Of a stretch of 64,000 nucleotides of DNA, positions 1-64,000 are shown in pieces. Within the stretch, counting starts at the first letter, position 1. The number at the start of each line of letters is the position of its first letter. The stretch comes from Paraphysomonas bandaiensis. Taxonomy: Eukaryota; Protista; Chrysophyceae. Under the pieces are notes generated by a model, which was not told the DNA's origin, did no database searches, and saw only the letters and a program-made list of their open reading frames with translations. The stretch covers positions 124,001-188,000 of the forward strand of contig CBFFRP010000210.1 of assembly GCA_965644295.1 (NCBI GenBank), in the 5' to 3' direction. Made by a program: the position numbers and the translations under genes.

Positions 1-525
1 ATGCCCTTAAATTCTAGTTCGCTGTAAAGTCTTCATGATAAAGCATAATGATATATATACAATGCCATCTATCTTCAGCTCATCTATCTCCCTCCATTGT
101 TTCATTCTCTTTGGATATCTTTGCAAATGGACTGCTGCAGAAGAGCTTCATGTAAACACTTTTTGTCTTATGCCTCATCCCTTGATTACTCTATCTGAAA
201 CTCTTTCAAAAGATATCGAATGACGATTCATCCAGGGGACAGTCTTCATCTAGTAGGGGTGTATGATTGTAACGAGCACTTCATGATAATGGGATTGTGT
301 GGTCCCCACTGTGGTCATTATTTGGGTGAACTTCCTGCATCATTACAGCATAAAATTGATGAAATTAAGTTTCTACAGTGGGCAGAGCAACACAAGAGAA
401 TGTTCCGAATAGTTTTAATATGAAGATATGCTCATTGGGATGTGGTTATGTAGATATGAAGAGCCCGCCATCCCCATTCGATCATAAGAAGGAGAATATT
501 CACGTATACATACACAACGAGAACC

Positions 526-600
526 GGGTGCTCCCCTCCGGTGTGGGTGCTGCCCCTCCGGTGTGGGTGCTGCCCCTCCGGTGTGGGTGCTGCCCCTCCG
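526..600. repeat. 20-bp GC-rich minisatellite (GTGTGGGTGCTGCCCCTCCG), ~3.7 copies
   Basis: Three exact units at 541-600 and a partial, degenerate unit before them. Confidence 0.9.
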
Positions 601-1266
601 ATGTTGGTATACAGTCAGCTCGCGTTAAGATAGCAGATATATGGTGACGAATCTCGTTTTGATAGCGGAATTTTGCTTGGTACGGGATTTTCTGCAAAAA
701 AACCTATTTTTTGTAGAAATACCTATTTTTTGTTTAAAACCCTGCTTTTTATGATTTTAATGTGGAAAACCTTATTTTTGGTGATATTTATGATATATCA
801 TATACGGGATACGTGCAGAGAGTACAATAGACATGAATGCATCATTCATTACATATACTTACATTACTTCATCTGCTGTATGTGGCGATGTCAGAGAAGT
901 GCAGCATTGGTACCAAGCGCAAGAAATCGTTGAGTTGTAGCATGTAGCATATACGTAGTGTATGTAGGAATACAGCAGCAGACAGTGTATACCATCTACT
1001 GTATACCATCTACTGTATACCATACGTATAAGGACGCATATGACGATCTTATGTTCGTAGATTGAACCCCAGCAGATACACGCCAACATACATACACAGC
1101 AGAGCAGAGCAGCATATACACTCAGATGGTATGTACAAGAGACATTGGAGTAATAGAGGGATAGAAGAGGGTACATCAGTGTATACTTTACGACAAGACA
1201 CTGATAGGAAGGCTTTCATATGGTGTTAGACCGTATCAACATATAGCTGCATATACATAGTGAACT

Positions 1267-1932
1267 ATGAAACAAACTACGCATATTATAGTCCGACAAA
1301 GAGTTGTTAAAGCTGATGAGATCATTCAAGTCAACAATGGTGTTGATCCTGAACTATTATTGAAAACATTGAGAGGTATAGATCACAGATACATTAAAGA
1401 GAAAGGCGATAGTGTACGTGCGATGATAATAAGGAGAATGTTTGAAGAGATATGTTATCCTCCTATAGATTTTGTAGGATTAACTGATTGGTTTGATGAC
1501 ACATTGCACATATCTCTTCCAACAGGTGAGTTGAGAAATCTTCTTAAATATATTGGGTTATACAAACCATTGGAGTATCAGCAACCGAAGGATGCACTTG
1601 CTCATTTTTTAAAGGAGTGTGACCTAACTCCACCGACTCCACTTACACAGGTCGCCTGGTTAGATGAAATAATTTCTCTAGAGAGATACCGCGTTGCATG
1701 CCAAATAAATCCTCATGGAGAGCCACCACCTACAGCTAGTATCAAGGTGAGAACTGAGGAGCCGAAAATGTCTAGAGTGCTTAGCTTCATCGGAAGTATG
1801 TGGATAAAAGGCTCCTCGTCATCACTTGTTCGAAGAACCAATAATTCTAAGAAGTCTACGAGCCTTAAAGCCAAAGTACATGTCACCACTGTCGCTGGGT
1901 CAAGGAGAAGGGGACGAAGAGGCACCGTATAG
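1267..1932 (+). CDS. Hypothetical 221-aa protein, basic C-terminal tail
   Basis: Uninterrupted ATG-TAG ORF with plausible composition. No recognisable motif. Confidence 0.45.
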   Translation: MKQTTHIIVRQRVVKADEIIQVNNGVDPELLLKTLRGIDHRYIKEKGDSVRAMIIRRMFEEICYPPIDFVGLTDWFDDTLHISLPTGELRNLLKYIGLYKPLEYQQPKDALAHFLKECDLTPPTPLTQVAWLDEIISLERYRVACQINPHGEPPPTASIKVRTEEPKMSRVLSFIGSMWIKGSSSSLVRRTNNSKKSTSLKAKVHVTTVAGSRRRGRRGTV

Positions 1933-2330
1933 CAATCATACAATCGACTTCTGTGTCAATCACTATGTGATATAACAAAGTTATTGTTGTTCTCTACGTG
2001 TAAATGTTTGATTTCTATGTTCATACATTTTTTTTCAAGTTTATTGTTTCATATATATACGTATTATACCCATGTTAAATACATGTAATGCATTATAGTC
2101 AGTTGGACATGTAGTATTGTAGTATTCTCACAATGAATGTTCCCCAGTATTGATGTACCACCATTGTCAGGTTCATGGCTTAATACATCAACTATGGAGC
2201 TTAATACCAAGTTAGTTTGGTCGGAATCGAATGATGGAAATCGTTTCTGGATGTAGAATTACTCAAGTCTAGAAGAGATCATGAAAGTAGTGTACGACTG
2301 CAAGGAAACAAAAGGCATTACGAAGAGTGT

Positions 2331-3204
2331 TGTAATAACCAGCCATATCTGGTTATTTTATGCTACATGAGCTCTCTATTGTATATGTTTAAGTTTGTAC
2401 ATACTATCTGGACAACATAGATTGAATATTATTATTATTACCATATCTCACATTAAGCTATATATGATATATTATGAATATGACAATTTATGCTTATCAT
2501 TGATACTTATATATCTATTCAAAAGACAAAGAAAGGCAGGATTACCAATAATGAAGTTCAATGATGAAGATATTATGATTGATGATTTATATGTATATGT
2601 TCTTATTATATATATATATTAATGCTTAAGGCTGGAGAAGTTTACTGGAGAATTCCGGGTTTGATATCCACGCTGATAGACGTGTATTGCCAGATTATCC
2701 AGTAATACAGTTGTACTTATGTATTTCATTAGGTACTTATTGTTTATTGAACTGTACTTGGAAGTACGTATACAAGGCTTCAACTACAATGAGAATACTG
2801 AATGTATCTTCCCTTATGCATTGATGATGAATCAGTTGTGATCAGGCTGAGCTATTAGTAATGTATATGGATGAAGGTCATTCCTGGAGGCCTTCCTCTG
2901 GCCTGGGAATCATATGTATATATTGATTGTTGATAATAAGATGCAATTTCTGTACTCTGGAAGTTGCTTGTAGATAGTATTGTAGTTGTAGTCATATTCA
3001 TTGTTAGTTATCTATTAGTACCATGGAGGGAGAACCTAAAATGGAGGTTCATGACTCTAGTCTGTCTCATTTAGCTCTGAGAAGGATCAGAGCAATGATT
3101 ATTGAAGAACAACAGTCGATATCGAGTGCTGATCAGCAGCGCGTCAGAGATATTGGACTCGTTATTGGTTTAGTTGAGCCAGGGTCAGAGACGCTGGTAT
3201 CACA
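2331..3204 (+). repeat. LTR1 (874 bp) of the tandem element, with TATA-like box at 2917-2923 and the truncated gag start at 3023
   Basis: TG...CA termini. Appears identical by eye to LTR4 (6067-6940). Confidence 0.9.
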
Positions 3205-3209
3205 TTTTT

Positions 3210-3220
3210 TACAGAAATTG
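3210..3220 (+). promoter_or_regulatory. Putative self-priming PBS TACAGAAATTG
   Basis: Exact reverse complement of LTR nt 2944-2954 (CAATTTCTGTA). No TGG tRNA-type PBS after the LTR. Confidence 0.75.
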
Positions 3221-6200
3221 ATTCTCGTGTGGACCGAGGTAACGATCTCGATGAGCGAGCAATTCAACAGGATATCGACAGTTTAGTCACAACTGTTCCA
3301 GAACTGGTGGAACATTCGAGTAGCCCGGTGGAGGTTTTGTTAGCCCAAGCCTCTCGTAATCGGTTAGAATGTAATCCAACCATTGAGGGCCCAGGATGAT
3401 TTATGTTCAATTGATGGAGATGCGACAGGTGATAGTCCAGTACATATGGACCCCTTGCAAGCCAGAGAACATAGTAACAAGAATGCTGAATGAAGGAGTG
3501 TCGTCATATATACCCTCACCTCATGCAGGGAATGTGGCACATACACATTCCATTTCAGGAAGATAGGATGTCTACAACACCGATAGACAATACCAACCAG
3601 GAAACATAGAAGACCAGCTGCACGCGTTCAAATTAGTGATTATGATGTACCCTACACAATGAAGAACCATACCAAATTTAAGGCCATTCTACAGGCGAAA
3701 TTTGAAGGTCCATATGAAGTAGGAAACTACACACTAGGTTCGCAGTGAACTTCGTTCCGCATACTGGCGTATGCGACTGCTGGAGGGGGTAGTGTAATAA
3801 CCAGCCATATCTGGTTATTTTATGCTACATGAGCTCTCTATTGTATATGCTTAACTTTGTACATACTATATGTGTAACATAGGTTGATTATTATTATTAT
3901 TGCCATATTTCACAGTAGGATATATATGATATATTATGACTATATGACAATTCATGCTTATCATTGATATTTACATAATCATTCAAAAGACAAAGAAAGA
4001 CAGGATTACCAATAATGAAGTTCAATGATGAAGATATTATGATTGATGATTTATATATATATGTTCTTATTATATATATATATTAATGCTTAAGGCTGGA
4101 GAAGTTTACTGGAGAATTCCGGGTTTGATATCCATGCTGATAGACGTGTATTGCCAGATTATCCAGTAATACAGTTGTACTTATGTATTTCATTAGGTAC
4201 TTATTGTTTATTGAACTGTACTTGGAAGTACGTATACAAGGCTTCAACTACAATGAGAATACTGAATGTATCTTCCCTTATGCATTGATGATGAATCAGT
4301 TGTGATCAGGCTGAGTTATTAGTGATGTATATGGGAATGTGGCACATACACATTCCATTTCAGGAAGATAGGATGTCTACAACACCGATAGACAATACCA
4401 ACCAGGAAACATAGAAGACCAGCTGCACGCGTTCAAATTAGTGATTATGATGTACCCTACACAATGAAGAACCATACCAAATTTAAGGCCATTCTACAGG
4501 CGAAATTTGAAGGTCCATATGAAGTAGGAAACTACACACTAGGTTCGCAGTGAACTTCGTTCCGCATACTGGCGTATGCGACTGCTGGAGGGGGTAGTGT
4601 AATAACCAGCCATATCTGGTTATTTTATGCTACATGAGCTCTCTATTGTATATGCTTAACTTTGTACATACTATATGTGTAACATAGGTTGATTATTATT
4701 ATTATTGCCATATTTCACAGTAGGATATATATGATATATTATGACTATATGACAATTCATGCTTATCATTGATATTTACATAATCATTCAAAAGACAAAG
4801 AAAGACAGGATTACCAATAATGAAGTTCAATGATGAAGATATTATGATTGATGATTTATATATATATGTTCTTATTATATATATATATTAATGCTTAAGG
4901 CTGGAGAAGTTTACTGGAGAATTCCGGGTTTGATATCCACGCTGATAGACGTGTATTGCCAGATTATCCAGTAATACAGTTGTACTTATGTATTTCATTA
5001 GGTACTTATTGTTTATTGAACTGTACTTGGAAGTACGTATACAAGGCTTCAACTACAATGAGAATACTGAATGTATCTTCCCTTATGCATTGATGATGAA
5101 TCAGTTGTGATCAGGCTGAGTTATTAGTGATGTATATGGATGAAGGTCATTCCTGGAGGCCTTCCTCTGGCCTGGGAATCATATGTACATATTGATTGTT
5201 GATAATAAGATGCAATTTCTGTACTCTGGAAGTTGCTTGTAGATAGTATTGTAGTTGTAGTCATATTCATTGTTAGTTATCTATTAGTACCATGGAGGGA
5301 GGACCTGAAATGGAGGTTCATGACTCTAGTCTGTTTCATTTAGCTCTGAGAAGGATCAGAGCAATGATTATTGAAGAACAACAGTCAATATCGAGTGCTG
5401 ATGAGCAGCGCGTCAGAGATATTGAACTCGTTATTGGTTTAGTTGAGCCAGGGTCAGAGACGCTGGTATCACATTTTTTACAGAAATTGATTCTCGTGTG
5501 GACCGGGGTAACGATCTCGATGAGCGAGCAATTCAACAGGATATCGACAGTTTAGTCACAACTGTTCCAGAACTGGTGGAACATTCGAGTAGCCCGGTGG
5601 AGGTTTTGTTAGCCCAAGCCTCTCGTAATCGGTTAGAATGTAATCCAACCATTGAGGGCCCAGGATGATTTATGTTCAATTGATGGAGATGCGACAGGTG
5701 ATAGTCCAGTACATATGGACCCCTTGCAAGCCAGAGAACATAGTACCAAGAATGCTGAAGTGAAGGAGTGTCGTCATATACCCTCACCTCATGCAGGGAA
5801 TGAAGAACTCAATGCTCCACATTCCACTTCAGGAAGATAGGATGTCTACAACACCGATAGACAATACCAACCAGGAAACATAGAAGCCCAGCTGCACGCG
5901 TTCAAATTAGTGATTATGATGTACCCTACACAATGAAGAACCATACCAAATTTAAGGCCATTCTACAGGCGAAATTTGAAGGTCCATATGAAGTAGGAAA
6001 CTACACACTAGGTTCGCAGTGAACTTCGTTCCGCATACTGGCGTATGCGACTGCTGGAGGGGGTAGTGTAATAACCAGCCATATCTGGTTATTTTATGCT
6101 ACATGAGCTCTCTATTGTATATGTTTAAGTTTGTACATACTATCTGGACAACATAGATTGAATATTATTATTATTACCATATCTCACATTAAGCTATATA

Positions 6201-8124
6201 TGATATATTATGAATATGACAATTTATGCTTATCATTGATACTTATATATCTATTCAAAAGACAAAGAAAGGCAGGATTACCAATAATGAAGTTCAATGA
6301 TGAAGATATTATGATTGATGATTTATATGTATATGTTCTTATTATATATATATATTAATGCTTAAGGCTGGAGAAGTTTACTGGAGAATTCCGGGTTTGA
6401 TATCCACGCTGATAGACGTGTATTGCCAGATTATCCAGTAATACAGTTGTACTTATGTATTTCATTAGGTACTTATTGTTTATTGAACTGTACTTGGAAG
6501 TACGTATACAAGGCTTCAACTACAATGAGAATACTGAATGTATCTTCCCTTATGCATTGATGATGAATCAGTTGTGATCAGGCTGAGCTATTAGTAATGT
6601 ATATGGATGAAGGTCATTCCTGGAGGCCTTCCTCTGGCCTGGGAATCATATGTATATATTGATTGTTGATAATAAGATGCAATTTCTGTACTCTGGAAGT
6701 TGCTTGTAGATAGTATTGTAGTTGTAGTCATATTCATTGTTAGTTATCTATTAGTACCATGGAGGGAGAACCTAAAATGGAGGTTCATGACTCTAGTCTG
6801 TCTCATTTAGCTCTGAGAAGGATCAGAGCAATGATTATTGAAGAACAACAGTCGATATCGAGTGCTGATCAGCAGCGCGTCAGAGATATTGGACTCGTTA
6901 TTGGTTTAGTTGAGCCAGGGTCAGAGACGCTGGTATCACAGTGTATAGTCAATGTAGTGTGTGCATAAGACTTTCTTCCATTGATGAAGGAGTAGAGGTC
7001 ACAGATTTCAGCACTGTAATAACTTCGGGGTTCGTGTTCAGGGTGTAGGGTGACAGAGTACTCGGCTATTCTGAAGTTGTTTGCTGTCGTTGCAAGGAGT
7101 TCGTAGTTCACCTGGGACTATGGACTATATTTAGCATTCTAGTATTTGCTTTATTAAATAGCAATTCTTGAGACTGTACTGGATCATGCCACTTCTCTAT
7201 GGCACTGCTTTACCTTGATGCTTCTCACTGTGTTTGGTGACATATCCTTTGTGCTCCTCGCTCTTGATGGTGTTATGTTACACCAAAACTTCAGATAGGA
7301 ACTAAACACTATAAACCAGAACTCTTTTTTTTCATGGCTTTGTTATCCGTGTATTATAGAAATTTGGTAGCTTTTCTATTTCTGGTTTCTGGGCAACAGC
7401 GATTGTCCAGCAAGAATATGTTCGCGTTTGTGCTCTAGCTTGACTACATACACATGCATGCGTTTGCTGCAAATTAACGACAAATCTTGATATATGCTAA
7501 ATTTCACCTAATCTTATAGTTCATTACAGTACACCATCTAGTTCTCATTATTGCTTGCGCATGTAACAGAAAAGCAATAACTGTACCCCAATGAATGAAC
7601 TGATTATTACTCAACAGCCCAATAGTACTCCAGCTACACACTCTACTACTCTAGTCTCTAGTACCACTACTTATTACCTGACACTAGCCCGGAGTCTCTG
7701 GAGCTTAAAGCCATTTCTGATACATTATTTCTCTTTTTACCACGACTGAGAGCATTGCTCAGTAAGTCGAGCATATCCACTACCTCACCTGCATGGTCTT
7801 CTTTTTCCATTTCAAACACGGTTTCATGCTGTAAATCAGCACATGAATCAACGACCTACTCGGACTGAACTTTCACTGCGCATTTCAAATGCTTTTCTCC
7901 CCTCCAATCTAATAGGCATTCTGCTTGCTTGCGTCATCTTCAATAACCTCGAGACATACACTCTCCGCTTTTCTACAGGTCACGGGAACCCACTTGTCAC
8001 GCTCATTTTGTCGATAATGAGGCATAAACCTTCACAATAGCTCTCCCGCATAGTAATGAAGCTTGCTATACGAACTCACAGTTAATAATGGCACGTTTCA
8101 CTGTGTATTCGCTCTCTCAAATTC

Positions 8125-8294
8125 CTTCTGTGGGAATAAGTCGATCCAGCGGAATATGTCGATCCAGCAAAAAAATCGACCTTTTTTCGTTATTTCTCTG
8201 AAATATATTCGTCAAAAAACAACATGCATAAAAAAAGCCTGGATTTTTTTGCTGGATCGACATATTCTGCTGGATCTTATATTCCCACACACAG
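8125..8294. mobile_element. MITE-like fold-back element (second partial copy at 51606-51718)
   Basis: Imperfect TIR CTGTGGGAAT...ATTCCCACAC, internal inverted GTCGATCCAGC/GCTGGATCGAC, and a dispersed near-identical copy. Confidence 0.7.
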
Positions 8295-9204
8295 AATTGT
8301 TGCCTTATTGGAATTCCAAGACATCACTATCTGAGTGCGTGGCATTCGCTACTTCAAAATTGAAGTTGCGGTTTCTGCAGCACAACATCAAGATTTCAGC
8401 TGGATGATGGTATCTTGTTCCCTCAAACCATCCCTATCTGCTCCTTGGAGTTCCAAAACGCTGTTCATATACCAGTGCCTGCCCATACTTCAATGTTCTG
8501 TTCGACGTCACACTTTAGTCAGCCGCATTTGCGATTACTATACAATCACAACTTCACTGCAATCAAGTCAGAGTTATCATCACGACTAAGATTCGTGTCC
8601 TCACAGTGAGTGTTGCCTGGAGTGATACTTCTTTATTGGCATGCTCCATTTCTGATTGGCTTCTGCGGTATGTTTTTTTGGACAAGACGATGAAAAACGA
8701 CGCTTTTGTTCTCGTTAGCGCGAAGGGCATCCCAGTAGAGCTCATAGAACTCCCATACATACACTCGTATCCAGAATATACTCCAGAGCGCAAGTAAAAC
8801 TCCCTTGCCTGACAATCCTGGAGTTTTACTTGCGCTCTGGAGCTTGAGGAAGATTTTACTCCCTTGCCTGACGATCCTGCAGAGTGTTCGATCATGGAAG
8901 ACCGCAGTCCTGATCCCTTCTATCAGACATTGCATGCTCTTACTTGTCCAGATACACTGGATGAAATGATTCGTTACTAATATTCGCCGCAAGGGAATGG
9001 ATACTTTAAACGAGCAGCAGCATGTGGCAGCTCGAACAGCCGAACTGGAGACATCACGGTATCATGACCAGCTCACTGAAACCAATTCATTTCCGTCGGC
9101 TGACTTAACACTGCTTCCTGCATCGTTTGTTTCTACTTATTTAGTAATATTTTTTGCTATCTGTTCCTTAGTCTTAGTTTGTTTCATTTTTACCATTAAC
9201 TAAC

Positions 9205-9480
9205 ATTCGATACAACGTAACTTTTACTTACATAACCTTTCGACACTTAGTAACACTTACTTCTATTCACACTTAGTAACAACTTAGTAACACTATATTC
9301 GATACAACGTAACTTTTACTTACATAACCTTTCGACACTTAGTAACACTTACTTCTATTCACACTTAGTAACAACTTAGTAACACTATATTCGATACAAC
9401 GTAACTTTTACTTACATAACCTTTCGACACTTAGTAACACTTACTTCTATTCACACTTAGTAACAACTTAGTAACACTAT
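9205..9480. repeat. 92-bp tandem repeat x3 (again at ~10547-10777)
   Basis: ATTCGATACAACG recurs at 9205, 9297 and 9389. Confidence 0.92.
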
Positions 9481-9921
9481 ATTAGTTGTCTAGCTACTAA
9501 CAGGTGGCTATTGCTACTAATAAGGCTTTAAAATGTATTAATATAGTTACGATGTGCTGTTGTCATTTATATTTATTTCAGTCTATTTCTAAGTATTTCA
9601 ATTTTCCGAGTGTTTTGTTTTTAAGTATTTCGTGCAGGGATATAGGGAAAAATATATTGCAATACTATTGTTAGATTGCGTTCCATCAATAGTACTGATG
9701 GAGTTTTTAAAGCGGCCTTACAATACTATTGCAATAAATTAGTATGACTAATCAGTAAGTAAACACATCCGTAGTTTCCATTTTTAGTACTTCTCATTAT
9801 AAGTTCTAAGAAGGTCACTTGATAATTGATAATCAACCCACTATATTCTTAACTAATTAAAAGTTTCCTCATACTCATCCTCTGAACTCTAAGCCATCAT
9901 CAGTGATATCATCGCCATATT

Positions 9922-10143
9922 CATACATACATACATACATACATACATACATACATACATACATACATACATACATACATACATACATACATACATACAT
10001 ACATACATACATACATACATACATACATACATACATACATACATACATACATACATACATACATACATACATACATACATACATACATACATACATACAT
10101 ACATACATACATACATACATACATACATACATACATACATACA

Positions 10144-10173
<30 letters not shown>
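9922..10173. repeat. (CATA)n microsatellite, ~63 units
   Basis: Directly visible perfect tetranucleotide tract. Confidence 0.98.
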
Positions 10174-10174
<1 letters not shown>

Positions 10175-10307
10175 GGATATACCGCAAAGTACATGGTTAT
10201 ACACACAAAATCTCCACTCTCTGTTCGCATACATACACATACGTATCAAGCATCAGTGGTATCCGAGTCACTAATTCTCCATAAAAAAGTGATATCAACC
10301 CTTAAAC

Positions 10308-10546
10308 ATGGCATCGTTCGGTAAAGGTGATGTAGTTATTATTGGGGCTGGTTTGGTGGGGTCGCTATTAGCATATTTACTCCAGAAGAAGGGCTTCAGA
10401 GTGTCTGTGTTTGAGAGGTATCAGGATATCAGACAGATCCCCAGTCTCGGCAGGTCCATTAATTTAGTTATTACTAAACGTGGTCTGAGGGCTGTGGATT
10501 GTTTTGGTGAGGAAGGATTACGTGATGAAATACTCGCCTTAGCTGG
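10308..10546 (+). pseudogene. KMO: 5' fragment of a kynurenine 3-monooxygenase-like FAD monooxygenase
   Basis: VVIIGAGLVG Rossmann motif, VFER, and GRSINLVITKRGLRA (KMO signature GRSINLxxxxRG). Truncated where the 92-bp repeat begins. Confidence 0.8.
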
Positions 10547-10930
10547 CGACACTTACTTCTATTCACACTTAGTAACAACATAGTAACACTATATTCGATA
10601 CAACGTAACTTTTACTTACATAACCTTTCGACACTTAGTAACACTTACTTCTATTCACACTTAGTAACAACTTAGTAACACTATATTCGATACAACGTAA
10701 CTTTTACTTACATAACCTTTCGACACTTAGTAACACTTACTTCTATTCACACTTAGTAACAACTTAGTAACACTATATTAGTTGTCTAGCTACTAACAGG
10801 TGGCTATTGCTACTAATAAGGCTTTAAAATGTATTAATATAGTTACGATGTGCTGTTGTCATTTATATTTATTTCAGTCTATTTCTAAGTATTTCAATTT
10901 TCCGAGTGTTTTGTTTTTAAGTATTTCGTG

Positions 10931-12808
10931 CAGGGATATAGGGAAAAATATATTGCAATACTATTGTTAGATTGCGTTCCATCAATAGTACTGATGGAGT
11001 TTTTAAAGCGGCCTTACAATACTATTGCAATAAATTAGTATGACTAATCAGTAAGTAAACACATCCGTAGTTTCCATTTTTAGTACTTCTCATTATAAGT
11101 TCTAAGAAGGTCACTTGATAATTGATAATCAACCCACTATATTCTTAACTAATTAAAAGTTTCCTCATACTCATCCTCTGAACTCTAAGCCATCATCAGT
11201 GATATCATCGCCATATTCATCCAATATTAATTGTATATGCTTACATTCGGCCACAACTGTTTGTTAGCTTTCAGAAACAACAGCATATTAAGTGTAGTAG
11301 GATGCATACGCTAACAGCACCTTTCTCAGATCTTGTCAATTCAAATTCTTCGCCTGCCAAATTCCATTCTCAAAATTCGGATCATTAACAATGAAACTGT
11401 TTTTCTTTAAAGCAGATAGTAGATACTTTGCCCCGAAGTCCCTCAATAAGACACCAAAAATGTCCGGGCATTTATAAAGATTCACTTGACTCGATCCTCC
11501 TGTTTGTCAACCAAACTCCAAAAACAGCGGTAAATGTCCCTACTTTTGTATGAATTCATGGTTCAGAGTTCAGATGTCTCTTCTTTTCACTAAATATGAC
11601 AGGGCTGCGTAACAATTAATTGCATATACATTGTATATGTTATTTTGCAATTAAATTGCAATTATTAGCTATATATCTCGCGCAATTATAATAGCAATTT
11701 AATTGTGCCAATTATTGTCTAATTAATTGCGATTTTTGACATTTTCTCTGCATTCCCTTTTCTGACGGCCATCATCAAAGTCCTCAAGTTGAGTAAAGAA
11801 CACCCTTGAAATGGATTCTGGTGTTAAGTTGTCAGACATTTCTAGTTAATGATACACACATATTGTAAATTATGATTATATAATCGAGTATAATATACTG
11901 CATATATTACATGACCAAAAACTTTAAACATCAAGTATTTCAACTGCATAAAACAGAAAAATTCCTGATAATCCATGTCCATACATCTGCACATCAGTTA
12001 GCAGTGCACTTTAATCCTGCAGTGTCTTGTAAGGCAGGCCAGGATCGGAAGTACATGATTGCCAAATTACTTATAGATAGATATCTTCAACAAGAACGGT
12101 AATACGCTATGGATCGAGCTGAACTTAGTCTTGTTGCTCAAGGTCAAGAGGAAAGACACATAATCGACCGTACAAAGAACACAGTACTTCTCTTAATGTA
12201 AAGATGTTTATAATGAGAGGGCAACCTCTTCCCACCATTTGAATAGCTGTTATAATAGCCATTAAGGGTGATGGCCATTACAAGGGCAATAAATGGCTAT
12301 TGACCTTATTGATTTCCAAGTTATCATTCTAATATTATGTCCTAGTACATATAGCAAATAATTGCCAATTAATTGCAACATTCCAGCAAGCAATTATAAT
12401 TGCAGTTATTATGTATGTTCCATGCAATGGAATTGCAATTAATTGTAATTGCAATTCAATTGGTGATTGTTACGCAGCCCTGCTATATGATATATATATC
12501 ATATTAAGAGAATTACTGTACATGTGTAGAGGTGTCTAATATATTGTTTGAGCTAGCGATCATAATAGAAAATAACATCAAAAAAAGGCTTTTTTCTTAT
12601 TTTCCGGATATTTAAGCACATAGGCGTATATTTTGCACCCAACAGTTGAGAATCTTTCTGTATATGACTGTCATAATATTGATTGCAATATACTGCAATA
12701 TATTGTGAGCCACTTCAACAGAAACAACATTGACGGAATATTTGACCAGTCCACCTATCAATATATTGTACAATGTATTGCAATACAATATATTGTTCCC
12801 TATCCTTG
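10931..12808 (-). mobile_element. Defective hAT DNA transposon
   Basis: Imperfect TIRs CAGGGATATAGGGAAAAATAT / ATATTGTTCCCTATCCTTG. Perfect 8-bp TSD ATTTCGTG at 10923-10930 and 12809-12816. Minus-strand remnant RMHPTTLNMLLFLKANKQLWP (~11248-11310) resembles the end of the hAT dimerisation domain. Confidence 0.85.
11600..12482. mobile_element. Non-autonomous hAT element nested in the previous one
   Basis: 17-bp perfect TIR CAGGGCTGCGTAACAAT, AATTGC subterminal repeats, and a degenerate 8-bp TSD (AAATATGA / CTATATGA). Confidence 0.8.
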
Positions 12809-13435
12809 ATTTCGTGAAATATTTTTCATTAAATTGATTAAATACTAGCAAGTTATATGTTTATAGGTGTCACACATTGGTTAATTAATTGTCTTCTTCC
12901 CAATCAAAATCTTCCATCTCGTCGTGACACTAATTATCATCACCTTTCCACTCCTCAAAGGCATCCGGAGGAATCAGTTGAGCAAGTACACGCTTGGTGT
13001 CTGTTTCAATTCCATTCCATGTGATAGAAGTGTACAACTCAGAACGAACATAGAACTCAACAGTCGAAGACTTGATGCAGGATAGTTCCTTCAGAACAGA
13101 TTGTCCAAGTAAGGCATGTGATCTTCATGCAATAGTGTGATTCAGAGATGATTCAAGTTTAACAATTTCAGCGGACCCGAAACGGTTCCGGAGATCCGGA
13201 GATTCTACGATGCATTGTGTATCGTACGAACATATGGAGAATCTCAAACTTTTAATCAGAAGTGATTCGGTATGTCCAACAATATCTTGACAAAGTTGAA
13301 CTTATATGAGAATAAAAGTACAACGGATCCATTGCTTCCGCCAATGCTAGCTATACACTGAATCAGAAGGATATTGCTGGAATAATGAATGCAGTCTCAT
13401 AGGCAACAAATCCTGAGCTAGTCAACCAGAACTTA

Positions 13436-13562
13436 TTTTTCGGGAATATATTGAAGCAAATATCATCTATATTACCTACATAAAACTACAGCTGGAATAC
13501 AGATAATTATTGTCTCAATATTAGAGGCATCTTTGAACAAAAATATACAATGGATGCCGATA
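13436..13562 (+). repeat. ~130-bp dispersed repeat, copy 1 (inverted copies at 16990-17112, 43134-43262, 43391-43520)
   Basis: Shared core TACAGCTGGAATACAGATAATT..TCTCAATATTAGAGGCATC..GGATGCCGATA. Confidence 0.8.
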
Positions 13563-13799
13563 TCTGTGTCGGTAGGCTGTGTCCACAGCAGCAAAAATTC
13601 CTACAAGTAGAAGTGGGAATTAGTTGTAAAAATCATGAAAAAAATTGTGAAAAAGTGTCTTTTATGTTTAATTCCATAACTTTTTGATTTTAGCAATCGA
13701 AATACTGCGGTTTTAACACAAAAAGGCTGAACATTTTGAATGTGTCTGTTAAAGATACTTCTCAGTTGTCAACACATCACTTCAGTGATGATCAGCTCA

Positions 13800-13897
13800 T
13801 GTATGTATGTGTGTGTATGTATGTATGTATGTATGTATGTATGTATGTACCCAGACACACACACACTCTCTCTCTATGTATGTATGTATGTATGTAT
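13800..13897. repeat. Compound (TGTA)n/(CA)n/(CT)n microsatellite upstream of gene
   Basis: Directly visible. Confidence 0.9.
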
Positions 13898-13990
13898 GGA
13901 GTGCACAGGACTGCACTGGCTATCAGCATTATCCATATATATAACTTGCATTCCTAACAACTACAAACTTACATTCTATACAATTTACAA

Positions 13991-14293
13991 ATGGCTCAAT
14001 CATTAAAGTCTGATTTGGATAAATTAGTAGACCACTCGTCTACACACAGCTATCAACAGAGCACGCAGGTGTTGGTGCAGGAGTATCAAGTTGCTGTGGA
14101 ATCAAAAAAACTTCTACGTGAAGAACTCAGAGAATGTATCTTAAGAAATCATGAAAATGCGAATGAAAATTGTTATGATTTACGCGTTAAATACGTGGAA
14201 TTATTGAAGGATCGCTTTGGAGGTATGGTCTTTCCACCTGGATTGGAACCGAAGAACAAGCTCCGTCCTCGTGTGAGAGCCCCTGATGAATAA
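13991..14293 (+). CDS. NDUFB10: NADH dehydrogenase 1 beta subcomplex subunit 10 (PDSW)-like
   Basis: LLREELREC-x11-C (CILRNHENANENC)..L...Y pattern matches the NDUFB10 C-x11-C motif. 100 aa. Confidence 0.6.
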   Translation: MAQSLKSDLDKLVDHSSTHSYQQSTQVLVQEYQVAVESKKLLREELRECILRNHENANENCYDLRVKYVELLKDRFGGMVFPPGLEPKNKLRPRVRAPDE

Positions 14294-15052
14294 TGATTTC
14301 AAGAATTTTCCTTGTAGGTGTAATTTAGTTCACTGTAGCTGCGTAAATACTGTAGCAGTTGCTCTTTGTAATAAAATGGTTTTCGATCAATATGTGGTTA
14401 GTGGTGAGTAAGCTGCTGGTCACGAGTGAAGCATATATAGCACTGTCCTCTTCCTGCAGAGTGAATTGACGGTTTGATAGAGATATGGACACAAATTTCA
14501 CCGCTAGCAATAAATATCCTACCAAAAAGTTAGATTTGCCTGAACATGATAGTCTGAATAAACCACAGGCAGTTATACGAGCGATAAAGTTATCAGTATC
14601 GTACTCCTGGATAAGAAAGGAATATCACTGCGATGAATAAGTTAAGTCTTTCTTGGGACACAACTACAAAATGCACCATTCGATTTAATAGCAGGTATCA
14701 TACTATGATAGATAATGGCATAGTACTTTGTGTTGTAATAAATGCGGCTAGTATTTCACGTTGACACACTCTCTACTCTCTATCCATAGCTTTGAATTAT
14801 TTCATAAAATATATATTAGGTATTAGTATACCCACCTTTTAAGCTGCTAATTCTGTATTGCTTCTAATATAACAAGTTGTGATGTGATTTCCCTCGTACA
14901 AAACTAGAAAATTCAAAGAATACGTAATAACATTGAAAGCAACTAAGTTATTTAATACCACAAAACGCTATAATATTAATCGCATCCAATGACGTTACCT
15001 GTAAAGCTCAGCATAACGGAATAACATGCCACTATAGCAACATCAACGCAAT

Positions 15053-16447
15053 TTACACATGTGAAACTACTTCGTCCGATTGGCAGGTATCATGTAATCG
15101 TTTCTCACCCAGCTCTACCTGGACATCGCTCAAAACCACTCCATTGGCATCATTATTGTGTTCTGCTCGAATACTCTCTAGGTATGCCTCGATTCCCTCA
15201 AGGGAGCTTCGCTTACCAGCAGTGCTTCTACGCCTCTGACGAGCATGCTGGATAACAGACTCCATCGCCGCAGAGGCTTGATTTTGGCGCTTGCAAATTT
15301 CTTCCATTGTTAAAGTACCATCATTATCAAGATCTAACTCGGAAAAGTACTCAGTAACAAGTTTGATTAAATCAGGCGTGGCCGCGCCAATTCGAACCAT
15401 ACACAAAATGATGAATTCAGCTTTGTCGATAACACCATCATCATTTGCAATATCTGTATATATCAGTTAGTTATTCCCCGACTGATAGATAATATTATCA
15501 TGTGCCATCACAAAAGTGTTACACATTTAATGAAATTGTTAATCAATGAAACAACATGAATGCAAGGTCAGCTCACCGAAGTCTGTTAGCATCAGCACTT
15601 CTTTTTCCGTGACAGGTTGCTTAATCTTACGCACGGCATCATCCAGATCCCCACCATCAATAAAGAATGATGCTAATGTAGCCATTGCAATACCCATGAT
15701 TGGGACACCGATGGCAGTATACAGTCCTGTCAGGCCGAAATGCCAACTGAAGATTACACTAATTTAAAAAAGTGAGTTGTACAAACCATGTCACGCACCT
15801 GTCTGCATCCGCCGGTAGCCCATAGAGTCCTCCGGTGCTAAGAGAAGATATACAGAAGTACAGGGCATTTATAAAATTAAAATCTTCATGCATGTTCCAC
15901 GCGCAGGCCGTTCCCACGATTATAAATAAGCACCAAATAATAATAGCTCTCAGTTTATGCAGATTGTATAAGCACCATATCTTGCCTCGTGCAAAATAAT
16001 TTCCGCGAGAATTCTCCAGACATTGTTGATAGTCTCGTTTCATCAGTTCATTTTCGTACCAGTGAGCACGATCTTCTACAATTTTTTGCGCAAAGAAGCC
16101 GAGGGCAGCAGCAATAAAAGACGCTCCACATAACACGTAAAATACGGAAAACCATTGGGATTTGAAATTTCCCTCTTCAGATGTAGAAGGATCTCCCCAA
16201 CCTACAATACATATACATTACAATACATAGACATATACATATGATGAATGAGTATTAGACAGCAGTTCAACTTACCAACACTATATCCCACATCAACTGC
16301 TTTATGAAATCCTTTTGCCCATCCAACATCAAGGGTATAGTTATAAAATGTCATCCCTGTAAATAACCACACAATCCATAACACAGCAAACAGTTTGGGC
16401 CATCCAAGTGACTTGAAATACCTTTCAGCCAATACATAAGCAATCAT
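15053..16447 (-). CDS. Two-pore (TPK/KCO-like) K+ channel with C-terminal EF-hands, at least 4 exons (5' end uncertain)
   Basis: GT-AG introns 16275-16202, 15798-15747 and 15576-15454 join in frame. 4TM/2P layout with pores VGYSVGWGD and SLSTGGLYG. EF-hand-like DIANDDGVIDKAEF and DLDNDGTLTMEE. EFIILCMVRIG is TPK-like. Confidence 0.85.
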
Positions 16448-19400
16448 ATTGTAATACAGTTACTGAATGAACTTCACAATGATAGAATTATTATCTCTAA
16501 CAGTGTTATGTATTAGAATAATGAATTAGATGTGTATTATGATCTATGGATATTCAAATGGTGCAACATATGAGGGAGGGGAGACAACTGGCCTCACAGT
16601 GCTGGTGATCCCCTCGCCAGGATAGCTGCATAATCTGACCAATCATATTGTCTCAAGGAAAATTCTGCCCGCTACTGATATAAAAACTCGGGAAAATAGT
16701 ATCTAGATTTAGGAATATTTGGGTTTTTAGCATGTTATTTATGGGAATATGCACGATTGTCGACAACGTGGAGCCCCTCCTTCACATCATGGGAGTCTGC
16801 CACAGATTATAAAAAGAGGGGTATTTTGCAACCTAAATTGCAAAAATGGTATAAAAATGTAATTTCAAACTATCAAAATCCCAGGTATTTCGTAATTTTA
16901 CCACATCATAAATTTGATTCTATGCCATTCTAATAGGAAAACAAAAGACAAAACCCGGGATTTCCATGTCATCAGTCGAAAAGTCCATGTCGGCATCCTG
17001 TGTATATTTTTGTTCACATATGCCTCTAATATTGAGACAACAATTGTGTGTCATACAGCCGTAGTTGTATGTAAGTAATATAGGGTAAATTTACTTCAAT
17101 ATATTTCCGAAATATATGATGCGGTCATACATACACACTGCACTCTCATATAGCAGTGTAAGTGTGTGAGCAAGTGACAACACTCACCTTCACAATCTTC
17201 AGCCCCAGCCTGGTCGTCAATAAACATACACTTTCATCTCTTTAATTTTGCCATCATGTTCATACAATCCATGAGTTGAAATGACTTGTGATCTATGTTG
17301 TCATATCAAGCTTAGACCTGACCTACACTCCGTGTCGAGCAATGCCCCAGTGTTGGAGATAGCGGATGAGGTAATTATGAAAACAAGACAATAGCGTGTG
17401 TTACCTTGTAAGTGTATGCCAGTAAACACTTACAACACTGGCTTTATAACACTGGAATTTAAGCAGTTCAGTATTGATTCGGATTGTCTTGTAAAGGAGG
17501 AGTGCATGCGGGATGACAGATGTCGTAGATAGGACGTACGTTTATGTTCCAGCAACAGAGAAGAGTGCAAGTGGGTAGTCCACTTGACCGAATACCAGTT
17601 TGTTACTGTGCCTGCCATAGAAAGATTCAAGAGGGCCATCTAATAACAATACATTTCAAGAGCAAGAAGATGCACCTCTGCTGTCACAAGAATTACTTAC
17701 CCGAGCCTTCAAACCTCGTGGTACGACCAGGTCATGGGTTCAGAGAAGCAGAAGGTGAAATACTGGAAGAACATGGACATTGGATTCCGGTATGTGAAAT
17801 GCCCTGCTGCCGATGAGTACGGTTCCCTCCTGTCCCCTTTACTGCCTTTGCTGCATCTACGGTGGAACCTCTGAGTCTTCAGAGAACACAGAATACGAGC
17901 GCAGAGGCAAGTCTAAATAGGAAGGTATCCATCACCTACTGTCGCTGCCTATGCTGTAGCTAGTTTGCTTGTAGTGATATCGATCAAACGCGCAACTTGA
18001 TAAATCTGATTCTAATGTCATAGCAAAGTAACAATAATAAAGCCTACATTACCACTAAACTCAGCTCAATAATTAGCTGCATATTATGAGAGCCGCTGAG
18101 TCAATGAAGTCACCCTCAGGAGGACTTTCCTCTCCTTGGGTCACATGATAGTATAGAGCAGTGTACATACCATGTAGTTAGGAATACAGTGTGTAGGGGA
18201 AATGTGATCAGCCCCCCCAAAACGTACACGAAAAAGTATCGCAAAATATACAGTTGGCGCAGAAACGCTAAACCGAATTACAAATTATTTAAATATTTAT
18301 TATCTAATCAACTAGTGATAAATATTATCAGTATTATTAACTGTGAATTGTTTATTATTGCTTATTGCCCCATTCCGGGGGGTGGCCATAGTGTAGGCTG
18401 GCTGGTGCACCACCTAAAACACCGAGATATAGCACTGATTCTACTACCCACCCACCCGTGTACCAACTTAGCTGACCACATAGATCACGCGCAGATTCTG
18501 TTGCTCCCCCCACGTGTGTTAACCTTTGCTGAGATTACGCGGGATTTCTCATAACTATGCATGACTTTTATATATGTAATTCGCGCAGATTCTAGTAGGA
18601 CCTTCCCATTATTATCTAACAAAGAATACGCGGGACTTCTCGTGACCATGCATGACTTCACTAGGATACGCTCTCAGAATGGGGTAATACATACAAACAT
18701 TATAAGAATGTCTGATTATTACATGAGAGCGGTCGTGTACAGAAACTAGTTTTACATCTATAGACTAACTAATAACTGGACTTGCTATATACTACTAGTG
18801 GCGGGCAACCGTCTCGGTAATGCTTGTGCATCGCTGCGAGCACCATGGTGCAACCGTCCCTTGTAGTGAAGTTAGTCGGGGGGTCTACCTTTCGGCAATG
18901 TGTCTGGCGGGCCTGTGCCATGGGCGAGATGTAGATGAAAGTGTAAGTCGGTGATGGAGATGGTGCTGGTTGTCGAGGTGGGGTTTCGGCCACAAGTAAG
19001 GATGCGTTGGTTCCGGAATGGTTGCGCTTGCCTCTGTCGGGTTCGGACTCTTGTAGAGGATAGAATTTTAGGGGTGGATGTCGCCTGGAGTAGCTGGAGT
19101 ATTTTTGGTGTCGGGTGAGTATCCTGGGACTGGCGTTGCTGTGAGTGTGTCGGTGTCGTGACCGGAGTTACTGGTGTTGTGGTGTCTGAGTCCCCTATTT
19201 CGAAGCATGCGGAGCCCGCAATACATACATACTCACAACAACGGAAGTGGTTGCTTGCGGCGACGCATGAGCAACTTTCGTAGCGTTATAATATATAATA
19301 GTAAGATGAATCCTAATAAGCCCTAAAAGCCGTATATAATGGACTATTGCTTCTCTGTTTGGTTAACATCCCAATGGTCAACTTCAGGAGTTATGACACA

Positions 19401-19976
19401 ATTGGATGATTTACTAAGTTAACTGGACGTTTATTTACTCATTAATAATGTTAAGATTATAGAAAAATGTAATAAACAAAATAAACAATAAACAATATAA
19501 TATCGTGTTATCTCTACTACGCACCCTCATTCTTACATTATAGTCACTATCTTCTTGTATGGTCAATATATACTCCGTTCTCATTACTTCTCATAATACA
19601 GTTAACCACTACAGTATTTTTGAGTAACCGTCATAAGTCCAATATCTTAGAATTACAGCTTTTAATTGCTTCAACAGCTTCAACTCGCTACAAGTACGTA
19701 CGTAGGAGTTGGTTGTAGCTTAATATAAATTAGAAAATTAGCATAGCATTCATCAGACAGTTGTTTATTCTGTATCTCCCTGTATGTAATACACTGGATT
19801 TGGATTTAAAAAATGCTCTCTTTATCCATATATACAAAATAGCCATGAGATTGTTATTACTTCCTGTCTGATTTAGAATAATAGACACCTCCTAAAAAAT
19901 AGGCCATAATGCATAAGATGAATAAATACATTCAAAACATCCAAGCATCAGAGTGGCATATCCTTCAAAAACGTGG

Positions 19977-21534
19977 TCATGGAGGATTCTGTGAACGAAA
20001 CCACTGCAGAACATTCACATGTTTATAATATGCAGCAGCAGATTCGCAAGAACCTTTCTTCCATGGACATGGGGGGTTCTGTGAACGAAGCCACTGTAGA
20101 GTATTCAATTGTCCAGACTCTGCAGCTGCCCTGCAAGTCCACTCATTCCAGGGACATGGAGGGTTCTGTGAACGAAGCCACTGTAGAGCATCCAATTGTC
20201 CAGACTCTGCAGCTGCACTGCAAGACTTTTCATCCCATGGGCATGGAGGGTCCTGTGAACGAAGCCACTGCAGAACATTCAAGTGCCCCTTCCTAGCAGC
20301 AGCTGCGCAAGTATATTCATTCCAGGAATCTGGAGGGTTCTGTGAACGAAGCCACTGCAGAATATTCAAGTGCCCTCCATCTGCAGCAGCAGTACAAGTG
20401 CTTCCAAACATTGAATCTGGAGCGTTCTGTGAACGAAGCCACTGTAGAACATTCAAGTGCCCACCACTAGCAGCAGCATCACAAGTAAACGCATTCCAGG
20501 GGCATGGAGGGTCCTGTGAACGAAGCCACTGCAGTACATCCAAGTGTCCTCCCTCTGCAGCTACATAGCAAGTCCACGTATCCCAGGGACATGGAGGGTG
20601 CTGTGAACGAAGCCACTGCAATACATTCAAGTGTCCACCTCTAGCAGCAGCTTCACAAGTTGCTTTATCCCAGGGACATGGAGGGACCTGTGAACGAAGC
20701 CACTGCAATACATTCAAGTGTCCACCTCTAGCAGCAGCTTCACAAGTTGCTTTATCCCAGACATGGAGGGACCTGTGAACGAAGCCACTGCAATACATTC
20801 AAGTGTCCACCTCTAGCAGCAGCTTCACAAGTTGCTTTATTCCAGGGACATGGAGGGTGCTGTGAACGAAGCCACTGCAATACATTCAAGTGTCCACCTC
20901 TAGCAGCAGCTTCACAAGTTGCTTTATCCCAGGGACATGGAGGGTGCTGTGAACGAAGCCACTGCAGCACATCCAAGTGTCCACCTCTAGCAGCAGCTTC
21001 ACAAGTTGCTTTATCCCAGGGACATGGAGGGTGCTGTGAACGAAGCCACTGCAACACATCCAAGTGTCCACCTCTAGCAGCAGCTTCACAAGTTGCTTTA
21101 TCCCAGGGACATGGAGGGTGCTGTGAACGAAGCCACTGCAATACATCCAAGTGTCCACCTCTAGCAGCAGCTTCACAAGTTGCTTTATCCCATAAGTATG
21201 TGGGGTCGTGTGTGTGTATATGTGTATGTATATGTCTCATGAGGTGCATCATCTGCTGTAGTCTGCCGTATAGTGCACATGTATTCATTAGTTGGGTGTG
21301 TGGGCAGCCCACAGACAGAGCCCATGAGACCATTGAGTTGGTCATACAGTAGTGAGATGCATGTGACTCAAGTCTCTCTCTGCTCTTATCTCTCGTGTTG
21401 TCTCTCGTGTTATCAGCCATATCGTGAAGTCCCTTACAAGTCATGACCACAGGAAGGAGAGCTGAGTGTGGGATCATAGAGATGATGAGACGAATCACAT
21501 CATCATTGAGAACAGATAGAGTGATTTCATTCAT
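19977..21534 (-). pseudogene. F-box-like + 26-aa ankyrin-repeat protein (PCPWDxxTCxxAAxGGHLxVLQWLRS), frameshifted
   Basis: ~15-16 repeats of 78 bp. A 2-bp deletion near 20760 splits the ORF and a second lesion lies at ~19977. N-terminal LSVLNDDVIRLIISMI is F-box-like. Intronless. Confidence 0.85.
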
Positions 21535-21739
21535 AGTTTACATGAGGCTAGTAGAGTGTATCTATACACTACAACATAATGAGATAGTTCATATACTGTA
21601 TATACATACACACAACACAGCAGTACTACGTAGCTATCTACATACACATATATGGGACAACGAGCGAAACAAAAGAAATTTCCTCATCACAGACTCATAA
21701 ACATACACCGTTACGTACGTACAGGAGTATACATGTACG

Positions 21740-21866
21740 TATGTATGTAGGTAGGTAGGTATGTAGGTATGTATGTATGTATGTATGTATGTATGTATGT
21801 ATGTAGGTAGGTAGGTAGGTAGGTAGGTAGGTAGGTAGGTAGGTATGTTGTCATATATGTATGTGT
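21740..21866. repeat. (GTAT)n/(GTAG)n microsatellite in a divergent intergenic region
   Basis: Directly visible between the ankyrin gene (-) and the Rost-like gene (+). Confidence 0.92.
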
Positions 21867-21895
21867 ATATCACTCTATTAGCATCGCATCCCCTC

Positions 21896-22780
21896 ATGTC
21901 CAAATCCAACTACACCCTCTACCTCATCCCCTCTATCCTAACACTCTACATCTCTCTCATCCTTCTCATCATATTCATCCACAAAAACCATTCAACTGAC
22001 TCATATTTTGCCTATAAAAACATACATACATCATCCACTCCATCCTCCTCCTGCATACACTCCACTCTACTAACTATCATACGTATTGTATCATCTATAT
22101 ATTTTCTTATAATAACTAGCTATCATTTTATTTTATATCCTCGATCAGGGATATATTTTACTAATTGGGGTGCTGTAGTATTAACTGCATACTTTATGCT
22201 AGCTAGTATACTCTCTATAGTTTGTAAACAACCTAATTACAAATTATTTAAATATTTTTTATCTAATCATTTAGTGATAAATGTTATTAGTATTATTAAC
22301 TGTGAATTGTTTATTATTGCATGTGTTAATGCATTCTTTACAACAGCAGTTAACTTCTTATTTATTAACGATAATCTTGATTTTTGGAATATAGTTATGC
22401 ATTTATCAAATTCACTCTTAATTATGGTCGAATTGTGTATTAATACCATTCCTGTTATGTGGAGAGACTGTGCGATATCGATATCTTGGCCGATGCTCTA
22501 TCTATGTGTTCTTTGGCCCCTTGTCAGATATGAAAATGTCGAGTGGCCGTATGAATTCTTACGTACAGACACTTTACTGTGTTTTGTATGGTATCCTGGT
22601 TTGCTTGTTTCTAATTTGGGAATCTTCTTCTTTGTGTGGGGAATAGCAGCACTTAGAGATTGGGGGGTCGATTATAGTGCAGGCGGTACTGCACGATCGC
22701 GGTACAGAGATGCTAGTCTGTCAGACGAGCATGAGTGTGAATTGCAGAACTTGAACTCTGATCCAAATTCAGCTGTGTAA
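21896..22780 (+). CDS. Rolling stone (Rost)/FAR-17a-AIG1-like multipass membrane protein
   Basis: YFTNW, MHLSNSLLIMVEL and WPYEFL motifs with ~6-7 hydrophobic segments. Confidence 0.7.
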   Translation: MSKSNYTLYLIPSILTLYISLILLIIFIHKNHSTDSYFAYKNIHTSSTPSSSCIHSTLLTIIRIVSSIYFLIITSYHFILYPRSGIYFTNWGAVVLTAYFMLASILSIVCKQPNYKLFKYFLSNHLVINVISIINCELFIIACVNAFFTTAVNFLFINDNLDFWNIVMHLSNSLLIMVELCINTIPVMWRDCAISISWPMLYLCVLWPLVRYENVEWPYEFLRTDTLLCFVWYPGLLVSNLGIFFFVWGIAALRDWGVDYSAGGTARSRYRDASLSDEHECELQNLNSDPNSAV

Positions 22781-23135
22781 TCACTATCTGTAATTCTATG
22801 TGGCATTACCGCTTATTGGTGAAGCTTTTAACCTGCAGATATTTTTTCATTTTTCTAGACACGTTCATCCTTCGAATATACTGGGCCGTTTGAATATTAA
22901 TGTACTAATGAATTGTTCGTTTAGAATACTTTTTTATCACACGGATGATAAATTGATACTTCTACGTTTATATAGGAGTTTGGAGGTCACATCTAGATAA
23001 TAGCAGCATATATTTCCCCGGAGCCGTGCTCATATCCTATATATAGAATGTCCGACTGTTAGCAATGGCGGGTAAACGGTAAACTAGTTGATACTAAATT
23101 TAGAAATCTAATATTGAAACTAGTATCCTTCTATA

Positions 23136-23213
23136 CAGGGCTTGGTAACCATTAATGGTAGTCCAGTTCCCGGCAATTATAATGGCTTTACCATTAACGG
23201 TTACCAGGCCCTG
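23136..23213. mobile_element. 78-bp hAT MITE
   Basis: 25-bp TIR CAGGGCTTGGTAACCATTAATGGTA (2 mismatches). Perfect 8-bp TSD CTTCTATA. A related site without the insertion lies at ~58919-58985. Confidence 0.92.
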
Positions 23214-23250
23214 CTTCTATAAAATGCTACGAGACTACGAGAACAGTTTG

Positions 23251-23598
23251 TGTTAGAATTGGACTTTTCACTGAAGTTAACTTTGCTCTACACGTAAACC
23301 TTAACCTTGCTATGTTGAACACAATGCACTTTCAAGTAAGAAATTATAATTATTATTCTGAACACTTCACTACATATTCGTGTAACATATGTTGAAACAT
23401 CTGTTCTTATAGCAACATCTGTTTATCATATGTTCATCAGTCAGTTCTATATCTTGTATAGTCACACATCAGTAACTGAATTTAATTCCTTTGTAACTAT
23501 AATCACCCGTTATACCTATGAGTTGACTTTACCTATTGCACACTGTTAACTCACTTCAATTGGACAATATATATCACATCATATTGCAGAACTCAACA
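23251..23598 (-). repeat. 3' LTR (348 bp) of Copia family 1
   Basis: TGTTG...TAACA termini preceded by PPT GAGTGGGAG. Matches 53136-53483 in the opposite orientation. Confidence 0.9.
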
Positions 23599-23742
23599 CT
23601 CCCACTCAATTGGATGTAGTTAACCATTCTAAAATTTGTGAAGAACATTGCTATCGGATACGCAACCACCGAACCTCATAGGACACTGGTGGACGTATGA
23701 CTCCGCTAGTATAGCTAGCTCCCACCATTCATTCACCTCTAT

Positions 23743-25371
23743 CTAGTTACGACGAACTCTCTTTACCTTGGGTACCTCTGCGATATTTTGTGCAGTAGTC
23801 TTAAATTTTTCCCCAAGATTTCGCTCCCTCTGTTCAATGAATATTGGATCACTCAAAGCCTTGGTATATATATCAGCCATCTGTTGTCGACTGCTCACAT
23901 GAATTAATTTCGCTGTATTAAACTGTTCGGGATCCACATGCTCTCTAATCATATGATACTTAATCTCAATATGTTTCGATCGTTGATGTTGCACTGGATT
24001 TTCCGATATATCCTGAGCACTTTGACTATCCAGGAATAATGGTGTGGGCTCGTCAATTTTCAATCCTACTTCACCAGTCACCCCCCGAGACCATATCATT
24101 TCCTGTAATCCATTATATAAGCATTGATACTCTGCTTGCATAGTCGATGTAGCTACAGTAGACTGAAGTTTGGAACCCCACGATAGTGGTCCACCAGCTC
24201 CAAACATAACATAACCTGAAGTTGATCTCCTCGTCAACGGGTCACCCGCCCAGTCAGCATCCGTGAACATATGAAGATCAAAATCTTTCCCTCTATATTG
24301 AATGCCTTTTTCCGTAGTACCTCGTACATACTGCATTAAATGTATCATTAGTTTACATACAGTGATATTCACTTTCGTTGAGAATCGTGACAATACTCCC
24401 ACTGCATATGATATATCCGGCCTTGTATTCATAGATAAATAGAGTAACGCTCCTATTAGTGGACGATAGGGAAAATAGTCAACTAATTCCTGCTCTTCAG
24501 TCGAATGCACATGTTCCACTCCCACTTTGATCCTATCCATGACATCACTAGGTAGTGGGTATCGCCGAGTCTTGTCCCTTGGACCCAGAAAATCCACATA
24601 CTTCGCCAATATCTTTTTGATGTACACTGTCTGGTCAAGTTTGAGACAATTCTGAGTTCTCGTCACTCTCACGTTCAAAAACTGGCCAATCTCATTCATA
24701 TCTGTAATATCGAACCTTTCACATACTCGTCGCATAATTTCCAAAATAATACTCGTATCTCGACATGCTATCAGCATATCATCTACATATATTACTAACA
24801 GAACTAATTCACCCCTGATCCGTGTAAAATATAAACATGGGTCAAGTATACATGATATAAAATGCAAGGACTTAATAAACTTGTTAAGACATTTATACCA
24901 TGACCGTGGTGAGCTTCGAAGACCATATAAACTTTTCTTCAGTTTAAAGCAGTGTCCTGGTGGCAATTTAAAATCTGGTGTAGCATACATATACACATCT
25001 CCTTGTATATCTGCATACAAAAATGCATTAGATACGTCGAGTTGATGCACCACCATATTCATAACAAAAGCGATTGCTAAAAGCAATCTCACTGTTACCG
25101 CTTTTACCACTGGAGCATAATTGTTGGCTCTGCCACCTTCATGGTCTCCGCATCCAAGTACCACAAGTCTTGCCTTATATCGTTGAATCGCACCCTCTTT
25201 GTTGCGTTTCAAGGCGAAAACATACTTAGATTTCAATGGAGTGACACCGGTAGGGATGGGCTTAACTTCCATGACTCCCCTACGTTCTAAACCGTCACGT
25301 TCAGCTTGTCTTGCTGAACTCCATTGCTTCCGTTCCGGCAACTCCAAGGATTCGGAATATGTCTGAGGCAC
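23743..25371 (-). mobile_element. Ty1/Copia RT-RNase H ORF (protease and integrase absent)
   Basis: RYKARLV, QLDVSNAFLY, LKKSLYGLR, YVDD, DADWAGD, RSKHIEIKYH and ADIYTK motifs. Confidence 0.96.
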
Positions 25372-25901
25372 CTTAAAAGAAACCTCTTGCTCATTAACAA
25401 CTGCTGTAGGATCAGGTTCCAGATCCTGCGATGATGTAACGTCCTTGGCTGTGCCACGACGTAAATCAATGTTACCCTCTTCATCATCTGAAGAACTAGG
25501 GTATTCGAGATTTATCTGCTCCGGACCTCGATCAAAATCCGAGTCATCAGAACCGTATCCATCAATGTGAGTGAGAGCATGTGAATCTCTCCTATTCCGA
25601 TGATCATAGTCCTGTAAGAAGTAGACCGCATCGGAGACGCATGTTTCTCATCATTCTTGGAAAACAAAGCCCTTTTTCTTTTGTTGTACTCATCAAGTTT
25701 GTTTTTAGCTTCAATGTTGGCCTCAAACGGTAACTGACGAGCTGCTAAGCAAATCTGATAGTGATCTACTAAAATGGCCGTAAATTCATCGAAAAACTCG
25801 TTCATCGTGTCAAACTGTAGTTTGTTCATGCACCCAAAGACATAACGAACATAATCCCTATCGTTCAAGTTTTTGAATAACCTAATCAACCCATATTCTT
25901 T

Positions 25902-26741
25902 TGTAACGCCGAGGCGTCAAACTAATCACATAACACAAAAGACCAGTGAGGTTAATATGCTACAAGGGGGGCTCTAGAGGACTGTGTGTGTATGTACAGC
26001 CTGCATCTTATCTTCGGATGAAGACATACTTCACTCTCGGATTACAAGTGCCGCTGTTTTTGCTGTATGGGCAATGGAGAGATCTGATTGGTGTACTCGA
26101 GTTATACTGTTTTGTATACTGTATGGAATACAGGCTGTATTGTCTATATGTATATGCTGTATAACGGTGCTGGAATACGGACTGTACTTGGTGGTGATGT
26201 GTTTGCAGAGTGTGTAGTGTGACACGAGGTACATAAGTACGCAATGATGCAGTTATAGGTACATGTAGGGAATATCATTATACAGATTATACAGCTGCTG
26301 TATTATGTATTACTGCTGAACGCTGATTGGCTAGTCACTGCATTTTTGGTCTGTGGCTGTTGAGTTGGTTTAAGGCTCTTCCTATAGGCCTCTACGTGAA
26401 TCTTCCAGAAGGTGAATATCTACACAAAATTGGCGAAATGTTGCTGAATTTTCTGCAGAATATTGTTCTATGTTCTCTGCTGTGTTTCTAGATAGTTCAT
26501 AGAATGTAAATGGTTCTGTATGAGTTGTTTGTGTTCTATGTGCTGTCATTATTATGTTACTAGCCTTGCCTATTAACACGTTTGAGGAGGTGTCTTCAGA
26601 TAAGTGCTTGAGGGTGCTCAGGCAGTTGCAGGGCATAGTAATAAGCATATTTATCTCTACATTAGCTATTTTCTTGTTACATTCGCACATTCATTTCATA
26701 TACATAGCTGCACCCGGTGTGATACCCCGGGTTTGGTTAAA
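25902..26741. mobile_element. Solo LTR-like insertion, 840 bp
   Basis: TGTAAC...GGTTAAA termini. 4-bp TSD CTTT at 25898-25901 and 26742-26745. Non-coding. Confidence 0.78.
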
Positions 26742-27631
26742 CTTTGTCATCTACTCTGGGACACCAATCCTTATTAAACTCCAGCATTATGGATAACATG
26801 GTTCGAAACAAATCAATAAGTTTCAACTGTTGGAAGTAAAACTGTTCGAACGTGACAGTTGTCACTTTCCTCCACTCCATAATCTTTATGTGTCTAAGAG
26901 AATCTCGTAGCTCCTCATAGAATCCCACACAATTAAAAACCCGAGTTTCCTTGGCTATTACACGTAGTAAGTCGGACAAATCCATCTCTGAAATCTCCGC
27001 ATGACCGAGATGATACACTTCTCTTAGATGATCTCTTAATTCTCCAGAGACAACCTTTTGTAGACGCACAGTGGTCTGTTCCTCTTCTTGAAAATCCAAG
27101 ATTTGTTTGACAGCTCTAGCCACTTTAGAAAGCTTTAGTTCATTGATACGAACTTTGCAAGTTCTTTCCTCACGCATTACAACAGTCTGTTGCACATTTG
27201 GAAGGTTAGCATTCTTTTTCAATTCCCTGAACAGCTTCCCAGGTTTCTTGCCTCCTAACAAAGCTTGAGTTCTAGTAGGGAATTCAGAAGCCACCTGCTG
27301 ATGTGGGCTTGCATACATATGTGTATGTGTGCAAAGCAATACCCAAGTACAGAAGTACAAAATAATGATTATTATCGTATAATGAATCATGAATAATACT
27401 GTCTACAATATCAACGGCTATTGCTAAATCCCAACAACAATCACCTTCCCTACAGTTTGTATTCCTAACTACATGGTACACGTATACAATACAGTACTGT
27501 ACTACTATTCATATAATACAGGACAAGTACACGTATATATTCTATATGTAAGTGGATGGTCCTACACTACCTCCCCTTATAATTGATGTGTTAATGTGTT
27601 ATATTGACACTCAATTCTGTAACCTTTGTTA

Positions 27632-30600
27632 TTAATCTTCTTCATCAGAAGAATAAACCACATTTCGAGGTAGTAAATTTCTTACATTTTCATCAGGATG
27701 TTGAGTTAGAAAATTTTGTAGAGCATACGTTTTTCTAACGTTAGCCCATGGTTCCCATGTAGGTTTTTCATACCCTATCCAATGTACTAGAAATTTTATT
27801 TGACTTTTCGGACCTTTAGCTCGACCTTTTATTTTTGAAATATGGTCAATAGCATAAAAGTTTCCACCATCTTTACATGCCACTTGTAAGGGGTCAATAG
27901 TAGAGGGATCGTAATTAAATTCCCTTAATTTCTTTATATGATAGTCTTTATTACGTTTAGTAACAATATCTTGAAGAGTATATTTATCTCCAATAACATT
28001 GACTACTCGCATTGGACCTTTAAGATATGGTAATAACTTACTTGCCGGTCCAGGACGTAAAGCATTTTGTCTATGCTCAACTAACACATAAGAATTTATT
28101 GGAAATTCTTTTGTTTGTATATTTGGTGCAGTTGCCATGTGGATTTCATCATGTTTGCGAAGATTTCGTCTTGCAATATCCATAATAGTGGACTGAACCT
28201 TTTGTATTCTATCTATCCAATGTGATAGCTTTTGTTCGTTTTCGTCCAAGTTCTCATTGTGTTCAATGAATAAACTTTTATCTAAATCTACTGCATTCCC
28301 AAATAGAATACTAGCGGGAGTAACGCCGGTGCTTCTATGTTTAGAAGAATTCATAATTCTTTGTACTAAAGGTAGATACATTGACCAATTATTTAGTACA
28401 TTCTTATCAAATATAATATTCCTTAAGTGCCTTAAAATTTCTTTATTAGCACGTTCAACTATAGCATTTTCTTCTTTAGAATACGCCATCGAAAATGATT
28501 GATTACTTCCAACCATTTCTATCAATGATTTTGTTAAATCATCCACAAATGCTGGTCCAAGATCCGAATGAATCTCAATAGGTGCTCCATATCTACCCAG
28601 GTGTTGAAGCAATCCCTTTGCCGCCGCCATGGCAGTGAGATTCTTAGTAGGGATTAATTCTACCCACCTAGAAAAAGAATCGATAATCACTAATATATTA
28701 GTGTATCCATCCTCATCTGGATGCAGACTCTGAATAAAATCCACTGCTATCCGTTGCATCGGGCCATATGTTGAGACAGTAAAGGGATGAGCATTAATTA
28801 TAGGTTTAATTCTACTCATCTTTTGACAACAAGGACAAGTTTTAATAAATTTTGTCACATGTGCCCCTTGCTTTGACCATTTATGACCATTGTCTTGTAA
28901 TTTTTGTATTGTACGATCAATACCATGATGACCTGTAACGTTGTTATGAAATCTTTTAATAATTTCCCATTCCTTGTTTGGAACTTTAATATCGGGAATT
29001 AGGGAAGCACATTTTGTTTGCATTTTAGATTCTAATGCACATAGTCTACTAAATGCATCAGCAACAACATTATCAGATCCTTTGATATCACATAGATCAT
29101 AATCATATGCTTGGAAACATTTCAACCATCGCTGAACTTTCTTATCCTTAGCGTAATCAGTTCTCAACTGAGTAATATTTTTATGATCTGTTTTGATCGT
29201 AAAGTATCTATACCTTAATATAGCGTAATCAGTTCTCAACTGAGTAATATTTTTATGATCTGTTTTGATCGTAAAGTATCTATACCTTAATAGGTAGTCC
29301 CATTTATCTAAGGCATAGTATATAGCATATCCTTCTTTCTGAGGTGTATCCCAATTCATCATTCTTTCATCGAATGTTTTACTGAGAAATCCTATTGGAC
29401 GTTCTACACCATCTACTACTTGGTAGAGGTATGCTCCTATTCCATAATCAGATGCATCGGTCAATAAATATATTGGTGACTCGTCATCAATGAAAAATAA
29501 TGTTGGACATTCATGGATCATCAATTTGATCTTTTCAAATGCTTCATTGGCATCCTCTGTCCATTGTAGACGTTTACGTCTATGATAGTTGAGAAGCATT
29601 TTATTTAACGGTCTCACCACTAAGGAGTGGTTGTGCACGTGATCCCGAAAATAATTTGCCAATCCAAGGAAAGATTTTAGACCCTTCATAGTTTCAGGCT
29701 TTGGGAAATTTAATACACTATCCAGACGTTCTCTAGTAAAGTGTAACCCTTCCTCATTTAGAGTATGTCCTACATATTGTACTTCGGACTCTCCTATTTT
29801 CACTTTCTCAGGATTAATGTAAACATTGTATTTCCTGAAGCGTTCTAGAACTTTAACGTAATTTTCAATTAGTTCATCTTCTGTAGAAGCATATATAATC
29901 AGGTCATCTAGATATAATTCACATATGAACATAATCAACCCGGCAAGCACAATTGTTGTTAATACTCGTTGAAAGTATGATGGAGCACCACTCAAACCCA
30001 TGGGTAGTCGGAGCCATTCGAATACTCCCCAGAAGGTTATAAATGCCGTCCACTTTCTCGAGTACTCTGAAATTTTAGCCTGGTAATAACCAGATACTAA
30101 ATCCAGAATTATGAAGTATTTGGGTTTCTTAGACCCAATACGTTCTAACATTTCTTTGATGTTAGGTATCGGCCAACGTTCCCTCTGTGTGTGCTTGTTT
30201 AGACCTTTATAGTCTACACAGAATCGCCATTTATCATTTGGTTTGGGAACTAATAATACCTGGCTATAATAAGGAGCCGTACTTGGTTGTATTATTCCAT
30301 GCTCCACAAATGTATCGATTTGCTTTTTACAAGCATACTGTCGTACTCGATCCATCTTTCGTGGCGGACCACAATGTTTTGGTTGTTCCCAGGCATCCCT
30401 ATCTACCTCTAATTCAAAAGGTGGAACATCCATTGGCATATCCGACACTGTGGTTTTAAATCTATCCTTATAGATTTCATGGATTTCTCTCACCCTCCTT
30501 TGTAAAGATTCGGGACCAGAGATTTTAGTTGGTAACGTAGCACCTTCTACTTTTTCCTGAGTATTTGTAACTATTTCTTCTGGAATTGACTCCAGATAGT

Positions 30601-31105
30601 TATCTCTAATCTCGCCTATATCTTCCTTTTCATATGCACTTATACGCATGGATGATATTGGGGGTGAATACATAGTACTAACCAAACTATTACTTGTAAG
30701 TAAATTATTATTATAACTAAGGTGTTCCTTAGCTTGGCGCCTTAATGTTTCCATGTTGTTATAACATGTGGCTCTCTCACTAATATGTTCCGAGAGAAGC
30801 TGAGTCTTCTCAGCATGGCCCGCGGCCGTAGCTAGCATTTTCCCTGCTAACTCTCTTTCCATAAAGTGAGATGGAAAATGATCAACTAATCTATATTTCT
30901 TGATAGTTTCTCTACCAATTATGATATCAAAGGTGCTATCTATTATCAAACATTGCAACTCAATATCAAGAGTATTGTTATACTCATCAGTTAATCTTAT
31001 AGTTATTATCATATATTGCTTGCTACTACAACAAGCATTATCAAGCGCACTACAAATTTTAATGTTACACTCGTGCAATGAAATATTATACCTAGCAACT
31101 AACAT
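27632..31105 (-). CDS. Gypsy pol: RT, RNase H, integrase, chromodomain
   Basis: WRFCVDY, YLDD, TDASDYGIGA, HHCC zinc finger, DDE core, GPM and FLVHWIGYEKPTWEP motifs. Confidence 0.95.
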   Translation of the reverse strand: MLVARYNISLHECNIKICSALDNACCSSKQYMIITIRLTDEYNNTLDIELQCLIIDSTFDIIIGRETIKKYRLVDHFPSHFMERELAGKMLATAAGHAEKTQLLSEHISERATCYNNMETLRRQAKEHLSYNNNLLTSNSLVSTMYSPPISSMRISAYEKEDIGEIRDNYLESIPEEIVTNTQEKVEGATLPTKISGPESLQRRVREIHEIYKDRFKTTVSDMPMDVPPFELEVDRDAWEQPKHCGPPRKMDRVRQYACKKQIDTFVEHGIIQPSTAPYYSQVLLVPKPNDKWRFCVDYKGLNKHTQRERWPIPNIKEMLERIGSKKPKYFIILDLVSGYYQAKISEYSRKWTAFITFWGVFEWLRLPMGLSGAPSYFQRVLTTIVLAGLIMFICELYLDDLIIYASTEDELIENYVKVLERFRKYNVYINPEKVKIGESEVQYVGHTLNEEGLHFTRERLDSVLNFPKPETMKGLKSFLGLANYFRDHVHNHSLVVRPLNKMLLNYHRRKRLQWTEDANEAFEKIKLMIHECPTLFFIDDESPIYLLTDASDYGIGAYLYQVVDGVERPIGFLSKTFDERMMNWDTPQKEGYAIYYALDKWDYLLRYRYFTIKTDHKNITQLRTDYAILRYRYFTIKTDHKNITQLRTDYAKDKKVQRWLKCFQAYDYDLCDIKGSDNVVADAFSRLCALESKMQTKCASLIPDIKVPNKEWEIIKRFHNNVTGHHGIDRTIQKLQDNGHKWSKQGAHVTKFIKTCPCCQKMSRIKPIINAHPFTVSTYGPMQRIAVDFIQSLHPDEDGYTNILVIIDSFSRWVELIPTKNLTAMAAAKGLLQHLGRYGAPIEIHSDLGPAFVDDLTKSLIEMVGSNQSFSMAYSKEENAIVERANKEILRHLRNIIFDKNVLNNWSMYLPLVQRIMNSSKHRSTGVTPASILFGNAVDLDKSLFIEHNENLDENEQKLSHWIDRIQKVQSTIMDIARRNLRKHDEIHMATAPNIQTKEFPINSYVLVEHRQNALRPGPASKLLPYLKGPMRVVNVIGDKYTLQDIVTKRNKDYHIKKLREFNYDPSTIDPLQVACKDGGNFYAIDHISKIKGRAKGPKSQIKFLVHWIGYEKPTWEPWANVRKTYALQNFLTQHPDENVRNLLPRNVVYSSDEED

Positions 31106-31259
31106 ATATCAGCAAGTTCTTGGTTAATGAAATTATTCCCAGTAGCCCCCGTGTCCAATAAAGCTTTAGCCCTTAGATTTTCCTTTACCTGTTGTACATT
31201 GACATCAGCTTTAGGACATACAAAGACATCGAGCATATCATTATTCATGTCAATAGCAT

Positions 31260-32540
31260 TTATATATAAACACTTAGGGCATGATAACTTACTTGTTTTC
31301 GATCTCGGAGGACCATCAGGATTCTCCACATAAGGGCAGGTACTCCAACCCATAGCCGCATATTTTTTGCCCTGTGTGGAATCTTTCCATGGCTTCTTTT
31401 CATGGTTAGCCCATGCACAGGTTTTGCGGGTGCAGTCACCTTTATGAAGATTACCGCATATCCAACATGCTTCCTTAGTATCAGTTGTTGCTTTAGTACT
31501 TGAGGATGAGCTGGAGGATGAAGTTTTTGTAGTCTTTTAGACTTGTTAGACTTAGACGTTTCTTTGGAATCCAATTTAGTTTCCATCCTCTTTACTTTTC
31601 TCACAGCTTGACTATAGTCATTGTTAAGCTCTCGCACCTTTCTACAGAATGCTCCGAAATCTTTTGGTGCAGATTGACCTTGGCCTATATCCGCTATAAA
31701 TTTCTCTTTGGCATCCTTTCTGAAGGAATGTCCGCCCACAAGTTTGATGTTTTTCTTGAGGGTTTTGACTATGGTATCCGAGGCTACCTCTGTGAGACTT
31801 GCCTCCGGAATGAGCTTATAAAGCTCATTCAGACGTCCATATTCTTTTAAGAATACTTTAGGAACATGAATATCCACCTTAACTTTTGGTCCAATGATAT
31901 TATCTATGAACCTAGGAAGAGGCTCCAATGTATCAGAGTATCGCTCCTCTTCCTCTAGAAAGGCTTGCTTTAACCACTGAATCAATTCCTCAGTAGTTAC
32001 AATGTTAGGATCTAGCCAGTCCTCGTCAGACTCATCTCCAAAATCCTGCTGTCGCTGAAACTGAAGCATATCACGCACTGTTGGTGCCATGATTTCTGAC
32101 CTTATGAATTTTGTCCCTTTAGGATCTCTTTTCGAGAGATTTTCACAAAATTCGATGATATCCTCATCTTGCACACTACCTAAGTAGGGAATAGAGTCGG
32201 TATTGATTACTTCATGTGGAGTGGATTCCGTTGCAATGACTTCATTCAAGTCAATGCGCTCACTCCTGTTGGGGTGCGGATCTCCACTCCTTTGCTTCTT
32301 TCTCTTTGGTTGAGAAGAAGAGAGCTCACGAAATGATACTCCACTCAATTCTCCTTCCGCCTCTACTGATGTTTCAGTTTGAGGAGAAGATTGCATTTGA
32401 GATGATGTTGTTGCATCTCTTGCTCGTTTTCGAGAGGATTCTCTCTCTCTTTTCGTCTTTTTAGACGAAGAACCCGAAGCAGCTAACAATTCCTCTATTT
32501 GAGGAGCTGCTTTTATTTTGCTTCTCTTACTTTCCCCCAT
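31260..32540 (-). CDS. Gypsy gag (zinc knuckle CWICGNLHKGDC out of frame)
   Basis: First ORF after the 5' LTR, basic N-terminus. The knuckle at ~31435-31470 is in a shifted frame. Confidence 0.8.
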   Translation of the reverse strand: MGESKRSKIKAAPQIEELLAASGSSSKKTKRERESSRKRARDATTSSQMQSSPQTETSVEAEGELSGVSFRELSSSQPKRKKQRSGDPHPNRSERIDLNEVIATESTPHEVINTDSIPYLGSVQDEDIIEFCENLSKRDPKGTKFIRSEIMAPTVRDMLQFQRQQDFGDESDEDWLDPNIVTTEELIQWLKQAFLEEEERYSDTLEPLPRFIDNIIGPKVKVDIHVPKVFLKEYGRLNELYKLIPEASLTEVASDTIVKTLKKNIKLVGGHSFRKDAKEKFIADIGQGQSAPKDFGAFCRKVRELNNDYSQAVRKVKRMETKLDSKETSKSNKSKRLQKLHPPAHPQVLKQQLILRKHVGYAVIFIKVTAPAKPVHGLTMKRSHGKIPHRAKNMRLWVGVPALMWRILMVLRDRKQVSYHALSVYI

Positions 32541-33756
32541 AATATTGTTATATCACAGAGATTGAGTACTACTTATTAAGTAATATTACTGTGGGCTTGC
32601 ATACATATGTGTATGTGTGCAAAGCAATACCCAAGTACAGAAGTACAAAATAATGATTATTATCGTATAATGAATCATGAATAATACTGTCTACAATATC
32701 AACGGCTATTGCTAAATCCCAACAACAATCACCTTCCCTACAGTTTGTATTCCTAACTACATGGTACACGTATACAATACAGTACTGTACTACTAATCAT
32801 ATAATACAGGACAAGTACACGTATATATTCTATATGTAAGTGGATGGTCCTACACTGATCACCATCCTCCTCAGCATTGCCATTTGACTGAGCAGTAGAA
32901 GTATCTTCCTCCTTCAACAGTTCTCTTACAGACTCATCCCGCCAAGGAGTGCGATAGTGCTCCGCTAAATTATGCAGAGTAGAGTATCTCCTAGTATCAC
33001 GTTTCTTTACCGGTTTCGGCAACGTGTCAGGAACTGTAGGTGTTCCTTTCGTAACTGTTTCATCTGCCCCTGGGATATTTTGATCTTCCCTTAAAATCGT
33101 GGGGCTCTGCGCTCTAGAGCCGACAGGTGTACCTCTACGTGAGGCCCGCTCTTCGAGTCGCGTGACTCTGAATGTTAAGTCATCTATTCTCGTATCGAAT
33201 TTCCTTTCCAAGGCATCGAAACGTGAGAGAATGATCTCGAGCATTGAAGGCTCTAAATCATCCTTAACACTGCCTTCAGAACCAGAGTGGCTCTTAGGGC
33301 TACTCCTACCAACGGGAGTTTGCATCTTCCACCTTTTAGCTGCTGTTACACTCTTTAGTTTATATTCCCTCACAGTGTTTATATACTGCGTCTTATGACG
33401 CAGCCTCGTTTGACAACTCAACTGACACCTCACAGTTTGGTTTGATAACCAAGACTATGGCTCGTGATAACGCTAACTACTATCACTGTATAGGAATCAA
33501 GAAAATGAGACCAAAGAAGTGATATTATTACAGGTAAACTTTTGTTTTAATCAACTATACTCGAGTGACTGACTCCCGCGAAGAATCAGCACGCAAACAC
33601 CACCGCTAGTGATGTCAGGTCGCTAGTACCCAAGTAAGGTTAACATAAACAATAACTGAGTCACAACAGAAACATAAAGTATGAAGACAACCGTAGAGCT
33701 GCACACACACAACGTCATCCATGTCACACTGTGTTGCAACACACAACCACAACGCA

Positions 33757-36700
33757 CGTAGAGAAATAAGAGGATGCTCTTTTCAGTTTAGCACTTGAAG
33801 TGACTGTATAAGATATGCATAGAGCACATAGAGGTGCATGGTGTTATGTTATGCAGTGTTTTGTGTACGGCTGTAGACTAGAAGTATAATTTTCTCTTAC
33901 TAACGAGTTCTGTAGTAACTGCGAAGAGAACCTTGCTTTTGACTACCTGTAGTGTAGACTGTGTGAAAAGGCAACGGGGGTATTCCGTCCGTTTATTGAT
34001 CTGTAGCATCCGTGACTTCCGACCGAGTACCGTGTTTTTTCTCTGCGTAAGAGAAAATTATGAAGAAAATGACAAAAGAGAGATATCCCAGATATCCAAG
34101 ATCTGGAAGAAGACAAGAGTCTGACAGTTATGACGCAGTGCCAATGCTAAGATATGGCGCAAAATGTAATCTGCCTATTTTCAAGCAGAAATTGGTGGCC
34201 GAAGCCATGGTGAGGTACGGAGACCTTGCACGACGCTATAAAACTATTAGACGAATATCAAGAGTTCAACGCAACGAAAGATCCACTATCGCTATGGCTT
34301 GCAATAAAAAAGACACACAAGGTGGCGACAAGCTCCAATGTGGGAGCAGTAATGAAAGCGGAGACAAGGCGCAAAATACCAAGAAGTTCGGCAAGGAACT
34401 TTCGAAAGCATCGTGACATACAAGGAGAAATTTGATTATTTACTGGATGCATACAAAGAAATGGACAACGCCAAAAAGTCCGACACCGATGTGGCGATGG
34501 ACTTCTTTAACGGACTAGACGACCACAAAGAATCCAAAAGGGGGCAGAAGAATCCACGGCACAGAGAACAACGGAGGAAACCCCTGATATGTTGGGGGTG
34601 CGGCGAGCCAGGGCACCGACTCAATGAATGCCCTGACAACCAAGACGCAGATGAGAGAAACTGTGCGGTGACCCTAAAGAACGCATTCACATCCGGAGGC
34701 CACCCATTCAGGTGGTACGAGGTACTGCTAGATAATCAGGCGGACGTATCAGTGGTTCACCCTGCATTACTGCACAATATAAGGCCGGCGACCAGGAAAT
34801 GTACCGTGGCAGGACTCTCAGGGCACGCTATGGAGTTACCAAATGTAGGAGATCTGGATCAATTCTTTCCCTGCACAACGGCTGATCATTTACGTGCGAG
34901 TGTGCTATGTCAATCAGATGTGGAGGATATGTACGATGTAACATATGTGCAAGGCAAATCGTATACTGTGCATTTACCTGGTAGAGACCTGGTATTCGCA
35001 AGAAGGAACAAAATGTACGTGGCTGATATGCGAGACTGGGCCACTGGAAACGTACATGTCACAACAGTAGCTGACATGGAAGCGAGGCACTCGAAGGCCG
35101 AAGTGGCTCGAGCACGAGAGGCATGGGACCTAGTCAAGACCTCGGGATTTGACTCTGAGAAAGACGCAATCAACTTAGTCAGTGATGGCAACATAACAGG
35201 ACTGAAACTCACCGCAAGTGACGTACGGAGAGCATTCGAGATATATGGAATCCCATACGAGTCAGTGCGCGGGAAGCACACTCACAAAAAAACGGGGCGC
35301 CAGTACGTAGACACCGCACTGAAATCGGAGATGCAGCGAGAGCAGAGGCTCTACTCAGACATTTTCAGCGTGCGACAGCAGTCCTTTCTTCTCACGATGG
35401 CGGAGCCACTGGGAGTGTCAGTAGTCTCTGCAATACAGAATGAGACAACAGAAGCATTAGGACTCGCACTTCAGGAACACGTTAATCTGCTACGGAGCTA
35501 CGGGTATGTGCCGACCATCGCTTACCTCGACCCACAACCTGGCTTCAAACCACTCCGAGGGCAGATTACAGGGGTGGAGATAGGCGTCGCGGGAGCAGGC
35601 GATCACCTCGACAAAATTGACTCAAAAATACGACGCCTGAAAGAGATGATCAGGAGCATCCATGCAGGACTACCGTGGGATTTACCTGACGCCAATGTGA
35701 AAGATCTGGTACGGTATGCAAACAGCAGGATGAATCTAAGAAGGCCATCCACCAATGGATCAACGGTAGCGCCGCGAGTGGCATTGACAGGGATCAAACG
35801 GAATTTCAAGAAGGAGCTGGCTCTCGCATTCGGTGACTACGTGGAGTGCTACGACCCGAAGGTCAAGAGCAACGACGCAGAGCAGGACCGGACAGAGCCG
35901 TGCATAGCCTTGTATCCTGCAGGCAATGCAAACGGCAGCTGGATTTTCCTGAATCTGAAGACAAACAGATATGTCAGCAGAACAAATTGGAGGAAGATGA
36001 TAACCACGCAGTTGGTGATAGACGCAGTGAACAAGACCGCACAACTAAATCGAAAAAATGCAAGGCACTCACCAGCTATCGCGGACCAACCGGACCAGTG
36101 CGGAGAAGCGCAAGACGACACCACAGAGGGTGGGAATGCAACTGCGACAACAGAGCATGAGAGCAATACCACAGAGATGAGCGAAGACGCACCTGCTACA
36201 AACAATTCGGAATCTGTGGGACAAATGGGCGAGGAAGAGAGCCCGACGACTACCGGCAGTGACGCCCCTAATGAAATAAATACAGAAGACATAACAGGGG
36301 TGGTACACAACACAATGAGCTCACCGTCACTAACAGAAGGAAGGAGAGCAGCTGGTGCTATACGGAAACCAGTGATGTACCGTGCCTATCACACAAGCAT
36401 TACACATGGGTTGAAGGAACACGGTAAGGAGGCATACCTAGCTATAGTGCGGGAGCTGAAACAGTTGCTGCACGACAAGAAGGCCATAGCCCCAGTGCAT
36501 CGGAGTGAGCTGTCAACGACCCAGATCAAAAGGGCGATTCGGTCATTGATGTTTCGAAAAAATCAAGGCCAGACTGGTTGCAAATGGCGCGCAGCAGGAC
36601 AGAAAGCTGTACACCGATACATCGTCGCCTACAGTAGCGATGCAATCAGTATTTGCATGTCTAGCAATAGCAGCGAAAGAGAGACGACATATTTCAACAG

Positions 36701-38248
36701 TGGACATTGGAGGAGCTTACCTGAATGCCGAGATGACCGGAGAAGAAGTCATTATGGAGCTCGAACCGATGCTGGCCGCTATCCTGAAAAAGATGGACCC
36801 AGCCGTACAGCCATACATAGACGAGCGCGGAAGACTGCTAGTACGATTGGACCGGGCCCTATACGGATGTGTTCAGAGCGCGAAATTGTGGTACGATACA
36901 CTGAGGAATTACCTGGAGAGCATCGGCTTTGCAGTCAACCCCGTAGACCAATGCATTTTCAATCGGACCGTCAACGGAAAACAATGCACAGTGACCCTGT
37001 ACGTAGACGACCTATTAGTGATGTCACAGTGCAAGGAAGACACAGAATGGCTAGTGGCAAAACTGAAACAGCAATACGGCGAGGTGAAACACTGTACCGA
37101 CCATGACATGTCGTATATAGGTATGCACATACATGTACAGGACGGGAAGGCAGTGGTATCGATGAGGGCATACCTGGAGGGAGTGCTCGAGGAGACGGGG
37201 ACCACAGGAGGGACGGCTTCCCCGGCAACAGCATCTCTTTTCACCGAGAAGTCCGAGCAGAAATTGGGCAAGAGAGACGCCGCAGAATTCCACACAGTGG
37301 TGGCAAAGCTGCTATACCTGGCAACAAGGGTGAGGCCGGATATTTTGTTGTCTATTGCGTACCTGGCTACTAGGGTGAAGGACCCGACGCAAAATGACAA
37401 GCAGAAGCTGGGGAGAGTGATGAAGTACCTGGCGGTCACCAAGAACCAAGATTTACACCTGCGGATAGGAGATAAGATTCAGGTAAAAGCGTACATTGAC
37501 GCATCATTTGCGACACATCAGGATGGAAAGGGCCATACCGGAGTGGTGGTCAGCGTGGGGGATGCGGCGGTGCTTTGTCGGTCGACAAAGCAGAAACTGG
37601 TCACCAAGGACTCCACTGAGTCGGAATTGGTCGCACTCTCTGACATGCTGCCGTGTGTGATGAAATTGCATGAGTTCCTGTGTGGTCAGGGGTGTATAAT
37701 GGACTCACCTACAATATTCCAGGACAATGCATCTACTCTCAGCCTCGTAACGAAAGGAGGAGGCAAATACCGATCGAAGTATCTACGAGTAAGGCAGGCT
37801 TTAGTCGAAGAACACCATTATAGGGGAGACGTGAAGCTTCAGTACTTACCTACAGGAGAGATGTTGGCTGATGTGCTGACTAAACCCCTACAAGGAAAAT
37901 TGTTTCGTCATTTGATGTGTCGTATCGTCGGAGAAGCATAGACACATCACAGGGGTGCGTAGAGAAATAAGAGGATGTTCTTTTCAGTTTAGTACTTGAA
38001 GTGACTGTATAAGATATGCATAGGGCACATAGAGGTGTATGGTGTTATGTTATGCAGTGTGTATTGTACGGCTGTAGACTAGAAGCATAATTTTCTCTTA
38101 CTAACGAGTTCTGTAGTAACTGCGAAGAGAACCTTGCTTTTGACTACCTGTAGTGTAGACTGTGTGAAAAGGCAACGGGGGTATTCCGTCCGTTTATTGA
38201 TCTGTAGCATCCGTGACTTCCGACCGAGTACCGTGTTTTTTCTCTGCG
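33757..38248 (+). mobile_element. Copia-type (CoDi-like) LTR retrotransposon with CG...CG termini, frameshifted
   Basis: 291-bp LTRs at 33757-34047 and 37958-38248. 5-bp TSD ACGCA. PPT CACAGGGGTG. Domain order: knuckle CWGCGEPGHRLNEC, protease LLDNQA, integrase, RT (DIGGAYL, LYGCVQSA, YVDD), RNase H (DASF, ADVLTKP). Confidence 0.95.
34047..34062 (+). promoter_or_regulatory. Putative self-priming PBS GTAAGAGAAAATTATG overlapping the first ATG
   Basis: Reverse complement of LTR nt 33886-33900 (15/15) and of 3' LTR nt 38086-38101 (16/16). Confidence 0.7.
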
Positions 38249-38994
38249 ACGCAGGCTGTGTCATACAAGCAGTATAACAATATACAGTCATGTCAACGAC
38301 TCTTATCAAATACGGACTTGGAGAATACTAGCTAACGTACACTTTCATATGTAAGACAACACACTCCAGATATTTAAACATGCAACAGAGGAGCCATATA
38401 AGCTCCTGATAAGTAGGAACTTCTCGTTACTTTGCTTTCAGCGTGCAAGTCCAGTACCTTAGGTGCAAGGAGCTTCACTAACGAGTGACAAACGGTGTAC
38501 TGTGGACCCTGTTGTGCATTGTGCTGCATTGAGCACATATTAGCCTTATGAAGGCCATCAAGTGGTACACGTATACCCACAAATGGAGGTAATAGTCTCT
38601 GGATGCACTTTCTACCCGTGACCAGTGTATGCAGGGTCTATGCAATTCTTCCGATGCGGGTGTGAGGGTCTGCAAGGCCTGTCTCTGACATACTGGTCGC
38701 TGAGGCTGGGTTGCCATGCTAGGAGTCCTATTCAATGCTGAAGAGCTGCAGTCTGAGTACTGGTTCAGGTATGAGAGAGGCTTGAGGCTTTAGTCATCGT
38801 GGAACGAGTTCATTACTTCTGTGTTTTGCTATATGAATAATAATAATATGAGTGATTATTTGTTGTCTACTGATGAATGCGTTATTAATAGTTAGTCGCG
38901 CTCTGCGCTTCCAAGCACAACATTGTAGTCTTGAAGTATCACTTGTAGTAACGCACTATAGCCACGTAAGAAGGGCACGCGAGATGCCACGTGG

Positions 38995-39607
38995 TCACAC
39001 TAACGCAATCCTTCCAGGAATGGTATCATCATACCGTTCTATCTTCCTTGATAATGTTGCATAATCAACATCATCAGGCATCAAGTATAAAGCAACATTC
39101 AAAGGAGCATATTCCTCATTCAACAGACCTTCTCGTAACCGTGTTATTTTTGAGAGCTCCGATATGTCCTGCTGCTGCTCCTGTAGCTCTTTCAGCAGTA
39201 TTTCAAACCGTATTATATAGTCCTTCGCAGTCTCCTCCGGACGCATACGGAAAGAGCCATACTGAGTCAACAGCTCACTGATCTTGTTTTGCTTCCCTCC
39301 AGCAAAGCACTTCTTCAACTCATCAATCATAATATGCGCCTTAAACCTGTTGCTTCCTTTTCCATCAACCTTGAACCCTTTATGTAAAAGATGGAATTTC
39401 TGAAGCGCCTTCGAAGATGTTTGCACGTTCCCCGAAGTCGCTTTCCTTCGGTGGTGGCTCCACCGCTACCTCACTTTGCTCTTTCCTCATGAGGAACTTT
39501 TCGAAGTCTTCAATCCATTGTTCAACATTGCTCTCATTAAACTGTGGAACTACTCCTTTATCCTCCTTCTCTCCTCCTCGCTCGCTACCATATTGAGAAT
39601 TGCTCAT
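38995..39607 (-). mobile_element. Degenerate Copia-like gag (family 3)
   Basis: VPQFNESNVEQW and FRMRPEETAKDYIIRFE..KITRLREGL (UBN2-like gag), frameshifted. Related fragment at 58490-58900. Confidence 0.7.
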
Positions 39608-40330
39608 TTTAAGCTAGATCACAGAGAGAATTTGTCGTAAGACTAGATAGATTTATTAATATCGTTTACACGAAGTTGTGATAACCAACACTAACTCATT
39701 ATAGTCCCTGCATAATATCCTACATATGCGAACCTCTCGTTACTGAACATATCTTGAAAGATCAAACTATTTCTGTTTCTCAATATCATCACAGCATTTG
39801 TATATCACTATATTTCACTGTATTCTCGTACATTGTCTTCAAGTGACATACTGAATATACTAGAATAAGATCCATATTCTAATAAATACCGCATATGGCC
39901 GCATAAGCATGGAGGTAAAGGTGTTAAGGGTGAAAGGGGTAAGCAGGATTCGTTTGCGTTTGGCTGCATTTCAAAAAAATGCCTATCGTGATATCAATGA
40001 TGTAGCTAGTAAAGAATATGATTATCATAGCTTCTGTATGCAGCTAGCTGATCAAGTATATATGTATGCACTAGAACAGAGTACTGCTACTATATAACGT
40101 AGCATTGCAAGACAACTACTTGATTAAATATAATAATGATACGATTAATTTTTTGAGATCTACTTGTGGTTAGCACTTGTGGTTAACCCTAAATATTACC
40201 CAGCCAACGATACTCGCAGGTAGCAATATACTACGCAGTAGAGAGTAAAAGTATCCAATCCTCAATCCGCTCAGTATCTCAGTGAATAACTATCAGACGT
40301 GTTAGACGTAGCCTCACCGCTGGGATGGCT

Positions 40331-42982
40331 TTACACAACCTCATCCAGTGGGCATATGCAATAGAAATAATAATGAGTTGAGGAAATCAGTCCAGCTGCA
40401 ACGTATTGATGGTAAAGTGCCTCTATGTCAATTGCTGCCCCATTGCAAGAGGCCACAGTACCGCTGATATGGGTCCAGCACCCGTGCTCATCCCCCGGCG
40501 AAAGGAGTCCCCCAGAGCGCCATGTCGACATGGCGCACCTCGCTGCGTGTGGAGCCGAACTGCCATACACAATCGTCGGACAACAAACAATAGGTGTGTG
40601 GTAACTTGAAGCCATTTTCAGCAGGCCGCTACCCCAGAGAGCCACAGCAGCGGCACAATACCCCTCACGTTTGTAATTGAAACCAACAAGAGGTATGTTG
40701 GGTGACATGATAGAGGGCGTAGGAGGGGGGGTGGGAGAATGGGAAGGACATAACAACTCCCCTCTCTCCTCAACTACCGCAACATTGTCCCCAAATTCAG
40801 CAACGACAAAAAACGAAATAGACAATATGACGGAAACTGTATCACCTGGCGAGCAGACTGCATCAGGGCATGTGCAAGACACAGATGTCGAGCTGCCACT
40901 GCAAATCCCTTGAGTTGACGTGACGGATACAACTTCACTTGACGTCAACTGGCGCTGGGACTTTGCTGGCTCCCCGAAGAGCTTCGCAATTGAAGTTTTC
41001 ACATTGTGAACTGCACTTACCCCGGATTGTTCGTGGTAGCCACCAGAAAGTAGTTCCAGTAAATGATCCCTGACCAATGTATCGAGTAGTCGAACTTTAT
41101 TCAGCAACAATGACGAATATTCCCGCCCAGTGCAACTATTGAAGGAAAACGATTCCATTGTATACTGCAAGGTCAGCGTGCTAGGTGCATAACAAGACAA
41201 ACTTATAGGTGTTTGTAGTGGCTCATAACTAGAGCTACAATGACCACTGCAGGATAGCAGAGCTGTGGTACTGGATGAGAATGCATTGCCTTGCTTAGCT
41301 GCTTTACCAGCTAAAGCGCGAGCGGCCTTGTCAATAAAATAGATGCACGCGTCGGACGCAAAGCCAGGTAGCCACACACAACCTGCTTTATATACGGATG
41401 TTAAAAGTATGAATGTAGTTGAAATCAAATATTCCTTTCTCGTCAACTCCACTGAGCGATAATAGTCTAATATGTTGCATGTATCACTGTTTAAAGTATG
41501 CTGCATCACATCTTCAATATCGCCCACTTCGGTGATAGGAAGGAATATATCCCGCAAAATATGAACAATCAGGTGCAATTGTTTATCAGACAATGCGGTC
41601 TGAATATCTTCCCAGTCTGCCACTGTTTTGGGGTCATTTAGATAATCAAGATAGCTATTACTACTAGATACATCCAAAGGCATCCCGAGCAAGTAGGAAA
41701 TGACCTCTACTTGGCTGACATTAGATAAAAACAGACTATTGCTGTAATTGTAGGTTGTATGACAAGTTCTCAGGGTTGCGATGAAAGGCTTTGCAATAAT
41801 GAGATCATTACCAATACGGAGGTGCGCCTCCCAGTGACCTAGCACTGTGGCAGGAAAAACAAAATACGCAGACCCCAATGAATTTGACTGACTCTCATTG
41901 CTGAAATATAGAGGTACTTCAATGTCCTGTGGAGGAACAATGCTATCCTTTTCAGTCATATTAACAAATGTCAACCAGTCCAAACAAGTGTCTGTGCATG
42001 ATGTAGCTCCCACGTAAACTAAAGTGATATTCATATCTTGTCCAGGAGAGACACCACACAAAGCTTTGTGGGGATATATATGAAGGTACACTGCCTCGCC
42101 CGCATAGAATAATGGGATGAAATCGTGAGATGTATTATTAATACAACCCATAGCGTCTTTTGCATAACGTTGAGAAGAGGCATAACTTGAATTCAATGAT
42201 AAATCTGCTCTAAAATCACAAAATCCAACTGTTTTCCCGTCAGGTACAAATGGGTCAACATAAGGCTGGTCAATAAGGTTTATATCATCGATTACAAAAC
42301 ATTCACATTTTTTTGAATCACGAGTTTGTTTCTCAACAGATATACGTAACGAATATTCTGAATTATCGGTAGCGTTGCTCACTCCCCAAAGAGGTACAGC
42401 AACCGCAAGTTGAATATATTCAACGTCGTCAAAAGTATTGAAATTAGTCATATTGACAGATGTGCCATCAGTTGCTACTGCTTTAACAAATTTAACATTT
42501 GGCGAGGTGTCAAAAATAGACTGCTGCCATTCGTAAGTACTCCCCATTCCAGTTTTATCGTAAAACTTCAACAACAACTGGTATTTGTTCATTTTCGCCT
42601 TATTCATATATTTCAGTCCAAAGTTCATAAATGTTACGATATGTCCTCTCACTTCTCCGTATTGACCATTGACCAGTTGCACATTAGCTGTTCGTTGAGT
42701 TCGATCACTTGGTAAACAACCTTCAACATTGATATATATGGGCTGTCCGTGTTTGTTATAACGTGAAATGAGAGTCGATTGAGTGAAAGGTATCGCATCA
42801 CTATCATGGAACTCCCAAATATAATCGTCATTAGAAAACAAAGTTTTAACTTGAGTTGTATCTTTATATACGACTGTGTCTTTATGGGATACATCAGTAA
42901 CATTAAAACCTTGAACAGATATGACAACATACGATGAAAGCAGGATCAGCACACTGCATGAATGAAGAAGACAATTGTACAT
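40331..42982 (-). CDS. 883-aa secreted Cys-rich protein of unknown function
   Basis: Long intronless ORF with an N-terminal signal peptide, many NxS/T sites, a Pro/Thr/Ser linker (PSHSPTPPPTPS) and a Cys-rich C-terminal module. Confidence 0.8.
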   Translation of the reverse strand: MYNCLLHSCSVLILLSSYVVISVQGFNVTDVSHKDTVVYKDTTQVKTLFSNDDYIWEFHDSDAIPFTQSTLISRYNKHGQPIYINVEGCLPSDRTQRTANVQLVNGQYGEVRGHIVTFMNFGLKYMNKAKMNKYQLLLKFYDKTGMGSTYEWQQSIFDTSPNVKFVKAVATDGTSVNMTNFNTFDDVEYIQLAVAVPLWGVSNATDNSEYSLRISVEKQTRDSKKCECFVIDDINLIDQPYVDPFVPDGKTVGFCDFRADLSLNSSYASSQRYAKDAMGCINNTSHDFIPLFYAGEAVYLHIYPHKALCGVSPGQDMNITLVYVGATSCTDTCLDWLTFVNMTEKDSIVPPQDIEVPLYFSNESQSNSLGSAYFVFPATVLGHWEAHLRIGNDLIIAKPFIATLRTCHTTYNYSNSLFLSNVSQVEVISYLLGMPLDVSSSNSYLDYLNDPKTVADWEDIQTALSDKQLHLIVHILRDIFLPITEVGDIEDVMQHTLNSDTCNILDYYRSVELTRKEYLISTTFILLTSVYKAGCVWLPGFASDACIYFIDKAARALAGKAAKQGNAFSSSTTALLSCSGHCSSSYEPLQTPISLSCYAPSTLTLQYTMESFSFNSCTGREYSSLLLNKVRLLDTLVRDHLLELLSGGYHEQSGVSAVHNVKTSIAKLFGEPAKSQRQLTSSEVVSVTSTQGICSGSSTSVSCTCPDAVCSPGDTVSVILSISFFVVAEFGDNVAVVEERGELLCPSHSPTPPPTPSIMSPNIPLVGFNYKREGYCAAAVALWGSGLLKMASSYHTPIVCCPTIVYGSSAPHAARCAMSTWRSGGLLSPGDEHGCWTHISGTVASCNGAAIDIEALYHQYVAAGLISSTHYYFYCICPLDEVV

Positions 42983-43986
42983 TCTCTTTATATTAAAATG
43001 ATGGTTGGTATAGAAAGAAAATTAATTAAGAGACACTGATAGTGTAGGAGAATATGCAGAAGAAGGCAGGTGTGTGTGTTCACATATACACACCATATCG
43101 ATATCTTGGTCATATTGTTATATATGGATATACTATCGGCATCCTTTGTGTATTTTTGTTCCAAGATGCCTCGTATATTGAGATAACAATTATCTGTATT
43201 CCAGCTGTAGTTATAGCTCAGTAATATAGAAGATTTTTGATTCAATTTATTTCCGAAAAATAAGATGCCGATACACGTTGGTCATATATGGATACACATA
43301 CTGCTGTATGTACAGTATGTATGCTAAAGAAATCCTTACACACATTCTTAACAAAAAAAAAAAACGATCTATGTAAAACTAAAGTCAGCGTATCGGCATC
43401 CTTTGTATATTTTTGTTCAGAGATGCCTCAAATATTGAGTCAACAATTATCTGTATTCCAGCCGTAGTTGTATTGCAGTAATATAGAGGATTTTTGCTTC
43501 AATTTATTCCCGAAAATAAGATGTTGACTGCCGATATGAGGATTTTCGGGAGTTGTGTAAAATAATTTACTCGAGAAAATTTTTTTCTCTATTGTAGGAA
43601 AAACTATGTAAAATGAACCTAAACTAAAAAATTCCTAGGTTTTTTCACTCAAATATGTCACAAAACTACACATTTTCAAGATAATAATCGGCATATTGTC
43701 CACACAATCCAGAGACACATGTCTGTTAGCTTCACATACAGGATACGATGCGATACTTTTATAGTTATAAGAGGAACGCAGGCTGATATGATCATAACCT
43801 CACTGAGAATACATGAGCTCATAGTTCTTTCATGCCACATGCTGCTGGTTGTTGATTTAGCTGGTGAAAGGTATGGTTAAGTGGCAATCATACAGGAGAG
43901 TTGGTCTATTTCAAAGACAGAGATAGCAGAGTTGATTCCATGACCATAACACCAGAGGGCTCTCAGGTAATACGATCGGATGATAT

Positions 43987-44835
43987 TGTAATATATTCAA
44001 TTTAGTGGTTCGAAGCAGAGCATATGAATATACGCATACTGCAGAGCTGATCATCAGAGAGACTCACATAAGAATAACTCCACTTGAGTGTCATTCTCCT
44101 CTCTGATTTGAAGGTATATACTAATATGATTGTATCATTTATAGATACTTTCTCATAGTGTCCTGTGCGTATTGATGTATATGAAGATACTGTGTTGGAG
44201 CATGTCAATCATTGTTGACGTACAGCATACTCTGCGGAGGAGCCGTATGAACTCGATAATAGAGTTCGGTAATAGAGAGACCCACCCAAGAACTGATATG
44301 TATATACTGATATGAATGTAAGATATACTTTCTCACTGTGTCCTATACGTATTGATGTAAATAAGGACGGTGTATGAAACATGTCAATCATTATCACCTA
44401 GATATAGGGTGCTTTGTATCTTGATATCTACCATCTATCATAAATAGAATATTAGTGCTACCTGTAACACTCTGCAGAGGATGAATACGCCAGCCTATTA
44501 GTAGAATAGTATGTTGACATTACCATGATACCTGGTAATCGTAGGTAGTATATATTGATTATTCATAATAAGATGCAAATTCTTCACTCTGGAAGTTGCT
44601 TGTAAATAGTATTGTAATTGTAGACTTATCCATAGTTGTTGATTTATTGCTATTATGGAAGAAGCGCCATTAAAAGAGGTTCTAAGTTAAGTGCAGCTAT
44701 TGCAGTACTAAGAATGTTGTTGAAAGAAAATGATTCACTAATGGCTGGTTACCCCAATGAAGAATGAGGAGAATGTCAGGAGCGTTGGACTTATGGTTGG
44801 ATTAAATGATGCCAATATCGACATATGATATTGCA
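43987..44835 (+). mobile_element. Diverged solo LTR related to the 2331/59393 family
   Basis: TGTAATAT...ATATTGCA termini. The segment 44538-44660 (ATAATAAGATGCAA..CTCTGGAAGTTGCTTGTA..ATGGA) aligns with the family LTR. No matching TSD. Confidence 0.65.
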
Positions 44836-46211
44836 CTAATACACGTGCCTAATCGTCTCCCTATAGGTGGTATATATAACCTCTACATTTCCTACTGATA
44901 AGTATCCCTATTTATATTAAAATGTACCTATAGGCACTGCCTACATGTATCAATACTACCTACAGGTACTACCTAAAATATAATACCAATACGACCTAGA
45001 GGTACTATAATTAACAACAATAAACACAATATAATATATATATTGCAAAATAGGAAATAATATAAAAACCAGCAATATAGCAGATCTGTATCAATTATGA
45101 AAAGACAAAGCATGTATTCAATTAAAATAAGACGGTATTCGCATTAACATATTACGAAGTAAAAATTAACGGCAATTACTACTTAGAACCTACTAATATA
45201 CATACCACGACAAATCTTAACCAAAGCGTAAACTAGCTCCCAATCACCTGCTAAGAAGCAGAAGCATTGTGCATTTCAGATGTCTTCACCGCCAATCTGA
45301 GTTCAGTTAGCTTCCAAGGTAATGACAACATTTGTTCGTCCAAGCCATCTTACACCGATCTTACACCGAGATAACTTCTGGGGTACGATACTGATACAGA
45401 GGTGTATAGATAGGAAATAATTTATCCAAAATATTATTTCTATTAATTGCATGCATTAATAATACTAATATGAACGCTGCCATTGATGGATATTGAAGAT
45501 GCTAACGGTCACATTACTTGAATCCTTGAATTATCGGGAGAACTTCACAGGATGCACACTGAGCATGCATTCTGCAAAATAACGACTCAAGCAGTATTTT
45601 ATCCTCTTGTAAGGGCCCTCTTCCACTTCACTGTCTCTTCTGAGGGTAATAACCACACACATGACTCAGTTGTCTCAAGCGGTTAAAAGTCATCGTACTG
45701 GTCTTGCACAGCATGAAGCTTGCGGTACAGTGAAGTCATGTCAGTCCATTAACGACTCCATCAATCGTCCTTTGTTTTAATCTGCACGTTGGGTCATAAT
45801 TTCACCCCACAATCGACTGTCTGCGTGTCTATATATGGTCACATGACCCTCATATACACACACTCCTGCCAGTATATACAAAATACATATACCAATAATA
45901 CGTAATTTACACAATTCACTTTTGCGAAATGTTTATAAAAATATAGCTTTTTTTCATAAAAGCCTGATATTTATTATATATATAAAAATCACCCTTTAGA
46001 TAATTGTACCAGCTGCACTGCGATACCACACTGAAACCCCCTCAAGATATAAAGTAGCAAGATCTTTTGGATATTTTAGATATGATCTTGCGCCAAGCGC
46101 CAACACAAGCAAGTCACAAGTCTCTAATTCTTTCACGTTTCTGGGAAATAAGCACAGAGTACAACAGAGACGAACTTAAGGTGAACCTTAGCCTCAACCT
46201 TCTACACATTG

Positions 46212-47135
46212 ATGGACAACAGTATTGCAAACTCCTTTTGGTTATGGTGTATTTGGACAATTTCATTGGAGGCGCTATCCGTCGCACTTATTGCATTAGC
46301 TTATACCTACCTGGACGACTCCTTCGATGATGATGACTGTTACGAAAGAGCCACAGCGATGAATAAGTTCAGTTTCGTATTGAGCAATTCTGCCTTTGTT
46401 GGATTAATTAAAATGCAACATTCTTATTACTATCATACGCCCGACGTGGATAAGCCGAAGAAATGGCTTTGGATTGCAAATGGTTTATTCCTTGTCTTTA
46501 ATGTGACTTACATTGCAGTGAAAACCTTGGAGTTTAGGGAGGTATGTTGCCAAAAAATTAGGTGCTATAATCTAAATAATCCATTCTGACTGTAGTGTGG
46601 TGATCACGGTGTGTACCGGAGAGAGGCCCCGACTACCTTTTGCACGTACATTCTTAATTACGTGGTTATCATATCTGCAACTTATACCATGGCCCGCGTT
46701 GGCATCCTCACGTACTTGACGTCGATGATTCAACTAGCCTTAGGGTTTGTGATTAAATCTCTTTACTTTAATTTGGACAGCGCTGGGAATCTAATATTCA
46801 GTGTCTTTAATATTTTAGTCGCCAACATACTTTTCACTGTCGTAGCGGATAAAACTGCGCAGACGTGTATTGACGACGAAGGGTTGTGGGGATTGGTTGT
46901 GTATGCAGTGTTTATGCTTCCGAAGTATCTGAAGTCAATTTACTACAGCGTGCCATCTGAACAGCGCTATGGAGGGACGAACACTGCTCGTGCGTGGAAC
47001 GCTTTATTCTGGATTGCTTTTGCTTTCGAAATTGTAGTCGGATTGATATCATTGTGCGTGGTGTGTACCCGAAAAGCGGCTTCGGCGAAGGACAATGAGA
47101 AGTCTGATACTCGGTTGCAGAATGACCATTATTAG
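46212..47135 (+). CDS. Multipass (~7 TM) membrane protein, one 54-bp intron (46542-46595)
   Basis: The GAG|GTATG...TAG|TGT junction joins two hydrophobic ORFs in frame. Confidence 0.75.
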
Positions 47136-47494
47136 TAACCCTGTGTGATGGCTTAATGTAAGCATGTCTTACCGAGCGTTAAATCTATCTACCATTACCA
47201 ACTACGGAGTAAGGGTAGTCAGGGGCTATACGCTATAAACCGGTATACCCTTAAGGGTTTTGCCAACTGATTTACCCAAAACTGTAAGCTCTTTAATTAT
47301 AATTAATATCTTGCTCGGAATGTGCCTTCAGCGTCTAGTTTGCCCAGTAGTATCGACAACTCTACCATCACTACTACTGTCCACAGCGACCACAAATTAG
47401 TGCGCATTCGCATGCATAATACTTCTGTGTTGATTAATTTTTACTTACTTAAGGGGGAACGCATACGTGTAATAAGCTAGTTGGGCTTCATGTC

Positions 47495-50276
47495 TCACAG
47501 TGGCCCCTAAGGCGACTAAGCCGTTTATTAGACTATATGTGATGACTATCGAATCATCAATAAATATATGGAGATCCCACATTACTATATTCCAAATGTG
47601 CACCATCAGCTGGATCGTATTATTGAGTATGAAATCTTTCTAGACATTGATTTAACCAACGCATTCCACCAGATACCCGTGGTTGAGCAAACCTCGGCCA
47701 AACTATCGATTCAGACCCCATGGGGTCAATTCCAGCCATTATATGTTCCTGAGGGTATAGAACCGGGGAGTGGAAAGCTTCAACAAACCATTATGGAATT
47801 ATTTGGTGACATTGACTGGGCTATATGTCTGTTCGACAACGTTATAATATAGGCAAAGGATTATGATGATGCGTATAGGAAGCTCGACTTGTTCCTTGAT
47901 CGTTGCATTGAACACAGCGTTGTATTGAAATTTGCTATGACATGGTAAGGGAAAGAGAAGTTCATTTTTTTGGTTATAATTGCAGACATCATTCTTATGA
48001 GTCGGCCAGTGATAGGAAGGAAGCTATTTTGAAAATTCCTTTTCCAGAGAGTGGGAATCGCCAGAAAAAGGTGAGGTCAATGCTGGGTATGGGTGTGTTC
48101 TTTGCGCCGTTTGTTGAGAACTACAAGGACAAGGTAATGTATTTTACGGACCTTACAAAGCAAGATTTTAATTGGGACGAAACCATGTGGAAAATAGACT
48201 ATAGGCAGGAATGGGAAGACTCTATAAAACTGGACTTCAGGAGGCTTGTTCAGTCTTTTACCCAGACTACGAATTGGAGTGGTTCTTGCGTACGGATGCT
48301 AGTGAGTTCGGTATTGGAGCAGTCCTATTCCAAGTAAAACGCCTCGAAAATGGTGAAGTTGTATACCAAGTTGTAGCCATGTGTTCAAAGAAATTTTCAC
48401 CTGAAGCTATGAGATGGTCAACAATTGAGCGAGAAGGGTATGTCATCTTTTATGCGGTGAGACATTTTGTGTATTATCTGATTGGAAAACACTTTATCGT
48501 CCAGACAGACCACAACAATCTAAGATGGATGGAGGCGTCAGAAGTTCCAAAGATAGTCAGATGGAGAGTTTACCTGCAATCGTTTGATTTTGTTGTACAA
48601 CATATCAGTGGTAGAGAAAATACTGTGGCCGACGCCCTATCGCGTTTGTTAATGATCTCCATGGATGATTCGGATCATGATAGAACAATGGATGAAGAGG
48701 TGAAGATGATTGAACATTCCACGCCCTCATGAACGTATTCGACCTAAGCGTAAGAACCGTTTAATTAAGATCCCTAGAACTCTGAAATCCCCACATACAT
48801 GCGAGAAGTGTCATTGGTATAGATGCTGTGAAGATAACACCAGCAGGGAAGAACGGTGAATCACATATCCTGGTCATTGTTAATTTGTTTAGTAAACATG
48901 CATTTCTCAGAGCGATAATAGGCGTCACAGCGAAAAATTTAGCTGCCTCTGTGTGGATAAATTGGAGCAATTTTGGACATACTGACATGATTATCTCAGA
49001 TTTGGGTACCGACCTTACCTCGAAGTTATTCGCAGAGTTAGTTCAGTTAATGGGAATGCACCATGTATTTAGTATTGCAGATAAACATGCTATCGGTACA
49101 GAAAGGCCAATAAAGGAAGTGGTGCGACATTTGCAAGCACTAGTATTTGACACAAGGATCCAAGATATTTTCGATGATGTTACAAAGATTCTTTACGTAC
49201 AATACATTCTCAATGATAATGTGTCCTCTGTGACTGGATTTACGTCGTTTGAGCTTGTCTTTGGATCCGTGGACGCAGTATATAAGGACCTTTTGAATGA
49301 TTGTGAGGGGGAACCGTCCCACATGCTGCTAAAACAGCTTAATGAGAATCTAGCAGTGCTCCGAGAGGCTTCGAAGAAATTTCAAGATCAGTTGGTTGAA
49401 GAAAGAGCGAGTCAAGCGAGACTTATGCCTCAAAATATGTATGCGCCAGGAGATTTTGTCTTGTTTGATGTTGGTCCGAAACCACATCCTAAACTGGCGT
49501 GCCGTCATAAAGGTCCAATGCAAGTTGTCCATCAATACAAAAACGATGTGGATAGTAAGAATTTGATTAGTGGAGCAATAAAGAAGTTTTTGGTTGAGGA
49601 TCTTGAGCTATTCTATGGTTCGGCAGAGGAGGCTTTCAATGCTGCAATGCGAGATCAGGAACAGTTCATGGTCGATAAGACTCTTGGCTACAAGGGAGAT
49701 TGCAGAAAGAGGGCTTCGATGACTTTCAAGGTTAAGTATACTGATGGAGAATTTCTTGATATTCCGTACACCCCTGACATTCTATGCGAGGCGTACTATG
49801 ACTTCTGCCAGAGTAAGCCTTTCCTTTTCCATCTATCCTTGGACACGGATATGGCCACGAGATTCATACGCGACAAGCGCAAGGAAAACATTACCTCAGT
49901 ATCACCGGGAGATACAGTATATTATGTGGATTTGAGATTCTTTGGGGACCTCTTTTATGAATCCCTACAGCTTCCAGACTGGGAAACCTCTAGCTATGTT
50001 GTTCCCTTTACCTACCTCCGTTGGTATCACAAGGGCGGGAGTCGCAAGAAAATTACCGTTAGATTTGACCTCAACAAGCAATTATATGGCTTTGATAATT
50101 ATATGGTTTATGCGTGGGGTCGTCAATGGGAGTTCGATGGATCGAGCATGATTCTCGTAGATGATACGATCACCAAGCACCACCCCGAAATCCTCGCTGT
50201 GGATGGCCCAACCCAGGAATAGACGGGAAAGTAGGAGAAGGAGAGAGAGGGTAGTGTAAACCTGTGCAGGTTTAAA
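47495..50276 (+). mobile_element. Decayed Gypsy pol (RT, RNase H, integrase) with PPT and a vestigial LTR start
   Basis: DLTNAFHQ, TDASEFGIGA, QTDHNNL, ADALSR, integrase core and HKGPM motifs, with stops and frameshifts. A long PPT ends GGTAG then TGT at 50255. Confidence 0.9.
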
Positions 50277-52183
50277 GCAGGCTTATAATCATTAGCACTA
50301 TAAGCAACCTTAAGACAAACGTAGGAAAAAAAATTCCCACGTTTTGTGCCCAATCCTATACTTATCGTTTTCATTAATCCAGTGTTATTAAAACTGCGTA
50401 ATAATATTATAGTAGCTATACAATACTATTCTTATTGTTATTTTTTTTAAATAACAATATTGCAAGAATGATTTCAGGACAGTGTTCAGTACAACAAAAT
50501 TGTTATTACTGCGTCTGCACGAATCGAAATAGCCTCATCAATATAAAACATGTACAATATTAGCTAAGTAATATAGCGACAATAAAAAACATTTAAAAAC
50601 TTACACCAAGCACAACAACTACACTGAACGGTATTAATACTACCAGCATGGTACATAAGTGAAAGAGGGGTATACATGTCATAACTTACTCCTCAAAGAA
50701 CCATTAACCGGGGAGAAACTGTCCGAAAATAGTAAGATGAAGTAAATTGAATCACTAATATATATTACGGGAACTCACCTCCTCATATGCAACGGGCTGA
50801 GAGGAGTAAGAGGGTCGTCACCTTTGGTAGAAGTATGACCAGGTTCATCATCATCAACACAGTAATCTTCTACGTAGTAATACGCCACGGGACTAGAGGG
50901 AAGATGTGAAAGAGGGGTGCCATCACCAGTAGTGTGGTCAGACTGAAGAGCATCTCCAAGATTAGAACCTTTGATGAATACTACGAACGTGACAACATGT
51001 ACACTCTCTGTATATATGTGTGATGTGGGGTACATATGATTACATCCCATTACATGCGGCACATAGCACACCATGATGAAAATCGGAGCCCTTCTCATCA
51101 ATCGGGAACTCCTTGCCACAACCACCTCAACCCGCACATGTGGCAGATGGAGATGGGGTGCATACATCTGTACAGGGTGCAGTGATGGCGACGTCACCCG
51201 TATCGCTCTCACTCAGGCCCGCTGTTGTATCCTGAACCATACCTTGCAATGCATCTAAATCAGTCATGATATTACTATATCATACTCTGGCACAGTGTCT
51301 TAATGCGCATCATTATGTCTATATGTCTATATATATATGTATGTATGATATGTATATGTATACAGGGCGGATTCGAAATAAACGACAAAAATATCTTCAG
51401 CCGGGTGCTTGACTTCAGTCAGCAGCCCAGATGCTTTTGAGGTGGGCTCATTCCCGGATGCCTTTTTATTCGTCAAGTCTACACGATAGATACCACATAT
51501 ATATATGTATATATACGGCTCGCGTTCTTAATTTCCCGAAATATTTCAGTTTTTTTTTCAAAAATACTTTTTTTTGACTTTTTTTCATCATGGTTTTATG
51601 ACAGTCCGTCTGTGGGAATAAGTCGATCCAGCATAGAAATCGACCTTTTTTCGTTATTTCTCTGAAATATATTCGTCAAAAAACAACATGCATCAAAAAA
51701 GCCTGGATTTTTTTGCTGATATGTGAGGTCTAGTCTGTGATACTAGTCATTATTATTACAGATAAACCTTATATACAAGCAACATGTTAATAACACTATC
51801 GTTTACTATCAACTCGTGCCTTGTTATTGCCTTACAACACATATAATGTCAAACTTTGATAGCGGAATGTTAGATAAAAAGAATGGAAATCGTTGTGTGT
51901 GTGTGTTTTGATGACAGTGATGTGACTTACCTGCCCTTATACTACCACTGTCAATCCATTGATCATCATGAGCAACATAACTGTAGCTGGCAGTCGTCAT
52001 TATCCTATTCAAACCTATTTGTTTCTAGCTACTTGTGGTCTGAAATACAATGACTTAAGTCTATCAGTACGACCATCATTATAGGTAACAAGAAGTGAAT
52101 CAGAGAGTGATCCATCACCGGTTCCAAGAAGTAGTAGCAGGAGTAAGGAATCCACCAGCAGTAAGCTGTCTATTTCGACTGAT

Positions 52184-53483
52184 ACCTAGTGATGTCATAG
52201 ATAGGATCAAAGTTGGAGTGGAACATGTGCATTCGACTGAAGAGCAGGAGTTTGTTGACAATTTTCCCTATCGTCCACTAATAGGAGCGTTACTATACTT
52301 ATCTATGAATACAAGGCCGGATATATCATATGCAGTGGGAGTATTGTCACGATTCTCAACGAAAGTGAATATCACTGTATGTAAACTCATGATACATTTA
52401 ATGCAGTATGTACGAGGTACTACGGAAAAAGGCATTCAATATAGAGGGAAAGGTTTTGATCTTCAGATGTTCACGGATGCTGACTGGGCGGGTGACCCGT
52501 TGACGAGGAGATCAACTTCAGGTTATGTTATGCTTGGAGCTGGTGGGCCACTATCGTGGGGTTCCAAACTTCAGTCTACTGTAGCTACATCGACTATGCA
52601 AGCAGAGTATCAATGCTTATATAACGGATTACAGGAAATGATATGGTCTCGGGGGGTGACTGGAGACGTAGGGTTGAAAATTGACGAGCCCACACCATTA
52701 TTCCTGGATAGTCAAAGTGCTTAGGGTATATCGGAAAATCCAGTGCAACATCAACGATCGAAACATATTGAGATTAAGTATCATATGATTAGAGAGCATG
52801 TGGATCCCGAACAGTTTAATACAGCGAAATTAATTCATGTGAGTTGTCGACAACAGATGGCTGATATATATACCAAGGCTTTGTGTGGTCCAATATTCAT
52901 TGAACAGAGGGAGCGAAATCTTGGGAAAATTAAGACTACTGAACAAATTATCGCAGAGGTACCCAAGGTAAAGAGAGCTCGTCGTAACTAGTTAGGTGTG
53001 AATGAATGGTGGGAGCTAGCTATACCAGCGGAGTCATACGTCCACCAGTGTCCTATGAGGTTCGGTGGTTGCGTATCCGATAGCAATGTTCTTCAAAAAT
53101 TTTAGAATGGTTAACTACATCCAATTGAGTGGGAGTGTTGAGTGCAATATGATGTGATATATATTGTGCAATTGAAGTGAGTTAATAGTGTGCAATAGGT
53201 GAAGTCAACTCATAGGTGAAACGGGTGATTATAGTTACAAAGGAATTAAATTCAGTTACTGATGTATGACTATATTATACAAGATATAGAACTGACTGAT
53301 GTACATATGATAAACAGGCGTTGCTGAGGACAGATGTTTCACCAGAAGTTACACGAATATGTAGTGAAGTGTTCAGAATAATAATTATAATCACTTACTT
53401 GAAAGTGCATTGTGTTCAACATAGCAAGATTAAGGTTTACTTGTAGAGCAAAGTTAACTTCAGTGAAATGTCCAATTCTAACA
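52184..53483 (+). mobile_element. 5'-truncated second copy of Copia family 1 (RT end, RNase H, 3' LTR 53136-53483)
   Basis: Near-identical to 23251-24555 reverse-complemented. Premature TAG at 52722. Confidence 0.93.
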
Positions 53484-54054
53484 TACGTCATATGATTATT
53501 TCATTGAGGTGGAGAATTAAGAGTCATTGATTCACGTATATCCCTTAACGCGTGAATACAACACATACATGTATATAATGAATAATGAAATACCAAATAG
53601 ACTGAATAAGTACCAAACTATATATGATACGCGTCTGTACAAGATACGCACATGTGTGTGGTGCTAACGCTCTGCTCAAACGTATCTTGCTATTATACTA
53701 CTAGGCCTTATCATTCAATCTTTATCTCTAATAATAACAAGTGCATCTTTACTGAATACCAAGACTAGTTTTAAATCTTATTTACTCTAGTATAAAACGT
53801 GGAGAAAAAATCCCACGTTTCCATAATGTTTACTTACTACAACTACAGTACTCGTTTATAAATAATGATGATATGATTTATGATTAGTCTCTTGAGACCT
53901 ACTTGTAATTAAGCCAAAGAGAGAAAAGTAACTGACTTAAGATCAACACCTACTGCGAGATGAATGCAGAGGAGTAACAGCTCCCAAGTGACAACATGCA
54001 ACTCTTATTCCAGGATCTAGATCTACCATCGACTGTCACTTCTCATTCTTCTCA

Positions 54055-55224
54055 TCACGCCACAACACGGACAAATATCTTCCTCGAATTTTCCACAATC
54101 ATATTACCCTCATCTGGTATGATCTCTTGTACCACGGTGCAAGGTGTCCACACGGTGATCTTGACCTCCACCGGGGCCAACGCTTCCTCATGGTCCTGCA
54201 TGGAAAAATCCACAAAATGCCGACGGTCGTCAGTGTCGGTTGACAGAGTCATGGTTATGGACTCCAAGTTCACCGGCCCGCGGAAAATAAAGACGCGATA
54301 TTTACTTCGGTCCTCATTCGCTGGTATTACACCACGCATTTCGAAATCCAACACAAACCGAAACCTGACGTACACTTGGCCAATATTGGTCTTGAAGCAA
54401 AAACTGTATATACCTTGTGACATACAACGATTAAGCTGTTCTGCCTGTGCGATGGCATTTTCCACGATGATGGGGCGAGCAGAGTGTCGCATGTAGTTGA
54501 CAATTGTTTTTTCAACTAATTCGTTGTGAGCAATAGCTTTGGTTCCGGAGTAATTGAACAGCAAAAAATGATCGATCACAAGATTATTTACAAAACTAAC
54601 CAATGAGTTATCGGCATTACGAAAAATCCGCAAGTTGGCATAAGCCAACAACCGAGCCTCAACGTCAGCTTTCTCTTCGAATCCGACACGCTCATTGTGA
54701 ATGACCACAATTCGATGTTGTTCACCCACCATGGAAGTGATGACCTTCAACATCCGTTGGTCAAAGACAGATAACCCTTTGACCATAAATATCAAGACAC
54801 CCGGTGTCGCTGTGACGACTGATAAAACAGCAGGCTTCATATCAGCAGTGGGCGTGTGTCCCTCAAGAAGTGGCCTGTAGAGACCTTCCGTGTCAAAAAA
54901 TGAAAAGCTTAGTTGGCTTCCATCATCAAATTTGACCGGCTCTGGGCTGGAATAATGGTGTATCCCCAAAGTGATTCCACCTTCACCCACCCCGGTACGG
55001 ATGCTAGAAGAATCTATATGGAGTCTTGTCAAAATCTTTTTAAGAAAAAAAGATTTCCCGACAGTATTATTTCCGAAGACCACTAGAGCTCTAGATAGTC
55101 TATCAATTTGTTCGGGTTCAACAGGATGTGCATTTGGTAGTTCCGCATTGTCAGCAACATCTTCGCAAATGATGTCCTCTTGTAACGGCTGTTGAGCTCT
55201 TGGCCAGTCAAATATAGATGGCAT
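54055..55224 (-). CDS. P-loop GTPase (GBP/dynamin-superfamily-like TRAFAC) with a beta-rich C-terminal domain
   Basis: G1 GNNTVGKS, G2 TLGI, G3 DTEG and G4-like VVIHN. Intronless, 389 aa. Confidence 0.8.
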   Translation of the reverse strand: MPSIFDWPRAQQPLQEDIICEDVADNAELPNAHPVEPEQIDRLSRALVVFGNNTVGKSFFLKKILTRLHIDSSSIRTGVGEGGITLGIHHYSSPEPVKFDDGSQLSFSFFDTEGLYRPLLEGHTPTADMKPAVLSVVTATPGVLIFMVKGLSVFDQRMLKVITSMVGEQHRIVVIHNERVGFEEKADVEARLLAYANLRIFRNADNSLVSFVNNLVIDHFLLFNYSGTKAIAHNELVEKTIVNYMRHSARPIIVENAIAQAEQLNRCMSQGIYSFCFKTNIGQVYVRFRFVLDFEMRGVIPANEDRSKYRVFIFRGPVNLESITMTLSTDTDDRRHFVDFSMQDHEEALAPVEVKITVWTPCTVVQEIIPDEGNMIVENSRKIFVRVVA

Positions 55225-55732
55225 TTTATTAAGGAGTTTTTAACAACTGATTAAAGTATAGATGATGAGAGTTTTGTTGATGACAATGTATGGATAAGTG
55301 CATTCATTAGTTCGCCAGAGGAGAGAAAAAGATACTCCTGCATGGATGTTTCTATGCAAAATCTTTTAGGCCGAGGGGTAAAAAGGGGGTATATTTTTAT
55401 AGATTTTACCCAATTTTCCCTTTCACAAAAAAAAATTTGGCTCATGATTATGAAAAAAAGTCATATTTTTCATGCCAACCAAAGAATTTAATATCAAAAA
55501 ATCGTGTAAATAAAATTTTTTACATTGCAAGATCAAAGATTTTTATTTATTTTTAGCGACAAAATTTTTTTTGCACAATGCAGTATCTTTCCAAGAACCT
55601 GCTGCCCTCTTTTAGCTTCGTCGTACACACACACTCTCTCTCTATATATATATACACTCTCCAGACATAACACACCATCAAATACACGAGATCAATCATA
55701 ACACAAGATCAAAAGAGATAAATACAATAAAA

Positions 55733-56344
55733 ATGAGTTTAACAACTTTACTATTTCAAACTAATCAGGATGTTAAAGCTGATAGGGTGTCGAAACTTGC
55801 GGCTTCTTGTTTCTACGTCACCGAGCTCGTCACCATGAATCTCCGTTGTGCTTTCTCTCCTTGCTATGGAACACGCTATGAAATGGCATGGATGATACTG
55901 GGTGCAATACAACTATTAATTAATGTGATTTGTATTTATTTCATTGTAAGGGAAATTAAAGTCAGAATACCATATTCAACATTTGCTGTGTATTTGGGAA
56001 TATTGATTGTGGATATTTTATTAAGTGCTAAAACTACCTCAGCCATTACCGTCATGCAAATATTTTTGGACTTAGCCGGATACTTTGTTCTTCTTCGTTT
56101 CTGGCACAATGTGAGGGCCTATTCTGCAGCAAACTCTGTGCTGGAATCTTCCGAGATTCCGGTGTTCTTGGTACTCCATATTCTTTTCACGTTTTCGATT
56201 CTAGGGTGCGCGATTGCTCGTGCCAGAACGTGCGACTCATTTTCAGCTCTGGATAGTATTGGTGCTCAACTGGAAGTGTTGCTGCTGGGGTATTTGGCGG
56301 CGATCGTAGATGCTTCGTACACACAAGCCAGCTTGGATGCATGA
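55733..56344 (+). CDS. Hypothetical multipass membrane protein
   Basis: 203-aa ORF with ~5 hydrophobic segments after an A-rich leader. Confidence 0.55.
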   Translation: MSLTTLLFQTNQDVKADRVSKLAASCFYVTELVTMNLRCAFSPCYGTRYEMAWMILGAIQLLINVICIYFIVREIKVRIPYSTFAVYLGILIVDILLSAKTTSAITVMQIFLDLAGYFVLLRFWHNVRAYSAANSVLESSEIPVFLVLHILFTFSILGCAIARARTCDSFSALDSIGAQLEVLLLGYLAAIVDASYTQASLDA

Positions 56345-57167
56345 GGTTATTACTTCTGGGGAAGAATATCAGGCGCAATCATGTTCTGGTTATGACTGTG
56401 ATGTGGCTATTATGTCTTATCATTTCCGTGTGTTCGAGGACGAACGATTCCCAAAACTGTGTATTGATTGGCCGAGAAGAATTGTGGTAAAAAATACTAA
56501 AGAGTTATAGTAATAAGAAGTCGGAACAGCCACAATACGCCCAAAATGCACCGAAAAATCACATTATTTTTTCCAATCAAATACTGACTGAAATGCTATG
56601 CCAGTATACCATCTAAGCTGTGATTTATGCAAATTGTAACAATGGGAGTCTCAATAGACATCTGCAAACCGGTATATCCCCTAGCAAGCAGTGTATGTAA
56701 CAACTAATTGGCATGTTTAGTTTATCTGAAATGGACATATTTAAACGATAGAGACTTCATTAACTAATAAAATGTAATTTTAAATAATACGGAGGATAGC
56801 AGCTCAATAGCGACCAATATAAATATCTTACATCGGCTTCCTCAACTGCTTCAATGAAGATAATTAGGGGAAGGAGGAGCCCCTCTTTACCCCCCAAACC
56901 CCAAAGGTGCTCTTTCCATGATAATTGAGATATAGTTGAATTGGAATAATATGGCTCAATCACAGCGTTGAGATCAAGAAATAAAATGACTACTCACTAA
57001 CTTATCAACACTATATTATTATACTATACTACGACACACATCTTATTACACTTATCTGAATCTCTCGGGCCGGCACGAGCAGAGTTCGTGTACTTGTAGA
57101 CATGGTTGAAGGAACAACTAATCATATAGTAGTAGTCATGGTAGAAGGACTAACTGAAAGGCATATT

Positions 57168-57900
57168 CTAAACAAATGAGGGACGACTTGTGGTGCAATA
57201 GTCTCCTGCCCTGCATGCATCACATCTCGAAGCATCATGTGGTTTCTGTATCTCAGATTTTTCAGATTCAGATTCTTCAGATTCAGGATATACATCAAAT
57301 ACCCACATAATGTATGGGGCTACATATCTTTCGCATTTTTGGCATTCCTGATAATACTTTTTCGCAAAGGCATGGGCAGATATCCATATGCGTGAACAAG
57401 ATGAGCATCTGAACACTCCAAACCCTTTCTTTCCTTTGAATTCATGACGATACACCTAGTATCCAATCGCACCTTTGAAGGGTTTCACAGCACATACATC
57501 TGGCTCCAGTGGATGTTTACTTGCAGAATGCTGCTCTAATGCATGTTCAGATTGGAATATTACATCACAGTAATCACATTCAAAGTCATTGCAGCTGTAT
57601 GCTGCTCCAATGCATGCTGAGATCGGAATGTTTTGCAGAAGTAATCACATTCATTCATTAGCATGAACAGCATTCGTATGCTGCTCTAGTGCACGCTCGG
57701 ATCGGAATATTAGGTTACAGTAATCACATTCTGTGCTGCTTTAGTGCATGCTCGGATCGGAATAATATATCACAGTAATCACATTCAAAGATATAGACAT
57801 GCACTTCATTTGTGTGTTGCTCTAATGCATGTTCAGATATGTTGGTCACACGGATCGCATATGTAGGCATGCTTTGCAGCTGTATGCTGTTCCAATGCAT
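57168..57900 (-). pseudogene. C2H2 zinc-finger array + 3CxxC (ZCCHC24/ZAR1-type) domain, disrupted
   Basis: FGVFRCSSCSRIWISAH..QECQKC..KPHDASRCDAC is the 3CxxC pattern. About 5-6 upstream CDYC..F.SEHALEQH units carry frameshifts. In-frame TAG at 57458-57456. Confidence 0.8.
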
Positions 57901-58489
57901 TGCGTGATAGTGTTTCCATGTGATTGTAAGGGATATTCAGAGAATAATCTCAAGAATCCATATATGGATATGTGTTATATATATGTATGTCTCTTGCTCC
58001 CCGTGCATTTAGAGGATACCCACCCACACAACGATAGCGAAATATACGCATATGCTGGAAAACCCAGAGATTTTAGACACATGTTTGGACTAAAAATAAC
58101 ATTTTTCTCGATTTTTTTCAGCAGTTTGGACAATCGTGAGGAGCGAAGTCCAGACACCTCAACAATGTTGGAGTGTCAATCTCATGATCAGATTCCTCAT
58201 ATACAAGTTGAATTACCTCAATCACATCACGCTTATACAGTATGCCTACAGTAGATCTCTACGCTTATACAGTATGTGTACAGTATATTAATAGGGACTC
58301 TATATGCCACCCACAACACAGTCATTCACTGTACATAGCATCAGATAAATTTCAATTCTTAGATCTTCATATAGATACAGTCTTTAGTCTGATAGTCTGA
58401 GAATCACATACAGATAAGTTAACACTGTTATCATCTCTGTTTCTATCATCTCTCTCTATTCCCTCTTGTGATCTTGTCCCCTATGTCCT

Positions 58490-58900
58490 CTACTGCTTGA
58501 TTGATAGACTGTGTGCACTTGTATATGTCACATTAGTTGCTGTATACAGGCTGTGTGCTACCTGAGAGTATCTTTTCTCTCTGAGACCTTCCTTTAGTCG
58601 AGTGAGCTTGTCACCTTCCGTGAAATCACAACCTAGATTCTCTAAAACCGTGGTCTGGGTTTCAACGCTGTCGACGAACTCTGCTCCTGACTGACTTGAG
58701 GTAATCTTCATTAAATTGAACTTTGTGACCTCTACCTGTACTGTATACTTTTCAATATAAGAAATCCCTCTTCCAGAGAGCTGTTGTGTGCCTGCTTTTG
58801 GATGAGCATTGCACACTTCAATGATGAAGGAGTACGCGATCCGTTCCGGGTGTGCCAGAGTTTCTTCGCTTTGCGTAATCGTCTCTCCTGTGCATCAATC
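58490..58900 (-). mobile_element. Copia gag fragment related to 38995-39607
   Basis: KLTRLKEGLREKRYSQVAHSLY aligns with KITRLREGLLNEEYAPLNVALY. Confidence 0.65.
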
Positions 58901-59392
58901 ATTTGGGCTCCCGCTGGAACTAAATTAAGAAATCTAATATTGAAACTAGTATCATACTATATAACGCTACGAGTACTGTTTGTGCGTCGCCACATACACC
59001 AAGGTGCAATCATATAGTCGATGTGACCGCTAAACCTGATGACATTTTGATAAAGTTGCTTAAATTGAGTTTATGATGCGTTTTACAATAATTAATGTGG
59101 TAGATGTGAAGAGAATACATGTTTTAAAGGCATATTATTTCTAAATCAAATGTAAAATGGAACGGTTACGATATATACATAATATATGTATACTATTGTA
59201 CTATGTAATTGAAGTAAAGTTCTATCGGTAAATTAAAAATACTTGCAATCGATAATCAAGTGAGTTTCTGGCACGCTTACCTGCAATAATAGATGCAGAA
59301 TCAATTGCACTAGTGTCTATCCACTCCTGATAGTATAGAAATATATGACGAATAATAATACAAAAACACCACACAACATACCAGATTGAATA

Positions 59393-60268
59393 TGTAATAA
59401 CCAGCTATCAGGTTATTCTATTCTACAAGCTCTCTATTGTATATGCTTAAGTTTGTACATACTATCTGTGCAAACATAGATTGAATATTATTATTATTAC
59501 CATAACTCACACTGAGATATATGATGTATTATGACTATGACAATTCATGCTTATTATTGATATTTACATAATCATTCAAAAGACAAAGAGAGACATGATT
59601 ATCAATAATGAGACATAATGATGATACTGATGATGGATGATATATATATATGTTCTTATTATATATATATATTGACTTTAAGGCTGGAGAAGTTTACTGG
59701 AGAATTCCGGGTTTGATATCCACGCTGATAGATGTGTATTGCCAGATTATCCAGTAATACAGTTATACATTACGTATTTCCTTCAGTGCTTATTGGGGAT
59801 TGATTGTACTAAGGAGTACGAATACCAGGCTTCAACTACAAAGAGAATACTGAATGTATCTTCCCTTATACAGTTGTGATGAGTTATTATGATCAACTGT
59901 GTTAGACTGATGTGTTTGGTATTGAATATGAATGATGTTCATTCCATTGATCACGGAATCGTAGGTAGACATATTTATATTATTGATAATAAGATGCAAT
60001 TTCCTTACTCTTGAAATTGCTGGTAGATAGCATTGTAGTTGTAGACATATATTTGTTCATTGTGATTTGATTATATTGTTATTATTATGGAGGAGGAGAC
60101 TCTTGATAGCGCACAAGAGTCTACTAAATTCGAGTCAGTGAGAAGGACCCTCAGGCTTATGCTTGGAGGGTTAGACCCTTCCATTGCCAATGCCAGTGAG
60201 GATCAAATCCGGGATATAGGCTTGGCATTTGGGTTGTCTGAGATCGAATCAGAGACGTTGGTGTCTCA
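59393..60268 (+). repeat. 5' LTR (876 bp) of the probable autonomous relative of the tandem element
   Basis: TGTAATAACCAG...GTGTCTCA termini, colinear similarity to 2331-3204. Confidence 0.88.
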
Positions 60269-63200
60269 ATTTTTTAAGGAAATTTCATCTCTCAATAAAC
60301 AAAGTGACGACTTTAGAGAGACAGAAACTCATGAAGCAGACAGTCAAGCAACGACTGTTCCAGAACTGGTGGATCGTCTTAGTAGTCCGGAGGAGGTACC
60401 CTTGTCAGCCCGAAAACCTCTCGCATTCGGTAAGGACGCTATTCAACCATTGAGGGCTCAGGATGATTTTTGTTCGTTTGATGCAGATGCGACAGGAGAT
60501 AGTCCATTGCATATGGACCCCTTGCCATTCAAGGAACAAAGTAACAAGGAGGCTGAGGCAAAGGAGTGTCATTATACACCCTTACCTCACGCAGGGGATG
60601 AGGCACACAATGTGCTACATTCCACCTCTGGATTGCAAGGTGTATATAACACCAGCAGACCAGACCAACTAGGTAGAGATGCGGATAGGTGTCAAATCTG
60701 TCAGCGACTCACAGATCCCAAGCGTCTCACCGCAGGAGGAATATGTTATTATTGCTCGGAAAATCAATGTATCGATTGTAAGGACCAGGTAAATTCAATG
60801 GAAATTCAGGGTGGTCTATGTTATCGATGCCGAGTAAGAAGGGGGATACTCAGATCAAAGAGACCCACCACAGACACATTAGAGAAGTGCATAATATTGG
60901 GCCATAGAAGATTGCGTCCTCGGCCAGACCTAAACGAGGACACATATATGGAGCATTTGTACCTGGATCGTGGGGCTAGAGACCCTATGGACCTAAAGAT
61001 TTCTCTTAACATCCTGCAACAGTACGCAGATCGACGGAGGGTACATACCACCAGATGGTCAAGACAGCGATACACCGCTCATATAGCAGAGCCACTGCAG
61101 CATTGGGAGCAGCAGATTTACATGGCTTGTACAGCTACTGAGGTCACTGATCGTTTACAGGACCACTTTTTTGAGCAAATGAAAATAGCAAGAGAGAGTT
61201 CTGCGGAAGATATTTCTCAGCTTGCCCAACTAGTCTTAAATCGAGGAAACGGCTTGCAATTACCATCAAATGTTCGCGAGTGGTTAAGTAGGCTGACAGT
61301 TCTTGACAATGTACATGAGTTAGTGGCTGAAGAGCACATTTACGAAACAGCGGAATTGTGTATGGTGCTGAACCAATACCTTGATATAAGAGACATGGCT
61401 GAAACTATGTGGGAGGAGGCCGATAGCCAACTAATGATGCGCTGCAACCTCCTCAGCAAACAACTCAGTCAGCAAAATAAAAAATTTGGATCTTGGGAAG
61501 AGAGGACCGTTGACTCTGACGATGAGTCATACCACTCCTTCGTCAGCAATGGTAGTCGGGGTTCCTTTGTCAGCAGAGGAAGTCGGTCAGCGGATACCAG
61601 ATCAAGTACATCCCGAGTGTTGAGTTCTAGGGGTTCAAGATCGAATTCCCGTATTTATCCAACTGAAGATGGCAGACTGCTAGACGCACAAGCATTCGGG
61701 TGTCACCTTCAACAAATTGGAGAGCAACACTGGTCACTGCTCTGTAACCAAATGCGATCGTCTAGAGCCATGCGGTTAATGTCTAAAGCATTGCCCAAAG
61801 CTACTCCATGGAGAAGAGAAGTCAAGGAGCCTACTCTCTACATGAAGACTGATGACAAGATGCGTCTAGAGAAAGATCATTCTAATCGATACCCCATTGA
61901 AAGAGGACTCCGTTTTGCTGTCCAGAAGGCACGTCAGGCCAAGATGGGGCTGAAAGATTTGGTCATACAGACAAAGAATGGTTGGTGTTTTAAGGGCGGC
62001 TTTAAAGAGGAACTGCAACGGTTGTCTTTGAATCGTGTGCCAGAGATATGGGATGACCAGGAGGATAGCCAATTAGCCACTGAATATGAATTTTGGATGC
62101 GTCGTTGGGTGCATTTCTGCCATTGGGCTATCCGTAATTATTGTCCCGTACAGACCAATGAACAGCGTGCCAAACAGATTGAGGACTGGGCTGCTCCTGA
62201 TCTCGCTACGCCTACAGCAGTTATGCAACTATATTATGAACTAAAAGAGGTAGTTGAACATAATACGCCGGATCGCCAGACGGCACAGGTGATGGAAGAA
62301 TCTATGCGCCGAGTGGTAGGAAAAGAGCCTGTTTGGGGTAAATCGTTGGTTGCAGCGTACGACAATAAGATCACAAAAATTGAAAGGGCGAAGTCGACTG
62401 AAAATTGGAGTCTATCATGGGAGGAGGTAGAATCAATCTGGCGAGAGATTCAGGAAGAATTCCAGCAGGGAACGCTGCTATACATTATACGTCCTGATGT
62501 CCAATCTAGTAAACAACCAGACACAACTAAGGGTGAGGGAGGCTTACGACGACATCACAAAGTTCATGCCGGCATACGCGAGGAACCCAAACCATCTCTC
62601 ACACCGATTGAGATTGCGAAGCTTACATGTTCACGATGTGGCCTTCGACATAGTATTAACAACGCTCAATGCCGACGCATCACGAATGGGAAATTTGACC
62701 CACTTGGATTTGTGTCTGAGACACCACGTAACATTGAAAGGAATCGAATATACAATTTTTGGTTGTCCAGATTGAATAAGTATAGCCAACCTTGGTCTCA
62801 GTTGCCTACGGCTCAGAAGGAGGAATTTCAGGCAGCATTTCGGGATTTGACTAGCCGGTGGGATGGAGGGAGTGCTTTGCATACGACATTCATTGGTGGC
62901 GAACGGAAGAAATCCAATTCCATAGCATCAAGTGTTTCTAGTACACCACAAGTACATTGGGCGGATAGTGATGATGACTCTTCTTTCTCTACACTGGATG
63001 ACTCTATACCTGCTCACAGTACAGACTCACTTTCCGGTTCACGATCTACTAAGTCAAAATCAAAACCCAAACGAAAGGTTCATGCTGCACAAAAAGTTCG
63101 ATACTTAGTGCACACTGTGACACCTAGGGATGAATCTCAAGATACATTATCCATGTTTCGTGTTCTATATGATACAGTTGATGAAACTGGTAAACCAGTA

Positions 63201-64000
63201 CAGAGAGTCGGTTGGCACCAGGTGGATCATGGCCCTATGGAGTCCTTGATCGACGAAGAGTGTGCAGCCCTCTTGAATCTTAAGCGAGTACGAATCCCAA
63301 AGAGAGACCGGTACATTATTCGGGGAATAGGTTCACAGGATATCGCTGTGAGTTGGAGAGCTTGTCTTACCTACACTGTTACTGCACAACGGGTCTTACC
63401 TGTGGCAGTGTTGCCGGGAGAGGCACCACTTTTGAACAATGCAAAAGAACAAGTTCAGTTGAAAGCATGGATACCAATTATCCCGAATTGTTCCATGAAT
63501 GTAATCTTTGGAGGGCATGCATTACGACGTATCAAAATGATTGACTTGTTTGATCATAAACTGCTGTTGTTCCAAACTAATGGTATTCAGTATGCAATGC
63601 CTCAATTCAACTGGAATGAGACTGTTACGCAAATGGCATCAGCTCAGGACCCTGTGGTACAGAAATGTGTTGCACGCCATCTCCGTGAAAACAAACCTCA
63701 ACCTCACAAGGCTGCAGTCTGCATATCGAAACATATCCCACCGCATTCTAAGATGCGGATTCCTGTTCAAGTGGGCAAGGGTGCTCCGTTAGGTGGATGG
63801 ATACAGACTCAGCCAGAGGTTGCAAGGATTAATTCAGGTGATGATGCTAATGAGCCCGTCTTACAATTTGAAGATGCTATTTGTACGGCGAACAGACCTT
63901 ATATATGGGCTTCTAATCATACCGATGATTGGATCCATCTACCGGGTAGACCGCGTTTAGTTGTACGACTTCAACCCATATTATTGGGGATGCAGGTTCA
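60087..64000 (+). CDS. Gypsy-type gag-pro polyprotein, >1304 aa, open at the window end (absent from the ORF track)
   Basis: Manual translation from ATG 60087 shows no stop to 63998. It contains 4xCxxC (60690-60830), knuckle CSRCGLRHSINNAQC (62628-62672), protease-like QVDHGPMESLI..VIFGGHAL (63219-63524), then an IPPHS..NHTDDWIHL dUTPase-like remnant. Confidence 0.88.
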   Translation, partial: MEEETLDSAQESTKFESVRRTLRLMLGGLDPSIANASEDQIRDIGLAFGLSEIESETLVSQFFKEISSLNKQSDDFRETETHEADSQATTVPELVDRLSSPEEVPLSARKPLAFGKDAIQPLRAQDDFCSFDADATGDSPLHMDPLPFKEQSNKEAEAKECHYTPLPHAGDEAHNVLHSTSGLQGVYNTSRPDQLGRDADRCQICQRLTDPKRLTAGGICYYCSENQCIDCKDQVNSMEIQGGLCYRCRVRRGILRSKRPTTDTLEKCIILGHRRLRPRPDLNEDTYMEHLYLDRGARDPMDLKISLNILQQYADRRRVHTTRWSRQRYTAHIAEPLQHWEQQIYMACTATEVTDRLQDHFFEQMKIARESSAEDISQLAQLVLNRGNGLQLPSNVREWLSRLTVLDNVHELVAEEHIYETAELCMVLNQYLDIRDMAETMWEEADSQLMMRCNLLSKQLSQQNKKFGSWEERTVDSDDESYHSFVSNGSRGSFVSRGSRSADTRSSTSRVLSSRGSRSNSRIYPTEDGRLLDAQAFGCHLQQIGEQHWSLLCNQMRSSRAMRLMSKALPKATPWRREVKEPTLYMKTDDKMRLEKDHSNRYPIERGLRFAVQKARQAKMGLKDLVIQTKNGWCFKGGFKEELQRLSLNRVPEIWDDQEDSQLATEYEFWMRRWVHFCHWAIRNYCPVQTNEQRAKQIEDWAAPDLATPTAVMQLYYELKEVVEHNTPDRQTAQVMEESMRRVVGKEPVWGKSLVAAYDNKITKIERAKSTENWSLSWEEVESIWREIQEEFQQGTLLYIIRPDVQSSKQPDTTKGEGGLRRHHKVHAGIREEPKPSLTPIEIAKLTCSRCGLRHSINNAQCRRITNGKFDPLGFVSETPRNIERNRIYNFWLSRLNKYSQPWSQLPTAQKEEFQAAFRDLTSRWDGGSALHTTFIGGERKKSNSIASSVSSTPQVHWADSDDDSSFSTLDDSIPAHSTDSLSGSRSTKSKSKPKRKVHAAQKVRYLVHTVTPRDESQDTLSMFRVLYDTVDETGKPVQRVGWHQVDHGPMESLIDEECAALLNLKRVRIPKRDRYIIRGIGSQDIAVSWRACLTYTVTAQRVLPVAVLPGEAPLLNNAKEQVQLKAWIPIIPNCSMNVIFGGHALRRIKMIDLFDHKLLLFQTNGIQYAMPQFNWNETVTQMASAQDPVVQKCVARHLRENKPQPHKAAVCISKHIPPHSKMRIPVQVGKGAPLGGWIQTQPEVARINSGDDANEPVLQFEDAICTANRPYIWASNHTDDWIHLPGRPRLVVRLQPILLGMQV

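What the first reader, a model, noticed from the sequence alone, without database searches (positions are those of the whole stretch)
33752..38253. LTR termini are CG...CG rather than TG...CA, with an atypical integrase
Seen: both LTRs begin CGTAGAGAAA and end TTTCTCTGCG (imperfect inverted repeat). The boundaries are fixed by a perfect 5-bp TSD (ACGCA), so the element integrated with a 3'-CG end. The integrase region has no HHCC finger and reads HLDKIDSKIRRLKE, where related elements typically have H...IER.IR..KE, so the triad may be D-D-D. The protease motif is DNQA. Known: the terminal CA is nearly invariant for DDE integrases. Inference: integrase and att ends co-evolved, and TGCA-based LTR finders would miss this family.
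Basis: partly seen in the sequence, partly recalled or inferred. Interest (0 to 1): 0.75.

Follow-up and report, generated by a model that had tools for sequence, protein, structure and literature searches.

The report
Copia retrotransposon with CG-ended repeats
A young, multi-copy Copia-type jumping gene, probably of a diatom, really does end in CG...CG instead of the usual TG...CA, and its whole lineage carries an integrase whose third catalytic residue has changed from glutamate to aspartate, which makes it a natural test case for how such enzymes read DNA ends.

Summary
Window 33757-38248 is a defective Ty1/Copia element with three internal deletions. Its two 291-bp LTRs start CGTAGAG and end CTCTGCG, flush against a 5-bp duplication (ACGCA). 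All 30 LTR copies read in this genome have the same ends. At least 12 independent insertions in two families have matching 5-bp duplications. About 22 copies keep an intact gag-pol frame and identical LTR pairs.

Relatives from metagenomes (45-55% integrase identity) also have CG ends. Pfam and PDB sequence searches do not detect the integrase. Its predicted structure (pLDDT 91.7) matches retroviral integrase cores at Z about 17. Profile alignment puts Asp at the position of the catalytic Glu.

Among 214 related integrases, all 142 with Asp fall in one clade. The only two Glu-type relatives whose ends I could read appear to have TG...CA. The missing HHCC finger and the DNQA protease motif occur in both groups, so they are not tied to the CG ends.

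CG...CG termini have a precedent in Troyka, an unrelated animal superfamily with 3-bp duplications. Other first readers of this scan noted the same feature on other copies in this genome. Verdict: real, a new variant of a known kind; the coupling between integrase and ends is correlative only.

The parts
33752..33756 (+). left target-site duplication ACGCA
   Evidence: identical to 38249-38253
33757..34047 (+). 5' LTR, 291 bp, starts CGTAGAGAAA, ends TTTCTCTGCG
33888..33900 (+). LTR-internal 13-mer AATTTTCTCTTAC, complementary to the last LTR base plus the 12 bases after the LTR; candidate self-primer at the start of the transcript
   Evidence: (an A/G change at the primer site is matched by T/C here in another subfamily)
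34047..34059 (+). primer-binding site G+TAAGAGAAAATT, abutting and overlapping the last LTR base; no tRNA 3'-end complementarity
34060..34724 (+). gag remnant, broken by two internal deletions (about 192 bp near 34230 and about 221 bp near 34517 relative to an intact copy); CCHC knuckle at 34590-34631
34725..34751 (+). protease active-site motif LLDNQADVS (DNQA in place of D-T/S-G-A)
35067..35276 (+). integrase N-terminal helical domain without His/Cys zinc ligands
35331..35795 (+). integrase catalytic core (RNase H fold). Asp at 35358-35360 (strand beta-1), Asp at 35529-35531 (after strand beta-4), GAGDH loop at 35592-35606, Asp at 35619-35621 (start of helix alpha-4, the catalytic Glu position)
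35823..36005 (+). integrase C-terminal beta-strand domain (FGDYVECYDP...)
36400..37941 (+). reverse transcriptase (Pfam RVT_2; YVDD at 37000-37011) and RNase H; frame broken by a deletion of about 21 bp near 36556; stop codon at 37939-37941
37949..37957 (+). polypurine tract ACAGGGGTG directly abutting the 3' LTR
37958..38248 (+). 3' LTR
38249..38253 (+). right target-site duplication ACGCA

Best explanation
This is a defective copy of a recently active LTR retrotransposon family of about 4.9-5.0 kb. It belongs to the Ty1/Copia superfamily, in a large aquatic, diatom-associated lineage. The intact relatives encode one gag-pol polyprotein in the order gag with CCHC knuckle, protease, integrase, RT, RNase H.

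Inferred from sequence: reverse transcription is primed by the element's own RNA, because the site after the 5' LTR pairs with an LTR-internal 12-13-mer. Plus-strand synthesis starts at a polypurine tract ending GGGGTG, so the DNA copy begins CG and ends CG.

Shown: integrated copies are joined to the host at a terminal G on each 3' end, with a 5-bp staggered cut. The only departure from the canonical TG...CA is that the terminal A:T pair has become G:C; the penultimate C is kept.

Shown by structure prediction and profile alignment: the enzyme is a three-domain retroviral-type integrase with a zinc-less N-terminal domain. Its core carries Asp, Asp and, at the Glu position, Asp, plus an extra conserved Asp six residues upstream in a GAGDH loop.

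Inferred: this D-D-D site catalyses strand transfer of G-terminated ends. The Glu-to-Asp change and the A-to-G change of the ends arose on the same branch and are functionally connected.
For: Ends and duplications. There are over 40 LTR copies and two families with TSD-proven CG...CG ends. In two further families, 3' LTR matches stop exactly at ...CTCTACG.

Recent activity: about 22 copies with open frames of 1444-1488 aa, and LTR pairs with 0-1 mismatches.

Clade-wide CG ends: a polypurine tract followed by CG in L084, L085, L094, L105, L106, L142, L146 and L159. L094 reads CGTTGGAAT...ATTCAACG, and L133 has TSD CAATT.

Integrase fold: AlphaFold model pLDDT 91.7, pTM 0.88. Foldseek top hits are PFV, MVV, HIV and RSV intasome integrases at E 1e-10 over 310-357 columns. 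VIA-align gives Z 16-17, rmsd 2.2-3.0 A over 130-150 residues of RSV, HIV and FIV cores.

Triad: D105 lies on strand beta-1, D162 after strand beta-4, and D192 at the start of helix alpha-4. In hhalign (probability 100%, E 4.5e-92), D192 aligns with the invariant E of the Glu-type relatives' VERKIR motif. The basic residues at +4 and +7 are kept.

Single origin: all 142 Asp tips fall in one clade of 143, and Fitch parsimony gives 2 changes.

Glu-type relatives L122 and L128: their polypurine tract, self-primer site and terminal inverted repeat point to TG...CA.

Copia membership: Pfam RVT_2, integrase placed before RT, and gag of Glu-type relatives matching the Drosophila copia capsid at E 2e-6.
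Against: There is no biochemical evidence that D192 is catalytic or that it relates to the terminal base. The invariant D186 in the preceding loop could share or take over metal binding. The TG...CA ends of the two Glu-type relatives were inferred without target-site duplications, because those contigs are collapsed assemblies. Support for the Asp clade node is only 0.56. D186, the HHCC loss and the DNQA motif all predate the switch, so several integrase changes could matter. Neither Pfam rve nor PDB sequence profiles detect the domain, so the link to DDE integrases rests on a predicted structure and motif homology.
Confidence: 0.72

Rival explanations
1. The CG ends are real, but the Glu-to-Asp change is a passenger. 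The terminal base would be set by where RNase H cuts the polypurine primer and the self-primer. It would be read by other integrase parts, such as the GAGDH loop or the helix alpha-4 basic residues, so D192 has no role in end specificity.
For: The primer duplex includes the last LTR base in every lineage examined: G in Asp types and A in Glu types. The end is therefore also constrained by priming. D186 and many other integrase differences exist. The association rests on a single transition.
Against: The two changes map to the same branch at the resolution available. Position 192 sits on the helix that contacts the viral DNA end in retroviral integrases; this is established knowledge for HIV-1 alpha-4 residues E152, K156 and K159, not tested here.
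Confidence: 0.3
2. The third catalytic carboxylate is not D192 but D186 of the GAGDH loop (or both act). The site would then be a rearranged D-D-D, not a simple Glu-to-Asp swap.
For: D186 is invariant in all Asp-type and intermediate sequences. It arose before E192D, as shown by the 11 DDDE intermediates. The loop before alpha-4 is four residues shorter than in HIV-1 integrase.
Against: In the more canonical Glu-type relatives position 186 is variable (Q, S, E, A, K, T) while E192 is invariant. The ancestral catalytic residue is therefore at 192, and Asp is strictly kept there afterwards.
Confidence: 0.15
3. The CG ends are secondary mutations of TG...CA copies or boundary artefacts, and the family is ordinary.
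For: CpG is mutable. Old copies do show CG decayed to CA or TG (L090, L096, L133).
Against: The ends are uniform in more than 40 copies of four families, including copies with identical LTR pairs and intact frames. Duplications abut the CG directly. Decay runs from CG to TG or CA, not the reverse.
Confidence: 0.02

Closest known systems
CoDi-like Ty1/Copia elements of diatoms (Maumus et al. 2009, PMC2806351; 'Branch 1' Copia of Llorens et al. 2009, PMC2774666)
   Same: Copia domain order, RVT_2-type RT, a single large ORF, LTRs of 150-850 bp, and a diatom or marine plankton host. One relative is from Chaetoceros. That paper already noted that TG/CA is missing in 3 of 26 families (CoDi3.2, 4.2, 4.3).
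   Different: The paper gives neither the actual termini nor any integrase peculiarity. I could not obtain those sequences, so I cannot say whether they belong to this clade.
Troyka LTR retrotransposons of aquatic animals (Kojima 2025, PMC12440569)
   Same: Strictly conserved 5'-CG...CG-3' LTR termini, and an aquatic distribution.
   Different: Troyka has the Gypsy/BEL order (RT-RH-IN), 3-bp duplications, a CX2CX8-10HX4C gag finger, a CGCCA...TGGCG terminal consensus, and forms its own superfamily. The present family has integrase before RT, RVT_2, 5-bp duplications and CG(T/C/A)AGAG ends. The shared dinucleotide is therefore convergent. The paper does not state Troyka's catalytic triad.
Plant non-TGCA LTR retrotransposons (Tos17 TG..GA, AtRE1 TA..TA, TARE1 TA..CA, TGTT/AACA families; LTR_retriever preprint 10.1101/137141, PMC5659011)
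   Same: Mostly short Copia elements with short LTRs, non-canonical ends and 5-bp duplications.
   Different: None of the listed motifs is CG..CG. The survey found the first T to be the one invariable base, and that base is changed here. No catalytic-residue change was reported for them.
Tf1/sushi and plant TAR-lineage self-priming elements (PMC6317226)
   Same: The primer site is complementary to the element's own LTR/R sequence instead of a tRNA.
   Different: Tf1 is Ty3/Gypsy with TG..CA ends. TAR is a plant Copia lineage with a canonical integrase.
Retroviral integrases (HIV-1, RSV, PFV intasomes)
   Same: Three-domain architecture. The catalytic core superposes at Z 16-17. The first two Asp residues occupy the same topological positions.
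   Different: No zinc-binding HHCC, Asp instead of Glu on alpha-4, a shorter loop before alpha-4 carrying GAGDH, and 11-17% sequence identity.

Membership tests
Ty1/Copia (Pseudoviridae) LTR retrotransposons | pol order protease - integrase - RT - RNase H | tested here: met
   Integrase-fold domain at 35067-36005 lies upstream of the RVT_2 domain at 36640 onward.
Ty1/Copia (Pseudoviridae) LTR retrotransposons | RT of the Copia type (Pfam RVT_2) | tested here: met
   PF07727 at E 1.3e-19 in the window copy. It is precomputed in nearly all 102 homologs.
Ty1/Copia (Pseudoviridae) LTR retrotransposons | LTRs flanked by a 4-6 bp (usually 5 bp) target-site duplication | tested here: met
   5-bp duplications in at least 12 insertions.
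Ty1/Copia (Pseudoviridae) LTR retrotransposons | LTR termini 5'-TG...CA-3' | tested here: not met
   CG...CG in all copies. This is a usual, not defining, feature: exceptions are documented in plants.
Ty1/Copia (Pseudoviridae) LTR retrotransposons | Copia-type capsid (gag) | tested here: inconclusive
   The profile of Glu-type relatives matches the Drosophila copia VLP protein at E 2e-6. The gag of this family alone gives no PDB hit.
Retroviral-type DDE integrase (Pfam rve, DD35E) | RNase H-fold catalytic core similar to retroviral integrases | tested here: met
   Foldseek E 1e-10. VIA-align Z 16-17, rmsd 2.2-3.0 A.
Retroviral-type DDE integrase (Pfam rve, DD35E) | sequence match to the rve profile | tested here: not met
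   No rve hit at E up to 1. One faint hit among 30 Glu-type relatives.
Retroviral-type DDE integrase (Pfam rve, DD35E) | Asp, Asp, Glu catalytic triad with about 35 residues between the last two | tested here: not met
   Asp replaces Glu and the spacing is 30 residues. Glu-type relatives have D-D-E with a spacing of 32.
Retroviral-type DDE integrase (Pfam rve, DD35E) | N-terminal HHCC zinc-binding domain | tested here: not met
   No conserved His or Cys. The HHCC pattern is absent in 214 of 214 relatives. The helical domain itself is retained.
Troyka superfamily | 5'-CG...CG-3' termini | tested here: met
Troyka superfamily | 3-bp target-site duplication and RT-RH-IN order | tested here: not met
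   5-bp duplications and integrase before RT, so this is not a Troyka.
Tf1-like self-priming elements | primer site complementary to the element's own 5' RNA, with compensatory changes | tested here: met
   Covarying pairs in three families and several metagenome relatives. The transcript start was not determined.

The most novel reading that the evidence does not exclude
The Glu-to-Asp change at the third catalytic position, prepared by the extra Asp of the GAGDH loop, is what re-aims a retroviral-type integrase from 3'-CA to 3'-CG ends. This clade would then be a natural specificity switch of the integrase active site, convergent with Troyka. It would need coordinated changes at both LTR ends and in the self-primer.
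Probability: 0.3. Interest if true: 0.8.

Novelty: new variant of a known kind. Interest (0 to 1): 0.6.

Why it matters
The terminal CA is the most conserved substrate feature of retroviral and retrotransposon integration, and how the active site reads it is still studied mainly through engineered mutants. This finding offers a large, currently active natural lineage. At least 1048 representative clusters match the integrase profile at E 1e-30 or better, and Asp types predominate among the 214 classified. In this lineage the terminal base is G and the catalytic Glu is Asp, and sister lineages appear to keep Glu with CA. That gives a direct comparative and biochemical handle on end recognition.

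There is also a practical consequence. The integrase escapes Pfam rve and the ends escape TGCA-based filters, so these elements are likely to be under-annotated in diatom and plankton genomes.

Tried and rejected
Sequence-level detection of the integrase failed throughout. Pfam found no rve, phmmer against the PDB found nothing, and the profile against the PDB found nothing. Only the structure gave the link.

I looked for alternative LTR boundaries that would restore TG...CA in the window copy, and none gives a duplication. I considered an inverted repeat extended by two bases beyond the LTR as a sign of 3' processing. It is not conserved between families, so I dropped it.

I therefore could not fetch DNA for the key Glu-type and basal Asp-type proteins (P0100, P0131, P0136, P0140, P0158) or for families C and 88% beyond match coordinates.

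Several metagenome loci gave unresolved ends: L082 (left end), L096/L097 and L118. A canonical Copia in the window for an in-genome control was not recoverable, because 23743-25371 is an RT fragment only. Rfam found nothing in the region.
Full report
**Observation.** The window sequence and the repeat finder show two 291-bp direct repeats at 33757-34047 and 37958-38248, 97% identical. Each begins CGTAGAGAAA and ends TTTCTCTGCG, and ACGCA lies immediately outside on both sides. No shifted boundary yields a duplication.

Between the repeats lie a gag remnant with a CCHC knuckle, a protease motif LLDNQADVS, a long integrase-sized region, and an RT/RNase H that matches Pfam RVT_2 at E 1.3e-19. I compared the window copy with an intact relative on contig C120. 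It has three internal deletions: about 192 bp near 34230, about 221 bp near 34517, and about 21 bp near 36556. It is a dead copy of a live family.

**Genome-wide copies.** The host assembly is 62.5 Mb in 669 contigs. A DNA search with the LTR gave at least 42 matches. All 30 loci that I could read begin CGTAGAG and end CTCTGCG.

- Paired LTRs and solo LTRs carry matching 5-bp duplications: ACGCA, CGAAG, CATAC, GGTAC (solo), ACTGA (solo), GATTC, CTGTG, CGATG, ACTCG, and also CGCAT and GTATG.
- Full-length copies are 4.9-5.0 kb with a single open frame of 1444-1464 aa and 0-1 mismatches between their LTRs.
- A protein search with the integrase region found 72 places, about 22 of them within open frames of 1444-1488 aa, in families at 100, 88, 79, 72 and 70% identity.
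- The 72% family has 355-bp LTRs reading CGCAGAGCAAAG...TTTCTCT(T/A)CG, with duplications GTAGA, CATAC and ACAAC.
- For the 70% and 88% families I could only use match coordinates. 3' LTR matches stop exactly at ...CTCTACG while 5' LTR matches run on into the primer site.

The CG...CG ends are therefore a stable property of several active families and are not mutational decay.

**Beyond this genome.** The integrase region has 102 word-search homologs, none with a precomputed Pfam rve domain. One comes from Chaetoceros sp., a diatom. A profile search of 1.84 billion representatives found 9145 clusters at E 0.001 or better and 1048 at E 1e-30 or better.

A scan of JGI metagenome contigs returned 80 loci. 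Wherever the end of pol and the next LTR are present, a polypurine run ending in G is followed by CG: L084, L085, L094, L105, L106, L142, L146 and L159. Right ends, where readable, also end in CG:

- L094: ...ATTCAACG
- L082: ...TTCAACG
- L085 and L088: ...TTTCTACG
- L090: 3' LTR ...CTACG
- L133: ...TTTAGCG, with matching CAATT on both sides

The relatives share only 45-55% integrase identity with the window family.

**The integrase.** Pfam and PDB sequence searches with a single sequence or a profile find no integrase. I predicted the structure with AlphaFold from a 45-sequence alignment. The model is confident, with mean pLDDT 91.7 and pTM 0.88.

- Foldseek's best PDB matches are PFV, MVV, HIV, SIV and RSV intasome integrases at E about 1e-10 over 310-357 columns. 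That span covers N-terminal domain, core and C-terminal domain.
- VIA-align gives Z 16-17 and rmsd 2.2-3.0 A over 130-150 residues for model residues 96-250 against the catalytic cores of RSV, HIV-1, FIV and others.
- In fragment numbering (polyprotein residue minus 469), D105 lies on strand beta-1 and D162 directly after strand beta-4. A short loop G183-A-G-D186-H187 follows strand beta-5. Helix 188-207 carries D192, R196, K199 and E200.

**Placing the third carboxylate.** I classified 234 related integrase domains by these columns. 145 are D-D-D-D (positions 105, 162, 186, 192). About 60 are D-D-x-E with a variable residue at 186. Eleven are D-D-D-E.

The Glu types read ...G.G.HVP.VERKIR.IKER..., which resembles the canonical Copia P..PQ.NG..ER.NRT..E motif; that comparison rests on my own knowledge. 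A profile-profile comparison of Asp types (A2) with Glu types (A3) gives probability 100% and E 4.5e-92. It aligns D192 with the invariant E, D186 with Q, and D162 with the D of DGEGG. The basic residues at +4 and +7 from the carboxylate are kept, as in HIV-1 E152/K156/K159 (established knowledge).

D192 is thus the homolog of the catalytic Glu. On a FastTree of 214 domains, all 142 Asp tips fall in one clade of 143 tips, and Fitch parsimony gives two changes. Node support is 0.56. The order of events suggested is x186 to D first, then E192 to D.

**Link to the ends.** Only two Glu-type (D-D-D-E) relatives came with DNA.

- In L128 the self-primer site begins at an A preceded by ...ATTATTAAC, and the polypurine tract ...ATAGGAGCG is followed by TGTTATTATT. 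The inverted repeat is TGTTA(T/A)TA... only if the ends are TG...CA.
- In L122 the tract ACGGGGGTG is followed by TGCCAGTG, and the primer site begins at the A of ...CTTCGCA.

Both therefore appear canonical, but neither has a target-site duplication because the contigs are collapsed assemblies. I put about 75% on these two readings.

All Asp-type lineages I could read have CG. The association is consistent but rests on one evolutionary transition. The HHCC pattern is absent from all 214 domains of both types. DNQA is the commonest protease motif in both types, while some members keep DTGS or DSGA.

**Priming.**

- The 12 bases after the 5' LTR, plus the last LTR base, are the reverse complement of an LTR-internal 13-mer at 33888-33900.
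- In the sister subfamily an A-to-G change at the site is matched by T-to-C in the LTR.
- The 72% family uses a different pair, TGACAAGAAATTA with TAATTTCTTGTCA.
- L082, L085, L088, L094, L122, L128 and L133 each have their own pair.

This is the Tf1-type self-priming signature. It is already predicted for the plant TAR Copia lineage (PMC6317226), and other readers of this scan noted it in this genome.

The point relevant here is that the duplex includes the last LTR base, G in Asp types and A in Glu types. A change of the terminal base therefore also required a change in the primer.

**Comparison with the literature.**

- Maumus et al. 2009 reported that TG/CA is missing in 3 of 26 diatom Copia families without giving details (PMC2806351).
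- Plant surveys list seven or more non-TGCA motifs, none of them CG..CG, and found the first T invariable (10.1101/137141; PMC5659011).
- Kojima 2025 describes Troyka, a separate superfamily of aquatic animals with strictly conserved CG...CG ends, 3-bp duplications and RT-RH-IN order. He calls these ends its distinguishing feature among LTR retrotransposons (PMC12440569).

The present family is Copia by domain order, RVT_2 and 5-bp duplications. Its relatives' gag also matches the copia capsid. The shared dinucleotide is therefore convergent. I found no paper describing a Copia clade with CG ends or an Asp at the catalytic Glu position of an LTR-retrotransposon integrase. My searches were limited to the held library.

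**Limits.** I therefore could not sample the lineages nearest the switch. 

**Verdict.** The reading of a CG-ended Copia with a zinc-less D-D-D integrase is supported. The co-evolution claim is plausible but correlative. I rate it a new variant of a known kind, with interest 0.6.

Noticed in passing
flanks of L013/L014, L019, L025, L026, L029/L030, L071, L079; window 9922-10173, 13816-13898, 21768-21803: Insertions of the CG-ended families are strongly enriched in (CATA)n microsatellites. At least 7 of about 30 independent sites lie inside perfect arrays and several more lie beside degenerate ones, against about 0.5% of window positions. CATAC/GTATG recurs as the duplication. This is a possible target preference of the integrase.
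   Followed up: partly
window 33888-33900 and 34047-34059; L031-L039, L072, L082-L133: Tf1-like self-priming signature with compensatory changes between families. The predicted duplex always includes the last base of the LTR.
   Followed up: yes
window 34725-34751; alignment: The protease active-site motif is D-N-Q-A in most members of the wider family. The glycine of D-T/S-G is replaced, while a few members keep DTGS or DSGA. This is unusual for a retropepsin.
   Followed up: partly
P0092-P0094 and about 10 representatives: A sublineage has Glu instead of Asp at the second catalytic position (states DEDD and DEED), which is another active-site permutation.
   Followed up: no
protein cluster of P0001: A 208-aa MMETSP transcript fragment (P0112) sits in the same 90%-identity cluster as the protein 99% identical to this family's integrase. 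This suggests the family is transcribed in a cultured marine protist.
   Followed up: no
window 19983-21237: Tandem array of about 11 or more copies of an 87-bp unit, overlapping open frames on both strands.
   Followed up: no
window 27632-31105 (-): Ty3/Gypsy pol with RVT_1, RNase H, H2C2 zinc finger, rve and a weak chromodomain hit. It serves as a canonical-integrase control in the same window.
   Followed up: no
window 23743-25371 (-): Fragment of a second, different Copia RT with a much stronger RVT_2 match (E 8e-48) than the CG-ended family has. No integrase was recoverable next to it.
   Followed up: partly

What the first reader, a model, noticed from the sequence alone, without database searches (positions are those of the whole stretch)
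33757..34062. Copia-type retrotransposon whose PBS is complementary to its own LTR: candidate tRNA-independent self-priming Copia
Seen: right after the 5' LTR there is no TGG or GGTTATG tRNA-type PBS. Instead GTAAGAGAAAATTAT(G) (34047-34062) is the exact reverse complement of LTR nt 33886-33900 (15/15). In the 3' LTR the match is 16/16 (38086-38101), and the one 5'-LTR difference still allows a G-U pair. Known: fold-back self-priming is established for Gypsy Tf1/Tf2 of S. pombe, whereas Copia elements use tRNA ends or half-tRNAs. Inference: this CoDi-like lineage primes minus-strand synthesis from its own 5' RNA. I do not know of this being described for Copia.
Basis: partly seen in the sequence, partly recalled or inferred. 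Interest (0 to 1): 0.9.

Follow-up and report, generated by a model that had tools for sequence, protein, structure and literature searches.

The report
Self-priming Copia retrotransposon in a protist
A young Copia-type jumping gene has, where a tRNA primer site should be, a 16-base stretch that pairs with a site inside its own repeat; eleven related lineages keep this pairing through matched changes, so it most likely primes its own reverse transcription, as already predicted for some plant Copia elements.

Summary
The 16 nt at 34047-34062 (last LTR base plus 15 nt) are the perfect reverse complement of an internal LTR site: 15/15 plus a G-U in the 5' LTR, 16/16 in the 3' LTR.

It is not chance. 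Five lineages in this genome and six metagenome relatives (down to 31% polyprotein identity) have different sequences at both sites. Each keeps 9-16 contiguous pairs with its own partner and only 0-7 with the others'. The pairing always starts at the last LTR base. It always ends at, or 1 nt from, the CA of an initiator-like motif. No sampled tRNA matches.

Best reading (about 0.7): Tf1-style self-priming in a true Copia-order element. The integrase fold lies upstream of an RVT_2 reverse transcriptase.

The transcription start was not determined, because only assembled contigs were available. A Ty1 CYC-like 5'-3' cyclization therefore stays open.

- Self-priming is already predicted for plant Copia (TAR lineage, Houba, Osr-1) by this same criterion.
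- The "CoDi/diatom" label is unsupported. The genome shows no light-harvesting genes, and the only named close relative is a Paraphysomonas transcriptome.

First-stage notes flagged the same architecture on at least seven other pieces of this genome. I rate it a new member of a known kind.

The parts
33752..33756 (.). 5' copy of the target-site duplication ACGCA
   Evidence: An empty-site contig in run X1 joins 33751 to 38249 with 5 shared letters.
33757..34047 (+). 5' LTR (291 nt), with termini CGTAGAG...CTCTGCG rather than TG...CA
   Evidence: D1, 97% to the 3' LTR. The boundaries are fixed by 5-bp TSDs in this and other copies.
33885..33900 (+). Putative self-primer: LTR-internal site, proposed first 15-16 nt of the transcript. 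The CA at 33885-33886 is initiator-like; this copy reads TA.
   Evidence: Complementary to 34047-34062 and co-varies with it.
34047..34062 (+). Primer-binding site: last LTR base plus 15 nt, including the gag ATG at 34060-34062
   Evidence: No tRNA complement beyond chance.
34060..37941 (+). gag-pol coding region, broken in this copy into three frames (34060-34416, 34413-37106, 36640-37941). Intact relatives encode one 1441-aa polyprotein.
   Evidence: The order is gag CCHC, then integrase fold, then RVT_2, then an assumed RNase H region (not tested).
37949..37957 (+). Polypurine tract ACAGGGGTG
   Evidence: conserved in front of every 3' LTR.
37958..38248 (+). 3' LTR
38086..38101 (+). 3' LTR copy of the self-primer site (16/16 with the PBS)
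   Evidence: I6.
38249..38253 (.). 3' copy of the target-site duplication ACGCA

Best explanation
This is a recently inserted, now frame-broken copy of a Copia-order LTR retrotransposon family that primes minus-strand DNA synthesis from its own RNA, as Tf1 of S. pombe does.

Proposed mechanism:
1. Transcription starts at the initiator-like CA inside the LTR (33885/33886).
2. The first 15-16 nt of the RNA fold back over R-U5 and pair with the stretch that abuts the LTR end (34047-34062).
3. The element's RNase H cuts the RNA at the end of this duplex.
4. The freed 3' end is extended into U5.

The plus strand copies the primer, so the PBS is re-templated from the LTR site in each cycle. That keeps the two sites matched. 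The gag AUG lies inside the helix, so pairing and translation should exclude each other.

Shown: the anatomy, the pairing, its co-variation, the absence of a tRNA match among those sampled, and the Copia domain order. Inferred: the start site, the cleavage, the primer-templated PBS copying and the translation switch.
For: 1. Perfect 16-nt pairing abuts the LTR end, which is the place where any minus-strand primer must anneal.

2. Co-variation. Lineages A, B, C, D and D' in this genome (polyproteins 59-70% identical) and six metagenome relatives at 31-45% identity carry different sequences at both sites. Each site pairs with its own PBS over 9-16 contiguous bases anchored at the last LTR base, and with other lineages' PBS over only 0-7. 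RNAalifold places the 5'-end:PBS helix in the consensus. Four of its 16 pairs changed on both sides, and no pair is broken except the first two in family C.

3. Copies within this genome. In families A and B, 26 of 26 5'-LTR/PBS pairs are concordant (T with A, or C with G). Sub-lineages D and D' are about 99% identical yet differ at exactly one paired position on both sides.

4. The helix varies from 9 to 16 bp, yet it always ends at or 1 nt from the CA of a YYCA motif. In six relatives the motif is (T/C)TCACTT, close to the stramenopile initiator YCAYTYY, where transcription starts at the A (PMC3599244).

5. The pair formed by the last LTR base also co-varies: G:C in ten lineages and A:T in L048.

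6. tRNAs. 27 distinct tRNAs of the genome give at most 6-8 nt of complement, the same as shuffled PBS sequences. All 99 genomic hits of the 14-mer pattern fall in the spacing expected of LTR sites and PBSs (flanks checked only for the loci fetched) and none overlaps a listed tRNA gene; the reversed-pattern control gave 4 hits.

7. The minimum-free-energy fold of the RNA from the predicted start to the PBS pairs the very 5' end with the PBS in all 8 lineages folded.

8. The same in-silico criterion is the published one for predicting self-priming (PMC6317226).
Against: - The transcription start was not measured. All available runs were assembled contigs, which cannot show RNA ends.
- One polyA-metatranscriptome contig runs from LTR position 30 through the site into gag (record 23). 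This could mean a start further upstream, although an assembly join of the 3' U3-R with the 5' R-U5 explains it as well.
- In the four families of this genome the motif at the site (ACATAAT or CCATAAT) fits the initiator consensus only partly.
- The tRNA set is incomplete: 63 of 2525 candidates were scored, 27 distinct tRNAs were tested, and nuclear initiator-Met and several other isoacceptors are not among those tested.
- 4 of 16 family-D copies carry a mismatched or wobble pair at one position. The pairing therefore tolerates single mismatches, or those copies are recombinants.
- No biochemical evidence exists for any Copia element.
Confidence: 0.7

Rival explanations
1. Ty1 CYC5/CYC3-like cyclization. 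The LTR site lies in U3, upstream of the start site, so it is present only at the 3' end of the genomic RNA. It pairs with the region at the 5' LTR border to circularise the RNA and help initiation or strand transfer. The primer is then something else, or is cut from that 3' copy.
For: The 3' LTR copy pairs 16/16. Ty1, a Copia element, needs such a 5'-3' interaction next to its PBS (PMC3592414). The TSS is unmeasured. A polyA RNA contig carries LTR position 30 contiguous with the site and gag.
Against: In Ty1 the CYC5 box sits beside a true tRNA PBS. Here the paired stretch itself occupies the PBS slot, starts at the last LTR base and runs into the gag ATG, so no room is left for another PBS. 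No tRNA match was found. The upstream end of the helix tracks an initiator-like CA in all eleven lineages, which an internal U3 site would not require. If the primer were cut from the 3' copy, this would still be self-priming.
Confidence: 0.15
2. The helix has another role: a translation switch over the gag AUG, a packaging or dimerisation signal. Priming would then use a host RNA that is not a tRNA, or a short tRNA fragment not sampled here.
For: The gag AUG is inside the helix in families A, B and D. The tRNA sample is incomplete.
Against: The PBS stretches of the eleven lineages share nothing beyond their first one or two bases, so no single host RNA could prime them all. In several relatives the AUG lies outside the helix. 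The helix is anchored exactly at the U5 border, which is a priming constraint rather than a translation constraint.
Confidence: 0.1
3. Chance or low-complexity resemblance. The LTR ends are AGAGAAA/TTTCTCT-rich inverted repeats, and the post-LTR stretch merely resembles them.
For: The post-LTR stretch does resemble the LTR start, and it forms an 8-bp local hairpin with the U5 end.
Against: The match is 16/16, against a next-best of 5-8. Compensatory changes occur in many lineages whose sequences are unrelated.
Confidence: 0.01

Closest known systems
Tf1/Tf2 of Schizosaccharomyces pombe and the Tf1/sushi group (Ty3/gypsy): experimentally shown self-priming
   Same: No tRNA PBS. The stretch after the 5' LTR pairs with a site inside the LTR, proposed to be the first bases of the transcript, and the fold-back encloses R-U5. 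The pairing here is 9-16 nt; Tf1 uses 11 (from my own knowledge of the Levin laboratory's work; Tf1 self-priming is also cited in PMC3592414 and PMC6317226).
   Different: This element has Copia gene order (integrase before RT, RVT_2 type) and no chromodomain was seen. Its LTRs end CG...CG. The pairing includes the last LTR base and, in four families, the gag start codon. Cleavage and priming are not shown.
Plant Ty1/copia TAR lineage (including Houba and Osr-1): self-priming predicted in silico (Neumann et al. 2019, PMC6317226)
   Same: Copia superfamily. The same defining criterion is met: at least 10 bp in the 5' LTR complementary to a region starting 0-5 bp after the LTR.
   Different: The host is a marine protist, not a plant. 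The polyprotein is far from plant Copia: Pfam finds only RVT_2 and a weak zinc knuckle, with no rve, gag_pre-integrs or Retrotran_gag_2, whereas a plant-like Copia hit (P0041) has them all. Whether the trait is shared by descent or arose twice was not tested.
Ty1 CYC5/CYC3 long-range interaction
   Same: A Copia element in which a stretch next to the PBS pairs with a sequence near the RNA 3' end (PMC3592414). The 3' LTR copy here could do the same.
   Different: Ty1 also has a tRNA-iMet PBS. Here the paired stretch is the only candidate PBS.
Fungal GalEa Copia elements with a Conserved Hairpin Site in place of a PBS (PMC5445492)
   Same: Copia elements without a tRNA PBS, with a conserved self-complementary feature at the PBS position.
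   Different: The GalEa feature is a local palindrome or hairpin. Its authors found no LTR sequence complementary to it. Here the partner is 146-170 nt upstream, inside the LTR.

Membership tests
Ty1/copia (Pseudoviridae) LTR retrotransposon | Two LTRs, a 5-bp target-site duplication and a polypurine tract | tested here: met
   An empty-site allele was seen.
Ty1/copia (Pseudoviridae) LTR retrotransposon | Copia-type reverse transcriptase (RVT_2) | tested here: met
   (E 1e-19 to 7e-27).
Ty1/copia (Pseudoviridae) LTR retrotransposon | Integrase encoded upstream of the reverse transcriptase | tested here: met
   Pfam and PDB sequence searches found nothing. The AlphaFold model of residues 530-800 (pLDDT 81.7) matches retroviral integrase core plus C-terminal domain at E 3e-11. 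The RT lies at residues 962-1199.
Tf1-type self-priming (mechanism) | The stretch abutting the 5' LTR is complementary to a sequence in the same LTR, and there is no tRNA PBS | tested here: met
Tf1-type self-priming (mechanism) | The complementary sequence is the very 5' end of the transcript | tested here: inconclusive
   The helix ends at an initiator-like CA in all eleven lineages. No TSS data were available, since only contigs could be laid.
Tf1-type self-priming (mechanism) | RNase H cuts the RNA at the end of the duplex, and the 3' end is extended | not testable with these tools
   Needs analysis of strong-stop cDNA.
Tf1/sushi clade (Ty3/gypsy chromoviruses) | Gypsy gene order (RT before integrase) and RVT_1-type RT | tested here: not met
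   Integrase comes before the RT, and the RT is RVT_2.
Plant TAR-lineage Copia with predicted self-primer | At least 10 bp in the 5' LTR complementary to a region starting 0-5 bp after the LTR | tested here: met
   The pairing is 16 bp and starts at the last LTR base. The criterion is quoted.
Plant TAR-lineage Copia with predicted self-primer | RT/RH/IN phylogeny places the element within TAR | not tested
   No TAR reference sequences were at hand. The Pfam profile differs from plant-like Copia.
tRNA- or half-tRNA-primed Copia | PBS complementary to the 3' end or an internal part of a host tRNA | tested here: not met
   There is no TGG. The best complement among 27 distinct tRNAs is 6-8 nt, the same as for shuffled PBS sequences. 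The tRNA set is incomplete.
CoDi (diatom Copia groups) | Diatom host and RT phylogeny within CoDi | tested here: inconclusive
   No PF00504 hit in the genome. A protein at least 90% identical to a family-D-like polyprotein (P0004) is labelled Paraphysomonas. RT phylogeny against CoDi was not done. The CoDi paper does not describe a PBS.

The most novel reading that the evidence does not exclude
A deep Copia clade of marine heterotrophic stramenopiles, reaching down to 31% polyprotein identity, uses self-priming throughout. In it, one cap-proximal 9-16-bp helix serves as primer and PBS and, in several families, also hides the gag start codon. The same helix would then switch each RNA between messenger and reverse-transcription template. 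The PBS would be re-copied from the primer in every cycle, giving the near-instant 'co-variation' seen between 99%-identical sub-lineages. Self-priming would then be either ancestral in Pseudoviridae or evolved repeatedly.
Probability: 0.35. Interest if true: 0.6.

Novelty: new member of a known kind. Interest (0 to 1): 0.45.

Why it matters
Self-priming has been shown by experiment only for Tf1/Tf2. For Copia elements it is only a prediction, made in plants.

This family offers a very clean natural data set. It has many young copies, often with identical LTRs. It has eleven lineages with different primer/PBS sequences. Two sub-lineages about 99% identical differ by one compensatory pair, and some copies are discordant at that pair.

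If the host can be grown in culture, as the transcriptome match labelled Paraphysomonas hints, three things become directly testable:
- whether a Copia element can self-prime;
- whether the PBS is inherited from the primer;
- whether the helix gates gag translation.

The finding also shows that annotation pipelines which expect tRNA PBSs will mis-score these protist elements.

Tried and rejected
- RNA evidence for the start site. The one run search returned only Logan contigs. Laying four runs gave no ends. Depth differences between the LTR halves were not used, because the tool warns against that.
- Metagenome contigs were examined as possible transcripts with informative 5' ends. All are collapsed-LTR DNA assemblies. 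Two assemblies of one relative (L046, L047) start at the same palindromic base, but their LTR could not be delimited, so they were set aside as weak.
- A recombinant family-D copy (L037) was tried as a way to map the U3/R/U5 borders. There are too few fixed differences.
- A local U5-end:PBS hairpin was considered as the functional structure. It is not conserved in families C and D.
- Pfam and PDB sequence searches for the integrase gave nothing. Fold comparison was needed.
- The Lin and Levin 1997 and Atwood-Moore 2006 papers are not held, so details of Tf1 rest on my own knowledge.
- A complete tRNA catalogue was not obtainable, because only 63 candidates are scored.

Full report
**Anatomy**

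The window holds one complete LTR element.
- The LTRs are 33757-34047 and 37958-38248 (291 nt, 97% identical).
- They are flanked by a 5-bp duplication ACGCA.
- A polypurine tract ACAGGGGTG lies directly before the 3' LTR.
- The LTR termini read CGTAGAG...CTCTGCG, not TG...CA. 5-bp duplications in other copies fix these borders.
- This copy's coding region is broken into three frames. Other copies in the genome carry one open 1441-1464-aa polyprotein, often with 100% identical LTRs, so the family is young.
- A contig in run X1 joins 33751 to 38249 with five shared letters. This is the empty site, so the insertion is polymorphic.

**Is it Copia?**

Pfam finds RVT_2 at residues 962-1199 and a weak CCHC knuckle at 315-329 of the intact polyprotein. 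It finds no integrase, even at a loose threshold. PDB sequence searches are also blank.

An alignment of twelve relatives shows conserved D, D and E/D residues spaced as in an integrase. The AlphaFold model of residues 530-800 (pLDDT 81.7) matches retroviral integrase core plus C-terminal domains at E about 3e-11. The integrase therefore lies before the RT, which is Copia order.

**The observation**

The last LTR base plus the next 15 nt (34047-34062) are the exact reverse complement of 38086-38101 in the 3' LTR (16/16) and of 33886-33900 in the 5' LTR (15/15). Position 33885 is T here and C in nearly all other copies, which gives a G-U pair. The gag ATG (34060) lies inside the stretch. There is no TGG and no half-tRNA motif.

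The genome has at least 44 LTR copies of this family. It also has four related families whose polyproteins are 70%, 60% and 59% identical to this one.

| Lineage | LTR site | Post-LTR stretch | Pairing |
|---|---|---|---|
| A | ..TTTTCTCTTAC | GTAAGAGAAAA.. | 16 nt |
| B | ..TTTCCTCTTAC | GTAAGAGGAAA.. | 16 nt |
| C | TAATTTCTTGTCAC | exact complement | 14 nt |
| D | ..TTTTCTATCAC | GTGATAGAAAA.. | 16 nt |
| D' | the same change as seen between A and B | matched change | 16 nt |

Six metagenome relatives at 31-45% identity have unrelated sequences at both places, yet each pairs with itself over 9, 10, 14, 14, 15 and 15 nt. Two of them (L044, L049) differ by one compensatory pair.

In a cross table, each site pairs with its own PBS over 9-16 contiguous bases and with the other lineages' PBS over 0-7. 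RNAalifold on the five lineages of this genome puts the helix in the consensus. Four of its 16 pairs changed on both sides, and none is broken except the first two in family C.

Genome-wide counts:
- Families A and B show 26 concordant 5'-LTR/PBS pairs and no discordant one.
- Family D, in which D and D' co-exist at about 99% identity, shows 12 concordant pairs and 4 discordant ones. Two of the four are U-G and two are C-A.
- Two environmental contigs repeat the concordant B and D' states.

**Why priming rather than another RNA helix**

- A minus-strand primer must anneal at the U5 border. In all eleven lineages the pairing starts exactly at the last LTR base, and that pair itself co-varies (G:C in ten lineages, A:T in L048).
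- The gag ATG follows within 0-12 nt, so there is no room for a second PBS.
- The eleven PBS stretches share nothing beyond one or two bases, so no common host RNA can serve them.
- Among 40 tRNA loci (27 distinct tRNAs) the best complement is 6-8 nt, the same as for shuffled PBS sequences. The tRNA set is incomplete.
- None of the 99 genomic hits of the 14-mer overlaps a listed tRNA gene. All fall in the spacing expected of LTR sites and PBSs, though their flanks were checked only for the loci fetched.

**Where the RNA starts**

This is the open point. The helix length varies from 9 to 16 bp, yet its upstream end always falls at, or one base from, a CA.
- In six relatives the context is (T/C)TCACTT. 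This fits the stramenopile initiator YCAYTYY, in which transcription starts at the A (PMC3599244).
- In the families of this genome the context is (A/C/T)CATAAT, which is only a partial fit.

Folding the RNA from that CA to just past the PBS pairs the very 5' end with the PBS in all eight lineages folded.

Direct evidence could not be obtained. All runs were assembled contigs. One polyA-RNA contig runs from LTR position 30 through the site into gag, which an assembly join of the 3' U3-R with the 5' R-U5 would also produce. Another short contig begins near 33889. Neither is decisive.

**Mechanism proposed**

By analogy with Tf1 (my own knowledge; Tf1 self-priming is cited in PMC3592414 and PMC6317226):
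1. The capped 5' end folds back and pairs with the PBS.
2. RNase H cuts at the end of the duplex.
3. The new 3' end is extended into U5.
4. After the first strand transfer, the site in both new LTRs is copied from the 3' R.
5. The plus strand copies the primer into the PBS.

This would explain how sub-lineages that are 99% identical can differ by a matched pair. It would also explain why mixed states occur only where two variants co-circulate. These steps are inferences.

**Rivals**

The main rival is a Ty1 CYC5/CYC3-type cyclization (PMC3592414), with the site in U3. It is not excluded without a TSS. It leaves the element without a primer, however, and it does not explain why the helix ends at an initiator-like motif.

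A purely regulatory helix, or an unsampled host RNA as primer, is less likely. Chance is excluded.

**What is known**

- Neumann et al. 2019 (PMC6317226) predict self-priming for 12% of plant LTR elements, including the Ty1/copia TAR lineage, and cite an earlier proposal for Houba and Osr-1. Their criterion is the one met here. The claim that this is undescribed for Copia therefore does not hold.
- Fungal GalEa Copia elements lack a PBS but have a local hairpin with no LTR partner (PMC5445492).
- The CoDi paper says nothing about primer sites.
- No held paper links self-priming with diatom or other protist LTR elements.

**Host**

The genome (62.5 Mb, 669 contigs) gave no hit at all to the light-harvesting family PF00504. 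The only named member of the clusters of near-identical polyproteins is an MMETSP peptide with taxon id 36769, Paraphysomonas, a colourless chrysophyte. The other relatives come from marine metagenomes, including Tara Oceans. The host is probably a heterotrophic stramenopile. This was not proven.

**Verdict**

It is best read as a self-priming Copia lineage of marine protists. That makes it a new member of a known kind: the mechanism is shown in Tf1 and predicted in plant Copia. It carries unusually clear comparative evidence and one decisive measurement still missing, the transcription start. First-stage notes had flagged the same architecture on at least seven other pieces of this genome. 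I confirmed it independently on copies from many contigs.

Noticed in passing
window 34871-34977, 36268-36324, 36386-36437, 36629-36720, 36859-36912, 36997-37173, 37459-37538, 37648-37708, 37783-37849 (minus strand): Contigs of run X1 and of three marine metatranscriptomes skip nine short stretches (52-177 nt) that read GT(A/G)(A/T)G...YAG on the minus strand. This looks like a multiply spliced antisense transcript across the pol region. The spliced antisense RNA has no long ORF (longest 206 aa). An MMETSP peptie of a sister family shows three in-frame gaps (15, 15 and 18 aa) in the RT/RNase H part of pol, the region where the antisense introns cluster.
   Followed up: partly
window 33751/38249: Run X1 holds the empty-site form of this insertion, with 4497 nt skipped and five shared letters equal to the target-site duplication. 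The insertion is therefore polymorphic.
   Followed up: partly
window 33757-33763 and 34041-34047; L031-L042: The LTRs of all four families in this genome end CG...CG instead of the usual TG...CA. The borders are confirmed by 5-bp target-site duplications. The most distant relative examined (L048) has an LTR that ends in CA; its start was not delimited.
   Followed up: partly
L004, L019, L021, L023, L025, L027, L032, L041, L042 (5' flanks): 6 of 21 upstream flanks of family A and B LTRs are (TACA)n-type microsatellite, and several family-D copies are too. This suggests an insertion preference for, or an abundance of, this repeat.
   Followed up: no
polyprotein P0001, residues 360-365 and about 653-669: The only protease-like conserved motif reads LLDNQA, not D-T/S-G. 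The third catalytic position of the integrase-like core appears to be D in the families of this genome and E in the more distant relatives. This is read from alignments only.
   Followed up: no
G000 contigs C263:418404-423159, C290:49618-49797, C440:24275-24454, C463:116607-116786: Four family-D copies combine the LTR-site variant of one sub-lineage with the PBS variant of the other. Two give U-G and two give C-A. In L037 both LTRs carry the same state, so the mix arose before integration.
   Followed up: partly
L045 (metagenome contig, relative at 42% identity): A 361-nt block lies both before the 5' LTR and after the 3' LTR in the same orientation. This may be a tandem or nested arrangement. 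Here the PBS-like stretch starts 4 nt after the repeat border found by BLAST.
   Followed up: no
G000 contig C669 (61.6 kb): A dense cluster of tRNA genes suggests an organelle genome. The nuclear genome gave no hit to the light-harvesting family PF00504.
   Followed up: no

Follow-up and report, generated by a model that had tools for sequence, protein, structure and literature searches.

The window, the whole stretch of 64,000 nucleotides that was analysed, contains the 5′ part of an intact Ty3/Gypsy retrotransposon of 10.3 kb, hereafter element B. All features given below lie on the + strand. The 5′ LTR of B (59393..60268; 876 nt, TG..CA ends) is 100% identical to a second copy 9401 nt downstream. 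This copy is the 3′ LTR and lies beyond the window end, at C210:192794-193669 (G000:C210). The 4-bp target-site duplication (TSD) AATA is present on both flanks, and the polypurine tract (PPT) GGAGGGGGTAG stands before the 3′ LTR. A TATA-like box, TATTTATA (59972..59979), was read directly within the 5′ LTR, 20 nt before the start of the complementary stretch and 25 nt before C59997. That stretch is the LTR arm, the candidate self-primer (59992..60007; core 59997-60007, CAATTTCCTTA), and pairs at 15 of 16 positions with 60275-60290. The latter is the candidate primer-binding site (PBS), TAAGGAAATTTCATCT (60275..60290), which is identical across 11 genomic copies of B. Between it and the terminal CA of the LTR lies a T-rich spacer, ATTTTT (60269..60274).

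The gag-protease ORF of B (60087..64000; ORF 788-4858 in L031) is a stop-free translation that continues beyond the window to a total of 1356 aa. It begins within the LTR and runs through the LTR end, the spacer, and the PBS. Because of this start, both the spacer and the PBS are coding, with the spacer specifying Phe-Phe of gag. One in-frame stop separates gag from pol. Pfam identified RVT_1, RNase H, SET, Integrase_H2C2, rve, and a weak SH3_Tf2-1, in the domain order RT, RNase H, SET, integrase, and detected no chromodomain (Chromo) in B. The best solved-structure match was Ty3 RT/RNase H (E 1e-56). An open frame of 1363 codons is retained in eight genomic copies which, together with the identical LTRs, identifies the family as young, multi-copy, and recently active.

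A non-autonomous relative, element A, forms a tandem array in the same window. Its first LTR (2331..3204; 874 nt, TG..CA) and last LTR (6067..6940) are 100% identical, and the array is flanked by the TSD GTGT (2327-2330 and 6941-6944). A TATATAT box (2917..2923) stands 27 nt before C2944, the first nucleotide of the arm CAATTTCTGTA (2944..2954). The arm is the exact reverse complement (11/11) of 3210-3220. Spacer and PBS together occupy 3205..3220 (TTTTT at 3205-3209 and TACAGAAATTG at 3210-3220), and an identical junction occurs at C108 (two copies), at C398, and in the L075 subfamily, which has a different U5 end. The internal region of 588 nt ends in the same PPT as that of B (3780..3792), directly before the next LTR (3793). 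The middle LTR (4598-5473, within the feature 4598..5489) carries its arm at 5213-5223 and is followed by a spacer and a PBS at 5479-5489. The last LTR has an arm at 6680-6690 and is followed by flanking DNA with no PBS. A and B are genuine Ty3/Gypsy LTR retrotransposons, as a first-pass annotation of the window had proposed. This assignment is established by TG..CA LTRs, 4-bp TSDs, the PPT, a domain order with RT-RNase H before integrase, and the match to Ty3 RT.

A fragment of a third family contains an arm-homologous stretch, CAAATTCTTCA (44576..44586), with no PBS following it. The first-pass annotation had predicted from this copy that intact members would carry a complementary PBS. The literal prediction failed, with zero matches in the genome to the pattern CA, T-run, TGAAGAATTT. 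CAAATTCTTCA proved to be a singleton variant, the usual arm of the family being CAATTTCTTCA. In a B-like subfamily, the LTRs that carry this usual arm are followed by the matching PBS TGAAGAAATT. In its common form, the third family consists of a tandem repeat of 2.5-2.6 kb, the unit of which contains no PBS and no complement of its own arm.

Pairing between the LTR and the sequence past its end

A and B share one layout, consisting of the LTR-terminal CA, five to six T-rich nucleotides, and then the complement of an LTR stretch located 20-27 nt past a TATA-like box. The complementary stretches occupy homologous LTR positions. As the LTR limits were fixed independently, by LTR identity and TSDs, the gap from CA to PBS could be set at TTTTT in A and ATTTTT in B. 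Both pairings, the box upstream of the arm in A, and the short T-rich gap had been reported in the first-pass annotation, and each was recovered here at the coordinates it had given. The single mismatch in B places C59997 opposite T60285, and this C·U mismatch within the 16-nt pairing is retained in both B and C. Among 2000 composition-preserving shuffles per LTR, a match as good as the natural one arose in 2 for B and in 9 for A.

For B, A, L096, and L104, the predicted MFE and centroid folds are each closed by the arm-PBS helix, which is missing from the MFE fold of L102. RNAalifold recovered the helix de novo and added helices at columns 21-28/276-283 and 35-51/258-274, neither of which contains double-sided changes. 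An A-rich partner of the T-run is missing in the distant relatives.

The PBS adjoins the U5 end, which is where a minus-strand primer must bind. Across A, B, and their relatives, the arm begins 17-27 nt past the TATA-like box. As 17-25 nt is short for a TATA-directed start, transcription could begin inside the arm. Public RNA runs (n=21) were examined as assembled contigs, which cannot show RNA ends. Contigs from polyA RNA libraries span U5-PBS-gag; the two polyA libraries contain none over 59965-60045, and no run gave informative coverage of the arm. The element is present in marine polyA metatranscriptomes, which makes a protist host plausible.

Compensatory change and distant relatives

Pairing between arm and PBS is maintained by compensatory change. 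Three arm/PBS states exist in the genome (CCTTA/TAAGG, CTGTA/TACAG, and CTTCA/TGAAG), the third of which belongs to a third subfamily. The first-pass annotation had noted two adjacent pairs altered on both sides between A and B (arm TG vs CT, PBS CA vs AG), and these changes are indeed present. In total, double-sided changes affect three to four pairs, three of them adjacent. In an alignment of six sequences, representing only three or four independent lineages, 87.5% of cells were paired, compared with 37-55% when the partner was slid, four pairs were altered on both sides, and the covariation score was matched by none of 500 shuffles. The PBS changes are non-synonymous in gag (K/Q/E residues), such that coding constraint fails to explain them. 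Perfect 11/11 pairing is also kept by A, a non-autonomous element that has to be copied in trans.

About 40 further LTR-variant loci were fetched in search of additional states. Nearly all were solo LTRs, 3′ LTRs, or decayed copies. The informative ones were limited to L075, which shares the state of A, and L080, a decayed copy that pairs over 7 bp with a bulge. Separately, two inverted junction loci were considered as fossils of strong-stop snap-back. This reading was rejected in its simple form, as the inverted part runs through the PPT into internal sequence. A search for the reciprocal junction expected from an inversion did not find one.

The nearest relatives of B form a separate SET clade, drawn from marine and other metagenomes. 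Some members also carry an AP-endonuclease domain, and none of the SET-clade relatives listed has a chromodomain. Outside this clade, the next matches are generic Gypsy elements with 35-40% identity. Five SET-domain relatives from other (metagenome) assemblies, with 53-59% RT identity, share the layout of A and B: CA and T5-7 precede a PBS, the complement of which in the LTR lies 17-22 nt past a TATA-like box and ahead of the start codon of gag. The spacer, (A)T5-7, occurs in all relatives examined, with the U-run directly abutting the terminal CA of the LTR. The arms themselves are unrelated in sequence (TCATTGTTA, CATTGTTA, AAGTTTTA, TAAATCTA, and GAATTTCA). A blind scan of the whole loci (10-25 kb) returned exactly one match in each of the five, at the LTR end, and no matches in 10 reversed controls. 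Pairing in the relatives is just 8-9 bp and AT-rich. The 8-mer of L095 is not significant alone (three 8-nt matches in the searched region), and L099 has a possible 8-mer composed of AT only. L097, L098, L100, and L101 were left out of the pairing test, being tandem or truncated contigs or lacking an LTR pair, such that their LTR ends were undefinable.

Priming of reverse transcription

Our data suggest that these elements probably prime reverse transcription from their own RNA, in the manner of Tf1. The first-pass annotation had favoured the same reading, which gains support from a complementary site at the position of the minus-strand primer, three covarying states, five relatives, and the lack of a tRNA-type PBS; where transcription starts, that RNase H cuts there, and that the arm serves as primer we infer. 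Transcription would start approximately 20-27 nt past the TATA-like box within the LTR, so that the genomic RNA would begin at or close to the arm (core CAAUUUCCUUA in B). This 5′ end would fold back over approximately 270 nt of R-U5, a region that also codes the first 61 gag codons, and the arm would pair with the site beginning 5-6 nt past the terminal CA. Following the Tf1 model, the RNase H of the element would then cut after the paired arm. From the released 3′ end, RT would copy the U-run and U5 into minus-strand strong-stop DNA, making a tRNA dispensable for priming. Against this reading, the spacer of 5-7 nt would leave the linear cDNA with extra bases past CA for integrase to remove; the short distance from TATA-like box to arm, the retained C·U mismatch, and the short AT-rich pairing in the relatives also count against it.

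Alternatively, the helix could be a conserved RNA structure of the leader and early gag, acting in packaging, dimerisation, or translational control, with priming by other means such as a poly(A) tail or A-rich 3′ end on the U-run. The U-run abuts the terminal CA in every relative, such that priming there would yield a cDNA ending at CA, free of extra bases. Where a tRNA PBS would be expected, Skipper of Dictyostelium likewise has a pyrimidine stretch, and its priming is unexplained (PMC5006619). The start of transcription at the arm is moreover a predicted one. Against this explanation, five to seven A:U pairs would make a very weak primer duplex, and the T-run codes Phe-Phe, which provides a coding explanation for its conservation. 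In addition, the covarying helix stops exactly at the spacer with the 3′ end of the arm towards U5, which is the geometry of extension, and identical geometry has been proven by experiment for Tf1 (PMC7175516). On balance, we consider a purely structural role unlikely.

Priming by a cellular tRNA or tRNA fragment, with an incidental LTR match, is very improbable. Some Copia lineages do use half-tRNA or internal tRNA primers (PMC6317226). However, neither A nor B has a TGG-type PBS after its LTR, and the PBS varies among subfamilies and relatives in step with the LTR of each element, variation that a host tRNA cannot explain. The genome holds 13 exact complements of the PBS of B. Eleven are the PBS sites themselves, and the other two (C1:169407 and C578:5477) leave some room for a tRNA source. 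Of the 63 listed tRNA genes, not one falls on any of these 13 sites, a matching tRNA being what the first-pass annotation had named as evidence against self-priming. No tRNA gene lies within the window. Finally, a chance match inherited by common descent is scarcely credible: the sequences are AT-rich, A and B share ancestry, and 8-mers do match by chance at such scale (as the three in L095), but shuffles rarely equalled the natural pairings (2/2000 for B and 9/2000 for A), three to four pairs are altered on both sides, and the arms of five relatives, unrelated in sequence, share one anatomical position, with 0 matches in 10 reversed controls.

A broader and more tentative proposal, which we regard as possible but rather less likely than its converse, is that self-priming is ancestral and clade-wide in a large undescribed SET-domain Gypsy lineage of marine protists, some members of which bear an AP-endonuclease. 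Self-priming would have an origin separate from that in the Tf1/sushi chromoviruses and would operate through a distinct module, a U5-7 spacer and an 8-11 nt primer within gag coding sequence, with the PBS rewritten from the primer in each cycle. Such rewriting would account for the fast concerted change of arm and PBS and for the unconverted first nucleotide.

Relation to known elements

The primer of Tf1 consists of the 11 nt at the 5′ end of its mRNA; it is released by RNase H and pairs with a PBS just past the 5′ LTR (PMC7175516, PMC4600332). Published work covers both this mechanism and its occurrence in further lineages (PMC7175516, PMC4600332, PMC6317226, bioRxiv 10.1101/2022.12.06.519325). 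Like A and B, Tf1/Tf2 of Schizosaccharomyces pombe and the Tf1/sushi chromoviruses (Tj1, Tosmo, Tcry1, sushi-ichi, Maggy, and Skippy) have a PBS complementary to a short LTR stretch past the TATA box and lack a tRNA-type PBS. The pairing of element A is exactly as long as the Tf1 primer, at 11 nt, whereas pairing across the present elements spans 8-16 nt. Tj1 and certain other relatives in fission yeasts share the single in-frame gag/pol stop of B. Tf1 RNA forms a three-duplex 'pretzel' (bioRxiv 10.1101/2022.12.06.519325), to which the further predicted duplexes, joining PBS-adjacent sequence to the LTR just 3′ of the arm, bear a possible resemblance. In contrast to the chromoviruses, B has no detected chromodomain and carries a SET domain between RNase H and integrase. 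The present elements further differ from the Tf1/sushi group in the conserved T-run of 5-7 nt between LTR end and PBS, and in a gag that starts within the LTR and so makes spacer and PBS coding.

Self-priming has also been predicted from sequence for the Tcn1 clade of fungi and mosses and for the Ty1/copia TAR lineage (Houba, Osr-1) (PMC6317226). These are other element lineages in other hosts. As for A and B, the prediction draws on complementarity between LTR and PBS and on the absence of a matching tRNA; there it rests on complementarity alone, whereas the present case adds covariation within a genome and clade-wide conservation. Skipper of dictyostelids is a protist Gypsy element with no TGG PBS and a pyrimidine stretch right past the LTR (PMC5006619). 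It lacks a complementary LTR region, whereas A and B combine the T-run with a complementary site. Ty1 of Saccharomyces cerevisiae resembles B in layout only, as its gag ORF starts in R-U5 of the LTR and its PBS thus lies within coding sequence. Ty1 belongs to Copia and takes initiator tRNA-Met as its primer.

To our knowledge, experimental proof of self-primed reverse transcription exists only for fission-yeast elements. Tf1/sushi relatives, the Tcn1 clade, and one plant Copia lineage are the main known cases in which it has been inferred. In the present work, its signature appears in a different Gypsy lineage, with a SET domain and no chromodomain, in a marine microbial eukaryote. As the family is young, multi-copy, and represented in ocean RNA libraries, the prediction is directly testable. 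For the SET clade, an annotation rule follows: the LTR terminates in CA and is followed by T5-7 and by the complement of a stretch past its TATA box. PBS finders based on tRNAs will miss the site in this clade. Our results suggest a wider occurrence of tRNA-independent priming, which has perhaps evolved repeatedly.

Structure of elements A and B

The window corresponds to G000:C210:124001-188000. The LTR limits of the Ty3/Gypsy element B were set independently of complementarity. The sequence from 59393 is repeated 9401 nt downstream with 100% identity over 876-877 nt; the LTR starts with TG, ends with CA at 60268, and is flanked on both sides by AATA. Directly before the 3' LTR lies GGAGGGGGTAG. 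The 10.3-kb element contains two ORFs in the same frame (1356 and 1521 aa), with a single stop codon between gag-protease and pol (L031:4856-4873, in a fetched locus). The second ORF encodes RVT_1, RNase H, SET, integrase zinc-binding, and integrase core domains plus a weak SH3_Tf2-1 match, and a domain search of this ORF returned no chromodomain. In pol (L031:4874-9436, beyond the window end), the SET domain (E 3.5e-7) follows RNase H and precedes integrase. The closest solved structure to the RT-RNase H region is that of Ty3 (E 1e-56). The first ORF has its start within the LTR, at 60087, and runs without a stop across the end of the LTR, the T-run, and the PBS. The T-run is conserved and encodes Phe-Phe; it would add 5-7 extra bases past CA on linear cDNA. 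As the gag frame is open in at least eight genomic copies, several of which have identical LTRs, the B family is young.

Element A is a non-autonomous derivative that retained perfect pairing between the arm and the PBS. Its 874-nt LTRs (2331-3204 = 6067-6940) are flanked by the TSD GTGT, and the copy is arranged LTR-internal-LTR-internal-LTR with an 805-bp duplication (2331-6940). The internal region of about 590 nt holds only the spacer and PBS at its start, a decayed gag start, and at its end the same PPT as B. Family A was also found on contigs G000:C108 and C398 and is known only as arrays of LTR, 590-nt internal region, and LTR.

Direct reading located every string quoted in the first-pass annotation and upheld both proposed pairings. 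In A, 3210-3220 is the perfect reverse complement of 2944-2954, a pairing of exactly 11 nt, and TATATAT occupies 2917-2923. In B, 60275-60290 pairs with 59992-60007 at 15 of 16 positions, the sole mismatch being T60285 opposite C59997; the TATA-like box TATTTATA is at 59972-59979 (+ strand, direct reading). Two adjacent pairs differ on both sides between A and B, as had been claimed. The 30 nt after each LTR were compared with composition-preserving shuffles of the same LTR (n=2000 each); the B match was equalled in 2 shuffles and the A match in 9. The best matches of the two elements fall at homologous LTR positions. Counting from C59997 in B and in the third arm/PBS state, nt 2-11 are always paired and nt 1 stands opposite T in 13/13 copies, a pattern that would fit a transcription start at C59997.

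Covariation of the arm and the PBS

Genome-wide pattern searches revealed that the arm and PBS, at unchanged positions, take one of three states: CAATTTCCTTA/TAAGGAAATT in family B, CAATTTCTGTA/TACAGAAATTG in family A, and CAATTTCTTCA/TGAAGAAATT in a B-like subfamily with 91% LTR identity (L019 = C435). The arm flanks are near-invariant in about 110 LTR copies (ATAAGATG upstream, CTCTGGAA downstream). Variation clusters at arm positions 8-10, and the PBS mirrors these changes. The PBS changes also alter gag residues (FFKEISS, FLQKLIL, FFEEISS); as they are non-synonymous, coding constraint cannot explain them.

In a six-sequence alignment, 87.5% of cells in the 16-pair helix were paired, compared with 37-55% when the 3' partner was slid by 1-3 columns. 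Double-sided changes occurred in four pairs, and the covariation score was equalled in 0 of 500 shuffles. RNAalifold found the helix de novo, and it closed the MFE and the centroid fold alike in B (z-score -3.6) and in A (z-score -2.9). RNAalifold predicted two more helices. In one, the conserved GGAAAUUG a short way 3' of the arm pairs with the U5 end and the T-run (60012-60019 with 60267-60274; columns 21-28 with 276-283 of this alignment, A1); in the other, a second stretch of R, 17 nt long, pairs with the U5 end.

From the fragment at 44576-44586, intact members of a third family had been predicted to carry a matching PBS. The literal prediction failed, with TGAAGAATTT after CA and a T-run absent genome-wide. 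The fragment proved to be a singleton variant of this family's usual CAATTTCTTCA, and a PBS matching the usual arm does occur, directly downstream of LTRs in the B-like subfamily. The third family consists mainly of a tandem repeat of 2.5-2.6 kb that kept the LTR promoter and arm region, with a different downstream part; no PBS was present in this repeat (44300-44900; G000:C127:145400-151500, C186, C247, C66; L053-L056).

Protein searches of ENA, JGI, and Logan assemblies with the B RT-RNase H region recovered a large metagenomic clade (P0002-P0070) with the order RT, RNase H, SET, integrase and 48-59% RT identity to B. Many members have an added Exo_endo_phos (AP-endonuclease-like) domain before RT. 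Contigs were fetched for ten relatives; five were scored, and four with undefined LTR ends were left out. In relatives with both LTRs, (A)T5-6 stands between the CA end and the complement of an LTR stretch located about 20 nt past a TATA-like box, upstream of the gag ATG inside the LTR. The pairs are TCATTGTTA/TAACAATGA in L096 (864-nt LTR, TSD CTCT), AAGTTTTA/TAAAACTT in L102 (608-nt LTR), and CATTGTTA/TAACAATG in L103 (881-nt LTR). L104 (TAAATCTA/TAGATTTA) and L095 (GAATTTCA/TGAAATTC) share this layout, their LTR starts being marked by a PPT and TGTAATAAC. A blind scan of whole loci for CA, a T-run, and an 8-mer with its complement 60-700 nt upstream gave exactly one match per locus in these five, located at the end of the LTR every time. 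Ten reversed controls gave 0 matches and ten opposite strands gave three. The helix closed the predicted fold in L096 and in L104, and not in L102. The partner of the T-run/U5-end helix is absent from the distant relatives.

Possible rearrangements and other repeats

At two loci, L073 (G000:C253 near 99295, +) and L074 (G000:C451 near 57433, -), the U5 end, T6-7, and TGAAGAAATTG are followed directly by the LTR reverse complement. From the arm, the inverted part runs back via U3 and then the PPT to reach internal sequence; in the forward LTR, the arm and most of R are missing. These loci look as though the arm/PBS inverted repeat had been the site of a rearrangement or of mispriming; a search for the reciprocal junction did not find one.

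An unrelated LTR element at 33757-38248 has 291-nt LTRs, and the 14 nt right after its 5' LTR perfectly complement LTR positions 130-143, making it a second candidate for self-priming in the window. A Gypsy element at 27302-32856 (- strand) has identical 267-nt LTRs and a post-LTR site opening with the palindrome GTAATATTAC; neither a TGG-type PBS nor an LTR complement of at least 7 nt follows its 5' LTR. Tandem repeats occupy 19983-21237 (period 87 nt, 11 copies, within long minus-strand ORFs) and 9161-10940 (period 92 nt, two blocks).

Priming of the A/B family

Tf1-like self-priming is the best-supported reading of the A/B family. The RNA would fold so that its 5' end pairs with the site adjoining U5; RNase H would then cut this end, which would be extended as primer. 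The Tf1 PBS anneals to nt 1-11 of the mRNA, which is cleaved between nt 11 and nt 12, and a pair of accessory duplexes gives rise to a 'pretzel' (PMC7175516; bioRxiv 10.1101/2022.12.06.519325). The additional A/B-family helices predicted by RNAalifold recall these duplexes, though no compensatory changes occur in them within A1. In the main alternative, the arm-PBS helix would serve another RNA function, with some other RNA priming on the U-run. A tRNA of the host would be unable to change in step with the LTR of each element. The LTRs are not followed by a TGG-type site, the 64-kb window contains no tRNA gene, and the B PBS has 13 exact complements in the genome (11 of them the PBS sites themselves, plus two other loci), none of which falls among the 63 tRNA genes listed.

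Public runs holding element B, read as assembled contigs from which RNA start and strand are unreadable, include marine polyA metatranscriptomes. Contigs from two of these, X5 and X6, are about 97-98% identical to B (59300-61000), placing the B family or a close relative in marine RNA libraries. Contigs spanning U5-PBS-gag cover 60161-60626, 60228-60630, and 60046-60232.

Self-priming is proven for Tf1; in Tj1 and further Tf1/sushi chromoviruses, the Tcn1 clade, and the plant Copia TAR lineage it has been inferred (PMC4600332, PMC6317226). The A/B family is predicted to work like these elements. A chromodomain is a defining feature of the Tf1/sushi group, whereas B has none. Particular to the A/B family are a conserved spacer, the T-run, and a PBS lying within a gag ORF whose start is in the LTR, the latter an arrangement with precedent in Ty1. 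We assign the family to the self-priming functional kind, as its representative in an element lineage and a group of hosts that are new to this mode of priming.
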